From Candidatus Geocrenenecus arthurdayi (GTDB taxonomy: Archaea > Thermoproteota > Nitrososphaeria_A > Caldarchaeales > Wolframiiraptoraceae): a stretch of DNA of 64,000 bases. Below the pieces are notes generated by a model, which did not search any database, was not told where the DNA came from, and worked only from the letters and a program-made list of their open reading frames with translations. Every line of letters begins with the position of its first letter. Position 1 is the first letter of the stretch. Both the position numbers and the translations under genes were made by a program. Positions 1-64,000 of this stretch are shown here, piece after piece. The stretch lies in the NCBI GenBank assembly GCA_023539395.1, contig JAKCEX010000001.1, forward strand, positions 21,193-85,192. Reading direction: 5' to 3'.

Positions 1-496
1 TAAACATGTTATCGAGAATATGAGTATGGTTAAGTATGTTTGTGAGATGGATGCAGATGGAAGCCATCCAGCAGAAATTCTTCCAGAAATGGTTGCTCTA
101 GCTGAGAAGGAAGGATACGACATTATTATTGCATCAAGATATATTAGTCGTGGGAGATGGGAAGAGAAGAGTCTTATCAGGAGGATCATCAGTAGAGGGG
201 CCAACCTCTTAGCTAGAATATCAACAGGTATTAATGTTAGCGATCTAACATCTGGTTATAGAGTTATAAGACTCAGCGTATTGAAGGAAGTTGTAGACAG
301 ACTTTCAGAATTAAACTCAGGATACATCTTTCAAGTAGAGTTAATCCATCTATTACATAAAGCAGGAGCAAGGATAGGTGAATACCCATTAATCTTTAAG
401 CCTAGAATGTATGGCAGATCAAAACTTGGGAAAAGAGAGATTATCTCGTTTGCTTCATGGTGTATAAAGAATTTAGTGAGGAGGTGGATCCCTTGA
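1..496 (+). CDS. Family 2 glycosyltransferase, dolichol-phosphate mannosyltransferase-like. The 5' end is truncated by the window edge.
   Basis: The reading frame is open from position 2. The translation carries GT2 motifs (DADGSH, YISRG, TSGYR) that normally sit in the middle or C-terminal half of Dpm1-like enzymes. Confidence 0.5.
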   Translation, partial: KHVIENMSMVKYVCEMDADGSHPAEILPEMVALAEKEGYDIIIASRYISRGRWEEKSLIRRIISRGANLLARISTGINVSDLTSGYRVIRLSVLKEVVDRLSELNSGYIFQVELIHLLHKAGARIGEYPLIFKPRMYGRSKLGKREIISFASWCIKNLVRRWIP

Positions 497-1479
497 AGAG
501 ATTGAAAGATTTAGGTGAAAAATGGATAGTAGATTACATTAACTCTACTTTAAAGAAGCTTCAAGGAACACTTCTACCGATTGGAGATGACGCAGTAGAT
601 TTAGCTCCCACTACTAGGCTCTTAGTCTCAGTGGATATGATGGTTCAGCGTACAGATATACCTGAAGGTATGAGTTGGAGAGACGTAGGTTACAGAGCTA
701 TAACAAGTACTACAAGCGATATTGCCTCAAAAGGAGGGAAGCCAATAGCATACTTAACATCACTCGCACTCCCCCCAGACATGAGTATAGAGGACTTCAA
801 AGAATTATGGAGAGGCATATTGGAAGCAGCAGAATTATATGGTGGAGTAGTAGTTGGAGGTGATACAAATAGTGGAGACCAGGTAATCATTGATGTAGTT
901 TGTATAGCTGAAGCTCCTAAGAAAATTATTCCTAGAAGTGGAGCGAAACCTGGAGATATAGTTGCTGTAACAGGGTTATTCGGTGTGGAGGCAGCGGGAC
1001 TTCATGCATTAATTAATAAAGTTGAGAGACCTATCTCAAGAAAAGTTATTGAAGAGATGGTTCGACCAACTGCACGTATTAAGGAGGGGCTCATATTAAC
1101 TAAGTTTGCGTCTGCTTCGATTGATTCAAGTGATGGCTTAGCAGAATCGTTACATCTACTCTCAGAAGCTAGTAAAGTAGGATTTAGAATTATTAACCCG
1201 CCAGTAGATCCCCTCGCAGTAGAATACTCGAAGCAAGTTGGTGTAGACTTATTCAACCTCGTATTCTATGGTGGAGAAGAATATGAACTAGTTGTAACTA
1301 TACCTAGAGAAGATTGGAGTTTAGCTCGTGTAGAGATTGAGAAAGCTGGGGGAAATCTAATTGAGATAGGATATGTAATAGATGAGCTTGGAGTTATTGA
1401 AGTTCTATGGAATAATCAATTTAGAAGTTTATCTAGGAGAGGCTACCTACACTTCGCAGATTACTCATATCCTTGGTAA
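457..1479 (+). CDS. thiL: Thiamine-monophosphate kinase-like protein of the AIR-synthase-related (PurM) superfamily.
   Basis: 340 aa. It has the N-terminal LPIGDDAVDL motif and a PurM-like domain organisation. It overlaps the upstream gene by about 40 nt. Confidence 0.55.
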   Translation: MVYKEFSEEVDPLKRLKDLGEKWIVDYINSTLKKLQGTLLPIGDDAVDLAPTTRLLVSVDMMVQRTDIPEGMSWRDVGYRAITSTTSDIASKGGKPIAYLTSLALPPDMSIEDFKELWRGILEAAELYGGVVVGGDTNSGDQVIIDVVCIAEAPKKIIPRSGAKPGDIVAVTGLFGVEAAGLHALINKVERPISRKVIEEMVRPTARIKEGLILTKFASASIDSSDGLAESLHLLSEASKVGFRIINPPVDPLAVEYSKQVGVDLFNLVFYGGEEYELVVTIPREDWSLARVEIEKAGGNLIEIGYVIDELGVIEVLWNNQFRSLSRRGYLHFADYSYPW

Positions 1480-1988
1480 AGATACTTGTAGTAGAGTAAT
1501 GCTAGGAGAGTCTTCCCATCTACTTCATCTCTCTTCTTTAATTCTTCTATTGCTTCATCTATATCCATCTCAATTATTGTTAATTCTTCATCTTCTTCCA
1601 GCTTCTGAGTAGATTTCTCTAACTCAGATGCAACATATATGTAGATAGACTCTGTTGAGTATCCTGGACTAGGATAGATCGTTAACATCTTCTTTAATAT
1701 TCCAGCTTTATAGCCTGTTTCTTCTTCCAACTCTCTTAATGCACATTCATCTGTGGATTCTCCAGCCTTTATTGTCCCCGCAGGTACTTCTAGTATCCAT
1801 TTACCTACAGGATACCTATATTGATTAATTAAGAGAATTCTACCCCTTGATATTACTGGTAGTATTGCAACTGCTCCAGGATGTTCTACAACCTCTCTAA
1901 CCCTTATTTCTTTATCTTTTAGATAATCTATTCTCAATCTTACAACCCTGCCACTATAGATTACCTTACTCTCCTTAATCTCAGGCAT
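1461..1988 (-). CDS. NUDIX hydrolase, ADP-ribose pyrophosphatase-like.
   Basis: The Nudix box GESTDECALRELEEETGY is present. The ORF track extends to 2141, but the first 51 codons are low-complexity and hydrophobic, so the likely start is the ATG near 1988 (MPEIKESK). Confidence 0.6.
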   Translation of the reverse strand: MPEIKESKVIYSGRVVRLRIDYLKDKEIRVREVVEHPGAVAILPVISRGRILLINQYRYPVGKWILEVPAGTIKAGESTDECALRELEEETGYKAGILKKMLTIYPSPGYSTESIYIYVASELEKSTQKLEEDEELTIIEMDIDEAIEELKKRDEVDGKTLLALLYYKYLYQGYE

Positions 1989-2320
1989 ATTATAATATGA
2001 GCTACTAAGGAGGAAAAATAGATTAACGAAGAAAATTGTAGATAAAGATACAGCATAGGGATTTTTAAAGTGTAAGCAAGAATTGAAGGAGGACATTTTA
2101 TCTCCACGGGGATACTCTATAGGTTTAAAATTATAGTGCAAGGTCTGCGGACAGAGGAAGAATTGATATAATATGATGGATGACGCGTTAGACTGTTTAT
2201 TCTAGAGGTTGTACAGGTAGTTTGAAGCGGTGAACTATTATATGTAGAGGGTGGGTGAGTTATAAAGACTGGTTATATTAAGGGGGAATTTTTAACAATA
2301 AGCTTAACGTTACTCTAATT

Positions 2321-3415
2321 ATGCGTGTAAGAGAATTATTCAACTACTTTAAGCCGTATGGTTTCGAGATACCTAATTGGAGGATAGCAGAAGAATATGG
2401 TCTTGATCCAAGAGAGATTATTAGAATGGACTTGAATACTTCTCCATATCTACCTCAAAAATGGTTAAAGAATCTTGAATCCAAGATTCCTACGTTGAAG
2501 ATTAACCAGTATCCTGATGCTACTTATAGAGACTTAGTAGAGGAGATATCCAGCTATGCTAGAGTGAAGGCTGAGAAGATAATCCCCACGAATGGTGGAG
2601 ATGAAGCAATCGATATTATTGTTAAAGCATTTATAGATTCTGGTTGTGAAGCAATACTTTCATCTCCAACCTACGATTATTTCAGAGTATCCGTTGAACT
2701 TCAGGGAGGCAGAGTAATCAATATTCAAAGAAGAGAAAACTTTGCAGATAATGTAGAAGCTATTCTCTCAGCTATTAATGATAGGACAAGGGTAATCTTT
2801 CTATGTAGCCCGAACAATCCAACTGGGAACACTATACAATACAATGATGTTCTAAACATTCTAGATAAAGCCTTAGACATAGCAGTAGTAATTGATGAAG
2901 CATATTATGAATACTGTGGTAAAACATTCATAGAGCTTACTGAAACCTACGATAACCTAATAATTGTGAGGACTTTATCGAAAGCTTTCGGTTTAGCAGG
3001 AGCAAGAGTAGGATACATTGTAGCATCAAGAGAAGCAGCAAAACTATTGAATAAGGTTAGACCACCGAATAGCTTAAACCTAATAGCTATCGAGTTAGCT
3101 AAGATTGCGTTAAGAGACTATGAAACAGCCCTTAAGAATGTGAGGAAAACAATCAAAGAAAGAGAGAGGGTTAGAGAGCTTCTCTCTACTATACCTAAAA
3201 TCAAAGCTTATCCTTCTGAAGCTAACTTCATACTATTCCAGCTACTAGAAGGTGATACAAAACTACTTCATAGAAAACTTATGGAGAAAGGTATAGTTAT
3301 CAGGTACCTAGATCCCAGCTGGCTCCAATCATATTTAAGAGTAACAATATCGCTTCCTGAACATAATAATAGATTCTTGAAAACACTAGAAAGGATACTT
3401 AAAGAAGAAATGTAA
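2321..3415 (+). CDS. hisC: Class II aminotransferase of the HisC family (histidinol-phosphate or aromatic aminotransferase).
   Basis: 364 aa. The PLP-lysine context SKAFGLAGARVGY is present, with the overall HisC fold. Confidence 0.6.
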   Translation: MRVRELFNYFKPYGFEIPNWRIAEEYGLDPREIIRMDLNTSPYLPQKWLKNLESKIPTLKINQYPDATYRDLVEEISSYARVKAEKIIPTNGGDEAIDIIVKAFIDSGCEAILSSPTYDYFRVSVELQGGRVINIQRRENFADNVEAILSAINDRTRVIFLCSPNNPTGNTIQYNDVLNILDKALDIAVVIDEAYYEYCGKTFIELTETYDNLIIVRTLSKAFGLAGARVGYIVASREAAKLLNKVRPPNSLNLIAIELAKIALRDYETALKNVRKTIKERERVRELLSTIPKIKAYPSEANFILFQLLEGDTKLLHRKLMEKGIVIRYLDPSWLQSYLRVTISLPEHNNRFLKTLERILKEEM

Positions 3416-3656
3416 ACTAAGTCTATTCTCTATTCATTGATAAAGATGAAAGTAGAAGTAAATGTTGACCCCAGATCCATTCTAAAAACTAGAAACAAAA
3501 ACAAATACAATACACAAACATACACTACAAACTAGCTAAACAATATATCAAGGTAGAAAACTACTGAGAAGAAGGATTTGATTAACCTCTAAATACCACT
3601 TAAACTAGGATTCAGACTGTAGGATAAAAATTCACACCATGCAGAGCTACTACCCT

Positions 3657-3731
3657 GGGCCCGTAGCTCAGCATGGATAGAGCATCGGCCTTCTAAGCCG
3701 GGGGTCGGGGGTTCGAGTCCCCCCGGGCCCG
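3657..3731 (+). tRNA. tRNA-Arg(TCT)
   Basis: Cloverleaf parsed by eye. The acceptor is gggcccg/cgggccc, the D arm is gctc/gagc, the anticodon loop is cttctaa and the T loop is ttcgagt. There is no intron. Confidence 0.8.
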
Positions 3732-3840
3732 CTACTCAAATAATGAGTCGGATGGATATTTGTAAAATAAATTGTATAGCTGAAGGTTAAATTTTCACTA
3801 GATGCGTTAAATTGGATTGAGATTTTCCTAAAGGTATTGA

Positions 3841-3944
3841 TGCCCCGGGCAGGATTTGAACCTGCGACAACCCGGTTCCTCAAGGATATTTTGATGTTTC
3901 TTGATTCTTCAGCCGGGCGCTCTCCCGGGCTGAGCTACCGGGGC
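3841..3944 (-). tRNA. tRNA-Phe(GAA) with an intron of about 30 nt at the canonical 37/38 position.
   Basis: The reverse complement folds with acceptor gccccgg/ccggggc, anticodon loop ctGAAg|intron|a and T loop ttcaaat. The ORF-track 71-aa ORF over this region is spurious. Confidence 0.7.
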
Positions 3945-4058
3945 CATTTCTCTATTTATTCATAGTTTCTTAAAAACCTTCACTATTCTTCTAATTTACA
4001 TGCTTTTTGTGCTTTTTACGATTTTCTCGGTATGTCTTTCATGGCTTTCTGGTTATTC

Positions 4059-5363
4059 TTATTGTTTCTTTATGTTCTTTGCAAATTCTTCTGTTACTTG
4101 TATTAATCTTTCTATATCGTTTATTGTGTGAGCTGATGAGATGAAGAATTGTGGGTTTTCATAAGTTAATGCTATAATATTGCTTTCTAGTAGATGCTGG
4201 AAGTATTTTCTTGATTTTTCCTTATCCTTCATTGTTTGAGCTGTTTTTACATCCCTAGGTTTGATCGGTGTAAAGTGTACTCCCACTAATGATCCTATAC
4301 CAGTTGTATAGCCTAGATTATGTCTTTCAAGTATTTCACCGATGTCTTTTCTAAGTTTTTCTCCAAGTGTGTTTATATGATTGTATATCTCAGGTCTTCT
4401 TTCAAGTTCTGAGAGTAATGTGTATCCAGCCGAGGTCATAAGCATGTTTGCTGAGAATGTCCCGCCTTGGAAGGCTCTTTCATGGTAGTTCCTATATTTT
4501 AGTTGGTTAAGTAGCTCCATATACTCATCTCTTCCTCCAAATGCTCCTACTGCGAATTCTCCTCCACCAACTATTTTACCGAGCGTTGTAATATCAGGTG
4601 TCACACCGTATATCTTCTGAGCACCTCCAGTTGAGAGTCTAAAACCAGTTATTACTTCATCAAATATTAGTAATGCACCTATTTTATCACATATCTCTCT
4701 AAGCCCTTTCAAGAATTCTCTCTCAGCTGGTATCATTCCTCCTGCTCCAGCAACAGGTTCAACTATTATCCCTGCAATTTCAGTTTTCTCTACAGCTTTC
4801 TCTACTGCTTCTAAGTCATTGTATGGTAGGATTACCGTATCTTTTACTGCTCCATAGGTTAAACCAGCATAAACTTTCTCATATGGAGGTACTACAGCAA
4901 CGTGTAGCGTATCATATCCACCATGCCAGTTTCCTTCAAACTTAACGATAGCCGCCCTCTTTGTATATGCTCTAGCTAATCTTACAGCATACATATTTGC
5001 TTCTGTACCACTATTAGTGAATCTAACTTTTTCTATACTTGGAACCATTCTATGTATTTGTTCTGCAAGACGTATCTCCCATTCATGTGGTAAGCCTACA
5101 TGTATCCCTAACTCAATTTGTCTACGGATAGCCTCTATTACTGGTGGATAGTTATGCCCCATGATCTTAGCTCCATGCCCAATCCAGTAATCAGTATACT
5201 CGTTCCCATCAACATCTATCAATTTCTGACCGTAAGCTTTAGAAACATAGAAAGGATAAGGCTCAAAATATCTAATTGAGTAACTTACACCTCCTGGTAG
5301 ATACTTTTTAGCAATCTCAAATAATTGGCGGGATCTTAAAGTTGAAGATTCAAACTTACTCAT
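4059..5363 (-). CDS. Glutamate-1-semialdehyde 2,1-aminomutase-like class III aminotransferase. It is the second paralog in the window.
   Basis: 434 aa with GSA-AM family architecture, but clearly diverged from the hemL copy at 48049..49329. Confidence 0.6.
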   Translation of the reverse strand: MSKFESSTLRSRQLFEIAKKYLPGGVSYSIRYFEPYPFYVSKAYGQKLIDVDGNEYTDYWIGHGAKIMGHNYPPVIEAIRRQIELGIHVGLPHEWEIRLAEQIHRMVPSIEKVRFTNSGTEANMYAVRLARAYTKRAAIVKFEGNWHGGYDTLHVAVVPPYEKVYAGLTYGAVKDTVILPYNDLEAVEKAVEKTEIAGIIVEPVAGAGGMIPAEREFLKGLREICDKIGALLIFDEVITGFRLSTGGAQKIYGVTPDITTLGKIVGGGEFAVGAFGGRDEYMELLNQLKYRNYHERAFQGGTFSANMLMTSAGYTLLSELERRPEIYNHINTLGEKLRKDIGEILERHNLGYTTGIGSLVGVHFTPIKPRDVKTAQTMKDKEKSRKYFQHLLESNIIALTYENPQFFISSAHTINDIERLIQVTEEFAKNIKKQ

Positions 5364-5447
5364 ACCTTCCCTCCTTAGAAGGACCTTCTAGGTTTTAAGC
5401 ATATCTTAACTCGGAATGTGAAAAATAATGCGGAGGGATGGTCAACC

Positions 5448-5912
5448 TCAGGAAGGTGGTTTTATCTCGAATGTTTTTGGATCCATGTATGAGTAGTACC
5501 AGAGTATTGTCTCACCATTGCTTAGGACATACTTATCGCATGCTGACCCACCATGAGCCCATCCTAGGTTCGTCCACAACCACCAAGTCCAATACATTGA
5601 CTGCTCAATAGACTGCTCCACTCCATTAATGGCCTTCACGTATAATCCCATAGTGCCATAAGGCTCCGCGTCAACTCTCCATCCAGCTTTTAACATGGCA
5701 TCATACAACGTTAACCCCATAGTTCCATTAAACCAATGCCTAGTGCCATTTCCATAATCTATCCCTAGGTTTATGACAGCTTTAGATTTCTCAAGCCTCG
5801 ACATTAGGTCCGTGTACTGATAATAGTAATAGCTGGATAAGAGTGATGCAGCGATCGCCCAGCAGAGGATGCATACTAAGGCTAAAACCCACTTATTTCT
5901 TAGAAATGCCAT
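5448..5912 (-). CDS. Secreted or membrane-anchored protein, possibly DUF4430-like (transcobalamin-like fold).
   Basis: It has an N-terminal TM or signal segment. The Trp/Tyr-rich C-terminal domain ends in the motif NGETILWYY. It overlaps the upstream ECF-S-like gene by about 20 nt. Confidence 0.35.
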   Translation of the reverse strand: MAFLRNKWVLALVCILCWAIAASLLSSYYYYQYTDLMSRLEKSKAVINLGIDYGNGTRHWFNGTMGLTLYDAMLKAGWRVDAEPYGTMGLYVKAINGVEQSIEQSMYWTWWLWTNLGWAHGGSACDKYVLSNGETILWYYSYMDPKTFEIKPPS

Positions 5913-6465
5913 GACCCCACCTCCTAGAAGCTCTCTCCAAGACTGTGAGTAATGGAATTGAGCATATCCCGAAGAGGACTGCGTTACCTGCTTGGTGGAT
6001 TATCGCGAATGGTATTCCTGTGATCAATGCTACGATGAGCGGGATATTGAATGTAAGTGCGAAGGCGATGTTCGTAGCTAGGTCGTAGAGGAATGTAAGG
6101 AGGAATCCTACTGCGCCGAATAGTATGCTTAACTGGGTTTTATCACTAGAAAGGTTCATCATTGATAACGACTTACCGAGAATGCCTCCTGCGATGCCGT
6201 AGACCGACTCTGATAACATAGTCGCGACCCATATCTGAGGAACGAAGCCGTAGGGGTTCAGTACTCCATAGATAGCCCAGATGAGAATACCAACGGAAGC
6301 GCCGATTAGAGAACCATAGAGGAATCCAGTTATGAAAACTAGGAGATCCATTATCTTGAGGTTCGCAAATCCTATTAAGACATAGTTTGAGCCTAGGCTT
6401 GCGGCCACTGTAACAGCTATCAAACTAACTTTCCTGCTGTTCGGCATGTTGGATGGATAATCCAT
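5893..6465 (-). CDS. ECF-type transporter substrate-specific (S) component-like membrane protein.
   Basis: 190 aa with about 6 predicted TM helices, the usual size and Gly-rich helix pattern of ECF S-components. No A or T components lie nearby. Confidence 0.4.
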   Translation of the reverse strand: MDYPSNMPNSRKVSLIAVTVAASLGSNYVLIGFANLKIMDLLVFITGFLYGSLIGASVGILIWAIYGVLNPYGFVPQIWVATMLSESVYGIAGGILGKSLSMMNLSSDKTQLSILFGAVGFLLTFLYDLATNIAFALTFNIPLIVALITGIPFAIIHQAGNAVLFGICSIPLLTVLERASRRWGHGISKK

Positions 6466-6579
6466 CCAACATTTTAACTTTACTATCTACATATAGTCAA
6501 GTCAAATATATAAGTTTATACAACAATAGGCAGGGATCCTTAGTAAAATTAATAAATTAAAAACAAAAAGCAAGTAACT

Positions 6580-6900
6580 ATGAGTGAATATATTCAGGTT
6601 TTAACCACGGTGGATTCTAGAGAAAAAGCTGAAGAGATTGCTGGAAAGCTGCTTAATGCTAGGCTTGCAGCATGTATTCAGATTATTGGTCCAATTAAAT
6701 CTATGTATTGGTGGAAGGGGGTAATTGAATATTCTCAGGAGTGGATATGCTTAGTTAAGACTAAGGCTGAAATGTATAATAAGGTTGAAAGCATGATTAA
6801 GAATAGCCATAGTTATGAAGTACCTGAGATAATCGCAATACCAGTAATTCATGGATACGACAAGTATTTAGAATGGTTAACAAGCGAATTGAAGATGTAA
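6580..6900 (+). CDS. cutA: Divalent-cation tolerance protein CutA.
   Basis: 106 aa. CutA1-type motifs are present (VLTTVDS.E.AE.IA..LL..RLAACIQI ... SxYxWKG). Confidence 0.7.
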   Translation: MSEYIQVLTTVDSREKAEEIAGKLLNARLAACIQIIGPIKSMYWWKGVIEYSQEWICLVKTKAEMYNKVESMIKNSHSYEVPEIIAIPVIHGYDKYLEWLTSELKM

Positions 6901-6941
6901 CTTAATTATGTGCAGCTCAGCAATATTGTTTATCCATCTTC

Positions 6942-7433
6942 TTAGATTTTCTCAAGCTTTTCTACCAAATCTTTAAGAGAATTCTTTACTTCTTGGAGTA
7001 GTATTTCTAGCTTCTGACTTTTCTTTCTTTCTTCTTCAAGTCTTACCTTCAATTCTTCTAATTCTTTCGTAGATGGTAGGTCGATCTTAACCCCTTCTCT
7101 TAGAAACTTTTCTAGAGTTTGGCGAACTAGTTGGCCTGCTTTGGTTTTACCCATAAGGTGGTTACGTATTGTTGATTCAGTTCTACCTATATCTTCAGCT
7201 ATCTGGCTTATAGTCATCTTTGCTTTCTCCCTCGCAATAGCTGCAGCTGCTACAGCTAGAGAATCAACCCAGGTCAATCTCTCAGATGGGTTTCTCAATT
7301 CTTCTAATACTTCAGGTCTGAACAAGGTACCTACAAGGAGAGCATACTCAAGTTTATGTATCTCTTCTCTACCAATCGGTGATAATGGTATTTCTTCACT
7401 CATATCTTCCACCGATGATTTTAATTGTTTCAC
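6942..7433 (-). CDS. HTH DNA-binding protein with a C-terminal coiled coil.
   Basis: The helix-turn-helix is [20 protein letters not shown], followed by a heptad-rich tail rich in Glu, Lys and Leu. It overlaps the upstream KaiC-like gene by about 38 nt. The start may instead be the internal MSEEIP. Confidence 0.35.
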
Positions 7434-8139
7434 CTGCTTTTATCTCTATCCCTTTACTTGTGATTATGAATGGGTGGCGTCTCATAGAATGCGCTGTCCC
7501 ACGCATCTTCCATACGATTATGCTTCTCTTCAATTCTCCATCTACTTCATCAAGATCTAATCTAATTATACCGTCTGCAGCATGTTCTACACCTGGACCG
7601 CCGAAACCTCTCTCGGTAACACTTACTTGTGAAATCAGTATTGATGTGCATCCCATGCCTGATAAGACTTTCTTTAATTGAAGAACCATGCTTCTCGCTA
7701 GTGCTGGCTTAGTTATGTATAATGTTGTAACGGAGTCTATTACTGCTCTCTCTGCATTTACATCTTTTATTGCATCTCTAAGGGTATCTACTAGTAGCTG
7801 GAAGTCTCCTGGATCCTTTACTACGTATTTTTCTCTCTTCGCAGCTTCACCTATCCCAGCAGTAAATGCATCTACCATGGCGAATAACCCTTTCTCTTCA
7901 TATGATTTAACATCCCATCCAAATTGAGACATAGAGATTCTAACCTGTACTGGATGTTCTTCTAGAACTACTAGTATTCCTGGCTCCCCACGTAGTAAGC
8001 CGTTATAAAGATATTGTTGACCAAATATTGATTTTCCTGTTCCAGGTCCACCAGATAATAATACTACATTCCTTTTTGGTATACCTCCACCTAATATTTC
8101 ATCCAGCCCCGCTATACCTGTTATTATTCTTTCAACCAA
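7396..8139 (-). CDS. Single-domain KaiC/RadA-paralog (aRadC-like) RecA-superfamily ATPase.
   Basis: 247 aa. The Walker A is GGPGTGKS and the N-terminus is the KaiC-like [15 protein letters not shown] Walker B and the RecA-like core are present. Confidence 0.65.
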
Positions 8140-8160
8140 TTTGAACCCTGATGAAAACTA

Positions 8161-8748
8161 TTAATCCTTTTTCAAAAACATTTCTAGCCTTGGTAGGATA
8201 ACAATACATTCATCTGGGTCTCCAACCTCAATGTACATCTTCTTTATGTATGCTATCCCTGTTAAGCTGCATGTAACTGCATCTAGTTCATGTCCGCTTT
8301 CATCACATCTTAAACCTTTGACGCCTATACTGATTAATCCTTCCTTAAGTAGGATAGTTCCTCTACTTTTCCTAGGTATTCCAAGCAGGTCTTGTGTACC
8401 ACCAGGATAAACCTCGATTACGCAGTATCCAGATTCTTCTAGTTTTTCTTTTAGCTTGATAGCTCTCTCAGCTAGAATCTTCATCCCTATGAGGGTAGGT
8501 GGAAATACATGGATACCCATCTCGACCAGCTTCCTATCGCAGGACCTTAGGGCTTGACCTGGCTTAGGTAAGCTTAACGGTGCATCTATCGCAACTACTT
8601 CTGGGTCGGAGGAAAATATGAAATCTAATATTTCATGGTCCATTCTTGATAAACATGATTCACAGTAAAGGTCGAGGTTCATCCTACACAGCCCAGTATA
8701 TCTTTTAGGGGAGCCTGCGAGGTCAACTCCTACGGAAGCCCACTTCAT
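8161..8748 (-). CDS. Hypothetical protein with a YqgF/RuvC-like RNase H fold (DUF429-like).
   Basis: The N-terminal VGVDLAGSPKRYTG resembles the YqgF/RuvC-type D..G.KR.G motif. The gene sits 21 nt upstream of the KaiC-like gene on the same strand. Confidence 0.35.
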   Translation of the reverse strand: MKWASVGVDLAGSPKRYTGLCRMNLDLYCESCLSRMDHEILDFIFSSDPEVVAIDAPLSLPKPGQALRSCDRKLVEMGIHVFPPTLIGMKILAERAIKLKEKLEESGYCVIEVYPGGTQDLLGIPRKSRGTILLKEGLISIGVKGLRCDESGHELDAVTCSLTGIAYIKKMYIEVGDPDECIVILPRLEMFLKKD

Positions 8749-8786
8749 TCCATCTATATAGTAAATTGTAATGGTATCCTATTATC

Positions 8787-9890
8787 TTAAAGGTTTCTGA
8801 TGACTGGTGGAATGACACCGTATCTTATTCCATGGTCAGCTAGTACTATTGCCGTCATTGCTTCAACTACTGGAACAGCTCTAGGGACAATACATGGGTC
8901 ATGCCTTCCACCTACAATAATCTCTGTTTGTTTTCCTGTTTTAAGGTCTATCGTTTTCTGTTTTAATCCAATAGATGATGGAGGTTTAACTACTACTCTG
9001 AAGTGGAGTGGGGCTCCAGTTGAGATTCCTCCGACTACTCCTCCAGCATCATTTTTCTCTAACTTTATTTTTCCTCCTTCTACTATGAATGGATCATTAT
9101 GTTCTGAGCCAAACATTCTAGCTGCTTTGAATCCCGCTCCAAATTCTATTCCTTTTACAGCTGGAATGGAGAATATTGCTTTAGCTAAGTCTGAGTCTAA
9201 TGCATCGAATACAGGTTCACCTAAACCTATTGGAAGACCTGTTACAATACACTCAATTACTCCTCCAACGGTGTCCCCTCTAAAGATTGCTTGCTGAATT
9301 TTTTCTTTCATCTTTACAGCAGCTTCAGGGGTTGGAGCTCTAACATCATTCTCGTATCTATATCTTCTAGCATCATCTAACGTAAAATCTTCTGCTTTCT
9401 CTCCACCAATCTCTAAAGCATAAGCAATTACCTCAACATTTAAGATTTTCTTGAGAAGTTTCTTAGCAACTGCTCCAGCCATTACAAATCCTGCTGTAAT
9501 CCTCCCTGAGAATCTCCCCCCACCTCTATAGTCGTTGTACCCACCATACTTTACATATGCAAAGTAATCTGCATGGCTAGGTCTAGGCGTAAACCTGATA
9601 GACTCGTAATCTTCACTTCTAATATCTTTATTCCAAATAATCATACATATAGGCGCGCCTGTAGTATATCCATTAAAGACTCCTGATAAAATCTCAACCC
9701 TATCTTCCTCCATCCTACTAGTAGTTATCCTAGAAGTTCCAGGCCTCCTCAAGTCTAGTTCTTTCTGGATATCTTCTTCTGAGAGCTCTAACCCAGCTGG
9801 ACATCCATCTATAACGACTCCAATACATTTACCGTGGCTCTCGCCGAAGCTTAGTACCTTAAACATTCTACCAATTATATTGCCGGCCAA
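8787..9890 (-). CDS. aroC: Chorismate synthase.
   Basis: 367 aa. The family signatures GESHG and RPGTSR.T.SR are present, along with the conserved core. Confidence 0.85.
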   Translation of the reverse strand: MAGNIIGRMFKVLSFGESHGKCIGVVIDGCPAGLELSEEDIQKELDLRRPGTSRITTSRMEEDRVEILSGVFNGYTTGAPICMIIWNKDIRSEDYESIRFTPRPSHADYFAYVKYGGYNDYRGGGRFSGRITAGFVMAGAVAKKLLKKILNVEVIAYALEIGGEKAEDFTLDDARRYRYENDVRAPTPEAAVKMKEKIQQAIFRGDTVGGVIECIVTGLPIGLGEPVFDALDSDLAKAIFSIPAVKGIEFGAGFKAARMFGSEHNDPFIVEGGKIKLEKNDAGGVVGGISTGAPLHFRVVVKPPSSIGLKQKTIDLKTGKQTEIIVGGRHDPCIVPRAVPVVEAMTAIVLADHGIRYGVIPPVIRNL

Positions 9891-9924
9891 TTCTATCTTC
9901 TTAGAATTCTTCTTGGAGGCTTAT

Positions 9925-11217
9925 CTATATTTCTTTGAATGAAACATCGAGTTTTTCTAGGTCTTTTAAGAAGTTTGGGTAAGATACCTCCACCCATCTT
10001 AACCCGTTGATTATGCATCCCCTCTTAGTTGATGCTGCAAGAACTGTAAAAGCCATGAATAACCTATGATCATTATGGGCATCAAGCTCAATGTTTCCCT
10101 CAAGTTCTTCTCTCCCCTTAATCTTCATCCCATCCTCAAATACCTCTACGTCTACCCCAAGCTTCATTAACTCTATTGCTACAGAAGAGATCCTATCACT
10201 CTCCTTAAATCTAGCATGCTTAACATCTTTGATAATCGTTAGGCTAGGAGTCTTCGCAGCCATTACTGCTACAACTGGGACTAGGTCTGGCGAGTCTCTA
10301 AGACTGAATACTCTATCACAGATAGAAGGCTCTGAACCCTCTGCAACTATCCTATCATCTTGAATACTTACCTTAACATCAAATTCTCTAAGAATGTCTA
10401 GCATTGCAGAGTCTGCCTGTGGGAGGTTGAGGTTGAGGTTCCCAACCTCGACCCTGCTTCTAGTTAAGCATGCTCCAGCTAGGATAAATGATGCTGAACT
10501 AAAGTCTCCAGGGACTTTAAAAGATATTGGACGACCTTCTTGGTTAGGGCTAACCTCAAATAAAGAGTATCCTTCTCTCTTAACTCTATAATTATATCTT
10601 CCTAGCATTTCTATAGTTGCATCTATGTATCTTTTCGAGACAGGTTCACCTTCAATTCTTATCCTTGTATATTCTTCAGCTTTAGTTGATGCTATCAAGA
10701 GAGCTGAGATAAACTGAGAAGACATATCACCTCTAATAATTGCTTCACCACCTTTAAGTCCTCCCGACTTAACGATTATAGGTGCGTATCCATTTCCTCT
10801 ACTCGACCAGCATTCTACTCCGAGCATTCTAAGAGCATCTAGTAATGGCTGCATGGGTCTTCTCCTTAAACTATCATCACCACTAAGTATAACGTATCCA
10901 GGTGGAGCGAGAGAAGATATAGCTGTAAACAATCTTAAAGTAGTCCCAGAATTCTCAGCATTTACTACATCATCAGGTAAACACAGCTTACCACCACTAA
11001 TTAAGACATAGTTTTCTTTTTCTTTAGCAATCTCTGCTCCAAATTGCTTACATGCTCTTAGGGTTGCCAGAGTATCACTTGAAAATAGAGGGTTCATGAT
11101 AGTGCTGTCACCGCTAGTAATAAGAGAGATAGCGTAGACTCTATGAGTATAACTTTTGCTTGGTGGTGCATCAACCCGACCGCTTATAACTGAAGGAGCA
11201 ACATATAATCTATCCAA
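9925..11217 (-). CDS. aroA: 3-phosphoshikimate 1-carboxyvinyltransferase (EPSP synthase).
   Basis: 430 aa with EPSP synthase family architecture (LPGDKSISHR-type region, two-domain fold). Confidence 0.85.
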   Translation of the reverse strand: MDRLYVAPSVISGRVDAPPSKSYTHRVYAISLITSGDSTIMNPLFSSDTLATLRACKQFGAEIAKEKENYVLISGGKLCLPDDVVNAENSGTTLRLFTAISSLAPPGYVILSGDDSLRRRPMQPLLDALRMLGVECWSSRGNGYAPIIVKSGGLKGGEAIIRGDMSSQFISALLIASTKAEEYTRIRIEGEPVSKRYIDATIEMLGRYNYRVKREGYSLFEVSPNQEGRPISFKVPGDFSSASFILAGACLTRSRVEVGNLNLNLPQADSAMLDILREFDVKVSIQDDRIVAEGSEPSICDRVFSLRDSPDLVPVVAVMAAKTPSLTIIKDVKHARFKESDRISSVAIELMKLGVDVEVFEDGMKIKGREELEGNIELDAHNDHRLFMAFTVLAASTKRGCIINGLRWVEVSYPNFLKDLEKLDVSFKEI

Positions 11218-11420
11218 GCCTTCTTCTTGTTAATGACTACAATCTATCTTTAATATATATCCATCTTCTTTCACTTAATGATTTCCACCCATCGTATACA
11301 CTTGGATCTAGCAGTTTAGCACTATCCTATCTACTCTAGAAGGAGGTATTTTTATGATTATGCCCATGGAGAGGCTGTAAGATATGAAAGTTTATTTAAT
11401 GGGACTGCTCGGTTGAAGAT

Positions 11421-12245
11421 ATGTCTGCTGCTGAGCCTCGTATTGGTGGAGAGTTCTATCATGTTAGAGTGAAGCCTGGGGAGATTGCTGAATATGTTTT
11501 ACTTCCAGGAGACCCAGATAGAGTATTGAAGATTGCTAAGTATTGGGATGAGGGTAGAGAAGTTTCTTTCCATAGAGAGTTTAGAGTTTGGACAGGTATA
11601 GTTAATGGTAAACCTATCTCTGCATGCTCAACAGGTATAGGTGCACCGTCTACTGCTATTGCTATAGAGGAGCTTGCTAGGGCAGGCTGTAAAACGTTTA
11701 TTAGAGTTGGAAGCACAGGTGCTATCCAGAAGGGTATAGATCTAGGTGACCTGATAATTTCTACAGCTGCTGTGAGGCTTGAGGGAACATCTAGACAGTA
11801 TGTAATTGATGGTTATCCAGCTTCTGCAGATTATGAAGTTGTACTAGCATTAATCCAGGCAGCTGAAAATCTTGGGTTTAAATATCATCTAGGTATCTCA
11901 GCTTCTACTGATAGCTTCTATGTCGGGCAGGGTAGGAAGGGGTTCAGAGAATATAGTTGGAGTTATTCAGAGAAGATACTGAGTGATCTTCAATCAATGA
12001 ATGTGTTAAACTTTGAGATGGAGTCATCTATAATCTTTACGTTAGCTTCAATATACGGGCTACGTGCAGGATCTGTGTGTGCAGTATTCGCGAATAGGAT
12101 TGAAGATAAATTTGGGATAGTAGGTGAAGAAGATGCAATCAAGACAGCCATTGAAGCAGTAAAGATTCTATACGAATGGGATGAATTAAAAAATATCCAT
12201 GGCAAAAAATACTTCTATCCAACTCTCTTAAGGATTGGACGCTAA
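11421..12245 (+). CDS. Nucleoside phosphorylase of the PNP/UDP family 1 (uridine or purine nucleoside phosphorylase-like).
   Basis: 274 aa with the LPGDPDR motif and a DeoD/Udp-like core. Confidence 0.6.
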   Translation: MSAAEPRIGGEFYHVRVKPGEIAEYVLLPGDPDRVLKIAKYWDEGREVSFHREFRVWTGIVNGKPISACSTGIGAPSTAIAIEELARAGCKTFIRVGSTGAIQKGIDLGDLIISTAAVRLEGTSRQYVIDGYPASADYEVVLALIQAAENLGFKYHLGISASTDSFYVGQGRKGFREYSWSYSEKILSDLQSMNVLNFEMESSIIFTLASIYGLRAGSVCAVFANRIEDKFGIVGEEDAIKTAIEAVKILYEWDELKNIHGKKYFYPTLLRIGR

Positions 12246-12345
12246 GTTATGATTAAAAAGCTGCATCCTAGACAGCATCTATTTAGAAAAAATATATAAT
12301 AACAAGCCTGCAAATCTCCTTTAGGAATAGAGGGGTATTGAGAAC

Positions 12346-12603
12346 TTGAGCCGTGATACCCTAATTGGTATAGTAATTCTTGTTCTATCAATAGTAGGGA
12401 TAGTAACTTATAATTGGCTGCTATTCTTTACTGAGTGGGGTTTGATGATACTAAAGATAACCGCATTCATTGCTGTCACAGGGGTTCTCGCAATATTTGC
12501 TTGGATTGGATATACACTAGCTACTACTCCACCTCCGAAGCCGATAGAAGAGATCGAAAAGGAATTAGAGAAAGAGCTAAAAACCGAAGAAGAGAAAAAG
12601 TAA
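12346..12603 (+). CDS. Small membrane protein (two TM helices plus a charged C-terminal tail).
   Basis: It has a hydrophobic N-terminal part and an EEIEKELEKELK tail. No homolog is recognised. Confidence 0.3.
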   Translation: MSRDTLIGIVILVLSIVGIVTYNWLLFFTEWGLMILKITAFIAVTGVLAIFAWIGYTLATTPPPKPIEEIEKELEKELKTEEEKK

Positions 12604-12664
12604 GCTAAAGAGGTACCTGAAATACTCTAAAACTTAATTTCTGCCTTTATGTAATTGGTAAGGT

Positions 12665-13579
12665 ATGAAGATTACATTTAAGACATCAACTGGTAGATCA
12701 GCCCATCTAGAAGTAAGTAGATTAAATCCATATATCCTCACAGGTGGCTCACCAAGTAGAATCAAGAAGGTTGCTGAATTTTTAGAGAAGCCAGAAGTCT
12801 TCGTGGGAGAGAGAGGCCACGTAGTAGTTAATGGGTTTTATGATGGTCTAGGAATTTCAGCTATCTCAACTGGGATGGGACCCTCAAGTGTAATGATAAT
12901 CCTTCCTGAGATTATTGAAGCTGTGGAAGATGATTTCATGGTTATCCTTAGACTTGGAACATCTGGTTCTCTTCAACAGTATGTTAAGAGAGGCCACATC
13001 CATATCCCAATATCATGTGTAAGAGATGAAGGAGCAACTACAGCTGTAATAGGTTTAGAGTATCCGGCAACTACAAGTATAGAGTTAATACCTCTATTAT
13101 TGAAAGCCGCTGAAGCAAACGGCTATATTCTTGGAAGGAATCTCTGGATAGGACCAGTCCATACAAAAGATGATTTATACTTTAGGGAGAGGCCAGGCTT
13201 TTCTCCCAGGAGGCTGGAACTAAAAGAGAGGATTAAGTCTTTTGTTGAAATGGGTGTAATCTCAAGTGAGATGGAGTTTTCAGCATACTGTATATTGAGA
13301 GACTATTATGAAGGATACCTTGATAAGAGAATATTTACTGGATGCGCTCTAGCAGTAGTAAGCGATTATTCTGAAGAAGGATTGATTGATACAAGCGGGG
13401 TAGATTCTTCTAAGATTGACTATGAGTTGATAAAGATAGGTTTAGAAGCATTCAGCTTATTTAGAAAACTGAAACAGAAAGAAACAGTAAACATAGACCA
13501 TGTTTACAATCTACTTCTCTCATTAAATCCTCGAAGTAGCTACATCTCTGGAAAGAAAGATGAACCGGCTTCCAAATAG
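12665..13579 (+). CDS. PNP/UDP-family nucleoside phosphorylase-like protein (second paralog).
   Basis: 304 aa. The motifs ILTGGSP.R and STGMGPSS are typical of the phosphorylase-1 fold. Confidence 0.45.
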   Translation: MKITFKTSTGRSAHLEVSRLNPYILTGGSPSRIKKVAEFLEKPEVFVGERGHVVVNGFYDGLGISAISTGMGPSSVMIILPEIIEAVEDDFMVILRLGTSGSLQQYVKRGHIHIPISCVRDEGATTAVIGLEYPATTSIELIPLLLKAAEANGYILGRNLWIGPVHTKDDLYFRERPGFSPRRLELKERIKSFVEMGVISSEMEFSAYCILRDYYEGYLDKRIFTGCALAVVSDYSEEGLIDTSGVDSSKIDYELIKIGLEAFSLFRKLKQKETVNIDHVYNLLLSLNPRSSYISGKKDEPASK

Positions 13580-13587
13580 GACCTACA

Positions 13588-14463
13588 TTACTCTAAGACC
13601 TTGACTTCTGCTATCTTGTTATTGGGTTTAGCCTTTAATGTTTTCCCAAAGTTTTTGAATTCTCTTTCTACTTCATCTTCGTATTCTGGTGTTGTTACTG
13701 CAACTATAGCTGGACCTTTACCTGATACTCCACATGCAAGTATATTCTTCCTCAATGCTGCTAGCATCGGTCTATAATCTATGTCTAGTGCAGAGGCTAT
13801 TATAAACCCATTAATTATCATAGCATCCCATATAAGCCCATTTAATGCTAATGTAACAGCCCTACTTGATAGATTTCTAATATTCTTGAAAATCTCTACG
13901 TTTAATTCCCTAGTATATTTCTTCTCCTCGGGTATGCTTATCAAAATGCTTAAGTCTTCATCCATGCTCCAGTGTGTAAGTATTTCTCTCTGATAATTAT
14001 CTGTAATATTTACACCACCTATCATGCATGTTACAGCATCATCGAATGCTCCTGTAATAGATACGCCTGCTTCTATGCAGGCATCAACAGCTAAGTTAAC
14101 GGCATCTATTAAGTTTAATCTTACACCTAAGAGTTTTGAGACTGCGAGTACAACCGCATCAGAGACTGCACTTGAACTCTTCAAACCTCTAGCAATAGGT
14201 ATATTTGAATAAATATCTAAATGTATACCAGCTTTCCCCTCACCTACAATATTCAATAGCTTATCTACAACTTTTTCTAGGAGCACAGTATCTTCAACCT
14301 CTTCATCTTCTAATTTAATCTCTACATCCAGTTCTCTCTTATTACTCTCAAAAAGTTCTGCTTCAACGATCGTTGTTAGGTCTATTCCTAATGCTGCCCC
14401 TAACCCAGTTGGGATAGCATTAACGATTGAGACTGCTCCATGTACTATTGCTCTAGTCTTCAT
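13588..14463 (-). CDS. aroK: Archaeal GHMP-kinase-type shikimate kinase.
   Basis: 291 aa. It shows clear collinearity with archaeal shikimate kinases (AIVNAIPTGLG, TGAFDD, the KPNN C-terminus). Confidence 0.7.
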   Translation of the reverse strand: MKTRAIVHGAVSIVNAIPTGLGAALGIDLTTIVEAELFESNKRELDVEIKLEDEEVEDTVLLEKVVDKLLNIVGEGKAGIHLDIYSNIPIARGLKSSSAVSDAVVLAVSKLLGVRLNLIDAVNLAVDACIEAGVSITGAFDDAVTCMIGGVNITDNYQREILTHWSMDEDLSILISIPEEKKYTRELNVEIFKNIRNLSSRAVTLALNGLIWDAMIINGFIIASALDIDYRPMLAALRKNILACGVSGKGPAIVAVTTPEYEDEVEREFKNFGKTLKAKPNNKIAEVKVLE

Positions 14464-15316
14464 CTCTTCCCCACTTCTTTAATGCTTCCTCTGCAACCCT
14501 CCACAAGATATCCCTAGGAGGATGTAAGCCTGTCCAGAGCTCGAAAGATTTAACAGCTTGCTCGATAAGTGGTTTTAATCCATTTATTGTTTCTGCTCCT
14601 GCTTTCTCAGCTTCTTCTAAAAGCTTAGTCTTTAAGGGGTTATAGACGAGGTCTAGTACTGTGGAGTTTCCTGGGATGTCGTTGGAAGATAATGGGGTTT
14701 CATCTTGACGTGGCCACATACCTATAGGTGTTGCATTGATTATTATAGATGAAGTTCTAGAGTATCTTCCCACCTCTGCGAGGCTTACCGACTTCATCTC
14801 TAAATCATTCATCTTAAATATTCTAACTAATGCAGCAGCTCTCCAAATCCTTCTATTTGCGATAACTATTTCTTTTATCCCAAGATTTTTCAAGGCTACT
14901 ACTGCTGCTCTTGCAGCACCTCCAGCTCCTATAATCAATGCTCTCCCATCAAGGGTGTTCCTTGAATCAAGTAAGGATCTCTTGATACCTTCTACATCAG
15001 TATTATATCCTATCAATTCATTATTCTTCAATACAACTGTGTTTACTGCTCTAGTCTCCTTTGCTGTTGAATCAAGTACATCTAGAAGCTTGATTATCGC
15101 TACTTTATAAGGTATTGTAACATTAAAGCCTACAACATTTAATGATTTTAATCCTTCAACTACTCTACGTAGGTACCTTGACTCAATATCAAATGATAGA
15201 TAAACAATATTTAATCCAAGATGTTTAAATGCGGAATTGTGTAGCTGAGGAGAGATAGAATGCTTTACTGGATGACCTATTAAGCAGCAGAGTCTAGTCT
15301 CAGAGTTTATCTCCAT
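14453..15316 (-). CDS. aroE: Shikimate 5-dehydrogenase.
   Basis: 287 aa with the N-terminal substrate-binding motifs and a Rossmann GAGGAARA. Confidence 0.8.
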   Translation of the reverse strand: MEINSETRLCCLIGHPVKHSISPQLHNSAFKHLGLNIVYLSFDIESRYLRRVVEGLKSLNVVGFNVTIPYKVAIIKLLDVLDSTAKETRAVNTVVLKNNELIGYNTDVEGIKRSLLDSRNTLDGRALIIGAGGAARAAVVALKNLGIKEIVIANRRIWRAAALVRIFKMNDLEMKSVSLAEVGRYSRTSSIIINATPIGMWPRQDETPLSSNDIPGNSTVLDLVYNPLKTKLLEEAEKAGAETINGLKPLIEQAVKSFELWTGLHPPRDILWRVAEEALKKWGRDED

Positions 15317-15990
15317 ACCCCTCCACTCTCCAGCATAGTCATTATCTCAATTATTTCTCCAACGGTTGGTTGACCTGGAGCTACTTCTTCTCCTGGCAGG
15401 CATGTATAGATTATTGGTGAACCCATCAATATTGAAAGTATCCGTGATAGTAGACCCTTCTCTCCTAATCCAAATGCTATAAGCTTCTCAGGTGGGTAAA
15501 TCTTGTAGAGCCGGAGTATCCTTAGATTTTCTTCGAAACCATTAACCTTTGTAACTATTTTTGCAATATCACCCAGCTTAAGCATTTCCAAGGTTATCAG
15601 ACTTAGTTCATCAAGGCTTGGAGTATTATCAAACCTATGCCATGAGATAATCCTAGTACTTTCTTTATTAAATCTCAGCATAGAATCTTTTACTGTTTTG
15701 AGTTCTAAATCAATGTATGCAGGCTTAAGTCTAAGTAATTCCTTTAATAATTTGATTCTCGATTCTTCTTCTCCTCTAAACTCTCCGCCTTCCCATTGTG
15801 GTCTTACAGTTATGATTATTCTATTGCTTAGGTCTAATACTAGTCTCGTTAATTTCTCTATAGAGGGATTCTCTAGGTAATCTATTCGGAGCTCAACTAA
15901 GTCTCCTCCAATATCTAATGCTCTCTTAGCTTTCCATTCTAGTTCATCGATGTTTCTAGCTTTAACACTTACACAGATTTTAGGCTTCAT
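15307..15990 (-). CDS. aroD: 3-dehydroquinate dehydratase, type I.
   Basis: 227 aa with a type I DHQase TIM-barrel signature. It overlaps aroE. Confidence 0.75.
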   Translation of the reverse strand: MKPKICVSVKARNIDELEWKAKRALDIGGDLVELRIDYLENPSIEKLTRLVLDLSNRIIITVRPQWEGGEFRGEEESRIKLLKELLRLKPAYIDLELKTVKDSMLRFNKESTRIISWHRFDNTPSLDELSLITLEMLKLGDIAKIVTKVNGFEENLRILRLYKIYPPEKLIAFGLGEKGLLSRILSILMGSPIIYTCLPGEEVAPGQPTVGEIIEIMTMLESGGVWR

Positions 15991-15993
15991 TTC

Positions 15994-17064
15994 TTATCTT
16001 TCAATGATGAATTCATCGACAGTTTTTCCAAAATGCCTGGCTTTAAGTTCAGAAACATGGACGATGACTTCATCTCCAGCTTTAATCTCAGTAACAGGGA
16101 TTAGTGAACCATCACTTCTTATAAGCCTGATTGTTTCAGCGTCCTGTAAGATTACTGATCCTTCTATACCTTTAACCCTAGCTTTGATCAATTTTAGCGG
16201 TCTCCTCTCAATTTTAACTCTACCAATTGAGGCTACCCTTGTTTTTCCACTGCTTGAAACTATCAATACCCTCATGCCTGACGATAGTTCTGAGAGATAC
16301 CTAGTTGACCCATTAGGCATCATTACATAGCAGTGTACTGCTCCAGCGTTCACTCTAAATGGTCTAGGAGATGTGAATGCTGAGCCTATGTTTTCATTAT
16401 GTATTAAGAAGAAGAATTGAGCAGTATTGCCTACAAGTAGTCCCTCTCCTATATTAAGAATTGTAACTGTATCTACGCATACTCTCTCCCCTATTCCTGC
16501 ATTCTTGACCTCAGTAACTTCTGCATACTCCAGTCCTATAATGTTGGTCAACTTAATGATTTCATGAACTGCATCTAAATCTTCAACACTATCCACTTTA
16601 ACTACTACTCCATCAACCCCTCTCTCTAATACCCCTAGGAGTGTCTCAGTCTCATTAAGGTTTGAAGCATAAGCATATAGTTTAACGTCAGCATCTTGGA
16701 GTTGAGCTACTAGGTTTTCTAGAGGAATAATCTTCCATGAAGGTGTATCTACAAAGATGATTTTAGCACCTGTGGATGCAGCTTTCAAGACCTTCTCAAT
16801 ATCTCCAGCTTCTTCTACCTTAACTTTCACAGGCTTTAGTCTTCTCTCTCCAAGTACCTCGACTACTTCATCTTCTCTCTCAAGATAAACATTAAGGTAA
16901 TCTTGCAGATCTTCAGGGATACTACATGAAATCTTACAGTATACATCTTTAATGCCTAGAGATAATGCATGCTCTATTAGCCTTCTATCTGGATAACTTG
17001 GAGAGATTATAATCTGTTTATTCATGATTTCTTCCACCCGCCAGTACTTGTAATGCTTCTTCAA
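15994..17064 (-). CDS. aroB': 3-dehydroquinate synthase II, the archaeal AroB' of the ADH pathway.
   Basis: About 356 aa. It shows the family-typical length and N-terminal region. It overlaps the upstream ADH synthase ORF, so the true start may be the internal MNKQIIIS. Confidence 0.7.
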   Translation of the reverse strand: MKKHYKYWRVEEIMNKQIIISPSYPDRRLIEHALSLGIKDVYCKISCSIPEDLQDYLNVYLEREDEVVEVLGERRLKPVKVKVEEAGDIEKVLKAASTGAKIIFVDTPSWKIIPLENLVAQLQDADVKLYAYASNLNETETLLGVLERGVDGVVVKVDSVEDLDAVHEIIKLTNIIGLEYAEVTEVKNAGIGERVCVDTVTILNIGEGLLVGNTAQFFFLIHNENIGSAFTSPRPFRVNAGAVHCYVMMPNGSTRYLSELSSGMRVLIVSSSGKTRVASIGRVKIERRPLKLIKARVKGIEGSVILQDAETIRLIRSDGSLIPVTEIKAGDEVIVHVSELKARHFGKTVDEFIIER

Positions 17065-17821
17065 CAGTTCTACCTTCTATTACTACTGCTCTAAGAGCTC
17101 TCGTGATAAGCTCTGGGTCTTCATGTTGAAAGACGTTTCTACCAAATGTTATTCCGAACCCTCCTGCTCTTACAACTGCTTCAGCAAGCTCTAATACCTG
17201 TCTATCATTATCAAGTTTTGGTCCACCTGCTGCAACTACTGGTACTGGGCATCCTTTCACTATAGGCTTTATTTCGTCGGGGTTTGAGGAAGGCATGGGC
17301 ACCTTCACGATGTCTGCTCCTAGTTCAGCGGCTACTCTAGCTACGTGAGCAATTACATTCGGGTCATTCGGGTTTTTGATATTCTCTCCTCTAGGATACA
17401 TCATTGCTATAAGTGGGATTCCCCATTCATCGCATTCATCAGCCATCATGCCTAACTTAACTAGCATATCTTGTTCATCTTTGTTACCTATATTGATGTG
17501 GAGGGAGATAGCATCTGCTCCAAGTCTTATTGCTTCTCTTATTGTTCCTATTCTAACCTTCCAGTTGGGGCTAACTGATAAATTGGTTGAAGCCGAGAGA
17601 TGGATTATGAAGCCTATTGTTAATGGTGAAGGTAAGCTCTTGAATATTCCTTTATGTGCTAATACTGCTGTAGCTCCTCCCCTCTCAACTTTCTTGATTG
17701 TTTCATAAATATTGTCTATCCCCTTTATTGGACCAACAGTTACTCCATGATCCATTGGGATGCAGAGCATTCTATTATTGAAAGTTATTCTAGATATTCT
17801 AACTTGTTTACCAGAGACCAT
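17018..17821 (-). CDS. aroA': 2-amino-3,7-dideoxy-D-threo-hept-6-ulosonate (ADH) synthase, an AroA'-type class I aldolase of the DhnA family.
   Basis: 267 aa with a class I FBP-aldolase-like TIM barrel. The position between asd and DHQ synthase II fits the ASA+DKFP route. Confidence 0.7.
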   Translation of the reverse strand: MVSGKQVRISRITFNNRMLCIPMDHGVTVGPIKGIDNIYETIKKVERGGATAVLAHKGIFKSLPSPLTIGFIIHLSASTNLSVSPNWKVRIGTIREAIRLGADAISLHINIGNKDEQDMLVKLGMMADECDEWGIPLIAMMYPRGENIKNPNDPNVIAHVARVAAELGADIVKVPMPSSNPDEIKPIVKGCPVPVVAAGGPKLDNDRQVLELAEAVVRAGGFGITFGRNVFQHEDPELITRALRAVVIEGRTVEEALQVLAGGRNHE

Positions 17822-17827
17822 CTTCCA

Positions 17828-18874
17828 TCACTCCAAGTATCCTTTAACTGTAAGAAGCTCAGCTGTAAGGATAGCTGTACCAGCTGCACCTCTAATCCTA
17901 TTATGGCTTAGAACAAAGTATTTTAGAACATTCTTAGACTCACCTCTCCTTACTCTTCCAACAACTATACTCATCCCCGGGATCGTTCCAGCATATACGT
18001 CTAGCCTAGGTTGAGGTCTATCCTCTATATCAGTAACAAGTATGGGCTCTTTAGGAGCTGTTGGCAGGTTAAGCTTCTGAGGCTCACCCCTAAACTTCTT
18101 GAATACTTCAATAACTTCATCTAATTGAACTTCTTTCTCAGTCTCAACATATACTGCTTCTAAATGCCCATCGATCGTTGGAACTCTAGCACATGATGCT
18201 TCAACAGGGAATCTCGCATATTCTATACTGCTACCATTAAATCTTCCTAGAATCTTCTTTGTTTCCTCTGAGATTTTCTCTTCTTCCTTCTTTATGTATG
18301 GTATTATGTTTCCGAGGATAGAGTAGGATGGTACTCCTGGGAAGCCTGCACCTGTTATTGCTTGATATGTTGCTACAACTACCTTGATTACCCCATATTG
18401 GTCTAAGACTGGTTTAAGGGAGAGAACAAGCCCTACAGCTGTACAGTTAGGGGTAGTTACTATGAATCCTTCAGTTTTCTTCTTTTGGATGTTTATTAGT
18501 TCAAGGTGGTCCGGGTTTACTTCAGGTATCATTAGTGGTACGTGAGGCTCCATTCTATGTGCTGATGCTTCACTAACAACTGGGAAACCATACTCAATGA
18601 ATCTAGGTTCAATCTCTCTTGCAGCATCCGAAGGTAGCGATGAAAAAACTAGGTCAGCATCAAACTTTTTTGGGTCTGGCTCTACAACTTCGATATCTTC
18701 AACTTCTTCGGGAACATTTCTTAAGGTTCTCACTGCCTCACCGTACTTCTTTCCCACACTCTTCTTCCCAGATAAAGTTGATATCTTAAACCATGGATGG
18801 TTTACTAACAAATCAATGTATTCTACTCCAACCATTCCTGTTGCTCCCAGAATACCTATTTTTATAGTCTTCAT
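17828..18874 (-). CDS. asd: Aspartate-semialdehyde dehydrogenase.
   Basis: 348 aa. The N-terminal Rossmann is GILGATGMVG and the core carries the catalytic Cys. Confidence 0.85.
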   Translation of the reverse strand: MKTIKIGILGATGMVGVEYIDLLVNHPWFKISTLSGKKSVGKKYGEAVRTLRNVPEEVEDIEVVEPDPKKFDADLVFSSLPSDAAREIEPRFIEYGFPVVSEASAHRMEPHVPLMIPEVNPDHLELINIQKKKTEGFIVTTPNCTAVGLVLSLKPVLDQYGVIKVVVATYQAITGAGFPGVPSYSILGNIIPYIKKEEEKISEETKKILGRFNGSSIEYARFPVEASCARVPTIDGHLEAVYVETEKEVQLDEVIEVFKKFRGEPQKLNLPTAPKEPILVTDIEDRPQPRLDVYAGTIPGMSIVVGRVRRGESKNVLKYFVLSHNRIRGAAGTAILTAELLTVKGYLE

Positions 18875-20088
18875 GCTGTCACCTCTTTCTTTAACTCATC
18901 TATCAGCATCTTCTTTGCTCTATCAACGTCTCTACTAGAGAGTATTAATCTAATTGATGAGCTTATAGTTAGTAGACCATAGACGTTTATCCCAGATTCT
19001 GCTAGAGGTTTAGTAACTCTATAGATTACTCCAGGGCTCGTCTCAAGCATTCTCCCAGATATTACCAGCATTGATAGGTCTTGATAGAAGCTGATAGCTT
19101 TACCAATATTATTTGATACTAAAGCTGAGTGTATATCAGCTATGATCCCATCTTTCTCTTCAACATAGAGGACTATGGAATGCTCCTCACTAGTTACCGC
19201 TATAATCTTTAAGCCTCTCTCTTTTAGCTTGCTTACAAGTTTCTCGAAGGCTGCAACTCCATCAAGCTGTTCTCCAATAATAGTAGTCATAGTTATCTTG
19301 ATGGGCGGTGAATACACTTCTATCTCCGGTTCATAGCCTTTGATTATTGTTCCACCATTACTTAGTAGTTCTTTTAAACTGGCAATTCTAAGTCTTAGAT
19401 TTTTACCCAAGTATCTCAGTGCTTTCGTATGGATTATCTTTGAGCCTCCTCTTACTAGAGCTTGAACTTCCTTGAAGTTTAGCTCGCTCAATATCTTTGC
19501 ATCTTCAACTAGGTCTGGATCAGCTGAGAATATTCCAGCAACATCCTTGACTAATACTATCTCTTCAGCGTTTAGACAGCTTCCTATTAGAACTGCTGTT
19601 GTATCGCTACCCCCTCTACCTAATGTTGTTATCTTCCCTTCACTTGTTATCCCTATGAATCCGCAGATTACAGGTATAACTCCTTCAGATATTAATGGTA
19701 TGATCTTTTCTTCTATCCTCTTCTTCGTTTCTTCATAGATTGGCTCTGCATCAAGATGTTTACTGTTTGTTATTATTGGCCACTTATCATCGGATGGGTC
19801 GATGAATAATGCATTTACTCCATGTTCTCTTAAAGCTAGTGTGAAGAGCCTTACACTGGTTCTCTCACCCATCGCTAGTATCTCATCCATTAATGAGGGG
19901 TCAGGGCTCTTCGATAGATTTTTAACTGTCTCTACTAGTTCATCTGTTACTCCCTTTAATGCTGAGACAACCACTACAACTCCGTAGCCACTCTCCACTA
20001 GCTTCTTTACCCAGTTTGCAGCATCAGCAATAGCTGAGACATCCTTCAAGACAGATCCGCCCAATTTAACTACTATACTCTTAACCAA
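18871..20088 (-). CDS. lysC: Aspartate kinase with C-terminal ACT domains.
   Basis: 405 aa. The N-terminus is VVKLGGS and the amino-acid kinase fold is followed by ACT repeats. It overlaps asd by 4 nt. Confidence 0.85.
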   Translation of the reverse strand: MVKSIVVKLGGSVLKDVSAIADAANWVKKLVESGYGVVVVVSALKGVTDELVETVKNLSKSPDPSLMDEILAMGERTSVRLFTLALREHGVNALFIDPSDDKWPIITNSKHLDAEPIYEETKKRIEEKIIPLISEGVIPVICGFIGITSEGKITTLGRGGSDTTAVLIGSCLNAEEIVLVKDVAGIFSADPDLVEDAKILSELNFKEVQALVRGGSKIIHTKALRYLGKNLRLRIASLKELLSNGGTIIKGYEPEIEVYSPPIKITMTTIIGEQLDGVAAFEKLVSKLKERGLKIIAVTSEEHSIVLYVEEKDGIIADIHSALVSNNIGKAISFYQDLSMLVISGRMLETSPGVIYRVTKPLAESGINVYGLLTISSSIRLILSSRDVDRAKKMLIDELKKEVTA

Positions 20089-20159
20089 ATAGAAAACACC
20101 CCCAATATAGGAAAAACTTGTTTAGGTGCCCCAGCTTACGCCGGGGCAAAATAATAATA

Positions 20160-20226
20160 GCTCCAGAAGGCGAAGAAGACAATGGTAGTATTGTTTGAGA
20201 ATATCATCTTCTTCAGCTCCTGGAGC
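20160..20226. promoter_or_regulatory. Imperfect inverted repeat of 20 nt with a 27-nt spacer, upstream of lysC.
   Basis: The arms gctccagaaggcgaagaaga and tcttcttcagctcctggagc match at 17 of 20 positions. A separate GC-rich hairpin, gtgccccagcttacgccggggca, lies at 20126..20148. Confidence 0.35.
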
Positions 20227-20626
20227 TTTGCTTACATTTGGATCAGGGTTCTAATTAAACTTTTCGTAATTGAGGAATCAATAGTTCTTCAATGGGTATT
20301 TTAGATATGCTTAATCTCGTTCGGTATGTCTTGTTGAAGTTAATAAGATAGTTGTATTTTTGAATTATTGCTGGTCTGCCTTGAGTACGGGTGCTTTGAG
20401 GTTCTTCAAGATCTTGATTAAAGCATTATGTATGATAGTTCTCGGTTTTTCATCATATTTCCTATATCTTGCTTTGACTCTGCCGTTAACATACCCTATA
20501 CTAAACGTTATTGTAGTAGCACTACTTCTAATGTTAGTAATCTTCAGTATCATGGCCTTACTGACATAACCTGCTAAATCTTCCCAATCTAGTATGAATC
20601 TATCTAGATGGGATAATGGAAGATTG

Positions 20627-21592
20627 TTATTCCTTGAGGACTTCTCTCCAGTCTGATTTTATCTTTACACCTCCTCTCTTTTCTTGAATATAATTATATG
20701 CAGATAGAGCTGCGATAGCTCCTTGAGCTGCAGAGATTACAGCTTGCTTATATGCTATGTTTGTTACATCTCCTGAGGCAAATACTCCTCTCCTACTTGT
20801 TGCACAGTATGAATCTATAATTATTTCTCCATTCTCATTTAATTCAACGAATCCCTTAATCCAATCTGTCTTCATCTCATATCCTAATTCAACAAATATA
20901 CCATCTACTTTTAGTTCTTTAATTGTTCTATCAGCTAAGCTTTCTAAGACTACCGATTCAAGTTTGTCGCCCCCTCTAACTTCTTTAACGATTGTTTCAG
21001 GTAATTCTTCAAATCTCTCAATACATTTTGCTGGAAGACTCCCCAGGTCAATCCTACTCTTACCTCTATGGACTAAGTATACTTTATTATCGTATTCGCA
21101 TAACAGATTGACTGCTTCGAAAGCTTGCGGTCCCCAGCCATACACTAATACTGTTTTCCCCCTATATAGTGGAGCATCACATACAGCACAGTAACTTACC
21201 CCTCTACCTTTGAATTTTTCTTCTCCAGGGACATTCATTTCTCTCGGAGTCTTCCCGAAGGCCAAGATTACAGCTTCACAGCTTAACTCGTATCCACCTC
21301 TAGTCTTTATGATAAACACTTGGTCGTCTCTCTCATCTATTTTAACTACTTCGTCAAATAAGATCTCTACGCCATATTGTTGAACTTGGTCTAGAATCTT
21401 TGATGCAAGCTCGTAACCTGAAATAGATTTGTATCCTGGATAATTCTCGATACTTGATGATAAAGTCATCTGTCCACCTACATCTTTAGTTATTATGAGT
21501 GTACTCATCTTCTGTCTAGATGCGTATAATGCTGCTGTAAGACCAGCTACTCCCCCTCCAACTATTATTATATCGTAATCAACGTATCTCAT
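20627..21592 (-). CDS. trxB: Thioredoxin reductase-like FAD/NAD(P) disulfide oxidoreductase.
   Basis: 321 aa. The FAD site is IIVGGGVAG and the redox-active CAVC (CxxC) is present. Confidence 0.8.
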   Translation of the reverse strand: MRYVDYDIIIVGGGVAGLTAALYASRQKMSTLIITKDVGGQMTLSSSIENYPGYKSISGYELASKILDQVQQYGVEILFDEVVKIDERDDQVFIIKTRGGYELSCEAVILAFGKTPREMNVPGEEKFKGRGVSYCAVCDAPLYRGKTVLVYGWGPQAFEAVNLLCEYDNKVYLVHRGKSRIDLGSLPAKCIERFEELPETIVKEVRGGDKLESVVLESLADRTIKELKVDGIFVELGYEMKTDWIKGFVELNENGEIIIDSYCATSRRGVFASGDVTNIAYKQAVISAAQGAIAALSAYNYIQEKRGGVKIKSDWREVLKE

Positions 21593-21699
21593 GCTATATA
21601 GCTTATCTATTGCTTTTTATAAGAATATCGACATTAATTAATAAGCATACAAATACAAAGTTTATCAGTAGCTTCTCTGTAAATTTCTCCACGTCAGAG

Positions 21700-22644
21700 A
21701 TGAAGATTATCGAAGTGTCTGCCCCAGCTACTATTGCTAATCTCGGACCAGGATTTGATATTGTTGGATTAGCTATAGAGAATTATAGAGACATAGTTAG
21801 GATAGAATTAACAGATGATGAATCAGTAACTCTTGAGGTAGTAAACAATACTGGAGTAGCTGTGGCATCTAAGCCTGAAGAGAATTCCGCTGTAGTCTCA
21901 GCATTAAGAGTCATGGAGTTTGCAGGGGTTAAGAGCGGATTTAAGATGAAGCTTATTAAGAATGTACCCATCGGTATAGGTCTAGGTAGCTCAGGTGCAT
22001 CTGCAGCTGCAGCAGCATACGCTATGAATATTCTCCTCGGGGGCAAGCTTCCAATGGAGATTCTAGTGAAATCTGCAGGCGAGGGTGAGAAGGTTGCATG
22101 CGGTTCACCGCATCTAGATAATGTGGCCCCCTCACTCTATGGTGGATTCACTATGATACTTGATGTGGATAAACCTGAGATATTCAATATTAAGCCATCA
22201 ATAGATTTCTCGATAGTATTGATTACTCCTAAAGTCAATTTACCAAGTAATAAGACTGAGTATGCTAGGAGCTTGCTTCCTAAGATGATCGACTTAGAAA
22301 CGATGGTTAAGCAGACTTCTAGCTTAACCCGCTTAATAACAGGTATAATAAAGGGAGACTTAAAAATGATAGGTGAAGCAATTAGTAGCGACTATGTAAT
22401 TGAGCCTGCTAGAAGTGTAATGATCCCAAGATTCTATGAAGTAAAAGAAGCTGCATTGAAAGCTGGAGCACTTGGATTCAGTTTAAGCGGTGCTGGACCA
22501 TCCGTATTTGCTCTAACCTATCCCGAAGATGCTGAAAATATACGTAGAGAAATCATAGAGAAATTTCATGAATACGGTGTAGAATCAGTTGGAATAATAG
22601 CTAAACCAACACCTATAGGTGCAAGAATAGAACAAACCGACTAA
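21700..22644 (+). CDS. thrB: Homoserine kinase (GHMP family).
   Basis: The GHMP motif PIGIGLGSSGASAAAA is present. The ORF track starts at 21610, but the first 30 codons look non-coding, so the likely start is the ATG at 21700 (MKIIEVSAPAT). Confidence 0.75.
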   Translation: MKIIEVSAPATIANLGPGFDIVGLAIENYRDIVRIELTDDESVTLEVVNNTGVAVASKPEENSAVVSALRVMEFAGVKSGFKMKLIKNVPIGIGLGSSGASAAAAAYAMNILLGGKLPMEILVKSAGEGEKVACGSPHLDNVAPSLYGGFTMILDVDKPEIFNIKPSIDFSIVLITPKVNLPSNKTEYARSLLPKMIDLETMVKQTSSLTRLITGIIKGDLKMIGEAISSDYVIEPARSVMIPRFYEVKEAALKAGALGFSLSGAGPSVFALTYPEDAENIRREIIEKFHEYGVESVGIIAKPTPIGARIEQTD

Positions 22645-22809
22645 GAGGAATATGTAAAAGATGATACTTACAGTGAAGTCAACATAAGTCTTTCTTCTAT
22701 ATAACCCAGTGGGATAATATATATGCTATGGGAAGCCAATAGGTAACATGAAAGATAATTCTTACCATCAGAGGTAAGTTTTTTAGAAATCGGTTTAACT
22801 TGATATAAG

Positions 22810-22881
22810 GGGCCGGTAGATTAGTGGGAGATCGCCCGCCTCGCACGCGGGAGGTCGCGGGTTCAAATCCCGCCCGGTCCA
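22810..22881 (+). tRNA. tRNA-Ala(CGC)
   Basis: The acceptor is gggccgg/ccggtcc with a G3:U70 pair, the Ala identity element. The anticodon loop is ctCGCac and the T loop is ttcaaat. Confidence 0.75.
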
Positions 22882-23012
22882 CTAAATAATTCTCTTAAGC
22901 GTGCTCATATTCTATTTCTCTAGTTTTATTATTATTGAGTTCACATACAAATTATGAGGTAGATGAAACTGTGGTTTCTCTTACCCCTTCAATATAGTAG
23001 TTATGTATATTT

Positions 23013-24581
23013 GTGCTAAAGTTATTGATATTATACTTTATGGAAAAGCTTAAACCCTCTAACAACGAATTTATAATTATGAAAAAGAGACTTTTTAGTG
23101 AACCACTCAGGAAAGATGAAATTTTCAAGAAGTTAAGAGAGTATTCTATTGATGATGCAGACCCTCTTAGTGGAAGATTATTCACTATAGCTTTTGAAAC
23201 TGGATTGGACGAGCTTAAGAATATAGCGTATGAGGCTTTCAGAGTATTCATGGATAAGAATATGTTGGATTTCACAGAGTTTCCAAGCGCTATTAGGATG
23301 GAGAAAGATATTGTAGATACAGCAATCTCTTTAATGAATGGAGATGAGCATGTAGTTGGAACATATACTTTCGGGGGGACGGAAAGCGTCTTCTTAGCTG
23401 TAAAAGCTGCTAGAGATAAATTCATACTTGATAAAGGGTTCATAACGCTTCCAGAGATAGTTATGCCTGTTACAGCACATCCATGTTATGATAAAGCTGC
23501 TGAATACATGGGTCTAAGAGTTAAGAGGGTTAGAGTAGATACTGAAACATACAGAGCAGATATAGATTCAGTTAATGAAGCAGTAACTGAGAATACTGCA
23601 TTAATCGTAGGGTCAGCACCCAACTGGCCATTTGGAACAATAGACCCAATTAAAGAATTAGCTGAGATCGCTTTAGATAAGAATATATGGCTTCATGTAG
23701 ATGCATGTGTAGGAGGATTTATCCTACCATTCATGAAGAAACTGGGAGAAAATATACCCGACTTCGATTTTAAAATTGAAGGTGTTTCATCCATCTCCCT
23801 AGACCCACATAAGTATGCGTACTCTCCTATAGGATCCTCAGTAGTACTATTTAGGAAAGAATTCTATAAGATGTTTTCTCAGTATGCAAACTTAAAGTGG
23901 CCTGGATATCCTATCGTAAACCCTGCTGTCTTATCTTCTAGGTCAGAAGGACCATTAGCAGCAGCATGGGCTGTTCTCCACTTCCTCGGAGAGAAAGGAT
24001 ACTTAGAACTGGCTAATAAGGTAATAGTGGCTAGGAATAAAATATGTAGAGGACTGAAGGATGTAGGTTATAGGGTAATGGGCGACCCAACGGTTATAGT
24101 TGCATTTACATCTGATATGGTTAACTTATTCAAGTTGTCTGATGAAATGGTGAAGAAAGGATGGTACTTCTTAGCTCAGAGAGGGATATCAGAGATGGGT
24201 ATTCCTCCAAGTATACATCTTACAATTACACCTATACATGAAAGTGTTGTTGACAGTATGTTGAAAGACTTAGAAGAATGTACTTCAGAACTGCAGAAGA
24301 TTCCTCCAAGCGATATTGAAGGAGTAGTAGAGAGTCTAGGACTTATTATGAGCTTGATAACACCTGAAGAAATGGATATATCAACGCTTAGTAAACTTCT
24401 GAAAGAAGCAGAAAAGTATCTAGAGATATATGGTCCGAAGTTACTAGAAGCATTCGGTCTAGATAAAGGCTTACCGAAAGAAATGGCTTTAATAAACCAG
24501 GTATTCAACTCACTGCCTCCAAGTATTACAGAGCTATTAGTAAACTACATCGTAATCCAATTATTCAAAAGAGGAGTATAA
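23013..24581 (+). CDS. Group II PLP-dependent decarboxylase (glutamate decarboxylase or sphingosine-1-phosphate-lyase-like).
   Basis: The PLP-Lys motif SLDPHKY is present and the fold is decarboxylase type II. The start may be MEKLKP or MKKRLF downstream of 23013. Confidence 0.65.
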   Translation: MLKLLILYFMEKLKPSNNEFIIMKKRLFSEPLRKDEIFKKLREYSIDDADPLSGRLFTIAFETGLDELKNIAYEAFRVFMDKNMLDFTEFPSAIRMEKDIVDTAISLMNGDEHVVGTYTFGGTESVFLAVKAARDKFILDKGFITLPEIVMPVTAHPCYDKAAEYMGLRVKRVRVDTETYRADIDSVNEAVTENTALIVGSAPNWPFGTIDPIKELAEIALDKNIWLHVDACVGGFILPFMKKLGENIPDFDFKIEGVSSISLDPHKYAYSPIGSSVVLFRKEFYKMFSQYANLKWPGYPIVNPAVLSSRSEGPLAAAWAVLHFLGEKGYLELANKVIVARNKICRGLKDVGYRVMGDPTVIVAFTSDMVNLFKLSDEMVKKGWYFLAQRGISEMGIPPSIHLTITPIHESVVDSMLKDLEECTSELQKIPPSDIEGVVESLGLIMSLITPEEMDISTLSKLLKEAEKYLEIYGPKLLEAFGLDKGLPKEMALINQVFNSLPPSITELLVNYIVIQLFKRGV

Positions 24582-24643
24582 ACTATGTAATAGACTACAC
24601 ATATACATACCTCTCTTTTTTGTCTTGAAAAAGCCATCCGGGA

Positions 24644-26071
24644 TTATTTTCTCGGTTTCTTTCTCGGCTTCTTCTTAGTTTTCATAATTATGACTGCAGC
24701 TATGATTGGTATTAGTAGGAGAAGTGAGCTAGCTATCAAGTATAAATCAGTTAATTCAATTGGAGGTGGAGATGCAGTAGGGGGACTGGATATAGATGCT
24801 GTCTTTGCCTCTTCTTCTCTGTATTGTGTAGGGATCTTCTCACTTACACCAATGTTATTGACTTGGTCTATAGCTACAACATACACTTCTGCTTCTTCAC
24901 CTGGCTTCAGTTGAAATTCAGATACGTAGATATCTCTATCTACTATGTAGTTCATATCGTATGTTCTATTATCTGCTATGAGATGCGGGATTTTACTTTT
25001 CACAGTAACGATTAACGTTGCTCTAATAGGTTCATTATCTGGGTCATATATCTTTGCAGAAGCTTTGAATAATCCTCCTCCCTCAGGCTCAATCACTATA
25101 CTCTTTACTATTGGAGGCCTGGAGAGCCAAACCCATCCAATCTTTCTTGTATTTATCTCAGTAAACCATATTCTATCTTTATCCAATACATCGCCAAATA
25201 TTCTTCCTCCCACTCTTACTTCGCTTATACTATCTCCATCGATCTCTCCAATAGCCCATCTTGCTCTAGCAACATATATTATCCTCCCATCGGAGAGCAT
25301 GTACAGCCCTATATCAATCGTGCTACCTCTCTCTAAGCTCCATCTTCTCTCAATCTTTAAATTTCCTGAAACTCTATATAGCCTATCATCAGTAGATGCT
25401 AGAAGCAAATTATTATTAAAAGCTTTTAATGCAAGTATTCTTTCATCAATTCTTAGATAATGTTTCTCATTTTTACCTAGATCTATTTTTGCAAGCGTAT
25501 ATCCATCGGACTGCACAACATAAAGAAAACCATCATCAAGAGATATTTTCCCTAATCCATGATCAACATTAATCTCTATTCTTAATAACTCATTTAAGCT
25601 CACCGCGTCAAATACTATTACTAAGCTCTTATCAGGTAGGGAAACTGATATGTATTTAGATGAAGAATCAAGGTCGCCTGGAAGACCTGGTAATTCTATC
25701 TCCTCAATATCTCCTCCTGATATATTGTATACATAAAGTTTACTTCTTGTTGAAGTGGCCATGAAGATCTTCTGGTTCGATACCGCGATATCGAATACCT
25801 CTTTGGGAGCTTTTAAGACTTTCATTGACCCGTCTACTTTACTTATAAATATTAAACTACTCTCTACAGGATCATACACAACTAGTTTATCGTCAACTAT
25901 TGTAATAAGCGATGGAGTAAATTCTGGGTGAGTAAGATAGTTAGGCTGAGAGATAGCTGAAACCTCTAAGATAGAATAAGTGAGAGATAAGGTAAGAATG
26001 CATGCCATGAGGGGCAGGATCCTTTCCTTTCCACCCATCTTATGCCTTAGCAAAAGCTCAAGATGCATCAT
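24644..26071 (-). CDS. Extracellular beta-propeller-like repeat protein with a C-terminal membrane anchor.
   Basis: It has an N-terminal signal/TM segment, repeated beta-rich segments, a Thr/Pro-rich linker (SSPPTASPPP), a TM helix and a basic tail (KTKKKPRKKPRK). Confidence 0.4.
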   Translation of the reverse strand: MMHLELLLRHKMGGKERILPLMACILTLSLTYSILEVSAISQPNYLTHPEFTPSLITIVDDKLVVYDPVESSLIFISKVDGSMKVLKAPKEVFDIAVSNQKIFMATSTRSKLYVYNISGGDIEEIELPGLPGDLDSSSKYISVSLPDKSLVIVFDAVSLNELLRIEINVDHGLGKISLDDGFLYVVQSDGYTLAKIDLGKNEKHYLRIDERILALKAFNNNLLLASTDDRLYRVSGNLKIERRWSLERGSTIDIGLYMLSDGRIIYVARARWAIGEIDGDSISEVRVGGRIFGDVLDKDRIWFTEINTRKIGWVWLSRPPIVKSIVIEPEGGGLFKASAKIYDPDNEPIRATLIVTVKSKIPHLIADNRTYDMNYIVDRDIYVSEFQLKPGEEAEVYVVAIDQVNNIGVSEKIPTQYREEEAKTASISSPPTASPPPIELTDLYLIASSLLLLIPIIAAVIIMKTKKKPRKKPRK

Positions 26072-26304
26072 TAATTATCGTCACACCTATGAGTATGCTA
26101 ATATTCCTAATATAAATACTAAAAACTAGGAATCTCAAATTTTCCCATAGTAGCGATGATGGTAGAAGCCTAGACATTCGATTAAGAATGTAGTAATTAA
26201 GATAGCATGAAATCTTAACAATGCTTACCATCCACCTATACAAGAGGCTGCAAAGCATGAGATTTAGGTTATAAGATTCTTTTACATTGTTTTGTCTAGA
26301 GATA

Positions 26305-27843
26305 ATGGGGTTAAGAATAGTTGTTGTAGATTTTGGTGGGCAGTATACACATCTTATAGCGAGGAGAGTTAGAGAGCTTGGAGTCTACTCAGAAATAGTA
26401 GAGCCCGAAAGTCTCCGAGAAGCTTTAGAGAAAGGAGGTGTAGGTGGAATAATACTGTCAGGTGGACCTAAAGCAGTTCTAGAAGCTGGTGCTCCAACAA
26501 TCAACTTAAATTACCTCTCCAGGCTTGATATACCTATCCTCGGGATATGTTATGGACACCAACTGATGGCCAAAGAGTTTGGAGGAGAATTAGCAAGAAG
26601 TTCTTATAGAGAGTATGGTAGAATGAAGGTGAGAGTAATTCATGAAGATGAGCTCTTTCGAGGATTACCTAGTAGCTTCTGGGTCTGGATGAGCCATTGG
26701 GATACAGTTATTAAGCCTCCAGAAGGATGGATTGCTACAAGTATAAGTGAGAAAGGTATCATAACATCGATGAGCGATGGTAAGAGATTCTACTCTACCC
26801 AATTCCATCCAGAAGTCTCTCATACAGAATATGGGTCCAAGATCTTGGAGAATTTCCTTAGAAAGATATGTAAGATAAACCCTTGGTGGAGTCCTGGAGA
26901 CCAAGTATCAAGGATAATCGAAGAAATAAGAAATACTGTTGGAGAAGATGAGAGAGTGATTTGCGCAGTAAGTGGTGGGGTAGATTCAGTTACAACTGCT
27001 GTACTAGTCTCTAAAGCGGTAGGTGAGAGACTCTACAGCATATTTATTGATACTGGTCTATTAAGGAAGAATGAGAGGGAAAACGTAGAGAATACTTTGA
27101 GGAATCTCGGAATTAAGAACTTGATAGTAGTAGATGCTGCAGGTAGATTCTTAGAAAAACTTAAGGGTGTGAGAGACCCTGAAGAGAAGAGGAAGATTAT
27201 AGGAGAAGAATTCATAAGAGTCTTCGAAGAAGTCTCATCTAAAATAGAGAATGTTAGATGGTTAGCTCAAGGAACAATATATCCTGATAGAGTAGAGAGT
27301 GGGAAAGCTAGCAGGCACTCAGCATTAATAAAATCACATCACAATGTTGGTGGATTACCAGAGAAGATGTCTCTAAAGATTCTAGAGCCTCTGAGAGACT
27401 TCTATAAAGATGAAGTAAGAGCAATCGCTAAAAAATTAGGTATACCTAGAGAGATCTGGGCTAGACACCCATTTCCTGGACCTGGTCTTGCAGTAAGGAT
27501 TATAGGAGAAGTAAATGAAGAGAAGCTTAAGATATGTAGAGACGCCTCCGCTATAATTGAAGAAGAATTAATGAAGTCAGGGGTTTACGATATGGTATGG
27601 CAGGCATTCGCAGTAGTTGGAGATGATAGATGGATTGGTGTAATGGGTGATGATAGAATAGAAGGATACATAGTAACGATTAGGATAGTAGAGAGTATAG
27701 ATGGAATGACTGCAGACTGGCATAGAATAGACTATGAAATAATTGATAGAATTAGCCGAAGAATCACCAACGAAGTCTTCAAAGTCACCATGGTAACCTA
27801 CGCAGTATCTTCAAAACCCCCCTCAACCATTGAACCCTGCTAA
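26305..27843 (+). CDS. guaA: GMP synthase (glutamine-hydrolysing), with the GATase and ATP-pyrophosphatase domains fused.
   Basis: The GATase triad region is ICYGHQ, and the PP-loop is SGGVDS. The ORF-track start at 26287 is TTG, so the likely ATG is at 26305. Confidence 0.85.
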   Translation: MGLRIVVVDFGGQYTHLIARRVRELGVYSEIVEPESLREALEKGGVGGIILSGGPKAVLEAGAPTINLNYLSRLDIPILGICYGHQLMAKEFGGELARSSYREYGRMKVRVIHEDELFRGLPSSFWVWMSHWDTVIKPPEGWIATSISEKGIITSMSDGKRFYSTQFHPEVSHTEYGSKILENFLRKICKINPWWSPGDQVSRIIEEIRNTVGEDERVICAVSGGVDSVTTAVLVSKAVGERLYSIFIDTGLLRKNERENVENTLRNLGIKNLIVVDAAGRFLEKLKGVRDPEEKRKIIGEEFIRVFEEVSSKIENVRWLAQGTIYPDRVESGKASRHSALIKSHHNVGGLPEKMSLKILEPLRDFYKDEVRAIAKKLGIPREIWARHPFPGPGLAVRIIGEVNEEKLKICRDASAIIEEELMKSGVYDMVWQAFAVVGDDRWIGVMGDDRIEGYIVTIRIVESIDGMTADWHRIDYEIIDRISRRITNEVFKVTMVTYAVSSKPPSTIEPC

Positions 27844-28293
27844 AGCTCTCAACCCATCTCTCTCCAAGTTATAGGTATCCTCACTATAATGTTAGCCACA
27901 GATTTAGTAAATGTCTAGCATACTGTCGTGTTCTCCCAGCTGAGTTCATATCTCTCTTAAGGGTATTTTTCGATATCACAAGATCTATCAACTAGTCAAT
28001 ACCCTCGGTTTTTATTGTTATTTGTAGGTTTCATATTGTTCCTATTAATGATGCCTAGTCTTCTATCAATTGTGTTTCTAAGCATTAATATTGTTATAGC
28101 ATCTTTCTGTCTTCTGTTCTCAGGTGTCCAAAGAATTTCTTGATAACGTCACTCCTACTAAACCTTTCATGAATGTATTCTAGCCTAAGCCCATTTAATT
28201 CATAAAGATACATTAACCTATAATGTTTAGTGGATCGTTTAATAGGAAAAGATATAATAGTGAGGGTAAAGATTCCCTATAGGTGCTTCTCGA

Positions 28294-29367
28294 TTGAGCC
28301 TACCTGAAAATGTTGTAAAGAATATCTTAGGGATTAAGAAGAAATATTTTGAATATAGAAGTAGTAGGGAAGGTGAAGAATTTGAGAGAGAAAGGAGGAA
28401 ACATGAAGGAGAAGTTAAGAAGATACTTAGCAGGGAAGTATTGAGGAATCTTGATGAAACGAGTCTTCTAACATTAGCTAATAATCTTTATGCATTTATG
28501 TGGTGGACTAAGAAAGAATGGTTAGTGGATTATTGGATCAAAGGAGCTGGTGGAATTGAAAAGTTAAGAGAGAGCCTTGAAAAGTTACTCTATTCAGATC
28601 GTAGTCTAGTTGATAGATTTGACTCATTTCGCAAAAATGTTAAGGGAGTTGGTGTAGCAATGATTACTGAAATGCTGGCGTACTTTAACCCAAAAATATA
28701 CGGGATATGGAATAAGAAAGTCAAGAAGGCTTTACTAAAGCTGGGAATAACTCAAACCGGAGAATCATTCAATATCAACAAGATAAGCATTAATAAGCTT
28801 ACTGGAGAACAATATGAGGCAATAATAGAAACACTTAAAGAAATAGCCAAACTATTAAGAGATGATAAATATCTTCCAGATCCAGACTTACTTGATGTAC
28901 ACTACTTCCTATTCTATTTTACAGAAATTTTAACTCCTGAAGGTGATTCTGAGGATGAGGAATACGGCCATGAAGATGTTGTTAATATGATACTAGAGAT
29001 CGGGAAGGGGCTGGGCTTCGATGTTTTAAGAGAAGTTCCATTAGCAATCGGAACAAGAGTAGATGCTATATGGTCTGCGAGGATAGGTAATCTAGGAGAA
29101 TTAAAGTATGTATTTGAAGTTCATATTAAAGGTGATATCAACTCACTCTTAGTTAACTTGATGAAGGCCTCTCAAGATCCTACTGTTCAGAAAATTGTAG
29201 CAGTAGCAGTTGAGAATGAACTAGAAAGAATAAAGAGAGAAGCTTCTACTCTCAGGGCACTTTCAGATAAAATGTTATACTGGGATATTCGAGAAGTCAG
29301 TAAAGTCCATGAATTAATTGAAGAATTAATGAGTATTATGCAGAGACTTGGTCTAACTAAGATTTGA
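28294..29367 (+). CDS. Hypothetical protein with a C-terminal PD-(D/E)xK (Hjc/NucS/RecB-like) nuclease domain.
   Basis: The C-terminal 130 aa read E(DVVNMILE)...GFDV...VDAIW...FEVHIKGD, matching the E/D/ExK pattern of Hjc/NucS-type nucleases. The N-terminal domain of about 230 aa is unrecognised. It contains an HhH-like GVGVAMITEMLAYFNP segment. The start is a TTG in the ORF track. Confidence 0.4.
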   Translation: MSLPENVVKNILGIKKKYFEYRSSREGEEFERERRKHEGEVKKILSREVLRNLDETSLLTLANNLYAFMWWTKKEWLVDYWIKGAGGIEKLRESLEKLLYSDRSLVDRFDSFRKNVKGVGVAMITEMLAYFNPKIYGIWNKKVKKALLKLGITQTGESFNINKISINKLTGEQYEAIIETLKEIAKLLRDDKYLPDPDLLDVHYFLFYFTEILTPEGDSEDEEYGHEDVVNMILEIGKGLGFDVLREVPLAIGTRVDAIWSARIGNLGELKYVFEVHIKGDINSLLVNLMKASQDPTVQKIVAVAVENELERIKREASTLRALSDKMLYWDIREVSKVHELIEELMSIMQRLGLTKI

Positions 29368-29384
29368 ATAAAGCCTAGTCTTTT

Positions 29385-30521
29385 TCATCCGATTACTAGT
29401 TTTTCTTGGATTAGTTTATTTTCTCTGAATCTTGTTGGTAGGAATGGTTTCATCAGTTCAGGTATTTTCCCTGTTAGTATGTTTTCTGCTAGTAGTTCTC
29501 CTACTAGTGGAGCCATCATGAATCCATGTCCACTGTATCCGTAAGCTACGTATAGTCCTTCAGGCCATTCTGGTCCTCTACCCATAATATGGCTATTATC
29601 AGCAGACATCATGTAGTAGCCTGCCCAAGTCCTCATTACTCTAGCATTCTTGAGGATAGGAATCCTCTTGGTTATTGCTCTAGCCCATTTAATTACGAAT
29701 TCAAGCTTAGTCTCTAATTTTATTAATCCTGGTGGAGTTGGATAATCTATGGAGCCTAGGATCTCTCCTTTAAGAGTTTGACCTACATAAGCTCCTGAGC
29801 CCATATCTATGATTAGGGGGTCGATAAAGTAATGGTATGGCTCAGTCAGGCAGACTTCTTTCCTTAATGGTTCTGTAGGAAGATGTATACCTATTTTCTC
29901 TAGTAATTCATTAGTCCAAGCACCAGCTGCCAGAACTACAACGTCTACATCTACTAATCCGCTCATAGTCTTTAATTGTTTAACTTTGTTATCTGAAACA
30001 ATTATCTCATTTACAGGAGTGAATTCGTGGAATATTACTCCGAGCTTTTTTGCTAGGGAATAGTATCCGAAGCAGACATAATCATGGTGTAAACTACCAT
30101 CTTGCGGTCCATAGAAGCCTCCTAGAACATCATCAACATTTATGTATGGATATCTTTCTCTAATATCCTCAGGCTCCAAGAAGATTCCCTGAACACCAAG
30201 CTTACTCCACATCTTGTTAGTTTCTTTAAATCTCTCTATTTGATGCTCATTAAATAGAAGCCATAGGTATCCCCCACGATATATTATCGGGTTCCACTCC
30301 ATTTTACCTGCAAGCTTCTCAAGTCTCTTAATAGATTCTATGGCGAATCTACTATTCTCCTCTGTCCAGAAGTGTACTCGGAATCTAGCCCCAGACCTCG
30401 TACTCGACCCATACATTATCCAATTCTTTTCAAATAAATGTATCTCTCCAGCACTTCTTACAGCTAGGTTATAAGCTATTGATAATCCACTTACTCCTCC
30501 ACCTACAATTGCAATCTTCAT
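29385..30521 (-). CDS. FAD-dependent oxidoreductase of the DAO family (sarcosine oxidase beta, proline dehydrogenase beta or HcnC-like).
   Basis: 378 aa. The FAD site is IAIVGGGVSG. Confidence 0.65.
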   Translation of the reverse strand: MKIAIVGGGVSGLSIAYNLAVRSAGEIHLFEKNWIMYGSSTRSGARFRVHFWTEENSRFAIESIKRLEKLAGKMEWNPIIYRGGYLWLLFNEHQIERFKETNKMWSKLGVQGIFLEPEDIRERYPYINVDDVLGGFYGPQDGSLHHDYVCFGYYSLAKKLGVIFHEFTPVNEIIVSDNKVKQLKTMSGLVDVDVVVLAAGAWTNELLEKIGIHLPTEPLRKEVCLTEPYHYFIDPLIIDMGSGAYVGQTLKGEILGSIDYPTPPGLIKLETKLEFVIKWARAITKRIPILKNARVMRTWAGYYMMSADNSHIMGRGPEWPEGLYVAYGYSGHGFMMAPLVGELLAENILTGKIPELMKPFLPTRFRENKLIQEKLVIG

Positions 30522-32305
30522 CCTCCTTCTCCTCCAGCCAGGACGTGTAAAGGTATGGGGGTAGTTGGTGCTCTAGCCTTTGTTAATCCAACTTGGTTAG
30601 GGTCTAGGTTGGAGAGGTATGAAACGTATAGTGCAGAATTAACCATGCATAATCTTCCCTGGCATCTTCCAGTACAAACACCTAAGCTTCTCTTAACCAA
30701 TTCAAGTGTTCTGTATCCTTTTTCGTAAACTGTTCTTGAAATATCCTTAGTGGTTACGTCTTCGCAGAAGCATATGAATGCATCTCTCCTTGGTTTCTCA
30801 ATGAAGAGTGTGGGTGGATAAGAAAATGATGTATTCTCTATTAATCCGCTTATTGAAATCTCAAAGATTTTATTCTTCCATTCCAGATTCATCTCACTCA
30901 ACTTTAATCTATACTCTCTAATTTTCTCTTCCATAAGTGGTTCAGCATCTTTTACTCCCAGCTTATATGCTACTGATAAAGCAGCTATCTCTCCTTCAAT
31001 TAAGTGTAGTATACTGTAGGGTGAGCCTGAAACACCTCCAGCTATGAAGATGTTATCTTTTAGATGCATATATTCATCATGGATTGGGATGAACCCAACA
31101 TTATCTAAAAATACTATCTTGGAATCAAGCTGATTTAGAATCCTTACATCTGGAGTAGAGAAGGCGGAGCATGCTATGAAGTCTACTTTCACTTCATCTC
31201 TTCCATTATCATGTATTATATTCACTCTTTCAACACATGTTTTTCCAGAAGCTTGAATCTCCTTCACACTACCTACATATTCTCCAATCTTTGATAAGTC
31301 ATACCTCACTTCTTCGGGTTTTGAATGGCTTACTAATACAATGTCTATACCCAGCCGTTTCAATTGTTCTGCAATTCTTAAACTATTTTGAGAAAGACCT
31401 ATTATCAAGCCTCTTCTCCCTGGCTCTACTCCATAGTAGTTAACCATCTCTAAAACAGTTGAACCTGAGAAGACTCCTGGAAGGTCATTATTTCTAAATA
31501 TGCAGGGTACGTCAACTAACCCAGTAGCAATAATGTATGCTTTAGCTTTCAGAACGTAGAGAACCTTATCATACTCAGAGTATGCTGTAGGATGATCTTC
31601 AAAAAACCCCGTAAAAACAGTTCTAGTAAGAATACTAACATTCCCGCTTGCATTAACCTTATTTAGAAGATCTTGTAGGAGATTCTCTCTAGGCATGGAT
31701 ATTCCTGGAATATCCATATGGTCATACCTCATTCTGCCACCAAGAGCTGGAGAATCATCTATTAAGAGAACCCTCAACCCTAGCTTGCTAGTAGTATACG
31801 TTGCTACTAATCCTGATAATCCTCCTCCAACGACAACAACATCTGATTTAACTTCAAGTATCCTACCAGTCTTCTCTGCTTCTATATCTCCTATTCTCGG
31901 ATGATTTGCCAACTTCTTTATTTTATCCGCAGCTAAACTCCATAGAATCTTATTCTTCAATAATCTTCTATGCTGAAAGTATCCATCTAAGAGAGGCGTG
32001 AAAAGCTTTACCAAGAATGGTACTGAGAGGTCAACATGTGCTTCTTGACCTTCTTGACAGAAGACTTCGCATGGATTTACATATTCGCTTCCAACCCTAG
32101 TTAAGACCAACCTATCCTGAGGGCTTAGACTATAGAACCCCCTCACTCTGTACAGCTTCTTACTCCTACTAAGTACTTTAAACCCATTATGGTAAAGTGC
32201 TATAGAAACTGGCTCAAGAGTATAACCCTCAACACCTACACCACGAAAAAAGATACGAACCCTACTACCTCTCCTCTCCTGAATAGTGTCACCAAATAGA
32301 CTCAT
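30518..32305 (-). CDS. FAD/NAD(P)-binding oxidoreductase alpha subunit (sarcosine oxidase alpha, HcnB or proline dehydrogenase alpha-like) with a BFD-like [2Fe-2S] domain.
   Basis: 595 aa. The Rossmann is VVVVGGGLSG and the C-terminal Cys cluster is CFCEDV...CTGRCQGRLC. It overlaps the beta-subunit gene by 4 nt. Confidence 0.55.
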   Translation of the reverse strand: MSLFGDTIQERRGSRVRIFFRGVGVEGYTLEPVSIALYHNGFKVLSRSKKLYRVRGFYSLSPQDRLVLTRVGSEYVNPCEVFCQEGQEAHVDLSVPFLVKLFTPLLDGYFQHRRLLKNKILWSLAADKIKKLANHPRIGDIEAEKTGRILEVKSDVVVVGGGLSGLVATYTTSKLGLRVLLIDDSPALGGRMRYDHMDIPGISMPRENLLQDLLNKVNASGNVSILTRTVFTGFFEDHPTAYSEYDKVLYVLKAKAYIIATGLVDVPCIFRNNDLPGVFSGSTVLEMVNYYGVEPGRRGLIIGLSQNSLRIAEQLKRLGIDIVLVSHSKPEEVRYDLSKIGEYVGSVKEIQASGKTCVERVNIIHDNGRDEVKVDFIACSAFSTPDVRILNQLDSKIVFLDNVGFIPIHDEYMHLKDNIFIAGGVSGSPYSILHLIEGEIAALSVAYKLGVKDAEPLMEEKIREYRLKLSEMNLEWKNKIFEISISGLIENTSFSYPPTLFIEKPRRDAFICFCEDVTTKDISRTVYEKGYRTLELVKRSLGVCTGRCQGRLCMVNSALYVSYLSNLDPNQVGLTKARAPTTPIPLHVLAGGEGG

Positions 32306-32586
32306 GATAATTCAACATAAAAATAATCTGGAGCTCAATTTAAATATTAGAAATGATAATCTTATCATTTTTTGCTACACACTATTTCTCTTCTGCTTCA
32401 AACAGCCAGCAAGAGATTTAATAGAATTCTCCAAGATTATAATATTCACTAACGATAGAGAGATAGTAATAGGTATGGAGAGACAATATTGTGTTAGGAT
32501 ATGCAGGTCTCATTTAAGTTAATGACTTAGAAAAATCCATAATCCAGAGAGTACACTAGCTCCAATTATTCTAATTAGCACAATAA

Positions 32587-32661
32587 TGCCGGGGGTGGGA
32601 TTTGAACCCACGACAACGGGATTATGAGCCCCGCACTCTAACCAGGCTGAGTTACCCCGGC
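32587..32661 (-). tRNA. tRNA-Met(CAT), elongator type.
   Basis: The reverse complement folds with acceptor gccgggg/ccccggc, a G1:C72 pair, anticodon loop ctCATaa and T loop ttcaaat. Confidence 0.75.
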
Positions 32662-33253
32662 ACACGTAGCTCTGACTATCTTACTATCTATTGTTGTAAG
32701 ACGAATATATAAACTCTCTAAACATTATTTCATCAAAAATAGAGCAAAACATTAAATGAATCTCAATTTGGATTATGTTTAGCTGGTCTATTAATCTACA
32801 GGATTCAGGGGGTGCGAAACTATCATTATGCTTACGTAAGTATACTTAGAAGCGTACATAGTAATCGTATGGGTGTGGTAGATAGTAGATGTCTTGTAGG
32901 TTGTGGAAATCATATGAGAATAAAAGTTCTCAGGACAGACGAGTTAGTCATGGTTAGAGAAGTTAAAAGTAGTACCCTACTCATCTCTAAAGGCGATGGG
33001 AAAATATTTACGAAAACATTCTAGAGTTAGAGAAACGGGTTCTATGAAGGATATATTAGCGAAGCAGAAGGTTCCTTAAAGCATTAATCGGAGGCAAACA
33101 CTAGAAGTTACAGGTGAAGATTATCAAAGCGTTAGAAATAGTTCCTGTGCAATAGTATTAATCAAAACAGATAACCAGTAGACCTACTGTTAAAATAGAT
33201 GATAATGACATGATGCTCTTAGCATACACGTTGATAGGATCTAGAAAGAAGAA

Positions 33254-33343
33254 TGGGCCGGGTGGGATTCGAACCCACGTCCTCCGCCGTTTCCTTGACA
33301 ATCTCCTGTAAGGGCGGCGTCATAACCTCTAGACTACCGGCCC
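33254..33343 (-). tRNA. tRNA-Val(TAC) with an intron of about 17 nt at position 37/38.
   Basis: The acceptor is gggccgg/ccggccc. The anticodon loop reads cttaca|intron|c between the stem halves ccgcc/ggcgg. The T loop is ttcgaat. Confidence 0.65.
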
Positions 33344-33548
33344 AGTAACCTCTAGAAAATGTTTTCACTTAATTTATAGGTTTTTCTCTCTGTAAATCAT
33401 TAATGATGAAATAGTTTCTAAATAGTTACTTAAAATATTTTCTAACCAAGATTACATATTTAGAGCCTTTGATAAGGATATTTGTTTAATGTAGTGTTCT
33501 CTTAGAAGCTACTGAAGCGGGTGTCAAGAGAATGAAGAAAGCTTGTAA

Positions 33549-33674
33549 TGCGGGGGGTGGGATTCGAACCCACGAACCCCTTCGGGATTCCCCTCTAGAT
33601 GCGTTCAGGGGTTCTCATCCAGTGTGAGGTGGATCCTGAGCCCTGCGCCTTTGACCTGGCTTGGCTACCCCCGC
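33549..33674 (-). tRNA. tRNA-Leu(CAG) with two putative introns (one in the anticodon loop, one in the variable-arm region).
   Basis: 126 nt in total. The acceptor is gcggggg/cccccgc, the D arm is GCC...GGC (Ser/Leu-like) and the anticodon stem is caggg/ccctg with loop ctCAGg. About 22 nt are inserted 3' of the anticodon. A further insert of about 17 nt precedes a cccgaaggg variable-arm hairpin. The exact intron boundaries are not resolved by eye. Confidence 0.5.
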
Positions 33675-33751
33675 ATACAGCCTACTCTATACTTCTAGAG
33701 TGTTATTAGTTATAAATTTTGTAGAAGTTAGAGCTTCAGAGCTTTTTAATA

Positions 33752-34735
33752 TTATTCTTCGATTTCTTTCTTTACTCCTCCCTTCATTATAGAGAGGATT
33801 ATCGCTGCTCCTAGAACTGTGAATACTATTGATATTGATAGCCATACTGGTATAGTGATAAACTGTGTAACAAATATCTTAATCCCCAAGAATACTAGTA
33901 TTCCTGCTAGAGCTGGTCCAACATACTTAAATCTAAACATCGTGATTGCTATGAGGAAGTATAATGCTCTCAGCCCGAGGATTGCAGAAATGTTGGAAGT
34001 ATATGCTAGGAAGAAGTTCATCGTAATAGCTATTACGGCTGGGACAGAATCAAATGCAAATATTATATCGGAGGTTTCAATTGCTAGAAGTGCAAGTATA
34101 AGTGGGGTAAACAATAGTTTTCCATCTTGTTTTGAGCGAACGATAAACTTAGCACCATCATAATAGTCGGCCATAGGTAGGAATCTCTGAGCAAATTTTA
34201 CAACAGGGTTTCTCGTAGGATCTACTCTTACTTCTCCAGCTCTTAACAGTTTGTATCCAGAGTATATTAAGACTGCTCCGAAGATGTATATTGTCCAGTG
34301 GAATTGTTCTATTAGCCATAATCCACCAGCTATGAATGTAGCTCTGAGAATTATTGCTGTAAGTATTCCTACGTATAGTACGATTGGCTGTGCCCGCAGC
34401 GGGACTGAGAAGTAGCTGAAGATTACCGCGAAAACAAATAAGTTATCCATGCTTAAACATTTCTCAACGACAAATGCTGCATAATATAATCCTAAAGCTT
34501 CTAGCCCTTTTTCAGGACCTGTGAACCAGTATACAAATACCCCCCATGCAAGCCCAACAGCTATCCATAGAGCAGACCATGCTCCAGCCTCCTTATAAGT
34601 CATTGCATGCTTCCTTCTAACCCCTGCTAGCAGATCTATCGCTATGAAGACTATAATGACTGCATGGTATAGTTCCCAGAACCACATCGGTACTTGTATC
34701 TCGATATGGTGAGGAATAGTTGTAACTTCAACCAT
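33752..34735 (-). CDS. terC: TerC-family integral membrane protein.
   Basis: It has the EKCLSMDNLFVFA signature and about 8-9 TM helices. Confidence 0.7.
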   Translation of the reverse strand: MVEVTTIPHHIEIQVPMWFWELYHAVIIVFIAIDLLAGVRRKHAMTYKEAGAWSALWIAVGLAWGVFVYWFTGPEKGLEALGLYYAAFVVEKCLSMDNLFVFAVIFSYFSVPLRAQPIVLYVGILTAIILRATFIAGGLWLIEQFHWTIYIFGAVLIYSGYKLLRAGEVRVDPTRNPVVKFAQRFLPMADYYDGAKFIVRSKQDGKLLFTPLILALLAIETSDIIFAFDSVPAVIAITMNFFLAYTSNISAILGLRALYFLIAITMFRFKYVGPALAGILVFLGIKIFVTQFITIPVWLSISIVFTVLGAAIILSIMKGGVKKEIEE

Positions 34736-34774
34736 ACATACTTCAATGAAAAAAATATTCAGCGGATTAAAAAC

Positions 34775-34791
34775 GTTTTCATGGAAAAATT
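34775..34791 (-). promoter_or_regulatory. Conserved TTTyACATGGAAAA element abutting the TATA box of the terC promoter.
   Basis: The sequence gttttcatggaaaaatt sits directly 5' (on the coding strand) of a tttttaat TATA-like box about 27 nt before the terC ATG. This is a leaderless-type architecture. Confidence 0.45.
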
Positions 34792-34796
34792 GGTCT

Positions 34797-34874
34797 TGTC
34801 AACTTTTATTTAGGGTTTTTCTTTTTATTTCTATGGCTTGGTTTCTATTTTGATTTCTTATGCAATTATTTGAC
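34797..34874. repeat. Copy A of a duplicated intergenic element of about 77 nt.
   Basis: tgtcaacttttatttagggtttttctttttatttctatggcttggtttctattttgatttcttatgcaattatttgac. It lies in the divergent terC/CPBP intergenic region. Confidence 0.6.
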
Positions 34875-34951
34875 TAAATCTTCAATAGAAATATCTCGAC
34901 TTTCTATTTAGTTATTCACAGAGAGGATGTGTAGGAAAAATTATTATTTTC

Positions 34952-35722
34952 GTGATCCATCTTCTATTCGAATTGAGTCTAAGAGAAGAGAATAGATCAC
35001 TATTCTGGTTTTGGCTTACACCTATTCTAGTCATGCTAAGTATTAGGTTACCTTGGCTTCTAATCGCGGGACCGGAGAGATTCTTCATTCCACCTAGTGA
35101 GTTTGAGTTTTACGTTGGTCAATCGCTTAAATACTTCTCTATTTTATTTACGATGATATTGATCATCATTAGATTAGGAATAAGTTTGAAAGATATAGGT
35201 TTTGGCTCAGGTTTAAGGGTAATGTTAAGCGAGATCCTTACTGGCGGTGTTTTTGCATTATTCTATATCTTATTGACTTGGATTCTTTCGATATTCTTCA
35301 TCCAGTTTATGCCTGAGCAGGTTGAACAAGTAACATTCAGCATCCTGTATGGATACATTATACCCATGGATAAAGCTTTAGAGTTTGCGTACATGCTTAA
35401 CCCATGGGTTTACGCATTCTACATGACGATAATACCGAGCGTTATCGAAGAAACATATTTCAGAGGGTACTCTATAAACATCTTAAAGAGGATTTTTAAG
35501 AATCTATGGATTGTGAATCTCCTCCAAACAATTTTGTTTTCATTCCTCCACTGGTATAGAGGAATACTTGCAGGGATACTCCCAATGTTTCTCTTCGGAT
35601 TCCTCTTCGGCTTCGTAACGATAAGAAACGGCTACAGGCTCACATCAGCATTAACAGGACACCTAGCTACAAATGCTCTAAGCACATTCCTCTATCTGAG
35701 AGGCTTACAGACAGCCAGCTAG
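34952..35722 (+). CDS. CPBP-family intramembrane glutamic metalloprotease (CAAX protease-like).
   Basis: The EETYFRG and FSFLH motifs are present in a multi-TM protein. Confidence 0.7.
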   Translation: MIHLLFELSLREENRSLFWFWLTPILVMLSIRLPWLLIAGPERFFIPPSEFEFYVGQSLKYFSILFTMILIIIRLGISLKDIGFGSGLRVMLSEILTGGVFALFYILLTWILSIFFIQFMPEQVEQVTFSILYGYIIPMDKALEFAYMLNPWVYAFYMTIIPSVIEETYFRGYSINILKRIFKNLWIVNLLQTILFSFLHWYRGILAGILPMFLFGFLFGFVTIRNGYRLTSALTGHLATNALSTFLYLRGLQTAS

Positions 35723-35809
35723 CATCTCTCTACAAGATAAAATTTTTTCAATAATTCTTTGGTTGAAATACTCATACGTAAAAAAAAGAAGAGGAGGTGT
35801 TTTGTGGAT

Positions 35810-37174
35810 TTATTCAGCTAGTGGCGGTGTGAAGAATATTCCTCCCCAGAGTAGCCATACTAGGAATAGCGCGAAGACTATGTTTATACATTGAGCGATT
35901 ACATATGCGACGGCGGGTCTACCCCTGCCTATAGCCACTAAGTCTTTGAACCTGGTATCGAGCCCTATACCAACGAATGCCAATGGGAAGAAGACTATGG
36001 TTCTATATTTATCTACTGCTCCCTGCCAGAACTTTACGACGAAGTCGGATTTGGCTTTAGCTAAGGATAATCCTGTTGCTGCTGCAATCGATGAAATGAC
36101 GATTGTTACAAGTATGCTAGCGACTATGAATCCTAGAATGAACTTGGGGAATCTATACCATACCTCCATCGGACTGACACGTTCTTCTGGTTTCTTTTCC
36201 ACTCTGAATACCCAGTAGATAGCTATTATGAATGCTATGAAGCCTATCAAGATATTCTGAGCCATCTTAACGATTGCGGCTACGTCAAGTGCTCGTCCAC
36301 CGAGGAAACCTCCAGCTGCGACTACAGCTGGTGTCGTATCAATTGTTGCACCGATCCATGCTCCTCCAACGTGGAGCCAGTATTTCCCTAATGCTGGAGC
36401 TAGAGCTTTAACAAGGTAAGGTAATCCGATAAGCATTGGTATAGATGTTAATAAGACCATTGAGACCGTGTAGCTTATGTACTTTGGATTTCCTTTAACC
36501 GCTCCCCCGGCAGCTATCGCTGCTGACACTCCACAGATAGATACTCCTGAAGCCATTATGCTTGAGAATTCTCTGTCCAGTCCGAAGCCTCTACAGATAT
36601 AGTATGCAGCATACCATATTACTAGAACGTTGATCACTGCTTGGACTACTGCTAAGCCTCCAGCAACTACAAGGTCTGTAAAGAATATGCCGAGCCCTAA
36701 GATTACGAGACCGGTCTTTATAAAGAACTCTGTCCTTACTGCTGGCTTGAGCCATTTTGGAACACCGACCGTATTGCTGATTAATAGACCAACTATCAAA
36801 GCCCACAATGGGTATTCGAGCCCATAGGCTTTAGCAAAAGGCGTAGCACCGATCATTACCGCTATCCATGCTAGTATGAACACTACTATGTAGCCGGGAA
36901 TGTATTCCTTGACGAACCTTCCCTCGATAGCGCATACACCTATCATTGTTAGAATTAATGTAAAGATGAACACTGCTATCCATCCAAGCCCATGCTCCAC
37001 ATCTATGGCTAGCTTCTCGATTTTCGCATACCATCCCGTCCATGGCTGTAGGAATGGTTGCGCTGTCCACCCAGTTGCTGCTGCAGCTGCTAGACCGATT
37101 AGGATTATTATAAAGCCGACCCAGACCGCCCACCAATCTTCTTTCTTCCATAGACTAGACCAGTCTACAGGCAT
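35810..37174 (-). CDS. YeiH/UPF0324-family membrane protein (putative sulfate or anion exporter family).
   Basis: It matches YeiH across the ASGVSICGVSAAIAAGG region (E. coli AGSSICGAAA) and has about 10 TM helices. The ORF track begins with TTG at 37198, so the likely ATG is at 37174 (MPVDWSS). Confidence 0.6.
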   Translation of the reverse strand: MPVDWSSLWKKEDWWAVWVGFIIILIGLAAAAATGWTAQPFLQPWTGWYAKIEKLAIDVEHGLGWIAVFIFTLILTMIGVCAIEGRFVKEYIPGYIVVFILAWIAVMIGATPFAKAYGLEYPLWALIVGLLISNTVGVPKWLKPAVRTEFFIKTGLVILGLGIFFTDLVVAGGLAVVQAVINVLVIWYAAYYICRGFGLDREFSSIMASGVSICGVSAAIAAGGAVKGNPKYISYTVSMVLLTSIPMLIGLPYLVKALAPALGKYWLHVGGAWIGATIDTTPAVVAAGGFLGGRALDVAAIVKMAQNILIGFIAFIIAIYWVFRVEKKPEERVSPMEVWYRFPKFILGFIVASILVTIVISSIAAATGLSLAKAKSDFVVKFWQGAVDKYRTIVFFPLAFVGIGLDTRFKDLVAIGRGRPAVAYVIAQCINIVFALFLVWLLWGGIFFTPPLAE

Positions 37175-37213
37175 ATAGGTCAAAAGTAAGTAATTCAAGA
37201 AGGTTTATATCCT

Positions 37214-37229
37214 TTTACATGGAAAAAAT
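37214..37229 (-). promoter_or_regulatory. Conserved TTTyACATGGAAAA element abutting the TATA box of the yeiH-like promoter.
   Basis: The sequence ttttacatggaaaaaa is followed (on the coding strand) by atataaa and about 28 nt to the ATG at 37174. Confidence 0.45.
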
Positions 37230-37700
37230 GCTAACCTTAAAAACAAGTTTTAAAAGGTTTCCAAAAGCCCTAATGATTAACCAACCTAGACGGAAATCCA
37301 ACTCAAAAAATCAAATATCTGGTAGACCATGTAATACTGGCATGACTAGTGTAGAAAACACGAGCATAGTTCTTCCACATAGATCGCATTAAAGAACACG
37401 ATAGTAAGGGAGGGTGATGGTAATAGAAGAGTTGTCATAAGAAATATCCTTGGACACTACCTTGGAAAAGAGAGTAGCAAAGAGTATTTGAACAAATATC
37501 CAACGGCTCTAAGTGGATTGAGAGAATGCGGTCTGGTTAGGCTTAACTCTCCTAAGCACATTATTCATGATCTGATTAATGGCACACTACAAAAATTATC
37601 GTACCATTGGCTATAACTCCGACCTAATCATCCGATTACTCTTAATTCTATTTTTAGAAAGCTAATGTAATGTTTATATGATTAATAGCTTCATCTTGAA

Positions 37701-38777
37701 GTGAAGTCTATGAATATTTCTAAGGGTACCCTGCAGATAGAGGTTACATCTAGATGTAATGCTTGCTGTCTAATGTGTCCTAAATCATCTATGATTGATG
37801 ATTGGAGTAGTGGAGACTTAGCTCTAGAAGACTATCTTAAGCTTAGAGAATATTTCGAGAAGTTCAAGATCATCTGGCTTCAAGGTTGGGGTGAGCCTCT
37901 CCTATCTAGAGATATCTTCGAGATGGTTAGAGTAGCTTATAGAAATGATGGTATAGTTGGATTAACTACTAATGCTATGCTCCTGATAGAGTCAGTATCA
38001 AGGAAACTGATCGAAAACGGTATCAAGACTATAGCTGTATCTATCGCTGGGGCGAGAGAAGAAACCCATGAATCCATTAGAATAGGTACAAGCTTTAAAA
38101 AGATAATAGAGAACGTAGAATGTCTAGAGCGTTTAAGGAGGAGCATGAATGCTCGGGACTTGAGAATAATCTTTACATTCCTCAGAATGAAGCAGAATAT
38201 AAGAGAGCTTCCAGAAGTAGTTGAACTAGCATCAAGATTGAATGTAGATGAAGTGGTTGGAACAAATCTAGACTATATTCCGAGCAGAAAGCATTATGAG
38301 ATGAAGATCTTCTCTGAGGGGGAAGCTCCAAGAGAGTATACTGAGGTAGTTAGGGAGAGCGAAGAGAAAGCGAAGGAGCTTGGAATATCAATCTATAACT
38401 ACCCATTGGAGATGAGGGAGGTCGCAGTATGTTCTGAGAACCCTATAGAGAATATCTATGTATCACATGATGGTACAGTCTCACCGTGCGTCTACCTGAA
38501 CGTCCCTTTAAGAAAAAACATTATTCCAAGATACTTCAAGAACAAACAATACAATATTCCTAAAACAATATTCGGAAGCATAAGAGTAGAAAAGCTGGAA
38601 GAGATATACAATAAACAAGAATTCTCAAGATTCAGAAATATCTATAAGGAGAGGAGCGATTCTTGGAGAAGTTCAAGAGATCTTATTGGTAGAATACTTA
38701 GTTTTAGCGAGCTAAGCAGTGGCACTCTTCGGCTTCCCGAAGAATGCTATACTTGCTATAAAGCTTATGGTGTATAG
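37701..38777 (+). CDS. Radical SAM enzyme with a Cys-rich C-terminal extension (SPASM/twitch-like).
   Basis: The CxxxCxxC motif lies within TSRCNACCLMCP. The C-terminal cysteines (CSENP, SPCVYL, ECYTCYK) suggest an auxiliary Fe-S cluster. Confidence 0.7.
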   Translation: MKSMNISKGTLQIEVTSRCNACCLMCPKSSMIDDWSSGDLALEDYLKLREYFEKFKIIWLQGWGEPLLSRDIFEMVRVAYRNDGIVGLTTNAMLLIESVSRKLIENGIKTIAVSIAGAREETHESIRIGTSFKKIIENVECLERLRRSMNARDLRIIFTFLRMKQNIRELPEVVELASRLNVDEVVGTNLDYIPSRKHYEMKIFSEGEAPREYTEVVRESEEKAKELGISIYNYPLEMREVAVCSENPIENIYVSHDGTVSPCVYLNVPLRKNIIPRYFKNKQYNIPKTIFGSIRVEKLEEIYNKQEFSRFRNIYKERSDSWRSSRDLIGRILSFSELSSGTLRLPEECYTCYKAYGV

Positions 38778-38781
38778 CCAC

Positions 38782-38967
38782 CTACATCTCAGTTATTGTA
38801 ATCGCGCCTGAAGGGCAAACTGCCTCGCATGACCTACATCCAAGACACTGATCTCCATTTACTGGTACGGCTTTACCTTCTTGTAGCTCGAAGACGGATA
38901 CAGGGCAGATTGTAACACATTCACCGTCTCCAGTGCATTTCTCCCTGTCTACATTTACTATATACAT
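38782..38967 (-). CDS. fdx: 2x[4Fe-4S] ferredoxin.
   Basis: 61 aa with two CxxCxxCxxxCP motifs (CTGDGECVTICP and CLGCRSCEAVCP). Confidence 0.8.
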   Translation of the reverse strand: MYIVNVDREKCTGDGECVTICPVSVFELQEGKAVPVNGDQCLGCRSCEAVCPSGAITITEM

Positions 38968-39084
38968 TTACTTAACACCCAACTAATGATTGGTGCTCCA
39001 TAATTTAACTATAGTTTTTGAAAAAATATTTTTGTTGAATAAGAAAAAGTAAAAAATAGGAGGGAAATATTGTGTAGTGGACGC

Positions 39085-39297
39085 CTATTCTACCGATTCA
39101 GGTAGCTTGATTCTTGTTTCTCCTCCAAATGATACCCATTCTATTCTTCCTTCATTGACGAGCTCATTAACAGCTTTATCTACTACTTTCTTCTCAAGCT
39201 TTAATGCTTTAGCAATATCCCTGCTAGTGACAGACCTCTTTACCTTCTTTAAGTATTCAACTATCTGGTTTTTAATGTCTTCGGTTACCTCGGACAT
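39085..39297 (-). CDS. dsrD: DsrD-like small winged-helix protein.
   Basis: 70 aa. It sits immediately downstream of dsrB. The winged-helix-like region reads VEYLKKVKRSVTSRDIAKAL...VNELVNEGRIEWVSFGG, which is collinear with DsrD (about 75-80 aa). Confidence 0.55.
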   Translation of the reverse strand: MSEVTEDIKNQIVEYLKKVKRSVTSRDIAKALKLEKKVVDKAVNELVNEGRIEWVSFGGETRIKLPESVE

Positions 39298-39317
39298 TCC
39301 GCCTCATAAATTATATG

Positions 39318-40391
39318 CTATCTCCACTTGAAAAGCGTTGTGGTTCGGAAGGTTGGTACAGAGAATATGAAGTCGTCTATATGCTTATCCGTGAATGGTA
39401 TCCCTGTCAGTGTAAAGAATCTCTCCCATCCAATCCTCTTTATCCAATCTCCGATTCTTTCACCCTTCTTTGCATGCTTTATCCAAGTCTCAATTACTTT
39501 CTTAGCTGCTTGAACCGCCTCAGGCCATCTGGGCGGGTTATTTGGTAGATATGGTATGGCAAGCCTTGAGAATTCAGGGGGACCTCCAGCGACAGCGTTT
39601 CCTCCAACCCACATGGATAAGCAATCATACTTTGGATTATGTATGAACATTCCTGGGCATACAGTGTAGCAGTTCCCACAATACATACATCTATCTTCAT
39701 TAACTACGACGGACTTCTTCTCAGGCGCGGGTCTAATAGCTGCGGTTGGACAGCTTGCGACGAGTGTAGGTATCTCACATAGTCTACTGACTATATCGTC
39801 GTTAACTACGGGCGGCTTCCTATGCATTCCAACGAAGGCCAAGTCTGAGCAGTGTACAGCTCCACACATGTTTATGCAGCATGCAATAGCTATCTTAAGC
39901 TTGCCTGGTAAGTCATCTCTAACAAAGTATTCGTATAGCTCGTCATATAGTGCTTTAGCAAGACCAGGCGCATCTATTACAGCTGTATGGCAGTGCACCC
40001 ATCCCTGTGTATGGATTATAGCTTTTAGTGAACGGCCTGTACCTCCAACAGGCCAACCCCTATCCTTTAATTCCTTGAGAAGTGCGTCAAGCTTTTTCTT
40101 ATCTGTGACAATGAACTCTACATTATGTCTACTAGTAAACTTTACATAGCCGTCTGAATACTTGTCTGCAATATCGCATAGCTCTCTAACAAAGTATACG
40201 CTTACGATTTTAGGTATAGCAGCTCTAACCATGTATACTTCCTCACCATTCATTGAGACATGCTTTATCACGCCTGGAGCAACATATTCATGGTATCTCC
40301 ATTTACCATAATTCTTTAAGAGTACGGGATGTACCATCTCTTTGTAGTGTGGTGGACCAATATCTGTAATATACTTCTTCTCTGCCGCCAT
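39318..40391 (-). CDS. dsrB: Dissimilatory sulfite reductase beta subunit.
   Basis: 357 aa. The inserted ferredoxin domain is CMYCGNCYTVCP. The siroheme/Fe-S cysteine cluster is IACCINMCGAVHCSD. It lies 2 nt after dsrA. Confidence 0.8.
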   Translation of the reverse strand: MAAEKKYITDIGPPHYKEMVHPVLLKNYGKWRYHEYVAPGVIKHVSMNGEEVYMVRAAIPKIVSVYFVRELCDIADKYSDGYVKFTSRHNVEFIVTDKKKLDALLKELKDRGWPVGGTGRSLKAIIHTQGWVHCHTAVIDAPGLAKALYDELYEYFVRDDLPGKLKIAIACCINMCGAVHCSDLAFVGMHRKPPVVNDDIVSRLCEIPTLVASCPTAAIRPAPEKKSVVVNEDRCMYCGNCYTVCPGMFIHNPKYDCLSMWVGGNAVAGGPPEFSRLAIPYLPNNPPRWPEAVQAAKKVIETWIKHAKKGERIGDWIKRIGWERFFTLTGIPFTDKHIDDFIFSVPTFRTTTLFKWR

Positions 40392-40393
40392 GC

Positions 40394-41578
40394 TTACTTC
40401 ACCTCCTCCAATTCTTCAGGACTCCAGAAGTAGTATGGATTTGCTCTAGGAACGTAGACCATCTGTGGTACAGGCGGTAAGCCGACAGCCTTTAAGAAAT
40501 TCCTCATACCAAGTCTGTAGACTAATTCACCTATCCTCTCTCTAGTTCTTGCATTTTCATCCCACCAATCAAGTATCTTCCTTATCAGGTTCTTTAACTC
40601 AGTATATGGTTTCTCAGCTTTCATGAATGGTACTATAACCCATCCAAGGAATGCTCCCTGTAATATGGTAGCTTTTCCTCCTAGTAGAATTGTTACACCT
40701 CTGTCATCTCCAGGCAGGATCGCTTTCGGAAGGGCACCTAGACACTTCATGCATCTAGTGCAGTCTTCAGGGATGACTCTCAATTCTTTACCATCCCATT
40801 CAAGAGCCTGTGGTGGGCATCTAGCAGCTACAGCAGCAATATTTACACCCTGTTTTGCATATTCTCTAACAGCATCTTGGTCAATTTTTATTGAGTCTCT
40901 CCAAGTTCCTATTATTGCTAGGTCAGCTCTAGCCAATGCTGCTACACAATCGTTTGGGCAGCCTGAGATCTTAATCTTAAACTTGTATGGGAATCTAGGT
41001 CTATGAATCTCATCTTGAAACTCCATAGTTAATTCATGATAAATGTCTAGCGTATCTATACATGACCATTGGCAGAACGCTGGACCGCCGCAACAGCTTA
41101 AACTTCTGACATCGCTTCCTGAGCCTCCAAGATCGAAGCCTATGGATGTTAATTCTTCGAAACATGGTTGTAGAGCCGCTGTAGTTGCTCCAAGCAGTAT
41201 TATGTCTCCAGTGGAGCCGTGTAGGTTTATGAAGCCTGTTCCATACTTCTCCCAGACATCGCACAGTTTTCTCAGAGCTTTAGTTGAATAGAACCATCCA
41301 GCTGGTTGCGCTACTCTAAGTGTATGGACCTCAGGCGTAGGCATAACATCAGAAGGTAGATCACTATATCTCCCAATAACTCCCCCACCGTATCCTTTAA
41401 CTCCGACTATCCCTCCATGCTTCCAGTGGGTTACCTTCTCTTTATATGACCTCTCAAGCTGTAGTAGGACATTCTTTGCATATGGTTTTACCGCTGCCAT
41501 CCTCTTCATTTCCTTGATGAAGCTTGGCCAAGGACCCTTTTCCAGCTCATCTAGAAGAGGTGTCTCAGACATTTTCAA
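40394..41578 (-). CDS. dsrA: Dissimilatory sulfite reductase alpha subunit.
   Basis: 394 aa. The siroheme-[4Fe-4S] cysteine cluster is LSCCGGPAFCQWSC...CPNDC and the ferredoxin-like segment is CTRCMKC. Confidence 0.8.
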   Translation of the reverse strand: MKMSETPLLDELEKGPWPSFIKEMKRMAAVKPYAKNVLLQLERSYKEKVTHWKHGGIVGVKGYGGGVIGRYSDLPSDVMPTPEVHTLRVAQPAGWFYSTKALRKLCDVWEKYGTGFINLHGSTGDIILLGATTAALQPCFEELTSIGFDLGGSGSDVRSLSCCGGPAFCQWSCIDTLDIYHELTMEFQDEIHRPRFPYKFKIKISGCPNDCVAALARADLAIIGTWRDSIKIDQDAVREYAKQGVNIAAVAARCPPQALEWDGKELRVIPEDCTRCMKCLGALPKAILPGDDRGVTILLGGKATILQGAFLGWVIVPFMKAEKPYTELKNLIRKILDWWDENARTRERIGELVYRLGMRNFLKAVGLPPVPQMVYVPRANPYYFWSPEELEEVK

Positions 41579-41611
41579 CTCAGTATCTTATATTCCGCAG
41601 ACCTATATAAT

Positions 41612-41629
41612 ATTTCACATGGAAAATTT
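41612..41629 (-). promoter_or_regulatory. Conserved TTTyACATGGAAAA element abutting the TATA box of the dsrA promoter.
   Basis: The sequence atttcacatggaaaattt is followed (on the coding strand) by attatatagg and about 25 nt to the dsrA ATG. Confidence 0.45.
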
Positions 41630-41744
41630 CCTGCGATAATATAGTTGTTTATTATTGGGGGTTGAAAAGTTCAAATTAACGCTGTTATATTCATCGCTTA
41701 AGTTTAGACTACTTCATAATTCTTTCTAATATTGTCCCTGACAC

Positions 41745-43139
41745 TTAATAGACCAATGCGTTTGCTAGCACTTCACTTAAGCCTGAAACATTAATGTTTA
41801 GATTATAATAGCTAACCATGTCTAAGAATTGCCTCTTACAGTTTGCACATATTGTTATGAGGGTCGAGGCGGCTGTATCTTTTACTTGTTGCATCTTCAA
41901 CCTACCGTATGTCTTCATTCTAAAGTCTAGGAAATTATATTTACTCATTAATGCAAACCCTCCTCCACCACCACAGCAATAATTATACTCTCTATTGGGG
42001 TACATTTCTCTGAAATCTCTACATGAAGCAACTATAACTCTCCTCGGTTCATCATATATTCCCCCACATCTACCTATCTTGCATGAGTCATGGAAAGTTA
42101 CTGGCTCAGCATTCTTATGCTTATCAAGTTTTAGTTTACCTTCTCTCAAGAATTTGTCATATAGTTCAACTATGTGTATGACTTTAAATGGTCTCTCTTC
42201 AGCTGGTATAAGATCTTTCATAAGATGCCCCAGCACATCGTAAGCATGCCCACATTCCCCGATCACGACATATTCAGGTTTAAGTTTATTAATCGTCTCT
42301 AGATGGGCCCGTATAACTCGGAGCATATCTTTATCGCTGTAGAATAATCCATAGTTAACATTATCGAATACGCCTGTTCTAGGAGAATTGAAAGTCCAAT
42401 CTACATTGACGTAGTTCATTACTTCGACGATCCCTCTAATAGTATCTAGGAAGGATAAGTAGTCTCCAGCATTGTTTATGATGAGATACTTTGCTCCCAC
42501 TTTATCTACTGGGATCTCAATACTGACGTTTTTCCTATTCTCTTCGATTTCTCCTCTAACAAAGTCTAAGATATTCATCAAAGCCTCGTATGATATTTTC
42601 GGAGCACTGCCATACCTTAGCTGATTATCAACACCTTCTTCTTTCAATTCTTCTGGTATGATTCCAAGCTCAGCAAATATTTTCCTCATCTCTCTCATAA
42701 CTAACCCGTTGTCTAGACCGAATGGGCATGCCAAAACGCATCTCCTACATATTGTACAGCGGTACGCAGCTTCAGCCATCGCATTTATATCTTGCTCCGT
42801 GACCTCTTTCGCTCCTACAAGACTTCCAAAGACCTTCCCAGTTAATGTAAAGTACCTCTTATATATCTTCCTGAGCATATCAGCACGATAGACTGGGCTA
42901 TACAACTTATTTCTTCCACTACCAATGTACACTGGGCATGCTTCCGCACATGTACCACAGTGAGTACATGCTTCTAGAGCTAATCTTAGCGGTAGGAGGA
43001 ATGGCCAGTTATTCTTCTTATCTAACAATTCTCTAAATGCTTTTAGAAACTGTTCAGACTTAGGCTCAGTAGGATGTAGCTTACTATCTGAGAGACCTCT
43101 ATATTCATCAAAAACCTTGTATATTTGCTCAATCTTCAC
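41745..43139 (-). CDS. dsrK: DsrK/HdrD-like iron-sulfur protein with a CCG domain.
   Basis: 464 aa. The two ferredoxin motifs are CTHCGTCAEACP and CTICRRCVLACP. The C-terminal CCG domain reads YNYCCGGGGG. Confidence 0.7.
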   Translation of the reverse strand: MKIEQIYKVFDEYRGLSDSKLHPTEPKSEQFLKAFRELLDKKNNWPFLLPLRLALEACTHCGTCAEACPVYIGSGRNKLYSPVYRADMLRKIYKRYFTLTGKVFGSLVGAKEVTEQDINAMAEAAYRCTICRRCVLACPFGLDNGLVMREMRKIFAELGIIPEELKEEGVDNQLRYGSAPKISYEALMNILDFVRGEIEENRKNVSIEIPVDKVGAKYLIINNAGDYLSFLDTIRGIVEVMNYVNVDWTFNSPRTGVFDNVNYGLFYSDKDMLRVIRAHLETINKLKPEYVVIGECGHAYDVLGHLMKDLIPAEERPFKVIHIVELYDKFLREGKLKLDKHKNAEPVTFHDSCKIGRCGGIYDEPRRVIVASCRDFREMYPNREYNYCCGGGGGFALMSKYNFLDFRMKTYGRLKMQQVKDTAASTLITICANCKRQFLDMVSYYNLNINVSGLSEVLANALVY

Positions 43140-43145
43140 AGCATA

Positions 43146-43829
43146 TCACCCCTTGAAATGTCTCTGGTCGAGGATAATCTTTTGCCCATAGAATATTGCA
43201 ATTGGATGTATGAGTGTCTTGAACGGTAGATATATCATGTATATTTGGGCGAAGACGATATGTATTAAGAAGAGTGTGTTAACTGGAGGGGGGATAGGGT
43301 TTAGAGTTAGTATTCCCTGCACCCAAGTCCACAGATGCGTAGATTCAACGACCCTAAACATACGGATATATTGTCCTAGAGATAATGTTATTATTAGAAG
43401 AATTAGTGCGAAATAATCTGCAAAGTAGGAGTCAGCTCTTTTATCAACATATCTTCTGATTATGAAGCCTACTGAACCTATTGCAGCCAGCATGCCTGCA
43501 ATAGTGCCAACTTCATATTCATATGGAAGATGAGGAATGAAAATATATTTAGCGTGAAGCGTGAGACTTACAATTAGCCCTATATGGAACATCCATGCCA
43601 ACGTGAATATGAGTTTGTCGAATTTTCTAGGGCCAGGCAGAGAGAAGATTCTCGTTGCAATAGTAAATAAGATGTTTGCTAAGCTCTTCTTAGCTGGGAA
43701 TATAGCCCACATAATGGGTCTGGGCAGAAAGATCCACTTAAAGAAATTGTATATGACGGCTACGATGAAAACTACTAGTGTAATGTAGGGTAGATAAATA
43801 CCTATAAAAATCGTAAAGTATTCATCCAT
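43146..43829 (-). CDS. dsrM: DsrM/HdrE/NarI-like di-heme b membrane subunit.
   Basis: 227 aa with 5 predicted TM helices and conserved His residues in the helices. It lies 6 nt upstream of dsrK. Confidence 0.65.
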   Translation of the reverse strand: MDEYFTIFIGIYLPYITLVVFIVAVIYNFFKWIFLPRPIMWAIFPAKKSLANILFTIATRIFSLPGPRKFDKLIFTLAWMFHIGLIVSLTLHAKYIFIPHLPYEYEVGTIAGMLAAIGSVGFIIRRYVDKRADSYFADYFALILLIITLSLGQYIRMFRVVESTHLWTWVQGILTLNPIPPPVNTLFLIHIVFAQIYMIYLPFKTLIHPIAIFYGQKIILDQRHFKG

Positions 43830-44068
43830 CCCAAAAACACCTATCTTGCTATTTCTTCTGTAATTCTATTTTACTCTTTAATATTTTAATATTTAAGAAT
43901 CCCTTAAAACCGTGTATATGACATCGTTTTATAATTTAACTTTTACACCATTACTTATCTAGATATGATGTATTTGCAGAGATTGAGGCATCATAGAAGC
44001 TTGCGATGAGCTTCTCTATCAAGTGCTATCTCGATTTGCACCTATGGATGACTCCTAGAGCTTCAGGC

Positions 44069-44842
44069 CTAGCTAAAACCTGATACTAAGTCTGAGATGT
44101 ATTTCCTTAACTCAATATAGTATTCTCTAATATTATTAATTGAGGGACAATGGTCGACTTTCAATCCTAAATGTAACGCTTCACTTATCAATCTCTTGCT
44201 AATTACTGAGAGAAACACGTTCTTATGTTTTGTGAATAACTCATTCTCTCTAGAAATAATCTTAAGAATTTTCAGAGAAGTGACAACAATTATGTATCTC
44301 TTGTATTGATCTCTCCTTATAAATTCTACTATCTTCTTCACTGACGTATTTTTCTCGGAGAGAGAGTAGAGTTTCCAGAGATAGGACTGTTTGAAATAGT
44401 CTTTTATAAACTTCTCGAACTGGAAACTCACTTCGCTTGAACAATACACTACTAGGTTTGTCGAGTATGGAAGGTCTACTAAATACTTTATTAATCCCTC
44501 TGATGAGTGCTTTTCTGGATATTCTACCTTCAGTATACCTAGTTTTCTCAGTAGAGAGGCTGTTCCAGGTCCTATAGCTAGTGAATGCTTTTTAGCGTGC
44601 TTCCAAGCTTCTGGGAGAAGCTTCTTAACTATCTTAACTGCTGTCTTGCTTGTAAAAACGCTAACCTCAGGAGTGAAACCTAATGAAAAAATTCTACGAG
44701 CCGACTTAACCTCATCATAGTTAATCTTGACATTAATGACAGGGATTATCTTGAATTCAACATCTAGATCTCTCAAGTACTTGATTATATTCTTAGATGT
44801 ATCTCGTGTTCCAGGTAGTACAACTACTACTCTTCTATCCAT
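44069..44842 (-). CDS. hemD: Uroporphyrinogen-III synthase.
   Basis: 257 aa with the HEM4 two-lobe fold pattern. It overlaps the upstream SUMT gene by 16 nt. Confidence 0.6.
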   Translation of the reverse strand: MDRRVVVVLPGTRDTSKNIIKYLRDLDVEFKIIPVINVKINYDEVKSARRIFSLGFTPEVSVFTSKTAVKIVKKLLPEAWKHAKKHSLAIGPGTASLLRKLGILKVEYPEKHSSEGLIKYLVDLPYSTNLVVYCSSEVSFQFEKFIKDYFKQSYLWKLYSLSEKNTSVKKIVEFIRRDQYKRYIIVVTSLKILKIISRENELFTKHKNVFLSVISKRLISEALHLGLKVDHCPSINNIREYYIELRKYISDLVSGFS

Positions 44843-45567
44843 TTCAACTTCTCTCTCAATTCAACGACTTTCCCAAAAACTAGGACGGCTGGAGGCTTTA
44901 CATCATGTCTTCTAGCTATCTCGACAATATTCTCTAGACTGCCGGCGAAAACTCTTTGAGATGGAAGTGTAGCATTCTCAATTATAGCTACAGGAGTGGA
45001 GGCTGGCAGCCCGGAAGAAAGGGCTTCTCCAATTATCTTTTCCAGATTTGATACACCCATCAAGACTATGATGGTGTCTACAGAGGAGAAAATCTTCCTT
45101 AAGTATTCTACATCATCCCCATACCCTTCTCTCCTATGACCTGTAACTATCGCTACTGAAGATGAACGATCCCTATGTGTTACAGGTATGCCAGCATATG
45201 TTGGAGCAGCGAGAGCCGATGTGACCCCTGGAACTATCTCATACATTACTCCAGCAGACTTCAATGCTTCACATTCTTCCCCGCCTCTAGAGAAGAGCAT
45301 AGGGTCACCATTCTTCAATCTAACAACGACATCATACTGTCTTGCTTTCTCAATGAGCAGCTTATTTATCTCTTCCTGCTTCCAATTCTCACCTCTCTCT
45401 TTACCAACACATATCATCTCCTTCACCTTAACGGCATATCTAAGAATCTCAGGGTTAACAAGCCTATCGTAAACCACTATGTCTGCACTCTCTAATATTC
45501 TCAGAGCTTTCAAAGTAATAAGCTCAGGATCTCCAGGACCAGCACCAACAAGATACACTTTACCCAT
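44827..45567 (-). CDS. cobA: Uroporphyrinogen-III C-methyltransferase (SUMT).
   Basis: 246 aa. The N-terminus is GKVYLVGAGPGDPELITLKA, the class III tetrapyrrole methylase signature. Confidence 0.8.
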   Translation of the reverse strand: MGKVYLVGAGPGDPELITLKALRILESADIVVYDRLVNPEILRYAVKVKEMICVGKERGENWKQEEINKLLIEKARQYDVVVRLKNGDPMLFSRGGEECEALKSAGVMYEIVPGVTSALAAPTYAGIPVTHRDRSSSVAIVTGHRREGYGDDVEYLRKIFSSVDTIIVLMGVSNLEKIIGEALSSGLPASTPVAIIENATLPSQRVFAGSLENIVEIARRHDVKPPAVLVFGKVVELREKLKWIEE

Positions 45568-46341
45568 AAAGTCTCAATACATTCCTACACTCTGTAAATA
45601 TAAAATGTTAAGTGAGAAGCCATGTCAAAGCCTATTTTCAATAGGGAAACATTTATGTGCAAAGATTAGGACGAAATGTAAAGATGGAGTGAGATTCTAA
45701 TAAATACTTGGATTCTCAGTCCTACTGATTATAAGGTTAAAATATTTAGCAAATGCAGACTCTACATTTATTAAAGTTCCAAAGAGTATGACTAAGAAAA
45801 GCTGGAGCAATTTACCCCACGACTGAAAGTCGAGAGTCTTATGCGGTGATTTAATAAGTAAAAAGACATAAGCAGCCTAAACACTTGACATTAAAAGATA
45901 AGGCTTAGAGCTTGAGACAAGAGTATGGTTAATGGAAAAGATATTTGTCAGAATTGACAGAACACTGGAGCAGCTGGAGAAGAGGATATCGAGGGTAGAG
46001 GTATAGCAATAATTATTGGAGAGTTCATTGCTACTATAGTTACATCAATAATATTGATGTTGAAGCTTCTACTAGGGTGAGATAGATGACTACTACAGAT
46101 ATTAAACTAGATAGGAATATTCAGAGGGAGTTGGGCATTATTCTCCACAGCAAAAGTTAGAATTAGAATATATCAATAATTATTCACTTAAGATACGGAA
46201 TTTAGAGGCGAGCTTATTTTGAAGTATTTTTAGGAGATGCTCAGCTTCCAACTCTCCATACTAATGTCCTAGTTACCTACTATTTCTGGAAAATCTATTG
46301 AAAACTTGCATCTACTTTAGGAGGGATAGTTCATGCAGGCT

Positions 46342-46689
46342 CTATCTATAGCTAAAGATTCTAAGGTCATCTCTCACAATTATGCCGATAGTGTCTGCCT
46401 CAACAGCTATAGGATCTCCCTTCTCTCTTAGTCTCCTAAACTCGTCTATCCTTAAGGGTATGACCTCAACTCCAGGTGGTGGGTCTATGTGCTTAAGCCT
46501 TTCTATGGGATTGCCTAGAAAATAATCTGAGATTAACAATACGTCAACATCACTCCATACATTAAAATCGCCTCTTGCATAAGACCCGATGATAACCGCA
46601 GTGACGGTAAACTGCATACCCTTCACCCATCTTCTTACTGCTTCGATTACTTTCTCCTTCTGCTTCATTCTTTCCTTAATGACTTCCAT
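46342..46689 (-). CDS. Minimal nucleotidyltransferase (MNT), Pol-beta superfamily.
   Basis: 115 aa. The GS...D.D motif is GSYARGDFNVWSDVDVLLIS. Confidence 0.65.
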   Translation of the reverse strand: MEVIKERMKQKEKVIEAVRRWVKGMQFTVTAVIIGSYARGDFNVWSDVDVLLISDYFLGNPIERLKHIDPPPGVEVIPLRIDEFRRLREKGDPIAVEADTIGIIVRDDLRIFSYR

Positions 46690-47045
46690 TTCCCCTCAAC
46701 CCAGTCAATTATTATAGATGCATAGGAAACTGCTTGTTTAGAATCATTCAAGGTGTAGTAATCAGTTGGGATACCCTCACTCCAAGCATTCGGGTATCTT
46801 GTCGGTATATAGTATTTATCTAGAGTTTTAGCATGGTCTAAGATTTCGTCAGGGTTCAGCTCCCGTGGTATGTTATGGAGGAGCAAGGAAATGCTATGAC
46901 CCTTTGGGGTTAATCCTAGACCGTGTAGGAGAGCTTTTACAGCATATCCTGCTGCTTGATGAGCTTTAAAACACGCCCAATTATAATCACCTCTTCCTAA
47001 GTCGCCTTCAGCTGAAAGTAATGTCTTTTTGACATCTCTATCCAT
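46665..47045 (-). CDS. HEPN-domain protein.
   Basis: 126 aa with a classical archaeal HEPN pattern (ACFKAHQAAGYAVKALL ... YYIPTRYP). It overlaps the downstream MNT gene by 25 nt. Confidence 0.65.
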   Translation of the reverse strand: MDRDVKKTLLSAEGDLGRGDYNWACFKAHQAAGYAVKALLHGLGLTPKGHSISLLLHNIPRELNPDEILDHAKTLDKYYIPTRYPNAWSEGIPTDYYTLNDSKQAVSYASIIIDWVEGKWKSLRKE

Positions 47046-47123
47046 CTCTTATATTCCTCATCATCAATCAAAGATACCACAATTAGATAGCAGGAATAAT
47101 ATTTAAGCTGTTAATATATCAAG

Positions 47124-48059
47124 CTACCTAGATGAAATATCATAGATTCTTTTCCAAGCGTTTAAGATCTCTAGCCCACCTTTTTCTTTAAACAATCTTA
47201 CTGCATCTGTAGCTGCTTTCGATATGTCGGTATCCTTAGTGAATGTCTGTACGTGTACTTTCCTAGAATAGTCTGTTGATACAGTTGAGATGGTTATGTT
47301 TAATTCGCCTGAATCCATTTCTACGTATACACCGATAGGTGTCTTACATCCAACATTAAGTAGAGAGATAATACCACGCTCAATCATCGTTTCAATCCAA
47401 CTCTCATAATGATTTACATTCTCAAGGATTTTAATCAATTCATGGTTATCCTTCCTAGCTACAACGGCTAATGCTCCCTGCCCAGCGGGAGGGGTGAAAT
47501 CCTCGATGGGAAGCTTTTCATACCTTATGTTTCCACCGATCCTTTCTAGTCCTGCCTCTGCTAAAATCAAAGCGTCAACATCTCCTCTAAGCATCTTCTG
47601 GATTCTTGTCTCAACATTCCCCCGTATTGGAATTACTTCTAAGTCGCTTCTAACATATTTTATGAATGCTTCTCTTCTAAGACTGCTCGTACCAACCTTG
47701 CTAATCCTAGGTAAATCATCCAAGCTTAAACCATCTCTAGATATGAATACATCATAGGGGCTACGTCTCTCTGGTACAGCGGCTATAACGAGTTCACTAG
47801 GAAGCTTTGTTGGATAATCTTTCATACTATGAACAGCGAAGTCTATCTCTCCTCTAATCAATGCTTGGTCAATCTCCTTCTCGAATATGCCTTTCTCCGG
47901 GATCATGTAGAGTGGCGTCTCTAAATCTATGTCTCCTCTAGTCTTTATAATCTTAATTTCGTACTCTAACTCTGGGAATAGAGTTTTCAGCTTATCGATT
48001 ACTTCCATCGTTTGGATGAGCGAGAGCCTGCTACCTCTGGTCCCGACTCTAAGTCTCAT
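47124..48059 (-). CDS. hemC: Porphobilinogen deaminase (hydroxymethylbilane synthase).
   Basis: 311 aa. The N-terminus is RVGTRGSRLSL and the dipyrromethane cofactor Cys region is present. Confidence 0.85.
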   Translation of the reverse strand: MRLRVGTRGSRLSLIQTMEVIDKLKTLFPELEYEIKIIKTRGDIDLETPLYMIPEKGIFEKEIDQALIRGEIDFAVHSMKDYPTKLPSELVIAAVPERRSPYDVFISRDGLSLDDLPRISKVGTSSLRREAFIKYVRSDLEVIPIRGNVETRIQKMLRGDVDALILAEAGLERIGGNIRYEKLPIEDFTPPAGQGALAVVARKDNHELIKILENVNHYESWIETMIERGIISLLNVGCKTPIGVYVEMDSGELNITISTVSTDYSRKVHVQTFTKDTDISKAATDAVRLFKEKGGLEILNAWKRIYDISSR

Positions 48060-49329
48060 CTTCTATCTGAGAAAGAGAATTCTCGATAGCATTTATCGTT
48101 AATTCTACGTCCTCATCCGTATGGGCTGTGGAGAGAAAGCATGTTTCAAACTGGCTTGGAGGGATAAATACGTTATTCTTAAGCATGCCGTGGAAATACT
48201 TTTTAAATAATCTTATATCTGATTTCTTAACATCATCATAGCATGAAACCTCGCTATCGGTAAAGAATACTTGGAACATTGATTCAATATAATTCACAGT
48301 TATCTTTAGAGATCTATCAGATGCTACTTCCCTTATACTTTTACATATTTTTTCTACTTTCCACTTCATCTCAGAATATATTGCTGGGTTTTCTTTTATA
48401 TAACCTAATACGGCTAATGCTGCTTTAGTAGATATAGGGTTACCGCTATACGTTCCAGAGACATAAACTTTACCAGTAGGCGCAACATTCTTCATTATTT
48501 CCTCTCTTCCACCGAAAGCAGAGATGGGTAGACCACCACCTAACGCTTTACCGAGGGTTGTTAAATCGGCTTTTACACCATAGTATTGCTGTGCACCACC
48601 AGGAGAAAGCCTGAAACCTGTTACCACCTCGTCAAATATTAATACTGCTCCAGAATAGTCTGCCAACTCTCTAAGAGCTTTAAGAAAATCTATCTTTGGC
48701 TCAACCAACCCAAAATTTACTGCTACTGGCTCAACTATTATCGCTGCTAGATCATCCCTATTCTCTTTAACTATCTTCTCAGTCAACTCTACATCATTGA
48801 ATCTTGATATAAGCGTATGTTTAGCCACTTCTTCTAGTACACCGGAACTTGATGGTACGCCGAAAGTTAATGCTCCTGACCCAGCTTTAACTAGTAGAGA
48901 ATCGTGTGATCCATGGAAGCATCCTTCAAACTTGATTATCTTCCTCCTACCAGTGTATCCTCTAGCTAGTCTAACCGCATGCATTGTTGCTTCTAAACCG
49001 CTATTAGCAAGTCTAACCATCTCGATAGATGGGTAGAATTCTCTGATCTTCTCGGCTAACAATACTTCTTCTTCAGTCGGTGCACCATACAAGATGCCAT
49101 CTTCCACTATCTTCTTTAATCTCTCTACAAGCATACTAGGAGCATGCCCAAAGAATAATGCTCCATAACCCATAACATAGTCAATATACTCTCTACCATC
49201 TACGTCGTATATCCTCGAACCTTTACCCTTCCACACAAAAAATGGGTAAGGGTCATAAGCTCTTACAGGACTATTAACCCCTCCAGGAATAACTTTCCTA
49301 GCTCTTTCATACAATTCGAGAGAATTCAT
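48049..49329 (-). CDS. hemL: Glutamate-1-semialdehyde 2,1-aminomutase.
   Basis: 426 aa with the canonical GSA-AM motifs (GGVNSPVRA, the DEV.TGFR PLP region). It overlaps hemC by 11 nt. Confidence 0.85.
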   Translation of the reverse strand: MNSLELYERARKVIPGGVNSPVRAYDPYPFFVWKGKGSRIYDVDGREYIDYVMGYGALFFGHAPSMLVERLKKIVEDGILYGAPTEEEVLLAEKIREFYPSIEMVRLANSGLEATMHAVRLARGYTGRRKIIKFEGCFHGSHDSLLVKAGSGALTFGVPSSSGVLEEVAKHTLISRFNDVELTEKIVKENRDDLAAIIVEPVAVNFGLVEPKIDFLKALRELADYSGAVLIFDEVVTGFRLSPGGAQQYYGVKADLTTLGKALGGGLPISAFGGREEIMKNVAPTGKVYVSGTYSGNPISTKAALAVLGYIKENPAIYSEMKWKVEKICKSIREVASDRSLKITVNYIESMFQVFFTDSEVSCYDDVKKSDIRLFKKYFHGMLKNNVFIPPSQFETCFLSTAHTDEDVELTINAIENSLSQIEDET

Positions 49330-49818
49330 ACTTTCTTTTAAATACTAAACTCTAATTTAAAACTAACTCTAACATTTAAATTAGACTAGAGGGGCTGGGT
49401 AGCACTTGTAGATGAGATAGGAGAGAAGGGAGAAGCTTAGGAACATACAATAGTCTGGTCTAGAATGTATATTCTTGGCTACTGACGGTTAATAATTGAT
49501 GTTATGTGAGAAGATATTTACTGGGCTGAGGTTAGAGATGGGAGAGTTGAATGCCTCCGACGTCATCCATCATAAATGCTGGAGACTGAGAGCTACAAGC
49601 TTATAGATGGGTGATTCTAAAGCAAACCTATACTACATCAGATTGCTTCACTTATCTGTAACATCGTCTTCTAGAAAAATCTTTAAGAAATGTAGCTACC
49701 TAGAATATTTAGATAATGGAGGCTGTAAGCTCCAACTCAAACGGTTCTCTGAAATGTAGGAAGAGGCTTGGTAGAATGCGTAGAGGGATGAGGCTTGGCA
49801 TGATAATACCGATAGAAG

Positions 49819-50238
49819 GTGGACAGGGTGCCTGTAAGAGTAAGAGTGAAGATTGAAGAAGTTAGGGGGAGTGGAGTTATTTATTCTGAAGCTCTTCTCA
49901 AAACAGGTTTTACATCTGAAGAGTTAGATATACATATCCCTAGGGAGCTAGCTAGAGAACTGGGACTGTGGCCTCCACCTCGAGATGCTTCGCTAGAAAT
50001 TCTTGATACAGCTGGTGGAGAGACTCTAAGCTATTTCATACCAAGTGCCGTGAGACTTACTGTTATAGAAGAAGATGAAACTTCGAAAACGATTACATGC
50101 AATGTCATAGTTTCACTCCGGGAGAAAGAGGTACTGCTCTCAGATGAGGTTATTGAAGAGCTTGGGATTGAGATCTTATCTCCTAAGACTGGGATTTGGC
50201 GGTTCAAAGGTGAAGAAAAACTTAGGAGGAGTGTTTAA
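49819..50238 (+). CDS. Hypothetical protein (GTG start).
   Basis: 139 aa. It contains LEILDTAGGETL, which faintly resembles the retropepsin DTGA motif. No assignment is made. Confidence 0.3.
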   Translation: MDRVPVRVRVKIEEVRGSGVIYSEALLKTGFTSEELDIHIPRELARELGLWPPPRDASLEILDTAGGETLSYFIPSAVRLTVIEEDETSKTITCNVIVSLREKEVLLSDEVIEELGIEILSPKTGIWRFKGEEKLRRSV

Positions 50239-50311
50239 CCGCATAAGTATGTAGTAGATTTGCTTAGAAAAAATGATATGAACACTCTATCCATGGCTAG
50301 ACTATTCTTGA

Positions 50312-51340
50312 TCATGGAAGCTGACCATCTCTAAGCCATCTAGCATATTCTTTAGCATGATATGTAATCACCGTATCTGCGCCTGCTCTTCTTATAGAGT
50401 GCAGCTGCTCCCATACAGCTTGCTTCTCATCTATTAATCCTTTCTCAGCCATAAGTTTAATCATAGTATATTCACCGCTAACAGAATAAGCTGCAATAGG
50501 AATATCGAAGTAGTTCCTGATAAGAGATATTACATCTAGATACCATGATGCAGGCTTAACCATGACTATATCTGTACCCTCGGATATGTCTAGTTCAACC
50601 TCCCTGAGAGCTTCCCTAAGATTCCTCGGATCCATCTGGTAGCTTCTCCTATCACCAAAAGCTGGCTTTGAGTAGGCGGCAGACCTGAATGGACCATAAA
50701 GGCTTGATGCATACTTTACAGAGTATGACATTATCGCTGTATCGGTATATCCTGCACTATCTAGAGATCTTCTTATCGCCCAAACCCTCCCATCCATCAT
50801 ATCTGAAGGGGCCACGATATCTGCTCCAGCTTCTGCATGGCTTAGAGCGATCTTCGCTAAAACCTCGATTGTTGAATCATTATCAATAATCTTCTTCATG
50901 TCTTTCTCTATGACGATTCCACAGTGGCCGTGACTAGTATACTGGCATAAACAAACATCTGTAATTACAACTACTTCTTCTCCAAAATTCTTCTTAACCT
51001 CCCTAACAGCTCTCTGCACAATTCCATTTCTATCATATGCAGAAGATCCAAGTTCATCTTTCCTTAAGGGTATACCGAACAGGAGGATTGCTTTTATCCC
51101 TAGGTCTAGTAGCTCGCTTACCTCCTTCAATAACTCTCTAATGGATAGTCTCTCCTGCCCAGGCATACCATCTATTGGTTCACGTCCATCTAATCCATCC
51201 TTCACAAATATAGGCATGATGAGAGATGAGGGGGTAACCTTTGCTTCTGCAGTTAAGTCTCTAATAACCTTACTCTTCCTAAGCCTTCTCAACCTAATAA
51301 TTGGGAAATGACGTCTTTCAAGTTCGATTGACTCTGACAA
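50312..51340 (-). CDS. hemB: Porphobilinogen synthase (ALA dehydratase).
   Basis: 342 aa. The metal/active-site Cys region is [14 protein letters not shown] and the Schiff-base Lys region is present. Confidence 0.85.
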
Positions 51341-51477
51341 TCTAGATTGCCCCGCCTCTACTCACACTTACTCAGCCTCTTATAAACGTTAATCTTCAAC
51401 CTCTCAAAACCAATTCTGAATAGAATAATATGCTCTGCTAGTGAAACTCTACTCGGATACTCTTAGCTAACCCTCAC

Positions 51478-52236
51478 TTGCATCATCTTCCGGAGATGAG
51501 TGTGTACCTCAACGTTTTTAAGTGCTCAAATCAAAACTTTATTGAGTTCATGAGGATGCCTTTCTTCATTGATTTATCCGGCAAGACGATTCTGATCATA
51601 GGTGGTGGAAGAGAAGGAGCAAAGAGAGCAGAGAAGTATTCAAAAAGTGGAGCTAGAATCATAGTGTATAGTAGAAGCTTCGATGATAAGATATTAGAGC
51701 TTAGCCGCAGAGGTTTTATAGAGCTGGTTAAAGGAGATGTGGAGGATATAGGAAAGCTTGAAGAGTACATCAAACTCTCAGACATTATAATGGTTACACT
51801 AGAGACAGAAGAATACAATGATATAATATGGAATATTGCTAAGAAACATAAAGCATTAATAAACCTCGCTAATAATGCTGAGAAAACAGATCTAGTTGTA
51901 CCAATAGATTCCTCTATAGGTCCATTCAGAGTCGCTATAACAACTGAGGGTAAAAGCAGTATGGTTGCACGAGAAGCATTACAGAAAGTCATAGAATACC
52001 TTAGTAGAGAGAAAGAATTGATAAGCTTAGCGGAGATAATGTATAAAGTTAAGAGGATTGTAAGAAAGAGTATCGCTAACCCTGATACAAGATTGAAAAT
52101 ATACTATGAAGTCTTCAATAATAAAAATTTAAGAAAAGCATTGAGATCGGGTGATGAATACTTGGTTGACGAAATATTGAGGAATATATTGAAAGAGTAT
52201 GGTTTAGAGATAGGAAGCTGTGAGGAATATGAATAA
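51478..52236 (+). CDS. sirC: Precorrin-2 dehydrogenase / sirohydrochlorin ferrochelatase-like protein (SirC / CysG N-terminal type).
   Basis: The Rossmann is KTILIIGGGREGAKRA and the siroheme-synthase N-domain architecture is present. The probable start is MRMPFF at about 51550. Confidence 0.65.
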   Translation: MHHLPEMSVYLNVFKCSNQNFIEFMRMPFFIDLSGKTILIIGGGREGAKRAEKYSKSGARIIVYSRSFDDKILELSRRGFIELVKGDVEDIGKLEEYIKLSDIIMVTLETEEYNDIIWNIAKKHKALINLANNAEKTDLVVPIDSSIGPFRVAITTEGKSSMVAREALQKVIEYLSREKELISLAEIMYKVKRIVRKSIANPDTRLKIYYEVFNNKNLRKALRSGDEYLVDEILRNILKEYGLEIGSCEEYE

Positions 52237-53611
52237 GCCGAGAATAATCATCTCTGGTGTTAGCGGCAAGATAGGGAAAACACTCATTACTTCGGCTATC
52301 ATCAGCCTGCTTAGAGAACGTGGATACAGAGTGCAGCCATTCAAAGTCGGACCAGACTTCATAGACCCTTCTTATCATAACATATTCTCAGACGTTTCTT
52401 CACGTAACCTTGATTCTATAATGTTCAATCGAGAAACTATTATCAAATCTTTCTGTAAAATTATGAAAGACGCAGATATATGTGTAATAGAAGGGGTTTT
52501 CGGGCTCTATGATAGCGTAGATGGAGTATCAGAGAGGGGGAGTACAGCGGAAATATCAAAGATTCTCAAAGCGCCAGTCATTTTAATAGTTGATGCTGAG
52601 AGGATCAATAGAGGTCTCCTAGCTTTAGTTAAAGGATTTGTGGAGTTCGATAGAAAAGTAAAGCTTGCAGGAATAATAGTAAATAAGGTAGCACATGAAA
52701 AACAAAGAGAGAAAATAGTAAGTGCTTTTAGGGAAAACTTTAAAGAATTAGAAATTATCGGTCTCATCTATAGAGACAGTCTTATCGAGGAGAAGATGAA
52801 GTATAGACATTTAGGATTAATCCCAATCTCAGAGAGAACAGATGAGATAGAAGAGATAAAACAAGCCATAGGAAAAGTCGGTAGACAAATCGATATTGAT
52901 AAGCTCATCGAGCTGGCTTCTAATGTGGAGGAGATATGTCCTCCTGAATCTGAGGAAACAGGCTTTGTGGTTAGACGTAGTATTAAGGTAGGGGTTATCA
53001 GAGATAATATATTTTCATTTTACTATCCAGAGAATATAGAGTTTTTCGAGGCTACCTGCGATAAAGTCTACAATATCGATTCAACTAGAGATTCATCGCT
53101 TCCAGAAGTAGATTTGCTCTATATTGGAGGAGGGTTTCCAGAAGTCTATGCTGAAATGCTTGAGAAGAATAAACCTTTGAAAAATGATATTAAGAAGAAG
53201 TATGATAAAGGATTGAAGATCTATGCTGAATGCGGTGGGCTAATCTATCTATCGAGTAATGTCAGGACTTTTAATGGTGAAGAATATGAAATGGTTGGGT
53301 TGATTGATGGTTACATAGAAATGGGTAGAAGACCTGTAGGTCATGGATATGTATATCTCTCAGCCATTAGAGATAATCCTCTGACAAACTTCAACCAACG
53401 CTTAATAGGCCATGAATTCCATTATTCTCGGTTAACCTTGAGAGAGAAGGTAGATTTTGCTTTCAGGGTTGAGAGAGGATACGGGGTGGATGGGTTACAT
53501 GATGGAGTAATAAAAGAGAATCTCCTAGCAATGTATACGCATCTACACTTTCTCCATAATCCAGAAGTTTTTAGAAAGTTAACAATGTGGGCAAATAAAA
53601 GTCAGCGATAG
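52220..53611 (+). CDS. cbiA: CbiA/CobB/CfbB-family a,c-diamide synthase (glutamine amidotransferase).
   Basis: 463 aa. The N-terminal ATP-binding AAA/MinD-like domain reads ISGVSGKIGKT. The C-terminal GATase region is ECGG. It overlaps sirC by 17 nt. Confidence 0.7.
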   Translation: MRNMNKPRIIISGVSGKIGKTLITSAIISLLRERGYRVQPFKVGPDFIDPSYHNIFSDVSSRNLDSIMFNRETIIKSFCKIMKDADICVIEGVFGLYDSVDGVSERGSTAEISKILKAPVILIVDAERINRGLLALVKGFVEFDRKVKLAGIIVNKVAHEKQREKIVSAFRENFKELEIIGLIYRDSLIEEKMKYRHLGLIPISERTDEIEEIKQAIGKVGRQIDIDKLIELASNVEEICPPESEETGFVVRRSIKVGVIRDNIFSFYYPENIEFFEATCDKVYNIDSTRDSSLPEVDLLYIGGGFPEVYAEMLEKNKPLKNDIKKKYDKGLKIYAECGGLIYLSSNVRTFNGEEYEMVGLIDGYIEMGRRPVGHGYVYLSAIRDNPLTNFNQRLIGHEFHYSRLTLREKVDFAFRVERGYGVDGLHDGVIKENLLAMYTHLHFLHNPEVFRKLTMWANKSQR

Positions 53612-54465
53612 CCTATACTCTCTAGGAAAGAGAGTACCTCTCTATTAACTATATCTGGTCTCTCTAGCAAGACATAGTGACCATAACCCTCAATTATGAC
53701 GAGCTTAGAGTTTGGGATCTTTTCATGGACCTTCTTAGAAAATTCAGGCGGCGTCCTCTCATCTTTATCTCCAACTATTATGAGTGTGGGCACTTTTATT
53801 GTATGAAGCTTATCTGACGCATCGTATTTAGCTAATGTTTTAACAATGTTTAAGTAATCTCTCCTTCTATTTTTAGTCAAGTCCTCGACCGCCCAGTTGA
53901 TAATCTCGGGACTAGTAGATTTCGAGAACATCTTCTCAACTTCTTTCTTTACTTGATTTTCATACTTCAATGACTCGAATCCTTCAAAATCTGCGAAATC
54001 CATGAAGAGTGTAAACATTTCACGTATAGTTCTAAGATATGCTTCTATAAGCATTCCAGGTCTTTTATGTAGCCTGCTTGAAATAAGTATTAATCCTCTT
54101 ACTTTTTCAGGATGATCAAAATAATATTGTGTTGATATCATTCCACCCATTGACCAACCTATTAATACAAGTTCATCTATGTGTAGATGGTTTAGAACTC
54201 TATCTACATCTTCAGCAAGCTTCTCAACGGTTGTAGGCTTTTCTAATCTAGCAGACTTGCCATGACCTCTAACATCAATTGCAATTACCTTATACTTCTT
54301 TGAGAATTCAGGGATCTGCATCCTCCACCATTCATGAGAAGCCCACGCACCATGAATTAGTAAGACAGGTTTACCCTCACCATAAACCTCATAATAAATC
54401 TCATTATCTAAATAGGGCATCAAGAAAATCTCTTTGAAGCTTAGATTAAAACATATCTTCTTCAA
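53602..54465 (-). CDS. Alpha/beta-fold hydrolase.
   Basis: The nucleophile elbow is GWSMGG and the HG oxyanion region is LLIHGAW. The start is probably the internal MPYLDNEIYY at about 54420. Confidence 0.65.
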   Translation of the reverse strand: MKKICFNLSFKEIFLMPYLDNEIYYEVYGEGKPVLLIHGAWASHEWWRMQIPEFSKKYKVIAIDVRGHGKSARLEKPTTVEKLAEDVDRVLNHLHIDELVLIGWSMGGMISTQYYFDHPEKVRGLILISSRLHKRPGMLIEAYLRTIREMFTLFMDFADFEGFESLKYENQVKKEVEKMFSKSTSPEIINWAVEDLTKNRRRDYLNIVKTLAKYDASDKLHTIKVPTLIIVGDKDERTPPEFSKKVHEKIPNSKLVIIEGYGHYVLLERPDIVNREVLSFLESIGYR

Positions 54466-54483
54466 TCTTAATCAGCCTGACCC

Positions 54484-54560
54484 TGTCAACTTTTACTTAA
54501 GCTTTTCTCTTTATATCTATGGCCAGGTTTCTGTTATGTTTTCTTATGCATGTATTGGAT
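54484..54560. repeat. Copy B of the duplicated intergenic element of about 77 nt.
   Basis: tgtcaacttttacttaagcttttctctttatatctatggccaggtttctgttatgttttcttatgcatgtattggat. It is about 75-80% identical to copy A. It shares the blocks TGTCAACTTTTA, TCTATGGC, GGTTTCT and TTTCTTATGCA. It lies in the divergent hydrolase/hemA intergenic region. Confidence 0.6.
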
Positions 54561-54973
54561 TACAATGGATAGGTTGTCTAAGCTATTCAAGTTTAATAAT
54601 TATCCATTGGGTGAGAAGGCTTAATCTATTATGCTTCATATTGCTGGTTTAAGCCTTAGAGACCTCTCAGAGATGTACTATGTAACGATGGCTTCCAAAA
54701 AGAGTGTTAGGAGATGATGCCATAGATTCTCAAGGATATTCTCTGTAGAGAAGAAGTTTAGGGATACTGTTGGGAGATTCTTCAGATACCTAAAACAGAG
54801 GACTAGAAGATTCTACAACAATATAAATACTTGGAGTATCAAGTCTATAGAAGACTATGCATCAGCAATAGCAATAATAAGAAACATACTCACAATAATG
54901 AAAACACAAGAAGGCCTATTACCTGGCATGACAGGATCATCTCGATATTACTTGTAGAAGCTTTTTAAGAACC

Positions 54974-56287
54974 GTGAGACCTTTATCTATAGTTGATGAT
55001 GGTATGTCTTTGAATGCTATTCATGGTCTCCTCTTAAACCATAAGCTGCTACCTATATCTAGGCTTGAGAAGTTTTTCTTTAGAGACTTGGAATTAGCGC
55101 TTAGACTATTTAAGAATGTTGGTGGTGTTGAAGGTGTAGCTATACTCCAGACATGCAATAGGGTGGAAGTATATCTTGATCTAAGAAGTGAGGAAGCAGT
55201 AGAGGAGGTAGTAGGTATCTGGAGAGATTTAACCGAAGACATGGATGTTGAGAGGAATATCCTATTGGTTAGGGGGGCCGAGGTGGTTAAGCATCTATTC
55301 AGGCTGGCTTCCGGTCTTGAATCAATGGTTATAGGTGAGCAGGAGATTCTACGTCAAGTAAAAGAAGCATACTACAAAGCATTAGCTGTTAACAGTCTAT
55401 CTCTACTACTTAAGATGATATTCGAGGAAGCTATCAGGATCGGTAAGAAGGTTAGGTCTGAGACGGAGATAAGTAGGAAGAGGATGAGCCTAGCCCATGT
55501 CGCCGTCGAATTAGTTGAGAAAATACTCAAGAACATGGATGACAAGGTAATCCTCATAATAGGTGCTGGGGAGACAGGCGAGCTAGTAAACTCTGCATTA
55601 ATGGAGAAAAACTACAGGAAGCTCACCTTGCTATTCGCTAATAGAACCTATGAGAGGGCTATCCATCTAGCTAACATGAGCGGAGGGATAGCTCTAAGAC
55701 TAGACCAGGTTGAAAACTATCTAAGAATAGCAGATATAGTATTCGTGACGACTTCCGCACCTCACTACATTATAACTAAAGAGAGGGTAGCGGAAGCGAT
55801 CAAAGGGAGAGATAAGCCCCTCCTGGTAATCGACTTATCTGTTCCTAGAAACGTCGACCCTGAAGTCTCAAGACTGCAAAACCTAAAACTCATAACAATA
55901 GACGACCTTAAAGAACACATCGACCACTCAATCTATGATAAGATTAAGGAATTAGATAAGGTAGAAGCATTAATCGAAGAGTACGTGGAGAAGTTCCAGG
56001 AGAAGCTAGAAACAATATGGATTGAAGAACTAGTCTCCAAGATCTACAGTTATGCAGAGAAGGTTAGATTAGAAGAAGTTTTAGAAGCAATGTCTATGAT
56101 CAAGACTGTTAAGCTTGATGAGAGAAGCAGAGAAATAATAGAAGACATGTCCCGAGCAATAGTCAAGAGAATACTAAACCCATTAATAGAAAACCTTAGA
56201 AGAAACTACAAAAATGTAAATAAAGTAGACCTAAGCAGCCTGTTAAGAATATATATTGAAGAAAGAGATTTTGATAAAAACGGATAA
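54974..56287 (+). CDS. hemA: Glutamyl-tRNA reductase.
   Basis: 437 aa. The catalytic Cys region is ILQTCNRVEVY and the NADPH site is IIGAGETGE. Confidence 0.8.
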   Translation: MRPLSIVDDGMSLNAIHGLLLNHKLLPISRLEKFFFRDLELALRLFKNVGGVEGVAILQTCNRVEVYLDLRSEEAVEEVVGIWRDLTEDMDVERNILLVRGAEVVKHLFRLASGLESMVIGEQEILRQVKEAYYKALAVNSLSLLLKMIFEEAIRIGKKVRSETEISRKRMSLAHVAVELVEKILKNMDDKVILIIGAGETGELVNSALMEKNYRKLTLLFANRTYERAIHLANMSGGIALRLDQVENYLRIADIVFVTTSAPHYIITKERVAEAIKGRDKPLLVIDLSVPRNVDPEVSRLQNLKLITIDDLKEHIDHSIYDKIKELDKVEALIEEYVEKFQEKLETIWIEELVSKIYSYAEKVRLEEVLEAMSMIKTVKLDERSREIIEDMSRAIVKRILNPLIENLRRNYKNVNKVDLSSLLRIYIEERDFDKNG

Positions 56288-56355
56288 ACAAAGAGATTCT
56301 AAACAATAGGGAAAATAACATTCAATATCACTGTTTTTGAATATGGGAGATATAG

Positions 56356-56371
56356 ATTTTTACATAAAAAG
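56356..56371 (+). promoter_or_regulatory. Degenerate variant of the same element upstream of dsrC.
   Basis: The sequence atttttacataaaaag (the GG of CATGG is missing) is followed by aattaaatac and about 35 nt to the dsrC ATG. Confidence 0.25.
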
Positions 56372-56417
56372 AATTAAATACTTGCATTATACATCCTAAA
56401 ATGTAGGTGGATGGATC

Positions 56418-56738
56418 ATGCCGTACGTAGAGTTTAAGGGACAGAAGCTCGAAGTAGATGAGGATGGTTTTCTACAGGAACCTGAGAAATGGAGTCCAGA
56501 AGTTGCAGAATTCTTTGCTAAGCATTTTGAGGGAGTAGAGAAGCTTACTGATGAACATTGGAAAGTAATAAATTATCTTAGAGAATACTGGCAGAAATAT
56601 GGTGTAGCTCCACCTATAAGGATGCTTGTAAAGCAGACAGGGTTCTCCCTCCAGAAGATATATGAGCTCTTCCCTTCTGGACCTGCAAAGGGTGCTTGCA
56701 AGGTAGCCGGACTACCAAAGCCAACAGGCTGCGTCTAA
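56418..56738 (+). CDS. dsrC: DsrC (TusE/DsrC family) with both conserved C-terminal cysteines.
   Basis: 106 aa ending in ACKVAGLPKPTGCV. This is the DsrC C-terminal arm with CysB and the penultimate CysA 11 residues apart. Confidence 0.8.
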   Translation: MPYVEFKGQKLEVDEDGFLQEPEKWSPEVAEFFAKHFEGVEKLTDEHWKVINYLREYWQKYGVAPPIRMLVKQTGFSLQKIYELFPSGPAKGACKVAGLPKPTGCV

Positions 56739-56779
56739 CATAACAGCTAGATATATTATATCATGTATTTATTTGTCGG

Positions 56780-57484
56780 GTGGTTGGATTGAGTCACACT
56801 GAACGTGGTGAGAAGACAGTATCTCAAGAAAGGAGGACAGCGCTAAAAATAATTACATCTATCTCATTTATTGTAAGTCTTGGTAGTCTAGCTTCACTCT
56901 TAAAATCTATTAGCCCAGTTGTTTTAGAGATCCCTGAGTGGCCACGTGTAAGGTTAGCTAATATTAATGGGATCAAGCTTAGAACATGGTATCTATTTTC
57001 TTATCCAACAAAAGATATTCCATGCCTATTAGTGAAGACGGGTAAAAGTCTTCCTTCAGGGGTAGGCCCAGATAGAGATATAATCGCATATGTTATGATA
57101 TGCCAGCATGCCAGATACTATGGTACAATCTACATCCCACCCAAAGAAGTTAGAGACCCAGAAAAACTTACATATTTGAAGACTGTCCCACCAAACATCC
57201 TGGAACTATACCCGGACAAGAATTTGCTCTATTGCCCAGCTCATGCTGGAATCTACGACCTTGAGAAAGACGGCGAAGTACTTGCAGGACCACCTTTCTG
57301 TAGCCTATGTAAGGTCGTACTTGAATATGATGAGGCTTCAGGAGACATTTATGCTGTTGGTCTTTCCCCGCCAGCCCCGGCTGTACCGGGAGTTACGCAC
57401 TGTTCCAACAATCCTGAAGAACTAAAGAGGATTATGCTTGGAAAAAAGCTTGTGACGGAGGCGTCTCTAGAAGAGAAGATCTAG
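56780..57484 (+). CDS. Rieske-type [2Fe-2S] protein with a Tat signal and membrane anchor.
   Basis: GTG start. The twin-arginine motif is ERRTALKI, followed by a TM helix. Box I is CQH and box II is CPAHAGIYD...GPP. The box II context (CPxHGxYDxxGxxxxGP) is strongly Rieske-like, but both disulfide-forming Cys are replaced. The spacer between boxes is unusually long, about 40 aa. Confidence 0.55.
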   Translation: MVGLSHTERGEKTVSQERRTALKIITSISFIVSLGSLASLLKSISPVVLEIPEWPRVRLANINGIKLRTWYLFSYPTKDIPCLLVKTGKSLPSGVGPDRDIIAYVMICQHARYYGTIYIPPKEVRDPEKLTYLKTVPPNILELYPDKNLLYCPAHAGIYDLEKDGEVLAGPPFCSLCKVVLEYDEASGDIYAVGLSPPAPAVPGVTHCSNNPEELKRIMLGKKLVTEASLEEKI

Positions 57485-58978
57485 GTGATCAAGTTGAGTG
57501 AGAGAAAGAGCATCATCAGTAGGTTCACGGAATGGCTTGACGAGAATTTTGGTTTTACAAAGACTATTCTCCGCCCCGCCCCTGAGTATTCTCTTAGGAA
57601 CCCCTCCTACTGGTTGGGTGCTATAAATGTTATAGCTTTCTTCACGGCGGGTATTACAGGGATAATACTCCTCCAATACTATGAACCCCATCCTGATACT
57701 GCATGGGAGTCTGTAAGTAGGATAATTACAGAAGTTCCTTATGGAAACCTCATCAGAAACATACATATTTACGCAGCTTTTTCCATGATATTCGTTACAT
57801 TCCTACATTTTATGAGGAATTATTTTGTCGTTGCTTATAGGAGGCCTAGAGAGTTGATGTGGATTATAGGTATGCTTATGGGTTTAGCTACTTTAATGAT
57901 GGGGTTTACGGGTTACCTCCTCCCATGGTATGCTCTCTCATATGCAGCTGTAGGATTCGGGATAACAATAATAAAGCAACTGCCCCAGCCATTAAGCGGC
58001 TTCCTTGAATACGTTATCTCAGGATACGGAACAGATGTAGAACTTCTGAGAAGATTCTACACATTCCATACAGTCCTGCTACCTGCTGTAATCATTATCT
58101 TGCTAGCTGTAAAACTACACATATTCGAAGTCCATGGAATAACGGAGCCCCTATCCAAGGACATCCCAGAAGAAGAAAAGAAGCTTATCCCATGGTTTCC
58201 AAACATATTTCTATACTTTGTAATCTTGGTCTGCGTCTATATTGCATCAATACTTACAGCATCGATAATATACCCATTCGGGATACATGAGAAATATATT
58301 CCTGGCGTTGTCACTATACCTATGCCTGAATGGTATTTTATGTGGACGTATGCGATAGCTAAGACGGAGTTCATAGAGGTGCTCGGCGCGACAGGCTTCA
58401 AGATCTTTATAGCAACCCTCATAATCATAACATTGATCTTCGTATTCCTACCATTCATAGATAGATGGAAAGATAAGCATCCTTCTCAGAGACCCTTCTT
58501 CATAGCTATAGGGGTTTGGATAGTAGTCCAGATAAGCTTGATGACTTATCTAGCGTGGGCAACGGCAGGCTCATATATACCTTCAGATACAGCCATTCTC
58601 TCAATAGTTATCCCAACGATAATAGTATTCATAGCTGCCTACCTATATCGATTAAAGCTGGTAAAGCCGCCTGAACTAGTATGGGAGAAGTTTAGTAAAC
58701 TGAAACAAACAAAGCTAGAGAAAACCTCTGGTAATCCTAGAGAATCCATCTTGGTGGCCATAAAATTCTTATTAACTATAATGTGTGCAGGTTTATCATT
58801 TAGGATTATCTATGGGTCCTTAAGTGAAAACTTAAGCTTCGGATGGTTTATACTTGGCTTAGCTTTCTTCGCCTTCTCTACTATAGAATCATTTAAAGTA
58901 GTTTATGTTGCAGACTTGAAGGTTGGAAACGTGGGGAGAAGATTGAGGTCTTTTGAGAGGTGGTTTGGAGTTGGCTAG
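57485..58978 (+). CDS. Cytochrome b of a Rieske/cyt b complex (cyt b6 plus a subunit-IV-like fusion).
   Basis: 497 aa, GTG start directly after the Rieske stop. The His pair 13 residues apart (NIHIYAAFSMIFVTFLHF) is typical of cyt b helix B. Further His residues sit in helix D. There are about 10-12 TM helices. Confidence 0.7.
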   Translation: MIKLSERKSIISRFTEWLDENFGFTKTILRPAPEYSLRNPSYWLGAINVIAFFTAGITGIILLQYYEPHPDTAWESVSRIITEVPYGNLIRNIHIYAAFSMIFVTFLHFMRNYFVVAYRRPRELMWIIGMLMGLATLMMGFTGYLLPWYALSYAAVGFGITIIKQLPQPLSGFLEYVISGYGTDVELLRRFYTFHTVLLPAVIIILLAVKLHIFEVHGITEPLSKDIPEEEKKLIPWFPNIFLYFVILVCVYIASILTASIIYPFGIHEKYIPGVVTIPMPEWYFMWTYAIAKTEFIEVLGATGFKIFIATLIIITLIFVFLPFIDRWKDKHPSQRPFFIAIGVWIVVQISLMTYLAWATAGSYIPSDTAILSIVIPTIIVFIAAYLYRLKLVKPPELVWEKFSKLKQTKLEKTSGNPRESILVAIKFLLTIMCAGLSFRIIYGSLSENLSFGWFILGLAFFAFSTIESFKVVYVADLKVGNVGRRLRSFERWFGVG

Positions 58979-59234
58979 AAGTATCGAGATTGCTCTAGTC
59001 ATCCTACTTTTAGTTCAAGGTGTATTGACTGTTTTAACATGGATGCTAAACCCAATAATAGTAACTCATCAGACTCTCGCAGCTGGATATATTGCTTCAA
59101 GCTTAATCATCCTAAGCCTAATAACTTACGTCTACTATAGAGGTGAAGAGTATGACCAGGAGTGGATAGCAGCCGGTATTGGGATGATAGTCCTAATACT
59201 ATTACTTACATATCTTAAGGGAGGTGTCGTGTAG
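58953..59234 (+). CDS. Small membrane protein (about 3 TM helices), possibly an accessory subunit.
   Basis: 93 aa and hydrophobic. It overlaps the cyt b 3' end. The next gene starts 1 nt after it. Confidence 0.3.
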   Translation: MRGGLELARSIEIALVILLLVQGVLTVLTWMLNPIIVTHQTLAAGYIASSLIILSLITYVYYRGEEYDQEWIAAGIGMIVLILLLTYLKGGVV

Positions 59235-60044
59235 GTGGACCCATTGATCTTCATCATAGGCTATATAACTCCATACATAGCATTCTTCACATTGATTTTA
59301 GGCTTGATGTATAGAGTGGTGAGATGGCTTTCAATACCAGTTCCATTCAGGCTCCCGGTTGCTCCTGCACCTATAACGTATACAGGAGTATTGAAGGGGA
59401 TGTCGTTGGACTTCTTTGCATTTAGAAGCTTACTAAAAGGTAATAAGAAGCTCTGGATAGGTGGATACGTCTTCCACGTAGCTCTAGCTATAACCTTAAT
59501 CTCTCACATAATCAATGTATACTTCCATGAGCTCTGGGCAGTCATCGGGTATGGATGGTATGAGGCGGTGCTATATTCGGGGATATTCTTCCTAGCTGCA
59601 TTATCTTTCCTCCTAGTTAGAAGAATAGTTCTTCCAAATGTGAGATATATCTCAAAGTTAAGTGATTACATTATCTTAATACTTTTGATTACAATAGTAT
59701 TCCTGGGAGTTTACATGAGAAGTTTTGGATTAGTGGATGTAGCCTCCGTAAGTGAATATATGCATAGTCTCCTAATGTTCAACCCTATCCCGCCGCCGGG
59801 TAACATATGGTTCTTAACACATTATGTTTTAGCCCAGATACTGTTTATTTACATACCATTCAGTAAAGTATCTCACTTAATCGGGTGGATCCTAGCGACT
59901 ACTAGGAATATGAGGAATATAACTAGGTGGAGGAGACATGTAAACCCATGGGATTACCCAGTTGAAGTAATTACTTGGGATGAATATTACCAGAAGTTTA
60001 AAGATGAGCTAGAAGCAATCGGACCAGGAGGTGAGAGAAGATGA
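59235..60044 (+). CDS. DsrM/HdrE/NarI-like membrane subunit (second paralog).
   Basis: 269 aa, GTG start. It is collinear with the dsrM-like protein at 43146..43829 (the N-termini read IFIIGYITPYIAFFTLILGLMYRVVRWL versus IFIGIYLPYITLVVFIVAVIYNFFKWI). His residues sit in the TM helices. Confidence 0.6.
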   Translation: MDPLIFIIGYITPYIAFFTLILGLMYRVVRWLSIPVPFRLPVAPAPITYTGVLKGMSLDFFAFRSLLKGNKKLWIGGYVFHVALAITLISHIINVYFHELWAVIGYGWYEAVLYSGIFFLAALSFLLVRRIVLPNVRYISKLSDYIILILLITIVFLGVYMRSFGLVDVASVSEYMHSLLMFNPIPPPGNIWFLTHYVLAQILFIYIPFSKVSHLIGWILATTRNMRNITRWRRHVNPWDYPVEVITWDEYYQKFKDELEAIGPGGERR

Positions 60045-61507
60045 AGATAGATATGAGTTTCCCTGCAAGGAAGTATAAACTCTATGCTACGTGGAAACGC
60101 GATATGGAGATTATGAAGCTACCCTTCCCAAGAGAGTGGAGTCATACACAGTTTAATCTACCACCCAATTGGAGGGAAATAGCTTTAAAGAAGATGGATG
60201 AAGTGGTAAAGAAGTTTAGGTCTGTTAAGCTCTTCCTAGATATATGCGTAAAATGTGGAGCATGCACAGATAAATGTCCATTCTTCCTCGGCACATTAGA
60301 CCCCAACAATATGCCGGTTGCAAGACAAGACCTATTCAGATCAGTCTATAAGAGATACTTTACGTTAACTGGCAGGGTCTTCAGGGGGCTTGTTGGAGCA
60401 GAAGAACTTACAGAGGAAACAGTAGAGCTTTGGTATACCTATTTCTATCAATGTTCTCAATGTAGAAGATGCTCCGTCTTCTGCCCCTATGGTATAGATA
60501 CTGCGGAGATAATGATTGCCGCTAGAGAAGTGCTTACAGCAATAGGTCTCAGCCCAAGGTCGCTTACTGAAGCAATAGCTAAATGTGAAACCATAGGAAA
60601 CCACATGGGCATACCTCCAGCAGCTTTACTCAGTGCCATACAATTCGCAGAAGAAGAAATAAAAGAAGAGACAGGAATAGAAGTTAAGGTACCGATAAAC
60701 AAGAAGGGTGCAGAGATACTCTATGTTCCGCCTTCTGCGGACTTCTTTGGGGGACCCCACTGGGGGACGCTTAAAGGAGCTATAAAGATGTTCCATCAGA
60801 TCGGGTTAGACTATACAATAAGCACTTATGCAAGTGAAGGTGGTAATTTTGGTACATGGCTTGGATATGAGCATATGAAGAAGATAAATAAGAAGCTTGT
60901 TGAAGAAGCTAGGAGGCTTGGTGTTAAATGGATACTTGGTGGAGAATGCGGACATATGTGGAGGGTTATCCACGCTTTCATGGATACTATGAATGGACCA
61001 CTAGATTTCTTGGAAGAACCTGTCTCACCTATAACTGGTACAAAGTTTGAGCATGCAGCATCTACCAAGATGGTTCATATCTGCGAGTTTACAGCAGACT
61101 TGATAAAACATGGAAAACTTAAGTTAAACCCGGATGCAAATAATCAGTACATTGTTACATATCATGATTCATGTAATCCGGCCAGGGTTATGGGGCTTAT
61201 AGAGGAACCCAGATACATACTAAAGAATGTATGCAGGAATTACGTAGAGCTTGACCCGAATGTAAACAGAGAGAAAACTATATGCTGTTGTGCAGGTGGG
61301 GGGTTACTTGCAGATGAGACAATTGAATTAAGACTTAAAGCTATTAGACCAAAGATCGAAGCTATAAAGAGGACTGGTGCAAACTTCTTGGCATGCATAT
61401 GCGCGATAGATAAAGCAGCATTCACTGAATATTTTGAGCATTACAAACTACCCATAACAGTTGGAGGAGTTCATGAACTAGTTGGAAACGCATTAGTGTT
61501 TGATTAA
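60041..61507 (+). CDS. DsrK/HdrD-like CCG-domain iron-sulfur protein (second paralog).
   Basis: 488 aa. The ferredoxin motifs are CVKCGACTDKCP and CSQCRRCSVFCP, and the CCG domain reads ICCCAGGGL. Its start overlaps the upstream stop (ATGA). Confidence 0.7.
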   Translation: MKIDMSFPARKYKLYATWKRDMEIMKLPFPREWSHTQFNLPPNWREIALKKMDEVVKKFRSVKLFLDICVKCGACTDKCPFFLGTLDPNNMPVARQDLFRSVYKRYFTLTGRVFRGLVGAEELTEETVELWYTYFYQCSQCRRCSVFCPYGIDTAEIMIAAREVLTAIGLSPRSLTEAIAKCETIGNHMGIPPAALLSAIQFAEEEIKEETGIEVKVPINKKGAEILYVPPSADFFGGPHWGTLKGAIKMFHQIGLDYTISTYASEGGNFGTWLGYEHMKKINKKLVEEARRLGVKWILGGECGHMWRVIHAFMDTMNGPLDFLEEPVSPITGTKFEHAASTKMVHICEFTADLIKHGKLKLNPDANNQYIVTYHDSCNPARVMGLIEEPRYILKNVCRNYVELDPNVNREKTICCCAGGGLLADETIELRLKAIRPKIEAIKRTGANFLACICAIDKAAFTEYFEHYKLPITVGGVHELVGNALVFD

Positions 61508-61656
61508 TTCAGAGTTCAGGCTATCTATATCTAAAATCGTAACCTAGACGGTACCCGGCGAATGATAGGCTAGCACTTCATACAAATATTGATAATCCGA
61601 TAATGACTACACAATGCTTAAGAATGCTCTGAAAGGAAAGAACTATTGGAGGAGGA

Positions 61657-62475
61657 TTGATGAATTTAATCTTGGAACCATATATCCCTGAGCAGATAAT
61701 AGACTATTTTCAGTCTATTTCCAATTTAACAGCCAGATTATTGGGACGTTATCTTGTATATATAGGTAGGAGAACAATCGTAATCGTAGGATATCCAGTT
61801 AGTGGAGAATATAGAGAAGAAGACATTGTTAAGATAGTTCAAGAGAGTCTACAAGGGGGGATGGAAGACATAATAGTTATAGCCCCAAGACTACCTCCAT
61901 GTTTAAGATTTGAAGAAGTTAGAATAGATGACTATTATAGATTGACTCTTCCTGTAAAGGAAGTAGGTAAGAAATTGAGATACATGATTTCCAGAGCGTC
62001 TAGAGAGCTAACAGTAGAAGTTGATAAGAAATTAACGAAGTCTCATAAAAGAATTATGATGGATTTTCTAAAGAGACCGGATGTTGAAAAATACATGGAG
62101 TATGTCTGTAGCCGCTTAGACTACTATCTTTCCAGGTCTAATACTGTTAGGACTATCAATGCATTTAGAAAAGATGGTGGATTAGCAGGTTTCAATGTAA
62201 TCGACCTCCCTTCAGGCGATTATTCTTTCTATATGTTTAATTTCATAGATAGAACCGAAGGGTATGTCCCTGGGGTTTCCGATCTCCTATTATATAATTC
62301 TCTGAGAATCTCATATGATGAAGGGAAGAGATATGTTAACATGGGGCTTGGGATAAATGAGGGTACGAAGAGATTTAAGATAAAATGGGGGGCTACACCA
62401 TTCTTACCATATCAATATGGGGTGATAAAACAAGCTAGTATATATGAAGCGTTCGATATATTCTCAAAGCTTTAG
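61657..62475 (+). CDS. Hypothetical protein, possibly a GNAT-fold FemAB/BioF2-like acyltransferase.
   Basis: 272 aa with a weak resemblance to FemAB-type folds (KRFKIKWGA near the C-terminus). Confidence is low. Confidence 0.3.
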   Translation: MMNLILEPYIPEQIIDYFQSISNLTARLLGRYLVYIGRRTIVIVGYPVSGEYREEDIVKIVQESLQGGMEDIIVIAPRLPPCLRFEEVRIDDYYRLTLPVKEVGKKLRYMISRASRELTVEVDKKLTKSHKRIMMDFLKRPDVEKYMEYVCSRLDYYLSRSNTVRTINAFRKDGGLAGFNVIDLPSGDYSFYMFNFIDRTEGYVPGVSDLLLYNSLRISYDEGKRYVNMGLGINEGTKRFKIKWGATPFLPYQYGVIKQASIYEAFDIFSKL

Positions 62476-62483
62476 ACGGTGTC

Positions 62484-62669
62484 TTATGTTTTCTTTTCTG
62501 CAGTCTTGAACTTTGTGAAATGGCAGTTGCCACAATAGTATCTATCTTCATGTTCAGCCATGATGTATCCTTCACCGCATCTGGGGCAGAAGACTACAAG
62601 CTTACTCAGGATATTACTCTTCACAGAATATTTCTTCCATAATTTAGCTTGTTTTCCCAATCTTCTCAC
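62484..62669 (-). CDS. rps27ae: 30S ribosomal protein S27ae (eS31).
   Basis: 61 aa. The C4 zinc ribbon is CPRCGEGYIMAEHEDRYYCGNC. Confidence 0.8.
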   Translation of the reverse strand: MRRLGKQAKLWKKYSVKSNILSKLVVFCPRCGEGYIMAEHEDRYYCGNCHFTKFKTAEKKT

Positions 62670-62958
62670 TCTCCACGCTTATTAATGCATGTTTCCTTAG
62701 TACATGCTTTCTCTCAAATCTCATAGCATACTCTACATCATCATATATGTGAGCATGTATTCTCGCTTTCCGGGAACCAAAGACGCTTTTAATCTCTTCT
62801 ACTATAACTCTTTCAATAGGCGTATCAAATTGTTCAGAGATGAATTTCCTAACTTCTTCACGTTTAGGTGTAGAAGATTCATACGTGAGGATTAATTCAA
62901 GATCCCTTCTATTCAATAGCTTATTATACCAATCCTTCTCTACTTTCTCTATCTTCAT
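62644..62958 (-). CDS. rps24e: 30S ribosomal protein S24e.
   Basis: 104 aa. The S24e pattern is LLNRRDLELILTYESSTPKREEVR...FG. Confidence 0.8.
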   Translation of the reverse strand: MKIEKVEKDWYNKLLNRRDLELILTYESSTPKREEVRKFISEQFDTPIERVIVEEIKSVFGSRKARIHAHIYDDVEYAMRFERKHVLRKHALISVESEKIGKTS

Positions 62959-63398
62959 GCTGTCTTAGCCCCTTCTGCTTCTTTTGTAAGAGGCTTATAC
63001 GGTATGAGCACAGCATTTACCTGTGCTATAGCTTCACTGATAACATTCCCTCTAACCATCTTCCTCTTTCTAAGCCCCTTCTTCCTCCTTCTCAATCTTT
63101 TCTTCTTCTTTTTTGATGAAGGTTTATCCTTGGGGTGGAATCCTACTCCTCCTGAAAGTAGTATCCTTACTTTTCTCGGTCCACTAACATCTGGACGCAT
63201 AGGGAACCCATCTCTATCCGTGCCTCCAGTAATCTTTATCTTGTATCCTTTAAACCCTAGTATAGACCCATCTATTTCATCTCCAATCTTCTTACCGATA
63301 AGTAATTGGAAAACTCTAGAATCAAGCTGGATACTCTTTGCTGTACCATCGGCTGGGTTAGACAATACAAGCTTCGGAGCAGCACTTTTCTCAGACAT
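62955..63398 (-). CDS. rps6e: 30S ribosomal protein S6e.
   Basis: 147 aa. It has GGTDRDGFPMRPD and a basic KKKKKRLRRRKK tract. Confidence 0.8.
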   Translation of the reverse strand: MSEKSAAPKLVLSNPADGTAKSIQLDSRVFQLLIGKKIGDEIDGSILGFKGYKIKITGGTDRDGFPMRPDVSGPRKVRILLSGGVGFHPKDKPSSKKKKKRLRRRKKGLRKRKMVRGNVISEAIAQVNAVLIPYKPLTKEAEGAKTA

Positions 63399-63481
63399 TT
63401 TTCAATCATCTGAAAGTTTAATCCAGTATATAAACTAGAATAAAGATAGTATAATTTAAACTAGAATTCATTCATCCAATC

Positions 63482-64000
63482 TTATCTAGCCCACAGAGGA
63501 TTAATCGACCGTTTTATCTCAATTATCTCTTGTAAAGCTTTTCTGGATTCTTCATCTAGCATGTCATAGTATTCTTTCTGTAGTAATCTTGCATCTTGTT
63601 CTGGAAGAGCTGTATAGAGTATTTCTCCTTCTTTTATATGTCTTCCTATGATTGGTTCTCTCATTGATATTGCTACTCTAGCTCCCGTAGTTGCTTCGTG
63701 TATGCTTTGACCTCTATCTTGTATCTGAGAGATCGTGCCAACTACTTTCCCCTTAGAATTCATTAATGGATATTTCGGTCTAATAGTTCCAGCTAGTATT
63801 TCTACTCCAACGATTGCAGGCTCACTTCTCCTAAAAACGTATCCTTCCATTATCTTGATCTTTCCAGGCTTCATTAAGGATTCAAATGTTCTAAGCTTAC
63901 GTGTAGTAGTTTCTTTCTCAACCCATTCAAGGTATGTGTTAACTAGTCTGAACAGGACCGAGTCTTTAAAGATTCGTATACCTCTATTGTTTGCTTCAAT
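63482..64000 (-). CDS. infB: Translation initiation factor aIF5B (IF2 homolog), C-terminal part. The gene continues beyond the window end.
   Basis: The domain IV beta-barrel is EGYVFRRSEPAIVGVEILAGTIRPKYPL, followed by the C-terminal helices. The infB-rps6e neighbourhood is conserved in archaea. The frame stays open to position 64000. Confidence 0.55.
   Translation of the reverse strand: MEANNRGIRIFKDSVLFRLVNTYLEWVEKETTTRKLRTFESLMKPGKIKIMEGYVFRRSEPAIVGVEILAGTIRPKYPLMNSKGKVVGTISQIQDRGQSIHEATTGARVAISMREPIIGRHIKEGEILYTALPEQDARLLQKEYYDMLDEESRKALQEIIEIKRSINPLWAR

Follow-up and report, generated by a model that had tools for sequence, protein, structure and literature searches.

The gene at 28294..29367 on the forward strand of the 64,000-nucleotide stretch of Candidatus Geocrenenecus arthurdayi DNA analysed here (the window) raises the question of what a solitary nuclease-like protein does among metabolic genes, particularly one that is annotated everywhere as 'hypothetical' and for which RefSeq, JGI, NCBIfam and PADLOC hold no model. 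The initial annotation placed the gene on its own between guaA and convergent oxidoreductases, and domain matches confirm this: guaA (26287..27843) lies upstream and encodes GATase and GMP_synt_C domains, and a DAO/sarcosine-oxidase-alpha-like pair of FAD oxidoreductases (29385..30521 and 30518..32305) is convergent to it. All genes within 10 kb on either side are metabolic, none of them in the window encodes a methyltransferase, and synteny around the nuclease gene is partly kept in sister genera, across Geocrenenecus and Wolframiiraptor; in this genome the locus does not form an island. The encoded protein is 69% identical to its counterpart in Ca. G. huangii, where the neighbours are 83% and 67% identical, and 63% identical to that of W. 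sinensis, where guaA shows 70% identity; judged from these identities its rate of divergence is similar to that of the genes beside it, and it looks more lineage-conserved than a fast-turnover defence island. Housekeeping neighbours, partly conserved synteny and neighbour-like divergence in this lineage thus run counter to a reading of the gene as a defence function.

The ORF list, the homologues and a start shared with orthologues all indicate a complete CDS of 357 aa with a TTG start and a TGA stop, which we regard as a candidate END-type nuclease consisting of an OGG-like sensor and a PD-(D/E)xK nuclease. The peptide segments on which a two-domain ORF had originally been proposed are all found exactly in the sequence, and with homologues matching to E = 7e-228 a chance ORF is certainly excluded by sequence comparison. 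The non-ATG start was also read correctly, as the same aligned codon opens the orthologues: Ca. G. huangii also uses TTG there, whereas Wolframiiraptor, Terraquivivens and others use ATG. The coincidence of these starts supports the TTG as the start codon. The 450 nt spacer upstream (27844..28293) is AT-rich and ORF-free as first described, with a GC content of 34.7% compared with 38.9% for the whole window and no ORF longer than 42 aa, and it is likely to contain the promoter. A TATA-like ATATAATA at 28252-28259, approximately 35-42 nt before the TTG, may be the promoter element, and a second putative signal is the GGTG located 8 nt upstream of the start codon (28282-28285); the orthologues are likewise preceded by TATA-like boxes of comparable kind and by GGTG. 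The spacer also shares a 133-nt repeat with positions 54774-54905, the two copies being 74% identical; a decayed transposase was suspected in the spacer, and the translations of both copies matched no Pfam family.

The N-terminal domain (residues 1-214; 28294..28935, forward strand), which the initial annotation was unable to place in a family, has according to Pfam, AF2 and Foldseek an all-helical Ogg2-like HhH-GPD fold, and is predicted to be an inactive base 'reader'. The query protein itself matches Pfam PF21790 (OGG) with E = 0.011, which is below the gathering score, and the assignment is made at the level of the family, of which 15 of 32 members match PF21790 with a best value of 2.7e-9. 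The AF2 model of the isolated domain is of high confidence (pLDDT 93.6, pTM 0.90), and its top four Foldseek matches in the PDB are MjOgg 3KNT (two chains), TmOgg 3N0U (probability 0.97, TM 0.52) and SsOgg 3FHG, albeit with weak Foldseek E-values (best 0.1 for this model and 5e-3 for that of the whole protein). Comparison with these Ogg2 enzymes (MjOgg 3KNT/3FHF, SsOgg 3FHG, TmOgg 3N0U) shows the same overall HhH-GPD fold over approximately 205-215 residues with a TM of up to 0.52, and a K-G-x-G hairpin and motif spacing in common, although sequence identity is only about 13-15%. An acidic linker, PEGDSEDEEY (residues 215-224; 28936..28965, forward strand), separates this domain from the nuclease; its length varies in the alignment, and residues 216-221 are the sole part of the full AF2 model with low confidence (pLDDT < 50).

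The HhH-like segment noted previously in this domain proves to be a genuine HhH-GPD motif, VKGVGVAMITEMLAYFNPKIYGIWN, at residues 116-140 (28639..28713, forward strand). Its register was determined by an ungapped BLOSUM62 scan against the motifs of PDB Ogg2 sequences, in which the best register starts at residue 116 (z = 4.0-4.5) and every other gives 2.9 or less. In Ogg2 enzymes the catalytic Lys lies two residues past the G-x-G hairpin and the catalytic Asp 18 residues later, whereas this register puts Ala122 (28657-28659) and Asn140 (28711-28713) at those positions. The replacements are family-wide: position 122 is A or S, with K in none of about 190 homologues, and position 140 is N in 181 of 190 and D in none, while Glu126 is kept in 185 of 188. 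Among the PDB Ogg2 motifs, the Lys is replaced by Q in 3KNT, and one and the same Ogg2 protein has Asn at the Asp position in 9o01/9o02, unlike in 9o00. With both the catalytic Lys and Asp absent we reject an active Ogg2 8-oxoguanine glycosylase/AP lyase; the domain also departs from the Ogg2 enzymes in being fused to a nuclease, and the systematic replacement of the glycosylase catalytic residues across the family leads to the prediction of an inactive reader. The invariant Asn140 and Glu126 run counter to a reader-only function in that they could support residual or alternative glycosylase chemistry.

The C-terminal domain (residues 225-357; 28966..29364, forward strand) is assigned a PD-(D/E)xK-type nuclease fold by AF2, Foldseek and hhalign, in agreement with the restriction-endonuclease-like fold that had been proposed for it. 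Its AF2 elements run in the order alpha-beta-beta-beta-alpha-beta-alpha-beta-alpha, the first six of which (H226-239, E243-251, E254-264, E268-277, H282-293 and E298-305) form the alpha-beta-beta-beta-alpha-beta core of this fold. Foldseek matches of the whole model are almost exclusively to PD-(D/E)xK nucleases, with probabilities of up to 0.99 and E-values of at least 5e-3, and include EcoT38I, MspJI, BsaWI, NucS (2VLD; probability 0.99), EndoMS (5GKE), Cap4, Can2 and OkrAI, with NucS/EndoMS among the best. The predicted active-site strands (29032..29124, forward strand) carry E247 (29032-29034), D257 (29062-29064) and E275-V-H277 (29116-29124), and in the AF2 model D257 and E275 fall within two strands that run antiparallel to each other (254-264 and 268-277). 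Conservation was counted in 208 aligned sequences, with denominators that differ by column. E247 is kept in 142 of 185 homologues, D257 (within VDAIW) in 153 of 179 and E275 (within FEVH) in 178 of 180; position 277, the equivalent of the canonical Lys, is H in 86, Q in 63 and E in 25. The catalytic E/D/ExK set of the initial annotation is thus upheld in part: D257 and E275 are conserved, but E227 (in HEDVV), which varies between D, E, N and G next to a nearly invariant H226 (187 of 191), and K279 (in FEVHIKGD), which is K in only 70 of 180, are not. The conserved set comprises H226, E247, D257, E275-x-[H/Q/E]277 and Q299-K300, the last of which could supply a Lys. Variants of PD-(D/E)xK nucleases that lack the canonical Lys include the E-x-E of BamHI and the E-x-Q of BglII, and judging from residue conservation, D257/E275-x-H277 plus E247 would correspond to such BamHI/BglII-like variants with the Lys changed to His, Gln or Glu.

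The description of this domain as Hjc/NucS-like holds for the nuclease fold and not in the family sense. The minimal PD-(D/E)xK core is like that of NucS/EndoMS and Hjc, and Foldseek gives 2VLD and 5GKE some of its highest match probabilities, but the canonical ExK lysine and the N-terminal DNA-binding/dimerisation domain of NucS are absent, with an HhH-GPD domain instead; compared with Hjc, a single domain of about 140 aa with an E/D/E-x-K site, there are two domains in 357 aa and no Hjc-like single-domain dimer. Neither the query protein nor the family profile gave a meaningful sequence match to PDB chains, NucS included, and no match of the query to Hjc was found in Pfam or the PDB by sequence or by Foldseek. 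Membership of the NucS and Hjc families was rejected, the nuclease fold being all that is shared and the helix-1 Glu and the Lys being unconserved.

A distant relationship is seen with Pfam NmeDI_C (PF27126), for which 'faint' precomputed matches exist on close homologues of the query. Alignment by hhalign of the family with a PF27126-bearing 'type II restriction endonuclease' starts at the HhH motif and also covers the nuclease domain (probability 94.9, E = 4.7e-8), and this profile comparison suggests that the C-terminal domain is distantly related to NmeDI_C. A distant sister family of about 420 aa carries this RefSeq name, 'type II restriction endonuclease', and its members filled the results of a homologue search aimed at R.NmeDI itself. 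An intermediate subfamily of about 390-400 aa (e.g. P0230) combines an OGG-like N-terminal domain with a clear NmeDI_C match. The nuclease motifs H...(I/V)D(V/A)(I/V)W...FEV(E/H) are common to NmeDI_C, the sister family and the query; the query lacks their insertion of about 30 residues between beta1 and beta2, and its family has His or Gln where they have Glu (E-x-E). The sister family adjoins copper/heavy-metal resistance genes on five of the six plasmids inspected, a hint that it may be connected with damage.

The protein is not the orphan that it was taken to be. A profile search yields 1,944 cluster representatives, and 272 of 185,579 GTDB species carry the family in a patchy pattern over many archaeal and bacterial phyla that is consistent with horizontal transfer. 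Four plasmids carry copies, of which three are from archaea, the family is practically absent from viruses, and some MAGs contain split gene copies; the homologue in Thermococcus cleftensis is CL1_1074. PADLOC and NCBIfam gave no usable match to the query. The N-terminal domain also occurs fused to EVE and McrB AAA_5 (P0161), in two copies to AAA_5 (P0162), to AAA_5 (P0258) and to a FokI cleavage domain (P0206), and is thus reused in modular fashion with effectors typical of type IV restriction. There is no fixed genomic partner, the 126 immediate neighbours in other genomes being spread over 109 Pfam families, and no conserved methyltransferase partner in 78 loci. The commonest neighbour families elsewhere are those of restriction-modification and defence (ResIII, N6_Mtase, SWI2_SNF2, Eco57I, type I R, Mrr_cat and HNH), and the methyltransferases seen near homologues are parts of type I or IIG systems that are complete.

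This combination of modules resembles the recently described END nucleases, in which an inactivated EndoIII/OGG (PF21790) domain acts as a sensor and is fused to PLD, 'NucS-like PD-DExK' or McrB modules (PMC12191111; bioRxiv 10.1101/2025.03.31.646159). The PD-DExK member END-Mag (MDV2503288.1; 'PD-DExK-iEndoIII') restricts phages with modified G, its top HHpred matches are SsOgg, MjOgg and TmOgg, and it comes from an Atlantic pelagic-sediment metagenome, the preprint describing END nucleases in bacteria (PMC12191111). The archaeal protein shares the two modules, an inactivated PF21790-like sensor and a 'NucS-like' PD-DExK nuclease, and the match is one of architecture and of best structural relatives, which are identical for the two sensors; both genes are solitary and lack a methyltransferase, although here the host is a thermophilic archaeon and the context is one of housekeeping genes. 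The accession MDV2503288.1 was not among the members of the ten clusters looked up. END-PaCF1 and its relatives follow the same logic of a dead PF21790-like HhH-GPD sensor for hypermodified bases joined to a nuclease, but with a PLD nuclease and a C-terminal iEndoIII, whereas here the nuclease is of the PD-(D/E)xK type and is C-terminal. The logic also extends to MspJI, PvuRts1I and McrBC, where a base-flipping reader (SRA, EVE, YTH, DUF3578) is combined with a nuclease or McrB, the reader here being an HhH-GPD glycosylase fold and not of the SRA/PUA type. A PF21790-like sensor, missing catalytic residues, fusion to a nuclease whose own residues are kept, and a stand-alone gene are END features that the query displays.

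We therefore think it probable that the product is a restriction endonuclease of the END-nuclease kind that acts alone and depends on DNA modification (type IV-like), and the earlier guess of a solitary defence or repair nuclease is supported. Having lost the glycosylase Lys (now Ala122) and Asp (now Asn140), the N-terminal domain would serve as a reader only, binding DNA through its helix-hairpin-helix and probing or flipping bases into the former lesion pocket. It would recognise bases that are non-canonical and hypermodified in the DNA of invading viruses or plasmids. If the tested relative is a guide, guanines with a modification on their N7/C8 edge, 7-deazaguanine derivatives for example, would be the most likely targets. 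The PD-(D/E)xK domain (D257/E275-x-H277, E247) would then cut the DNA nearby, probably as a dimer. Host DNA would not carry the modification, and therefore no methyltransferase would be needed. The present analysis establishes how the protein is built, that its glycosylase residues are lost and its nuclease residues conserved, that the reader is reused as a module, and that the family is distributed patchily and in association with defence genes. That proteins so built restrict phages with modified G comes from the literature, and the target chemistry, cleavage geometry and oligomeric state of the archaeal protein are inferred.

The main alternative is a damage-directed repair endonuclease, in which the disabled OGG-like domain would sense lesions of the cellular genome, such as guanine that has been oxidised or alkylated, and the nuclease would nick beside them, starting alternative excision/incision repair by a logic comparable to that of EndoMS/NucS, Endonuclease V and UVDE; an anaerobic thermophile could make use of such a route. 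In structure the sensor is closest to 8-oxoguanine glycosylases and the nuclease to NucS/EndoMS repair enzymes, and the housekeeping context, the synteny partly conserved across Geocrenenecus and Wolframiiraptor and the divergence similar to that of neighbouring metabolic genes all fit such a role. So does the position of the sister family beside copper/heavy-metal resistance genes on five of six plasmids inspected. Copper stress gives rise to oxidative base damage. We nevertheless consider repair unlikely, as an enzyme of general use would not be confined to 272 of 185,579 species in a patchy, cross-domain pattern. Restriction-modification genes are the commonest neighbours elsewhere, split copies occur in some MAGs, and the sensor is also fused to McrB, EVE and FokI, which are restriction and not repair modules; the tested protein of the same architecture shows phage restriction specific for modified G (PMC12191111). 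The narrower proposal that the Wolframiiraptoraceae protein is not an antiviral restriction enzyme but a lineage-conserved genome-maintenance nuclease, its dead 8-oxoG-glycosylase domain finding damaged guanines and the nuclease incising next to them, we hold to be quite unlikely; if true, thermophilic archaea would have a route of lesion-directed incision repair that has not been described before, and the copper-resistance link of the sister family would reflect the same damage sensing.

The relationship to NmeDI_C invites comparison with conventional type II enzymes. R.NmeDI, which has 351 aa, cleaves DNA to either side of its site RCCGGY, and nmeDIM overlaps nmeDIR (PMC2095814); it pairs with a cognate C5-methyltransferase on unmodified RCCGGY, whereas the neighbours here are guaA and FAD oxidoreductases. 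In a related sequence-specific (IIS/IIB-like) endonuclease the helical N-terminal domain would read sequence and the C-terminal domain would cut at a distance, with the methyltransferase encoded elsewhere or lost, and the RefSeq name of the ~420-aa sister family and the methyltransferases adjoining some homologues, for instance on pRMAS01, are in keeping with this. We judge it very improbable, because the window has no methyltransferase gene within 10 kb of the locus and none is conserved in the 78 loci, those seen elsewhere sit in complete type I or IIG systems, and an unprotected sequence-specific nuclease would be lethal; a base-flipping glycosylase fold is also not a known sequence-reading module, and its fusion to McrB and EVE suggests the reading of modifications. 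The query gave no Pfam match to NmeDI_C, in a search of a Pfam copy that does not contain the PF27126 model. A bifunctional 'restriction glycosylase-nuclease' would still excise a modified base by means of the non-canonical residues Glu126 and Asn140, which are conserved as strongly as the usual catalytic residues (185 of 188 and 181 of 190), and its C-terminal domain would cut at or near the abasic site. MUG/TDG glycosylases use a catalytic Asn, there are monofunctional HhH-GPD enzymes without the Lys, and glycosylase-based defence exists in Brig1 (cited in PMC12191111). Asp is, however, the universal catalytic residue of HhH-GPD enzymes, its replacement by Asn is a means of trapping complexes in an inactive state, a use to which the 9o01/9o02 sequences point, and the END preprint concludes that the glycosylase-like domain has no activity and serves as a sensor (PMC12191111), so that we regard bifunctionality as exceedingly doubtful.

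The modification-dependent END-type nuclease that we favour gives a specific and testable function to a protein annotated as 'hypothetical', and would extend the END class from bacteria to archaea that are thermophiles, methanogens or halophiles and to the plasmids that these carry. The family-wide change of Lys to Ala or Ser together with that of Asp to Asn shows, in a clean natural case, how a repair glycosylase can become a reader domain, and the presumably thermostable enzymes may be usable to detect or cut hypermodified DNA. If this reading is true, viruses or plasmids of hot-spring archaea with hypermodified bases, probably modified guanine, would be common enough to maintain such a sensor.

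The nuclease gene (28294..29367, + strand) encodes 357 aa from a TTG start, as the initial annotation had it, and the peptides quoted there are all present. The TTG start is credible: orthologs begin at the same aligned codon, with TTG also used by Candidatus Geocrenenecus huangii and ATG by Wolframiiraptor, Terraquivivens and another aigarchaeon. It is preceded by a GGTG at a distance of 8 nt and by a TATA-like ATATAATA at 35-42 nt, and similar boxes precede the orthologs. The protein is 99% identical to proteins from Ca. Geocrenenecus arthurdayi MAGs. Upstream lies guaA (26287..27843; GATase and GMP_synt_C domains), beyond a 450 nt spacer (27844..28293) in which no ORF longer than 42 aa was found, while genes for a DAO-type FAD oxidoreductase (29385..30521) and a sarcosine-oxidase-alpha-like protein (30518..32305) converge from downstream. 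All genes within 10 kb on either side are metabolic, and no methyltransferase was found over that distance. The nuclease gene (35.1% GC) and the spacer (34.7%) are slightly more AT-rich than guaA (40.1%), the DAO gene (39.3%) and the window (38.9%), a mild deviation that could reflect either foreign origin or merely a composition rich in Lys and Glu.

The spacer also holds one copy (28008-28139) of a repeat of about 133 nt, the other copy of which, 74% identical and in opposite orientation, is likewise intergenic (54774-54905). Their translations are alike over about 60 residues (e.g. FFRYLKQRTRRFYNNIN and SIEDYASAIAIIRN), the spacer copy being broken by stops, and no Pfam family matches either; the repeat may be what is left of a decayed gene, or else a small element of mobile or repetitive kind. 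Elsewhere in the window, three of the six tRNAs found with Rfam are much longer than 75 nt (3841-3944, 33254-33343 and 33549-33674, all on the - strand), and ARAGORN missed two tRNAs and gave a third no named anticodon; the long ones are most likely intron-containing archaeal tRNA genes.

The N-terminal domain (residues 1-214), which had been considered unplaceable, is Ogg2-like. The match of the window protein to PF21790 ('OGG-like') is sub-threshold (E = 0.011, residues 61-200), and 15 of 32 family members match this Pfam family, at best with 2.7e-9. AlphaFold2 models built from the family alignment are confident (pLDDT 88.4 for the whole protein; pLDDT 93.6 and pTM 0.90 for the N-terminal domain alone), and the best four PDB matches of the domain model in Foldseek are Ogg2-type 8-oxoguanine glycosylases, namely two chains of MjOgg 3KNT, TmOgg 3N0U (prob 0.97, TM 0.52/0.53) and SsOgg 3FHG, with MutY, hOGG1 and EndoIII as weak, lower-ranked matches. 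These E-values are 0.1 or greater and not significant alone; it is the consistent ranking taken together with the Pfam result that supports the assignment. To map the catalytic residues, HhH-GPD motifs were taken from Ogg2 structures in the PDB, MjOgg among them (at the Lys position, Q is present in the 3KNT chain; at the Asp position, 9o01 and 9o02 differ from 9o00 in having N instead of D), and scanned ungapped across the family alignment with BLOSUM62. The sole outstanding register, at residue 116 (z = 4.0-4.5; 2.9 or less at all other offsets), pairs K117-G-x-G120 with the hairpin, Ala122 with the catalytic Lys and Asn140 with the catalytic Asp. Across 208 aligned sequences no K occurs at position 122, which is A in 132 and S in 45, and no D at position 140, where 181 of 190 have N; Glu126 is conserved (185/188). 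The domain is thus an Ogg2-like fold in which the glycosylase/lyase residues have been replaced family-wide.

The C-terminal domain (residues 225-357) is modelled as alpha(226-239), beta(243-251), beta(254-264), beta(268-277), alpha(282-293) and beta(298-305), followed by alpha, beta and alpha, a predicted order that is that of the PD-(D/E)xK core. Nearly all whole-model Foldseek matches are nucleases of this superfamily, including EcoT38I (E = 5e-3), MspJI, BsaWI, NucS 2VLD (prob 0.99), EndoMS 5GKE (prob 0.95), Cap4, Can2, Cdn1 and OkrAI. The structural intuition behind the initial annotation was largely right, except that two positions of its E / D / ExK triad were mis-assigned, E227 and K279 not being conserved; D257 (153/179) and E275 (178/180) are, as are H226 (187/191), E247 (142/185) and Q299-K300. 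Since D257 faces E275 across the beta2-beta3 hairpin and position 277 is H (86), Q (63) or E (25), the predicted nuclease site is D...E-x-[H/Q/E] and not the canonical ExK. Such variants occur in BamHI (E-x-E) and BglII (E-x-Q).

Nor is the gene an orphan, as had been supposed. A word-indexed search returned 61 homologs. When 1.84 billion cluster representatives were searched exhaustively with a profile, 1,944 matched at E <= 1e-3, of which 782 reached E <= 1e-10 and 269 reached E <= 1e-30. Relatives are encoded in 272 GTDB species (one genome per species), including the archaeal Wolframiiraptoraceae/Aigarchaeota, Brockarchaeota, Archaeoglobaceae, Methanobacteriaceae, Aenigmatarchaeota and Nitrosocaldus and the bacterial Chloroflexota, Bacteroidales, Clostridia, Proteobacteria and Planctomycetes, among others. 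Plasmids of Methanothermobacter tenebrarum, Halomarina, Natronosalvus and Monoglobus carry copies, every one annotated 'hypothetical protein'; the 50,697 phage records searched held none, and the 2.9 million IMG/VR contigs a single one. In metagenomic proteins the OGG-like domain is fused to EVE and a McrB-type AAA_5 (P0161), to AAA_5 (P0258) or to a FokI cleavage domain (P0206), and it occurs as a tandem pair together with a McrB-type AAA_5 (P0162). Three further proteins (P0080, P0110, P0136) run into ParE, OLD-type ATPase/TOPRIM and type I S-subunit sequences, probably adjacent genes merged by the gene caller.

The 126 genes immediately adjacent at 78 GTDB loci represent 109 Pfam families, and the nuclease therefore lacks a constant partner. 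Families of restriction-modification or defence are the most frequent (ResIII 6, N6_Mtase 4, SWI2_SNF2 4, Eco57I 4, Mrr_cat 2, HNH_2 2, Methylase_S 2, and type I R domains), and PADLOC matches among the neighbours include type I and IIG enzymes, MADS, PbeA, DrmMI and PglX. Sister genera keep part of the synteny: the two oxidoreductases also lie downstream in Ca. G. huangii, and in W. sinensis a HAD hydrolase and a CitMHS transporter separate the nuclease gene from guaA, 2.6 kb upstream; contexts in Terraquivivens and others are unrelated. The nuclease is 69% and 63% identical between genera, similar to its neighbours (83%/67% and 70%). In an aigarchaeal MAG (JANXDS010000001.1, 559-7854) the ortholog directly follows a block that includes a tyrosine integrase, a PrimPol protein of 687 aa and numerous small ORFs; it thus borders an integrated mobile element, whereas the surroundings of the window gene are of housekeeping type.

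A full-text search for McrB with HhH-GPD led to the END nucleases, which defend against multiple phages with hypermodified genomes (bioRxiv 2025.03.31.646159 = PMC12191111); among the papers searched, no other mentions PF21790 or iEndoIII. In these type IV-like nucleases an inactivated EndoIII/OGG-like domain, whose HHpred matches include PF21790, senses the hypermodified base and is partnered by a PLD nuclease (END-PaCF1), a 'NucS-like PD-DExK' nuclease or McrB (PMC12191111). The PD-DExK representative, END-Mag (MDV2503288.1, from an Atlantic sediment metagenome), has SsOgg, MjOgg and TmOgg as its top HHpred matches and restricts the modified-G phages Pa5Oct, Bas19-21 and Bas25, with no restriction of modified-T, modified-C or unmodified phages (PMC12191111). 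Obtained independently, our results agree with that account throughout, in the OGG/PF21790-like sensor, its lost catalytic residues, the NucS-like fold and the McrB fusions, and the sensor's three best structural relatives are identical to those of END-Mag.

We therefore regard the window gene as probably encoding a solitary modification-dependent restriction endonuclease, in which the dead Ogg2-like reader would recognize a hypermodified base in foreign DNA and the PD-(D/E)xK domain would cleave nearby. The architecture and residue pattern are observed in the protein itself; a restriction phenotype would carry over by analogy from END-Mag, a protein of the same architecture. We infer its target, cleavage geometry and oligomeric state, and a guanine modified at the N7/C8 edge would be the most plausible target given the pocket's ancestry and the END-Mag phenotype. 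The main competing explanation, a lesion-directed repair nuclease, draws on the descent of the two domains from repair proteins and on a location that, in Wolframiiraptoraceae, is of housekeeping type and partly syntenic, but we consider it unlikely in view of the patchy distribution, the restriction-modification genes among the neighbours, the sensor's fusions to McrB, EVE and FokI, and split copies in some MAGs. It gains something from a very large sister family (>7,000 proteins of about 420 aa with PF27126, NmeDI_C), annotated in RefSeq as 'type II restriction endonuclease', its genes having no adjacent DNA methyltransferase: in five of six plasmids inspected (loci including L089 3629-4888, L090 3662-4945, L091 3659-4924, L093 3132-4391 and L095 3129-4388; hosts Caballeronia, Enterococcus, Deinococcus, Roseomonas and Paraburkholderia) it adjoins copper or heavy-metal homeostasis and resistance genes (P-type ATPase, multicopper oxidase, CopY-type regulator, four-helix-bundle copper-binding protein, Nramp/DUF305), which suggests that the annotation may be wrong.

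That family also bears on a conventional NmeDI-like type II enzyme. Close homologs have 'faint' precomputed matches to NmeDI_C, a subfamily of about 390-400 aa joins the same N-terminal domain to a clear NmeDI_C domain, and hhalign aligns our family profile with one such RefSeq protein of about 420 aa, starting at the HhH motif and continuing through the whole nuclease domain (prob 94.9, E = 4.7e-8). R.NmeDI, after which the Pfam domain is named, is a type II enzyme of 351 aa; it cleaves DNA on either side of RCCGGY, and its gene overlaps that of its methyltransferase (PMC2095814). The window gene, in contrast, has no overlapping methyltransferase gene, so that such an enzyme seems improbable. 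An active glycosylase-nuclease is less probable still, given the replacement of K and D.

In the cluster containing Ca. Geocrenenecus dongiae and related MAGs (P0007), the ortholog is split in several MAGs into two neighbouring pieces (97 + 248 aa; 85 + 261 aa) with consecutive locus tags, the result of frameshift, pseudogenization or misassembly; an occasional loss of function would be in keeping with a defence gene that carries a cost. The window gene is a real finding, a probable archaeal and hitherto unannotated member of the recently described END nucleases, and whereas the preprint lists bacteria and metagenomes, the archaeal, thermophilic and archaeal plasmid-borne members of its family would extend this group.

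Follow-up and report, generated by a model that had tools for sequence, protein, structure and literature searches.

A short sequence box with the core ATTTTTCCATG precedes dsrA, a YeiH-like gene and terC/alx in the 64-kb window (the whole stretch of DNA that was analysed, which belongs to an uncultured archaeon from a hot spring), lying each time on the coding strand and directly 5' of the BRE/TATA box. In the DNA scanned, the box is specific to these promoters and that of dsrC; it has a fixed geometry and is conserved among related archaea. Judged from its sequence and position, it is probably (about 0.65) the site of a regulator, a putative transcription factor that would co-ordinate the sulfite reductase with two transporters. 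To our knowledge, nothing is known about the regulation of dissimilatory sulfite reduction in archaea; no description of an archaeal dsr promoter motif was found in the literature searched, in which the motif string itself occurred in primers only.

A reductive dsr set is encoded in the locus, with DsrA, DsrB, DsrC, DsrD and DsrMK domains all present, and the dsr synteny is kept in the related loci L001-L005. The genes concerned are:

33752..34735, minus strand: terC/alx, 327 aa (PF03741, 4e-41; TIGR03718 TerC/Alx, 332 bits against a cut-off of 246.4)
35810..37174, minus strand: YeiH-like membrane protein (PF03601, 9e-42, 143.5 bits against a cut-off of 24.5)
38782..41572, minus strand: presumed operon dsrA-dsrB-dsrD-ferredoxin (Pfam matches and ORF list)
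40394-41572, minus strand: dsrA (Pfam)
39318-40391, minus strand: dsrB (Pfam)
39085-39297, minus strand: dsrD (PF08679, 28 bits against a cut-off of 24.2)
38782-38967, minus strand: 2x[4Fe-4S] ferredoxin gene (Pfam)
56418..56738, plus strand: dsrC, first of a dsrC/Rieske-like/cytochrome b/dsrM-like/dsrK-like string ending at 61507

The identities proposed in a preliminary description of this DNA hold for TerC (PF03741), the PF03601 protein, DsrA, DsrB and DsrC, but its transporter labels fit more loosely than claimed. The YeiH-like protein reaches 65 bits with the NCBIfam YeiH model TIGR00698, far under the cut-off of 232.6, and is, on these scores, a distant member of the PF03601 superfamily and not an equivalog of E. 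coli YeiH. The TIGR03718 score exceeds its cut-off and places the TerC protein among the Alx-type 'metal homeostasis' proteins, for which we know of no sulfur role.

The boxes and the promoter elements next to them are located as follows:

34776..34790, minus strand: terC/alx box ATTTTTCCATGAAAA, identical in L003 and near-identical in L002
34766..34773, minus strand: TATA-like box TTTTTAAT for terC, with the ATG (34735) 30 nt downstream (TATA identity of 0.86 among orthologues)
37213..37229, minus strand: box ATTTTTTCCATGTAAAA of the YeiH-like gene
37204..37210, minus strand: TATA box ATATAAA for the YeiH-like gene, with the ATG (37174) 29 nt downstream
41613..41629, minus strand: dsrA box AAATTTTCCATGTGAAA
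41604..41611, minus strand: TATA box ATTATATA for dsrA, with the ATG (41572) 31 nt downstream
56356..56371, plus strand: variant box ATTTTTACATAAAAAG of dsrC
56372-56380, plus strand: TATA-like sequence AATTAAATA of dsrC, followed by a 37-nt spacer with AGGTGG and by the ATG at 56418

The three copies of the element reported earlier near terC, the yeiH-like gene and dsrA were all found in place; they had been written on the plus strand, while the coding strand of these genes is the minus strand. Compared with the consensus proposed then, the terC copy lacks one base (TTTTCATGGAAAA, not TTTTACATGGAAAA). On the coding strand the consensus is ATTTTTCCATG(N)RAAA, and it stands directly 5' of the TATA-like box, as had been claimed, with a gap of 2-3 nt at all three promoters. 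The box lies 52-54 nt 5' of the ATG (from the first T of TTTTCCATG, 53 nt for terC, 52 nt for the yeiH-like gene and 54 nt for dsrA); the distance to the start codon, previously put at 25-28 nt, is 29-31 nt when measured from TATA box to ATG. In this element, the 3' RAAA probably represents a generic BRE, so that the specific part would be the 11-nt ATTTTTCCATG. The yeiH-like box is a near-palindrome, T5-C-CATG-T-A4, and given that the 3' A-run overlaps BRE-like sequence, its palindromic appearance may be partly incidental.

The window contains TTTTCCATG five times against 0.56 expected, a count reached in none of 100 shuffles; the two extra copies are intragenic. A 13-mer with at most one mismatch matches the terC, yeiH-like and dsrA loci only. 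When the window was scored with a 15-nt matrix from which the window sites had been excluded, the best matches were terC (21.6 bits), the yeiH-like gene (21.1 bits) and dsrA (17.7 bits), followed by dsrC in fourth place (13.2 bits) and then by a match of 10.8 bits. Where 0.07 matches of 17 bits or more would be expected, three were found, a number reached in none of 300 Markov simulations; all three lie 52-54 nt 5' of a start codon, and positions 50-56 nt 5' of a start codon make up about 0.4% of strand positions. About 35 other promoters of the window, those preceded by a gap of 40 nt or more, were inspected and none has the box, which speaks against a generic promoter feature. This inspection and the matrix scan agree with the earlier remark that the 64 kb hold no other clean copy. 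Four copies of TTTTCCAT were rejected as sites: the one at 23047 forms the start codon ATGGAAAAG of a gene on the plus strand, and those at 45939, 57779 and 61109 are intragenic or without the TATA geometry. The scan covered about 180 kb of aigarchaeal DNA in total, with related loci contributing about 115 kb, and strong matches fall almost only at these promoters.

The promoters of dsrA, the yeiH-like gene and terC were compared as footprints across 6-7 genomes of Caldarchaeales (Aigarchaeota). Pairwise identity is 0.57-0.80 in the box, as against 0.34-0.38 in the upstream flanks and 0.35-0.42 in the TATA-to-ATG spacer; conservation of the box is on a par with that of BRE/TATA, whereas flanks and spacers have diverged. 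The check on dsrA orthologues suggested in the preliminary description was thereby made and, like the scan of the DNA covered, favours its interpretation: the box is kept 5' of orthologous dsrA, yeiH-like and terC genes, some copies being degenerate. The canonical form is present at yeiH in 6/6 genomes, at dsrA in 3/7 and at terC in 3/6. At the yeiH-like promoter TTTTTCCA is invariant in all six genomes. Conservation of the box is not confined to A/T but extends to C, C and G. The dsrA box is kept in L003 and L073 and degenerate in L001, L002, L004 and L005 (L004 having a tandem box pair upstream of dsrA), while TATATA of dsrA is invariant in seven genomes. As terC boxes are degenerate too among L001, L002, L004 and L005, co-regulation of the three genes may not be universal across species. 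In all lineages, 15-18 nt separate the A of the box from the start of the TATA box, and the box is always on the coding strand.

The degenerate copy noticed earlier at 56356, upstream of dsrC, is real and adjoins the TATA-like sequence. Its GATTTTTAC is kept in L001 and L004, and a canonical ATTTTTCCATG stands at the equivalent place in the Methanodesulfokora (Korarchaeia) locus L006; the gene order of the dsrC string is also found in L006, L070 and L081. An aigarchaeal-only matrix, built with no sites from Korarchaeia or Thermoprotei, ranks the dsrC, ferredoxin and dsrA promoters of L006 first to third of 42,324 positions and matches ferredoxin and dsrM promoters in the Thermoprotei loci L070, L081, L090 and L091. 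Upstream of dsrC in L006 there are four TTCCA(T) repeats with 9-15 nt spacing; these repeats and the tandem pair of L004 form arrays typical of protein binding and were counted in favour of a specific binder. Sites differ in symmetry: those of aigarchaeal yeiH and terC are near-palindromic, and those of L006 and L081 keep the left half only, with TTCCA direct repeats. No box was found at the dsr promoters of L007, L008, L009 and L083-L087 (higher G+C, Bathyarchaeia-like and others); the matrix matches in L008 and L009 coincide with the start codon of a wHTH-TusA gene and were discarded as dsr-promoter boxes. A metagenome search with the small ferredoxin returned only the same Methanodesulfokora/Thermoprotei species and unrelated soil ferredoxins.

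At dsrA, yeiH and terC the 3' end of the TATA box is 29-32 nt from the ATG in all orthologues, a spacing that would fit a leader of about 0-10 nt, and the mRNAs may be leaderless. TGAG/CGAG is conserved at -11 of dsrA. The 37-nt spacer of dsrC, which holds an AGGTG Shine-Dalgarno sequence, points to a clear leader. The true start of the YeiH-like gene is the conserved ATG at 37174; TTG 37198 was rejected, the ATGCC start being kept in all orthologues.

Most likely, a sequence-specific transcription factor binds the box, which in its single orientation would serve dsrA-dsrB-dsrD-ferredoxin, the YeiH-like gene and terC/alx and, as a weaker variant, dsrC. Under its control, the terminal sulfite reductase and the two membrane transporters would be switched on or off together, and the trigger might be sulfite or another sulfur signal. 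At roughly -50 to -40, the box would border the BRE on its outer side. Characterised archaeal activators sit just outside the BRE, and because the box occupies the same place, activation by recruitment or stabilisation of TFB/TBP is favoured, repression by occlusion of the BRE being nearly as likely.

A possible, though not probable, alternative is a repressor operator, which amounts to the main reading with its sign reversed: a dimer would bind the imperfect palindrome T5-C-CATG-N-A4/5 with its right half over the BRE and would block TFB until a sulfite or sulfur signal arrives. The aigarchaeal yeiH and terC sites and the dsrA site of L003 are near-palindromes centred on CATG or CATATG, with the A-run extending into the BRE; BRE and TATA look strong alone (GAAAGAATATATA), so that an activator may be unneeded; and at the wHTH-TusA genes of L006, L008 and L009 a box-like sequence follows the TATA box and precedes the start codon, a classical autorepression geometry. 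However, the left half (ATTTTTCCAT) alone is conserved in L006, L070 and L081, the box never lies over the TATA box or TSS at the dsr, yeiH and terC promoters, and a symmetric operator would not need the fixed orientation.

A promoter class defined by a factor-independent or general-factor element, either a DNA-bending T-tract or a contact for an alternative TFB/TBP paralogue, is improbable. It would account for the most invariant part being an A-T5 run 15-18 nt from the TATA box, for the degenerate dsrA sites (L001, L002, L004) that keep the T-run and lose CATG, and for the failure to find a dedicated regulator gene in the aigarchaeal loci. It sits badly, however, with the ribosomal-protein, siroheme and other window promoters, which are without the box, with the C, C and G conserved at yeiH in all genomes and with the TTCCA repeats of L006, which point to a sequence-specific oligomeric binder. 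A transcribed element, with the TSS upstream and the motif acting in RNA (leader, sRNA target or T-run of an upstream terminator), is very unlikely: a T5-6 run could stop archaeal read-through from dsrK into dsrA, but a conserved BRE/TATA at canonical spacing always follows the box with the ATG 29-32 nt further on, the TATA-to-ATG spacers are unconserved, an Rfam scan of the window gave tRNAs only with no family at the box regions, and yeiH and terC need no terminator because their upstream neighbours are divergent. Lastly, a functionless box due to chance, to a leftover of a duplicated promoter or to the start of a reverse-strand ATGGAAAA small ORF has a negligible probability, since the AT-richness of the genome and the ATG-GAA-AA in the reverse complement, where a 57-aa ORF starts at 37219, are outweighed by the shuffle and Markov controls, by the unrelated flanks of the three sites, by reverse-strand ORFs of merely 6, 10 and 57 codons that are unconserved, and by the retention of the box across species and phyla.

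Binding by a specific regulator, the preferred reading, has parallels in known systems. Short boxes 5' of BRE/TATA, at fixed distance and orientation and at few functionally linked promoters, are bound by Ptr2 (Methanocaldococcus) and TFB-RF1 (Pyrococcus) and include the ArnR and EarA boxes of archaellum promoters and the GvpE UAS; their motifs are unrelated in sequence to the dsr box, where activation is putative, and new here are dissimilatory sulfite reduction as the pathway and Caldarchaeales, Korarchaeia and Thermoprotei as the lineages. SurR of Thermococcales is also archaeal, a wHTH factor with a short motif near BRE/TATA that switches sulfur-related energy metabolism; it differs in its motif (GTTn3AAC) and targets (hydrogenases, NSR, MBS), and both factor and signal are known there. 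In Salmonella, YeiH drives resistance to sulfite stress, as reported in 2026, and YeiE co-regulates it with sulfite reduction (PMC12880088). This enterobacterial pair is alike in logic, a reductase and a YeiH-family transporter being under one sulfite-related control (PMC12880088), but it is bacterial, with a LysR regulator and sigma-70 promoters. The window has archaeal BRE/TATA promoters, no LysR gene nearby and a YeiH-like protein that is just a distant PF03601 member. The sulfur link is strengthened by the Salmonella role of YeiH, so that it now has experimental backing from bacteria; this role and the PF03601 gene that adjoins dsrC in the Thermoprotei contig L081 were counted as functional coherence.

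The conserved box offers a handle (oligonucleotide bait, scan matrix, reporter) for finding regulator and signal in mostly uncultured organisms. It also nominates the YeiH-like and TerC/Alx proteins of the putative regulon as candidate transporters and functional partners of DsrAB, which bears on how sulfite respirers take up sulfite and release sulfide. Being common to archaeal phyla, it bears on the disputed origin of the aigarchaeal dsr genes, which have been ascribed to transfer from Firmicutes (PMC6053391) or, in an opposed view, to basal archaeal branches (PMC10504309). A broader and more doubtful idea is that box and reader form an old sulfite-reduction module of Caldarchaeales, Korarchaeia and Thermoprotei, with the YeiH-like and TerC/Alx proteins as its missing transporters and a wHTH-TusA protein as reader in the latter two lineages. 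Such a module would either have been inherited or have been passed among archaea with the dsr cluster, promoters included. If true, it would argue against a simple recent transfer of dsrAB from a bacterium to Aigarchaeota, the two proteins would carry sulfite or sulfide across the membrane in archaeal sulfite respirers, and wHTH-TusA would be a persulfide-sensing transcription factor of new architecture in Korarchaeia and Thermoprotei.

No transcription factor gene was found in the conserved aigarchaeal dsr neighbourhood, where DsrD is the only wHTH protein nearby. DsrD shows no specificity in its DNA binding and activates DsrAB allosterically (PMC8794893), and on these grounds is unlikely to read the box. 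The sole window candidate, encoded beside a KaiC gene at 6942-8139, is a 163-aa protein with a weak HTH; it has no relation to the wHTH-TusA family and was set aside. The rare wHTH-TusA fusion, which adjoins the dsr clusters of Korarchaeia and Thermoprotei lineages, is a candidate factor there; tblastn on all loci found none in Aigarchaeota, and among 5.8 billion proteins searched with a profile only six clusters matched, none of them aigarchaeal. A conceptual model for this fusion is provided by sHdrR, SoxR and SqrR (PMC12423496), bacterial ArsR-type wHTH repressors that respond to sulfane sulfur and control sulfur-metabolism operons through cysteine persulfidation. The archaeal protein differs in its fused TusA-like domain, in its putative sensing and in its restriction to a handful of archaeal lineages, that of the window excepted; SqrR (6o8k) was among its fold matches.

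Gene identities in the window, which has a G+C content of ~39%, were assigned from Pfam and NCBIfam matches. Its DsrA shares 87-93% identity with proteins from Candidatus Geocrenenecus and other Caldarchaeales (Aigarchaeota) MAGs, and ~72% identity with those of Methanodesulfokora (Korarchaeia), a Bathyarchaeia MAG and a Thermoprotei MAG. The following features are encoded:

33752-34735 (-): terC/alx
34952-35722 (+): CAAX protease
35810-37174 (-): YeiH-like protein, PF03601
37701-38777 (+): radical-SAM/SPASM protein
38782-38967 (-): 2x[4Fe-4S] ferredoxin, 61 aa, 3' of dsrB
39085-39297 (-): dsrD, 70 aa, 3' of dsrB (PF08679, above cut-off)
39318-43829 (-): dsrB, dsrA, dsrK, dsrM
44069-56287: siroheme-synthesis genes and a DsrN-like amidase
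56418-56738 (+): dsrC, then a Rieske-like gene, cytochrome b, dsrM-like and dsrK-like genes

The dsrD and ferredoxin ORFs are small and easily overlooked under ORF-length cut-offs.

A short box is present 5' of the BRE/TATA of three of these genes, on the coding (-) strand:

terC promoter: box ATTTTTCCATGAAAA, linker cg, TATA TTTTTAAT, 30 nt from TATA to ATG
yeiH-like promoter: box ATTTTTTCCATGTAAAA, linker gg, TATA ATATAAA, 29 nt from TATA to ATG
dsrA promoter: box AAATTTTCCATGTGAAA, linker t, TATA ATTATATA, 31 nt from TATA to ATG

The consensus proposed in the preliminary description was recovered at all three promoters, except that the terC copy is shorter by one base. Since GAAA(A/G) also lies immediately 5' of the TATA box in several box-less promoters of the window, the 3' RAAA of that consensus probably represents an ordinary BRE, which leaves ATTTTTCCATG as the probable specific part. 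TTTTCCATG lies 53 nt (terC), 52 nt (yeiH-like) and 54 nt (dsrA) from the ATG, and it occurs five times in the window (0.56 expected), the two additional copies being intragenic. With a 15-nt matrix built from sites of other genomes only, the terC, yeiH-like and dsrA sites scored 21.6, 21.1 and 17.7 bits, respectively; three matches of at least 17 bits were observed against 0.07 expected, a number reached in none of 300 simulations. The next best of the ~128,000 window positions (13.2 bits; following match, 10.8) is the site upstream of dsrC that had already been flagged as a degenerate copy. The box is absent from all of the other ~35 window promoters inspected. A duplicated segment as the source of the three boxes was ruled out because their flanking sequences are unrelated. 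The constant TATA-to-ATG distance (29-32 nt) at dsrA, yeiH-like and terC implies predicted leaders of 0-10 nt, short enough for leaderless transcripts to be possible; the leader of dsrC is longer and contains an AGGTG Shine-Dalgarno sequence.

The order dsrMK, dsrAB, radical-SAM gene (opposite strand), yeiH-like, CAAX protease gene (opposite strand), terC is kept in five related Caldarchaeales genomes (L001-L005). Cross-species conservation, proposed as a check on a candidate regulon of dsrA and two transporter genes, was borne out at orthologous yeiH-like promoters and at some dsrA and terC promoters. Indeed, (i) the yeiH-like promoter, where the box is best preserved, carries a canonical copy in 6/6 genomes, with TTTTTCCA invariant and none degenerate, (ii) the terC box is canonical in the window, L003 and L002 and degenerate in L001, L004 and L005, and (iii) the dsrA box is canonical in the window, L003 and L073 (a further Caldarchaeales locus), degenerate in L001, L002 and L004 (TTTTTCAATAA or TTTTCTAATAA) and nearly lost in L005. 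At the dsrC promoter, the variant GATTTTTAC is common to the aigarchaeal genomes, at an unchanged distance from the TATA box. When promoters of orthologues were anchored on the TATA box, mean pairwise identity was 0.57-0.80 for the box, 0.60-0.80 for the BRE and 0.69-0.86 for the TATA box, versus 0.34-0.38 for the upstream flank and 0.35-0.42 for the TATA-to-ATG spacer; therefore, the box is constrained comparably to the core promoter. In the Aigarchaeota MAG SKYB24 (L004), a tandem pair of boxes, 19 nt apart, is found 5' of dsrA (9925-9958). The same MAG, whose terC box is degenerate, encodes a 908-aa ORF (16572-19298 (+)) between the CAAX protease gene and terC, which is not found at that position in the window.

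A 12-nt matrix built from aigarchaeal sites only was used to scan the 21-kb Methanodesulfokora locus (L006). The top three of 42,324 positions were the promoters of dsrC (18.0 bits), of a small ferredoxin gene immediately 5' of dsrA (15.2 bits) and of dsrA (13.6 bits); at all three, a TATA box follows with the usual spacing. The fourth match scored 10.5 bits. Four TTCCA(T) units, spaced 9, 15 and 9 nt, lie 5' of this dsrC (4231-4269). The ferredoxin promoter of two Thermoprotei species (loci L070 and L081, the latter counted together with its near-identical copies L090 and L091) carries ATTTTTCTATG/ATTTTTCTATA and a TATA box, and weaker copies precede the Thermoprotei dsrA, dsrC and dsrM. No box was detected in the archaeal dsr loci of higher G+C (L007, L008, L009, L083-L087) or in bacterial controls. 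It can be added that dsrD is absent from the Korarchaeia and Thermoprotei clusters, which instead have the ferredoxin (~75-80 aa) encoded 5' of dsrA, under its own box-bearing promoter.

The box is most likely the binding site of a sequence-specific regulator, a prediction based on its specificity, fixed orientation, conserved G/C positions, arrays in some genomes and confinement, in three lineages, to promoters from a single functional neighbourhood. It would function like an archaeal UAS or operator, as a predicted regulon box: over-representation, a phylogenetic footprint and fixed geometry were all found, and symmetry varies, with near-palindromes at aigarchaeal sites and TTCCA direct repeats in L006. 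Archaeal activators that have been characterised sit right next to the BRE on its 5' side, around -50 to -40. Because the box occupies this position, activation by the putative regulator is favoured. Repression through TFB exclusion would be almost as plausible, as the aigarchaeal sites are near-palindromic, with a right half that extends as far as the BRE. Less probable is a T-tract acting without any factor, or an element recognised by an alternative TFB; the conserved CCATG and the confinement of the box to these genes are harder to reconcile with either. A role at the RNA level is unlikely given the conserved BRE/TATA 3' of the box, the unconserved TATA-to-ATG spacers and the lack of any Rfam match for the box regions. 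The literature searched did not yield any published promoter motif for archaeal dsr genes.

Regarding the factor that might bind this regulator site, the conserved aigarchaeal dsr neighbourhood contains no transcription factor gene. DsrD, a protein of winged-helix fold, has been shown to bind DNA without sequence specificity and to activate DsrAB allosterically (PMC8794893). In L006, L081 (and L090, L091), L008 and L009, a wHTH-TusA protein of 169-183 aa is encoded next to the dsr cluster, with a KaiC-like ATPase after it. The wHTH-TusA genes are located as follows:

L006 2586-3095 (-)
L081 3378-3929 (+)
L008 2920-3441 (-)
L009 2-283 (-)

In the fusion, the wHTH is N-terminal and the TusA-like domain, in which a GCEYPF motif is invariant, is C-terminal. 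Its AlphaFold (AF2) model (pLDDT 84) matches the MarR, ArsR and AbfR2 winged helices, as well as E. coli TusA (3lvj_C, target TM-score 0.82) and TusA-like YeeD. The fusion is a candidate persulfide-sensing regulator. The family is rare, with six clusters only among the 5.8 billion proteins covered by a profile search. In L006, L008 and L009, and weakly in L081, box-like sequences occur at or just 5' of the start codon of the fusion gene itself. In Korarchaeia and Thermoprotei, this protein is a reasonable, if tentative, candidate for the factor that recognises the box. It is not assignable as the factor of the window, because the profile search found no aigarchaeal homologue and because L008 and L009 encode the protein while their dsr promoters lack the box. 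The window also encodes a KaiC-family ATPase (PF06745, 1e-85) and, after it, a 163-aa protein that matches HTH domains weakly (6942-8139 (-)); the parallel with the wHTH-TusA/KaiC-like pair is superficial, the HTH proteins not being homologous.

The interest of the box lies in its recurrence across phyla and in the transporters that it nominates. TerC is a true Alx-type protein (TIGR03718, 332 bits versus a cut-off of 246), from a family named by NCBI for metal homeostasis; to our knowledge, no sulfur role is known for TerC/Alx. The YeiH-family label of the preliminary description holds at the level of Pfam PF03601, but the protein scores far below the NCBIfam YeiH cut-off. For both window proteins, substrates and transport direction can only be inferred. 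In Salmonella, resistance to sulfite stress depends mainly on YeiH, which is under the control of YeiE, a sulfite-binding regulator (2026 study, PMC12880088). YeiE-YeiH is the closest functional analogue, with a reductase and YeiH under one sulfite-related control, although the machinery is unrelated. In one Thermoprotei contig, dsrC is directly preceded by a YeiH-like gene of PF03601 (L081 4883-6343), and this arrangement ties the family to dsr independently, outside Aigarchaeota. A TauE/SafE-family gene (19449-20234) closes the L081 dsr cluster.

The dsrC string of the window (56418-61507 (+)), which includes a small membrane protein after cytochrome b, ends with a second DsrMK-like pair, apart from the dsrM/dsrK upstream of dsrA; a dsrM-like and a dsrK-like gene are also present in the L006 string. 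The genes for dsrC, the Rieske-like protein, cytochrome b and the small membrane protein recur in L006 (4317-9227), L070 (282-2981) and L081 (6680-9371), and this gene order, kept across three lineages, suggests that a bc-like quinol module may be coupled to DsrMK and DsrC. A HEPN/nucleotidyltransferase pair (toxin-antitoxin-like; 46342-47045 (-)) is inserted among the siroheme-synthesis genes of the window and adjoins 774 nt without any ORF of at least 70 aa (45568-46341). Three Rfam tRNA matches (3841-3944 (-), 33254-33343 (-) and 33549-33674 (-)), of which ARAGORN missed two and left the third untyped, are presumably intron-containing archaeal tRNAs given their lengths of 90-126 nt. Finally, the radical-SAM/SPASM protein beside the dsr genes is kept in Aigarchaeota and found in Methanodesulfokora (L006 3189-4223, 37% identity); its best NCBIfam matches, all below cut-off, are metalloenzyme or tungsten-cofactor maturases and AhbD.

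Follow-up and report, generated by a model that had tools for sequence, protein, structure and literature searches.

Genes for dissimilatory sulfite reductase (Dsr) have been reported before from the archaeal lineage studied here. dsrAB genes whose proteins are 92 to 95% identical to ours are found in Mueller 2015 (PMC4351914), Hua 2018 (PMC6053391), Diao 2023 (PMC10591310), and Neukirchen 2023 (PMC10504309), and in Table S1 of Diao 2023 the Geocrenenecus genomes have dsrABCD and dsrMK only, with no sat, aprAB, qmoAB, dsrJOP, dsrEFH, or dsrL. The gene set for sulfite respiration is already known for this lineage, and the proposal of an earlier sequence-only reading that the arrangement is possibly undescribed is superseded by these reports of 2015, 2018, and 2023. 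That reading had also taken positions 38782 to 43829 for a complete locus. The Dsr island is much larger (about 35.8 to 62.5 kb), and dsrC, dsrN, the siroheme pathway, and the canonical DsrMK all lie outside that segment, the first and last of them in a dsrC-Rieske-cytochrome b-small membrane protein-dsrM-dsrK operon.

The 64,000-nucleotide stretch that we analyzed (here, the window) is assigned to a Geocrenenecus-like archaeon of the Caldarchaeales because of its synteny and about 85% nucleotide identity with the single-cell genome JGI 0000106-J15 (locus L003), and because its DsrA is 87 to 93% identical to those of Geocrenenecus and other Caldarchaeales. The host, a hot-spring archaeon, belongs to the family Wolframiiraptoraceae, within an order known by the older name “Aigarchaeota.” It had been described as AT-rich, with intron-rich tRNAs; the GC content of the window is 36 to 41%, and three of its six tRNA genes are longer than normal and carry introns. 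The gene order of the island is kept in L001 to L005. Judging from genes and motifs, we consider it quite probable that the window carries a dissimilatory sulfite-reduction island operating as outlined below.

All six open reading frames (ORFs) that had been named at 38782 to 43829 were recovered on the minus strand; their products are DsrA, DsrB, DsrD, a 2x[4Fe-4S] ferredoxin, and proteins resembling DsrM and DsrK. The family matches far exceed chance expectation, and the assignments of DsrA and DsrB hold well above the NCBIfam equivalog cut-offs. DsrA (40394 to 41578; 394 amino acids [aa], or 392 aa with the start two codons later that the gene caller prefers) scores 537 bits against TIGR02064 (E = 3e-161; cut-off, 393) and 544 bits against 3mm5_A. 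DsrB (39318 to 40391; 357 aa) scores 488 bits against TIGR02066 (cut-off, 341) and 461 bits against Archaeoglobus fulgidus DsrB (3mm5_B), in a full-length alignment in which every cluster cysteine is kept. In a paralog-rooted tree (all trees are neighbor-joining only), 200 of 200 bootstraps place DsrA with the bacterial reductive type, and a reductive type is what the earlier reading had proposed. DsrA shares 56 to 69% identity with this type but no more than about 33% with the classical archaeal one (Thermocladium and Pyrobaculum).

The 70-aa ORF (39085 to 39297), which begins 20 nucleotides (nt) past dsrB, had been read as DsrD and indeed matches PF08679 with 28.0 bits (gathering score, 24.2). 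It is 37 to 51% identical to the ORF immediately 3′ of dsrB in at least 20 bacterial and archaeal loci, and a profile of such post-dsrB ORFs matches Desulfovibrio vulgaris DsvD (1ucr) over its full length (E = 0.018), with Z-alpha domains matched too. On these similarities, we regard it as the positional ortholog of bacterial DsrD, a winged-helix protein and putative allosteric activator of DsrAB. The 61-aa ferredoxin (38782 to 38967), with two Fer4 motifs, is kept after dsrD in all Caldarchaeales loci (75 to 98% identity), and other ferredoxins flank dsrA in L082, L083, and L085; as a candidate donor, it would supply DsrAB with electrons.

The siroheme genes and dsrN stand in between the dsr genes. 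On the minus strand lie hemD (44069 to 44842; PF02602) and cobA, for uroporphyrinogen-III C-methyltransferase (44827 to 45567; PF00590; NF004790, 311 bits), which together represent the first siroheme steps, followed by hemC (47124 to 48059; PF01379), hemL (48049 to 49329; PF00202), and hemB (50312 to 51340; PF00490). The plus strand carries a 139-aa ORF (49819 to 50238), a sirC/Met8-like precorrin-2 dehydrogenase gene (51478 to 52236; TIGR01470, 73 bits), a CbiA-family amidase gene (52220 to 53611; TIGR00379, 481 bits) that overlaps sirC by 17 nt, and hemA, for glutamyl-tRNA reductase (54974 to 56287; PF05201, PF01488, and PF00745). The amidase gene is the dsrN candidate, being the positional ortholog both of the CbiA gene 3′ of dsrD in bacteria (34 to 43% identity) and of that in the sirC-cbiA-dsrC arrangement of L085 and L086.

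Three further genes recur near dsr genes elsewhere. Homologs of a YeiH-family membrane protein (35810 to 37198, minus strand; PF03601, 143 bits) adjoin dsrA or dsrC in Caldarchaeales, Thermoprotei, and several bacterial loci, and it is a candidate dsr-associated transporter that might serve sulfite or sulfide traffic. A divergently oriented radical SAM/SPASM protein (37701 to 38777, plus strand; PF04055 and PF13186; best NCBIfam matches TIGR04311 and TIGR04317, about 155 bits and under cut-off) has homologs near dsrA or dsrC in L001 to L006, L083, and eight bacterial loci. A 272-aa ORF (61657 to 62475, plus strand) has no Pfam or NCBIfam match, but tblastn finds homologs with 28 to 39% identity in L008, L025, L048, L053, L056, L061, L072, and L076; the bacterial ones adjoin a radical SAM gene and a YeiH gene next to dsrA.

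dsrC (56418 to 56738, plus strand) encodes the sulfur carrier that serves DsrAB and DsrK as substrate protein (PF04358, 131 bits; TIGR03342, 130 bits). It had been placed about 13 kb away in a Rieske operon, and it does lie 12.6 kb from the six-ORF segment, directly upstream of a Rieske-like gene. Both cysteines (C-x10-C-V) are present in the C terminus of DsrC (GACKVAGLPKPTGCV), which is nearly the same as the peptide DACRIAGLPKPTGCV given for A. fulgidus in PMC10861901. The next gene (56780 to 57484, plus strand) encodes a divergent Rieske [2Fe-2S] protein with a membrane anchor and a twin-arginine signal (RRTALK, read straight off the sequence). It scores only 14 bits against Pfam Rieske. 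The ligands C108, H110, C152, and H155 are invariant across 12 homologs, and the protein shares 38 to 40% identity with Rieske proteins of the canonical CQHLGC/CPCH kind from L006, L079, and L082. Its AF2 model (pLDDT 73.5) matches the Rieske subunit of arsenite oxidase (TM 0.77; probability, 1.0) as well as SoxF. The cytochrome b gene (57485 to 58978, plus strand; 497 aa; PF00033, PF13631, and PF00032) starts at the base following the Rieske stop codon, and its product has a conserved PEWY Qo motif and heme histidines. A small two-helix membrane protein follows (58953 to 59234, plus strand; 93 aa). An ORF of 86 to 93 aa occurs 3′ of cytochrome b in all dsr-linked loci and likewise in L084, L087, and L088, which are non-dsr loci; we class the protein as an accessory subunit conserved in this archaeal Rieske/cytochrome b family.

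The window contains two DsrMK-like pairs, whose roles had been read the other way around. The pair adjoining dsrAB, taken for dsrM and dsrK, is the divergent Cys-type, DsrMK-only paralog. Its membrane subunit, M1 (43146 to 43829, minus strand; 227 aa), is a short NarI-like di-heme protein (PF02665, 45 bits; NF038037, only 36 bits) with four heme histidines (H-x9-H and H-x17-H) and without the C-terminal tail of DsrM. K1 (41745 to 43139, minus strand; 464 aa) has GECGH, YCCGGGGG, and CANC (Cys-type CxxC) motifs, scores 312 bits against its best family, NF045796 (cut-off, 400), and falls in a 55-sequence clade that includes the second DsrK-like gene of Syntrophales loci. The other pair, at 59235 to 61507 on the plus strand, had been called a second HdrED-like set; a second pair does exist there, but it is the canonical DsrMK. 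K2 (60041 to 61507), the predicted catalytic DsrC-trisulfide reductase subunit, scores 604 bits against NF045796 and is 70 to 77% identical to DsrK of L006, L079, L082, L085, and L086 and 53 to 58% identical to bacterial DsrK of dsrMKJ(OP) loci; its GECGH, CCG, and CAID motifs are the catalytic cysteine and Asp cluster ligand described for A. fulgidus DsrK. M2 (59235 to 60044), a di-heme membrane subunit with NF038037 as its best family (167 bits), keeps the C-terminal tail of DsrM along with four heme histidines. By the criteria of bioRxiv 10.64898/2026.08.25.746951, M2 differs from DsrMKJOP-type DsrM in having neither the Arg pair nor the insertion in TMH3. In the DsrMKJOP type, this arginine pair and loop occlude the quinol site; M2 may oxidize quinol alone, without the Rieske/cytochrome b complex.

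To the gene identities, catalytic and cofactor motifs, clade placement, and conserved gene order observed here we apply the reaction scheme of established Dsr biochemistry (A. fulgidus and Desulfovibrio). Siroheme would be made locally by the products of hemA, hemL, hemB, hemC, hemD, cobA, and sirC and amidated by DsrN. DsrAB, activated by DsrD, would convert sulfite and DsrC to the DsrC-trisulfide, with two of the six electrons probably coming from the adjacent ferredoxin. Menaquinol electrons would pass through the two hemes of DsrM (59235 to 60044) to the Asp-type DsrK (60041 to 61507), which, at the cytoplasmic face, would reduce the trisulfide to sulfide; as the quinol protons would be released outside, the DsrM/DsrK step would build a proton-motive force. 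M1/K1 may work in parallel or as a back-up. The ORFs scanned over the length of the window include no dsrJOP, as had been noticed, and no dsrEFH, dsrL, sat, aprAB, or qmo. Under this scheme the substrate would be sulfite (possibly thiosulfate) rather than sulfate, the sat/aprAB status of the remaining genome being taken by proxy from congeneric genomes. The functional reading proposed earlier is upheld: a TACK archaeon without dsrEFH, dsrL, and dsrJOP has reductive-type DsrAB together with DsrD, DsrC, and a membrane module of the DsrMK type.

The direction of a Dsr system cannot be read with certainty from sequence alone. Reductive-type systems with DsrD run in reverse in some bacteria, and a Rieske/cytochrome b complex normally passes electrons to a higher-potential acceptor. 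The same genes could run oxidatively or both ways (sulfide/sulfur oxidation or disproportionation), with DsrC-bound sulfur oxidized by DsrAB and electrons flowing from DsrK via DsrM and the quinone pool to the Rieske/cytochrome b complex and a terminal oxidase. dsrC is predicted to be co-transcribed with this complex, whose Qo site is intact, and the closest non-dsr relatives of the cytochrome b adjoin heme-copper oxidase genes (L088). Moreover, heme-copper oxidases are present in all “Aigarchaeota” bins but two (Hua 2018, PMC6053391), and the dsrAB-bearing JZ bin_15 would be among the carriers; with the usual acceptor of such complexes, this relative makes oxidative or facultative use fit at least as well. 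However, DsrD is present, neither the window nor congeneric genomes have dsrEFH or dsrL, DsrAB lies within the reductive superclade, the window holds no oxidase gene, and the same dsrC-Rieske-cytochrome b module occurs in “Candidatus Methanodesulfokora,” treated in the literature as an anaerobe with mcr genes. On balance, we regard oxidative operation as unlikely. Far less credible still is a nonrespiratory enzyme of the assimilatory, Asr, or detoxifying type: the weak similarity to AsrC and F420-dependent sulfite reductase is expected for the superfamily, TIGR02912 (AsrC) gives only 41 to 43 bits (cut-off, 324), and DsrC, DsrD, DsrK, and DsrM are all present. The family scores thus rule out an Asr or assimilatory identity for DsrA and DsrB.

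The Rieske/cytochrome b complex might be an ordinary independent complex III that stands beside dsrC by chance, with plain DsrABC and DsrMK working as in Gram-positive sulfate reducers; we give this somewhat less than an even chance. This alternative concerns only the coupling of the complex to Dsr, is compatible with the preferred scheme, and is weighed apart from the other alternatives. M2 resembles a quinol-accessible NarI-like DsrM, DsrMK by itself is thought to be enough in many organisms, and in three loci of Thermoprotei (L079, L082, and L083) dsrAB stands between dsrMK and the Rieske/cytochrome b genes. Against chance proximity, dsrC, Rieske, cytochrome b, and the small ORF are contiguous in each of the nine loci examined from archaea with DsrAB of this clade (Caldarchaeales, Korarchaeia, Thermoprotei, and unbinned contigs), despite protein identities of only 35 to 46%, and dsrMK follows the module in six of the nine, at gaps or overlaps of 0 to 6 nt. 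The spacings from Rieske through cytochrome b, small ORF, and dsrM to dsrK are 0, -26, 0, and -4 nt in the window and similarly tight in L006, L085, and L086, whereas more distant cytochrome b relatives have no dsr neighbors. No description of a link between Dsr and a Rieske/cytochrome b complex was found in the searchable literature, and the roughly 70 bacterial loci examined all lack the module. In bacterial loci with a K2-type dsrK, dsrJ comes next in 31 of about 35 and cytochrome b never precedes; in these archaea, the Rieske/cytochrome b complex may be a quinol-oxidizing entry module, standing where bacteria have DsrJOP.

The dissimilatory sulfite reductase (dsr) locus is larger than the six ORFs (dsrM-dsrK-dsrA-dsrB-dsrD-ferredoxin, positions 38782-43829) that a sequence-only reading had taken for a complete locus. 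These six ORFs were correctly placed, all on the minus strand and with exact coordinates; dsrC, a candidate dsrN, siroheme genes, and a canonical DsrMK pair lie beyond them. Upstream of the six ORFs and on the same strand are hemD and cobA, then hemC, hemL, and hemB, after which the plus strand carries a sirC-like gene overlapping a CbiA-family gene, followed by hemA. By its position, the CbiA-family gene is a likely ortholog of dsrN. An operon on the plus strand has the order dsrC (56418-56738), a Rieske-like gene (56780-57484), and genes for a 497-amino-acid (aa) cytochrome b (57485-58978), a 93-aa membrane protein (58953-59234), DsrM, and DsrK, with spacings of 0, -26, 0, and -4 nt from the Rieske-like gene through to dsrK. 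That dsrC belongs to a Rieske operon about 13 kb away had been seen from the sequence alone. The remaining genes of the window are housekeeping genes (shikimate pathway, aspartate kinase, GMP synthase, and similar).

Downstream of the ferredoxin gene are a radical SAM/SPASM gene (37701-38777, plus strand) and a gene for a YeiH-family membrane protein (35810-37198, minus strand). These two genes and a 272-aa ORF without a family match (61657-62475, plus strand) recur together beside dsrA in several bacterial loci, and the first two recur in archaeal dsr clusters too (comparison loci L008, L025, L048, L053, L056, L061, L072, L076, L006, L082, and L083). The three genes form a conserved, unnamed dsr-associated set. 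Related dsr clusters carry extra genes (L082, 2747-3996 and 11780-12148; L083, 1479-2750 and 12955-13338; L085, 8508-8897); genes for a TusA-like protein and a KaiC-like ATPase lie ahead of YeiH and dsrC in archaeal relatives, and a CGGC-domain gene lies among the dsrMK and dsrAB genes. TusA-like, KaiC-like, and CGGC genes are not found beside the dsr genes of the window, in which a KaiC-like gene is located at 7396-8139. Within the siroheme block, a toxin-antitoxin-like pair of HEPN and minimal nucleotidyltransferase genes (46342-47045, minus strand) is situated between cobA and hemC, and a 139-aa ORF without a significant family match (49819-50238, plus strand) lies on the opposite strand between hemL and hemB; a 136-aa gene is called at the place of this ORF in a Logan contig (run SRR17752279).

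AT-rich intergenic stretches with TATA-like boxes are located ahead of dsrA (41579-41744), the DsrM paralog adjoining dsrAB (43830-44068), and dsrC (56288-56417); one such box, ATTATATA, lies about 40 nt ahead of the dsrA ATG. These boxes suggest at least three separate transcription units. A scan for sigma-70 promoters and terminators, which is irrelevant for an archaeon, gave counts not above those of shuffled sequence.

The genes dsrA (40394-41578) and dsrB (39318-40391) are adjacent paralogs, 2 nt apart on the minus strand, and both score above the NCBIfam equivalog cutoffs (TIGR02064, 537 bits versus 393; TIGR02066, 488 bits versus 341). The closest solved structure to DsrA is Archaeoglobus fulgidus DsrA (544 bits), and the cysteine motifs CGGPAFC and CPNDC can be read from its sequence. 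DsrB aligns over its full length with A. fulgidus DsrB (3mm5_B) and keeps every cluster cysteine (HCHT, ACCxNMCG, CEIP..CPT, and CMYCGNCYTxCP). An identity as Asr-type or assimilatory sulfite reductases, which had been raised as the alternative, is rejected, as the AsrC model (TIGR02912, cutoff 324) gives only 41 to 43 bits.

The 70-aa ORF, located 20 nt after dsrB, was rightly read as DsrD-like: it scores above the gathering threshold of Pfam PF08679 (28.0 bits versus 24.2), and in more than 20 other loci the ORF next after dsrB is 37 to 51% identical to it. A profile of these positional homologs matched Desulfovibrio vulgaris DsvD (1ucr) over its full length in the PDB, with an E value of only 0.018 and with Z-alpha domains matching too; a PDB search with the single window sequence returned designed repeats and winged-helix proteins but no DsrD. 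The window protein reads EWVSFGGETR where Desulfobacterota DsrD has the motif YWSSGSTT (PMC8794893). The neighboring 61-aa ORF encodes a 2x[4Fe-4S] ferredoxin. DsrC (PF04358, 131 bits; C terminus GACKVAGLPKPTGCV) has two cysteines in its C-terminal arm, spaced C-x10-C with the second one penultimate, which is the feature that sets functional DsrC apart from TusE and RspA.

The host belongs to the family Wolframiiraptoraceae, previously called Aigarchaeota group 5 (PMC9246946). At the DNA level, the window is 79 to 86% identical (about 85% across 25 kb) to a contig of “Candidatus Geocrenenecus” sp. JGI 0000106-J15 (L003), with synteny over approximately 25.6-51.3 kb. Its DsrA is 87 to 93% identical to the proteins from G. 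huangii and G. dongiae and from related metagenome-assembled genomes (MAGs) of Caldarchaeales. The window represents a separate species-level genome; DsrA identity does not exceed 93% to any compared locus. Its GC content is 36 to 41%. The earlier impression of intron-rich tRNAs holds for half of the tRNA genes found with Rfam: three of six are over-long (90 to 126 nt), i.e., intron bearing, all on the minus strand (3841-3944, 33254-33343, and 33549-33674); ARAGORN missed two of these and left the third unnamed. On a Nitrososphaerales MAG contig (L078, 4245-6772 and 6944-8924), DsrA and DsrB are 93 to 94% identical to those of the window, with the dsrA match stretched by about 155 extra nucleotides, and the upstream DsrM/DsrK pair shows only 24% and 39% identity, with a DsrM of 316 aa. 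This contig either carries a swapped membrane module or is chimeric or broken.

A neighbor-joining tree of DsrA from named representatives, rooted with the paralogous DsrB and based on references clustered at 50% (few full-length representatives, with named oxidative-type DsrA not among them), grouped the window DsrA and bacterial reductive sequences as one superclade in 200 of 200 bootstraps. DsrA identity is 56 to 69% to bacterial reductive sequences versus about 33% to Thermocladium, Pyrobaculum, and Thermoplasmatota. DsrAB thus appears to be of the reductive bacterial type, in agreement with earlier work (PMC4351914, PMC10504309). Caldarchaeales, “Candidatus Methanodesulfokora,” one Bathyarchaeia MAG, and one Thermoprotei MAG form a single clade (186/200), and a larger tree of DsrA+B recovers the same archaeal split at 100/100. 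Because bacterial monophyly within the superclade is recovered in only 44 of 200 bootstraps, the direction of transfer is left undecided by the tree, in line with the disagreement in the literature. The dsrAB genes of this lineage were already reported by Mueller et al. 2015 (PMC4351914); Hua et al. 2018 (PMC6053391), who detected dsrAB in JZ bin_15, argued that it had come from Firmicutes by transfer, which was not reproduced for Wolframiiraptoraceae and Korarchaeaceae by Diao et al. 2023 (PMC10591310), and Neukirchen et al. 2023 (PMC10504309) placed these archaeal sequences at the base of the bacterial reductive clade. To call the arrangement lineage specific or possibly undescribed was therefore an overstatement, and the checks proposed along with that claim (DsrAB phylogeny and searches for sat, aprAB, qmo, and dsrJOP) are mostly answered, by proxy, in these four papers. 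The dsrAB locus is not new but comes from one more species-level genome of an archaeal lineage that had already been recognized as sulfite reducing; the additional genome is useful for the question of whether “bacterial-type” DsrAB passed from bacteria to archaea or from archaea to bacteria.

Two DsrMK pairs are encoded in the window. Pair 1 (DsrM-like M1, 43146-43829, and DsrK-like K1, 41745-43139; minus strand) adjoins dsrAB, and pair 2 (M2, 59235-60044, and K2, 60041-61507; plus strand) follows the cytochrome b and small membrane protein genes. They were typed by motif criteria taken from papers: the motif GECGH holds the DsrK catalytic cysteine, and a CCG motif binds a single noncubane cluster (Barbosa et al. 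2024); in catalytic A. fulgidus DsrK a cluster ligand is Asp500, and a Cys ligand marks paralogs in dsrMK arrangements. K2 scores 604 bits with the NCBIfam DsrK model NF045796 (cutoff 400) and has GECGH, CCCAGGG, and Asp as the last ligand (CAID). K1, with GECGH and CCG, reaches 312 bits, below the cutoff, and its last ligand is Cys (CANC). The NCBIfam DsrM model gives 167 bits for M2 versus 36 bits for M1. The four heme histidines are present in M1 as well as in M2. At 227 aa, M1 is unusually short, and M1 and K1 are very divergent, with 36 to 41% identity to their nearest relatives outside Caldarchaeales. By type, 95 DsrK-like genes from the fetched loci fall into two separate groups of 40 and 55 sequences, and Syntrophales loci carry both types (dsrC, a K1-like gene, and then dsrM and dsrK), in agreement with the basal DsrMK-only clade of Neukirchen 2023. 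By these sequence criteria, M2/K2 is the canonical DsrMK and M1/K1 a divergent paralog of the DsrMK-only clade. The sequence-only reading had the roles reversed: the pair that it named dsrM/dsrK is the Cys-type paralog, and its “second HdrED-like set” is the canonical DsrMK. PDB searches gave no match for K2 and only a CCG-domain reductase for K1. Table S1 of Diao 2023 lists one dsrK and one dsrM for Geocrenenecus, yet loci of the lineage have two pairs. The HMM thresholds applied in surveys probably miss one of them, most likely the divergent pair.

The reported absence of dsrJOP agrees with what we find in the window. A DsrJ-like tri-heme ORF follows 31 of about 35 bacterial dsrK genes of the K2 type, and no DsrJ-like ORF (at least three CXXCH motifs) was found after K2 in the window or in L006, L079, L085, and L086, four archaeal comparison loci. 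According to Yin et al. 2026 (bioRxiv 10.64898/2026.08.25.746951), an Arg pair and an insertion in TMH3 occlude the quinol site in DsrM of the DsrMKJOP type. In M2, SHIIN takes the place of the FRHLRFF of bacterial DsrM, and both the Arg pair and the insertions are missing; we therefore rejected the idea that M2 is such an occluded DsrM requiring an external donor.

The cytochrome b of the dsrC operon matches PF00033, PF13631, and PF00032 and keeps the PEWY Qo motif and the heme histidines. Its neighbor is less easily recognized. The Rieske-like protein scores 14.2 bits with Pfam PF00355, under the gathering score of 20.3, and none of 13 close homologs has a precomputed Pfam domain, the two with an NCBI name both being called “hypothetical protein.” Its ligands C108, H110, C152, and H155 are invariant among the homologs, an RR signal (RRTALK) can be read from the sequence, and its AlphaFold model (pLDDT 73.5) matches the arsenite oxidase Rieske subunit AioB (TM 0.77, probability 1.0) and also Sulfolobus SoxF. 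The cluster motifs in the window are CQHARY and CPAHAG, and both disulfide cysteines are missing in all Caldarchaeales homologs, which have 21 inserted residues and an extended C terminus in which the cysteines C174 and C208 are conserved; Korarchaeal and Thermoprotei homologs have the canonical CQHLGC...CPCH intact.

The genes for DsrC, Rieske protein, cytochrome b, and small membrane protein are contiguous in each of the nine archaeal loci in which the DsrAB clade is represented across this region (the window, L001, L004, L006, L079, L082, L083, L085, and L086), and Asp-type dsrMK directly follows the small ORF in six of the nine. L085 and L086 have what looks like a compact arrangement: sirC, dsrN, dsrC, Rieske gene, cytochrome b gene, small ORF, dsrM, dsrK, (a CGGC-domain gene), and a second dsrM and dsrK; L085 continues with ferredoxin and then dsrA. 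Relatives of the cytochrome b at 38 to 41% identity occur with an EB_dh-type heme protein, in a heme-copper oxidase operon, or with no identifiable partner. The module was found in none of about 70 bacterial dsr loci. Sections of published accounts of Geocrenenecus dsr that treat dsrAB, dsrC, and Hdr/Mvh make no mention of two DsrMK types or of a Rieske/cytochrome b link, and no description of such a link with dsr was found in the literature searched, outside which lies McKay 2019 on Korarchaeota dsr; the papers retrieved dealt with cable bacteria or with unrelated subjects. The dsr-linked Rieske/cytochrome b module is the one feature here that deserves a specialist's second look.

We take the island to encode a sulfite respiration system that would follow the established Dsr scheme. 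DsrAB and DsrC would make the DsrC trisulfide, which DsrK would reduce with electrons from menaquinol that cross the membrane via the DsrM hemes, thereby generating proton motive force. DsrD would activate DsrAB, the local siroheme genes and DsrN would provide the cofactor, and the adjacent ferredoxin is a plausible source of two electrons for DsrAB. The Rieske/cytochrome b complex may be a quinol-oxidizing entry module in place of DsrJOP. The main rival is an oxidative or bidirectional use of the same genes, and it draws on the membrane module itself, as the usual electron acceptor of a bc-type complex is one of high potential, and on heme-copper oxidases reported in a dsrAB-bearing relative (Hua 2018). 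Against it stand the presence of DsrD, the placement of DsrAB in the reductive clade, and the lack of dsrEFH and dsrL, neither of which turned up when ORFs across the window were scanned. The functional interpretation made from the sequence alone was largely right. As to the substrate, sat, aprAB, and qmoABC are absent from the window, and Table S1 of Diao 2023 gives dsrA, -B, -C, -D, -K, and -M for Geocrenenecus without sat, aprAB, qmoAB, dsrJOP, dsrEFH, or dsrL.

At rather less than even confidence, we propose that a dedicated Rieske/cytochrome b complex with a third subunit of 86 to 93 aa is part of the Dsr electron chain in one archaeal DsrAB clade (Caldarchaeales, Korarchaeia, some Thermoprotei, and Bathyarchaeia-related contigs), as an alternative to DsrJOP. 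The genes of the complex would be cotranscribed with dsrC and, in most loci, with Asp-type dsrMK; the complex would oxidize menaquinol at an outward-facing Qo site, and the Rieske cluster would relay the electrons to the outer DsrM heme. Additional charge translocation of the Q-cycle type, or a bifurcation based on quinol, might accompany this. Its reading as a quinol entry module has one basis, namely, the conserved and tightly coupled gene order together with the JOP/Rieske dichotomy. Speaking against the complex being required, M2 is open and NarI-like in appearance.

If true, the terminal sulfite/trisulfide reductase would have a third architecture in addition to DsrMK and DsrMKJOP, and a bc-type complex would serve, unusually, in an anaerobic respiration of low potential. 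A 2026 structural preprint on DsrMKJOP leaves two questions, i.e., what advantage JOP gives over plain DsrMK and what feeds DsrM where OP is missing; a clade with the same DsrK type and Rieske/cytochrome b instead of JOP is a natural comparison for both. Because the Caldarchaeales Rieske protein is named “hypothetical” in the two close homologs that have an NCBI name and M1/K1 fall below HMM cutoffs, automated surveys may undercount both.

Among known systems, the closest are the other Geocrenenecus dsr loci (JGI 0000106-J15, JZ bin_15, G. huangii, and G. dongiae), which have the order M1-K1-dsrA-dsrB-dsrD-ferredoxin, radical SAM, and YeiH in common with the window at 91 to 93% (DsrA) and 92 to 95% (DsrB) identity. 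The heme gene block between the dsr parts varies among relatives, with hemD, hemC, hemL, and hemB missing there in two of them (L001 and L004). Methanodesulfokora washburnensis (Korarchaeia) and Thermoprotei or unbinned hot spring loci (L006, L079, L082, L083, L085, and L086) belong to the same archaeal DsrAB subclade (DsrA, 72 to 73%) and share with the window the dsrC-Rieske-cytochrome b module, with an 86-aa membrane protein, and an Asp-type DsrK (70 to 77% identity). There the module is placed immediately ahead of dsrAB within a single cluster, whereas in the window siroheme genes split it from dsrAB and the two parts are on opposite strands; tblastn detected no DsrD homolog in L006 or L079. 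Archaeal oxidase-linked complexes (Sulfolobus SoxF/SoxL type; L088) comprise the same unit of a Rieske protein, a long PEWY cytochrome b, and an 86- to 88-aa membrane protein, and the window Rieske fold resembles SoxF and AioB, but the genomic partners are COX genes there and dsrC and dsrMK in the window.

DsrMK-only systems (Gram-positive sulfate reducers; the “basal DsrMK clade” of Neukirchen 2023; DsrM-1 of Yin et al. 2026) are, like M1/K1, pairs of a NarI-like and an HdrD-like protein without JOP and share the Cys-type CCG motif; this clade also supplies the extra copy in Syntrophales that have dsrMKJ(OP) besides. K2 shares GECGH, its one CCG cluster motif, and Asp as a cluster ligand with the DsrMKJOP of A. 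fulgidus and Desulfovibrio; M2 resembles the DsrM of that complex in its four heme histidines and in a C-terminal tail on the cytoplasmic side, and the DsrC C-terminal arm of these sulfate reducers is identical to that in the window. Unlike DsrMKJOP, the window system has no DsrJ, DsrO, or DsrP, and M2 lacks the N-terminal extra helix, periplasmic loops, Arg pair, and TMH3 insertion of the corresponding DsrM. In the stead of JOP, the window encodes Rieske/cytochrome b, but upstream of DsrMK, whereas in bacteria JOP lies downstream.
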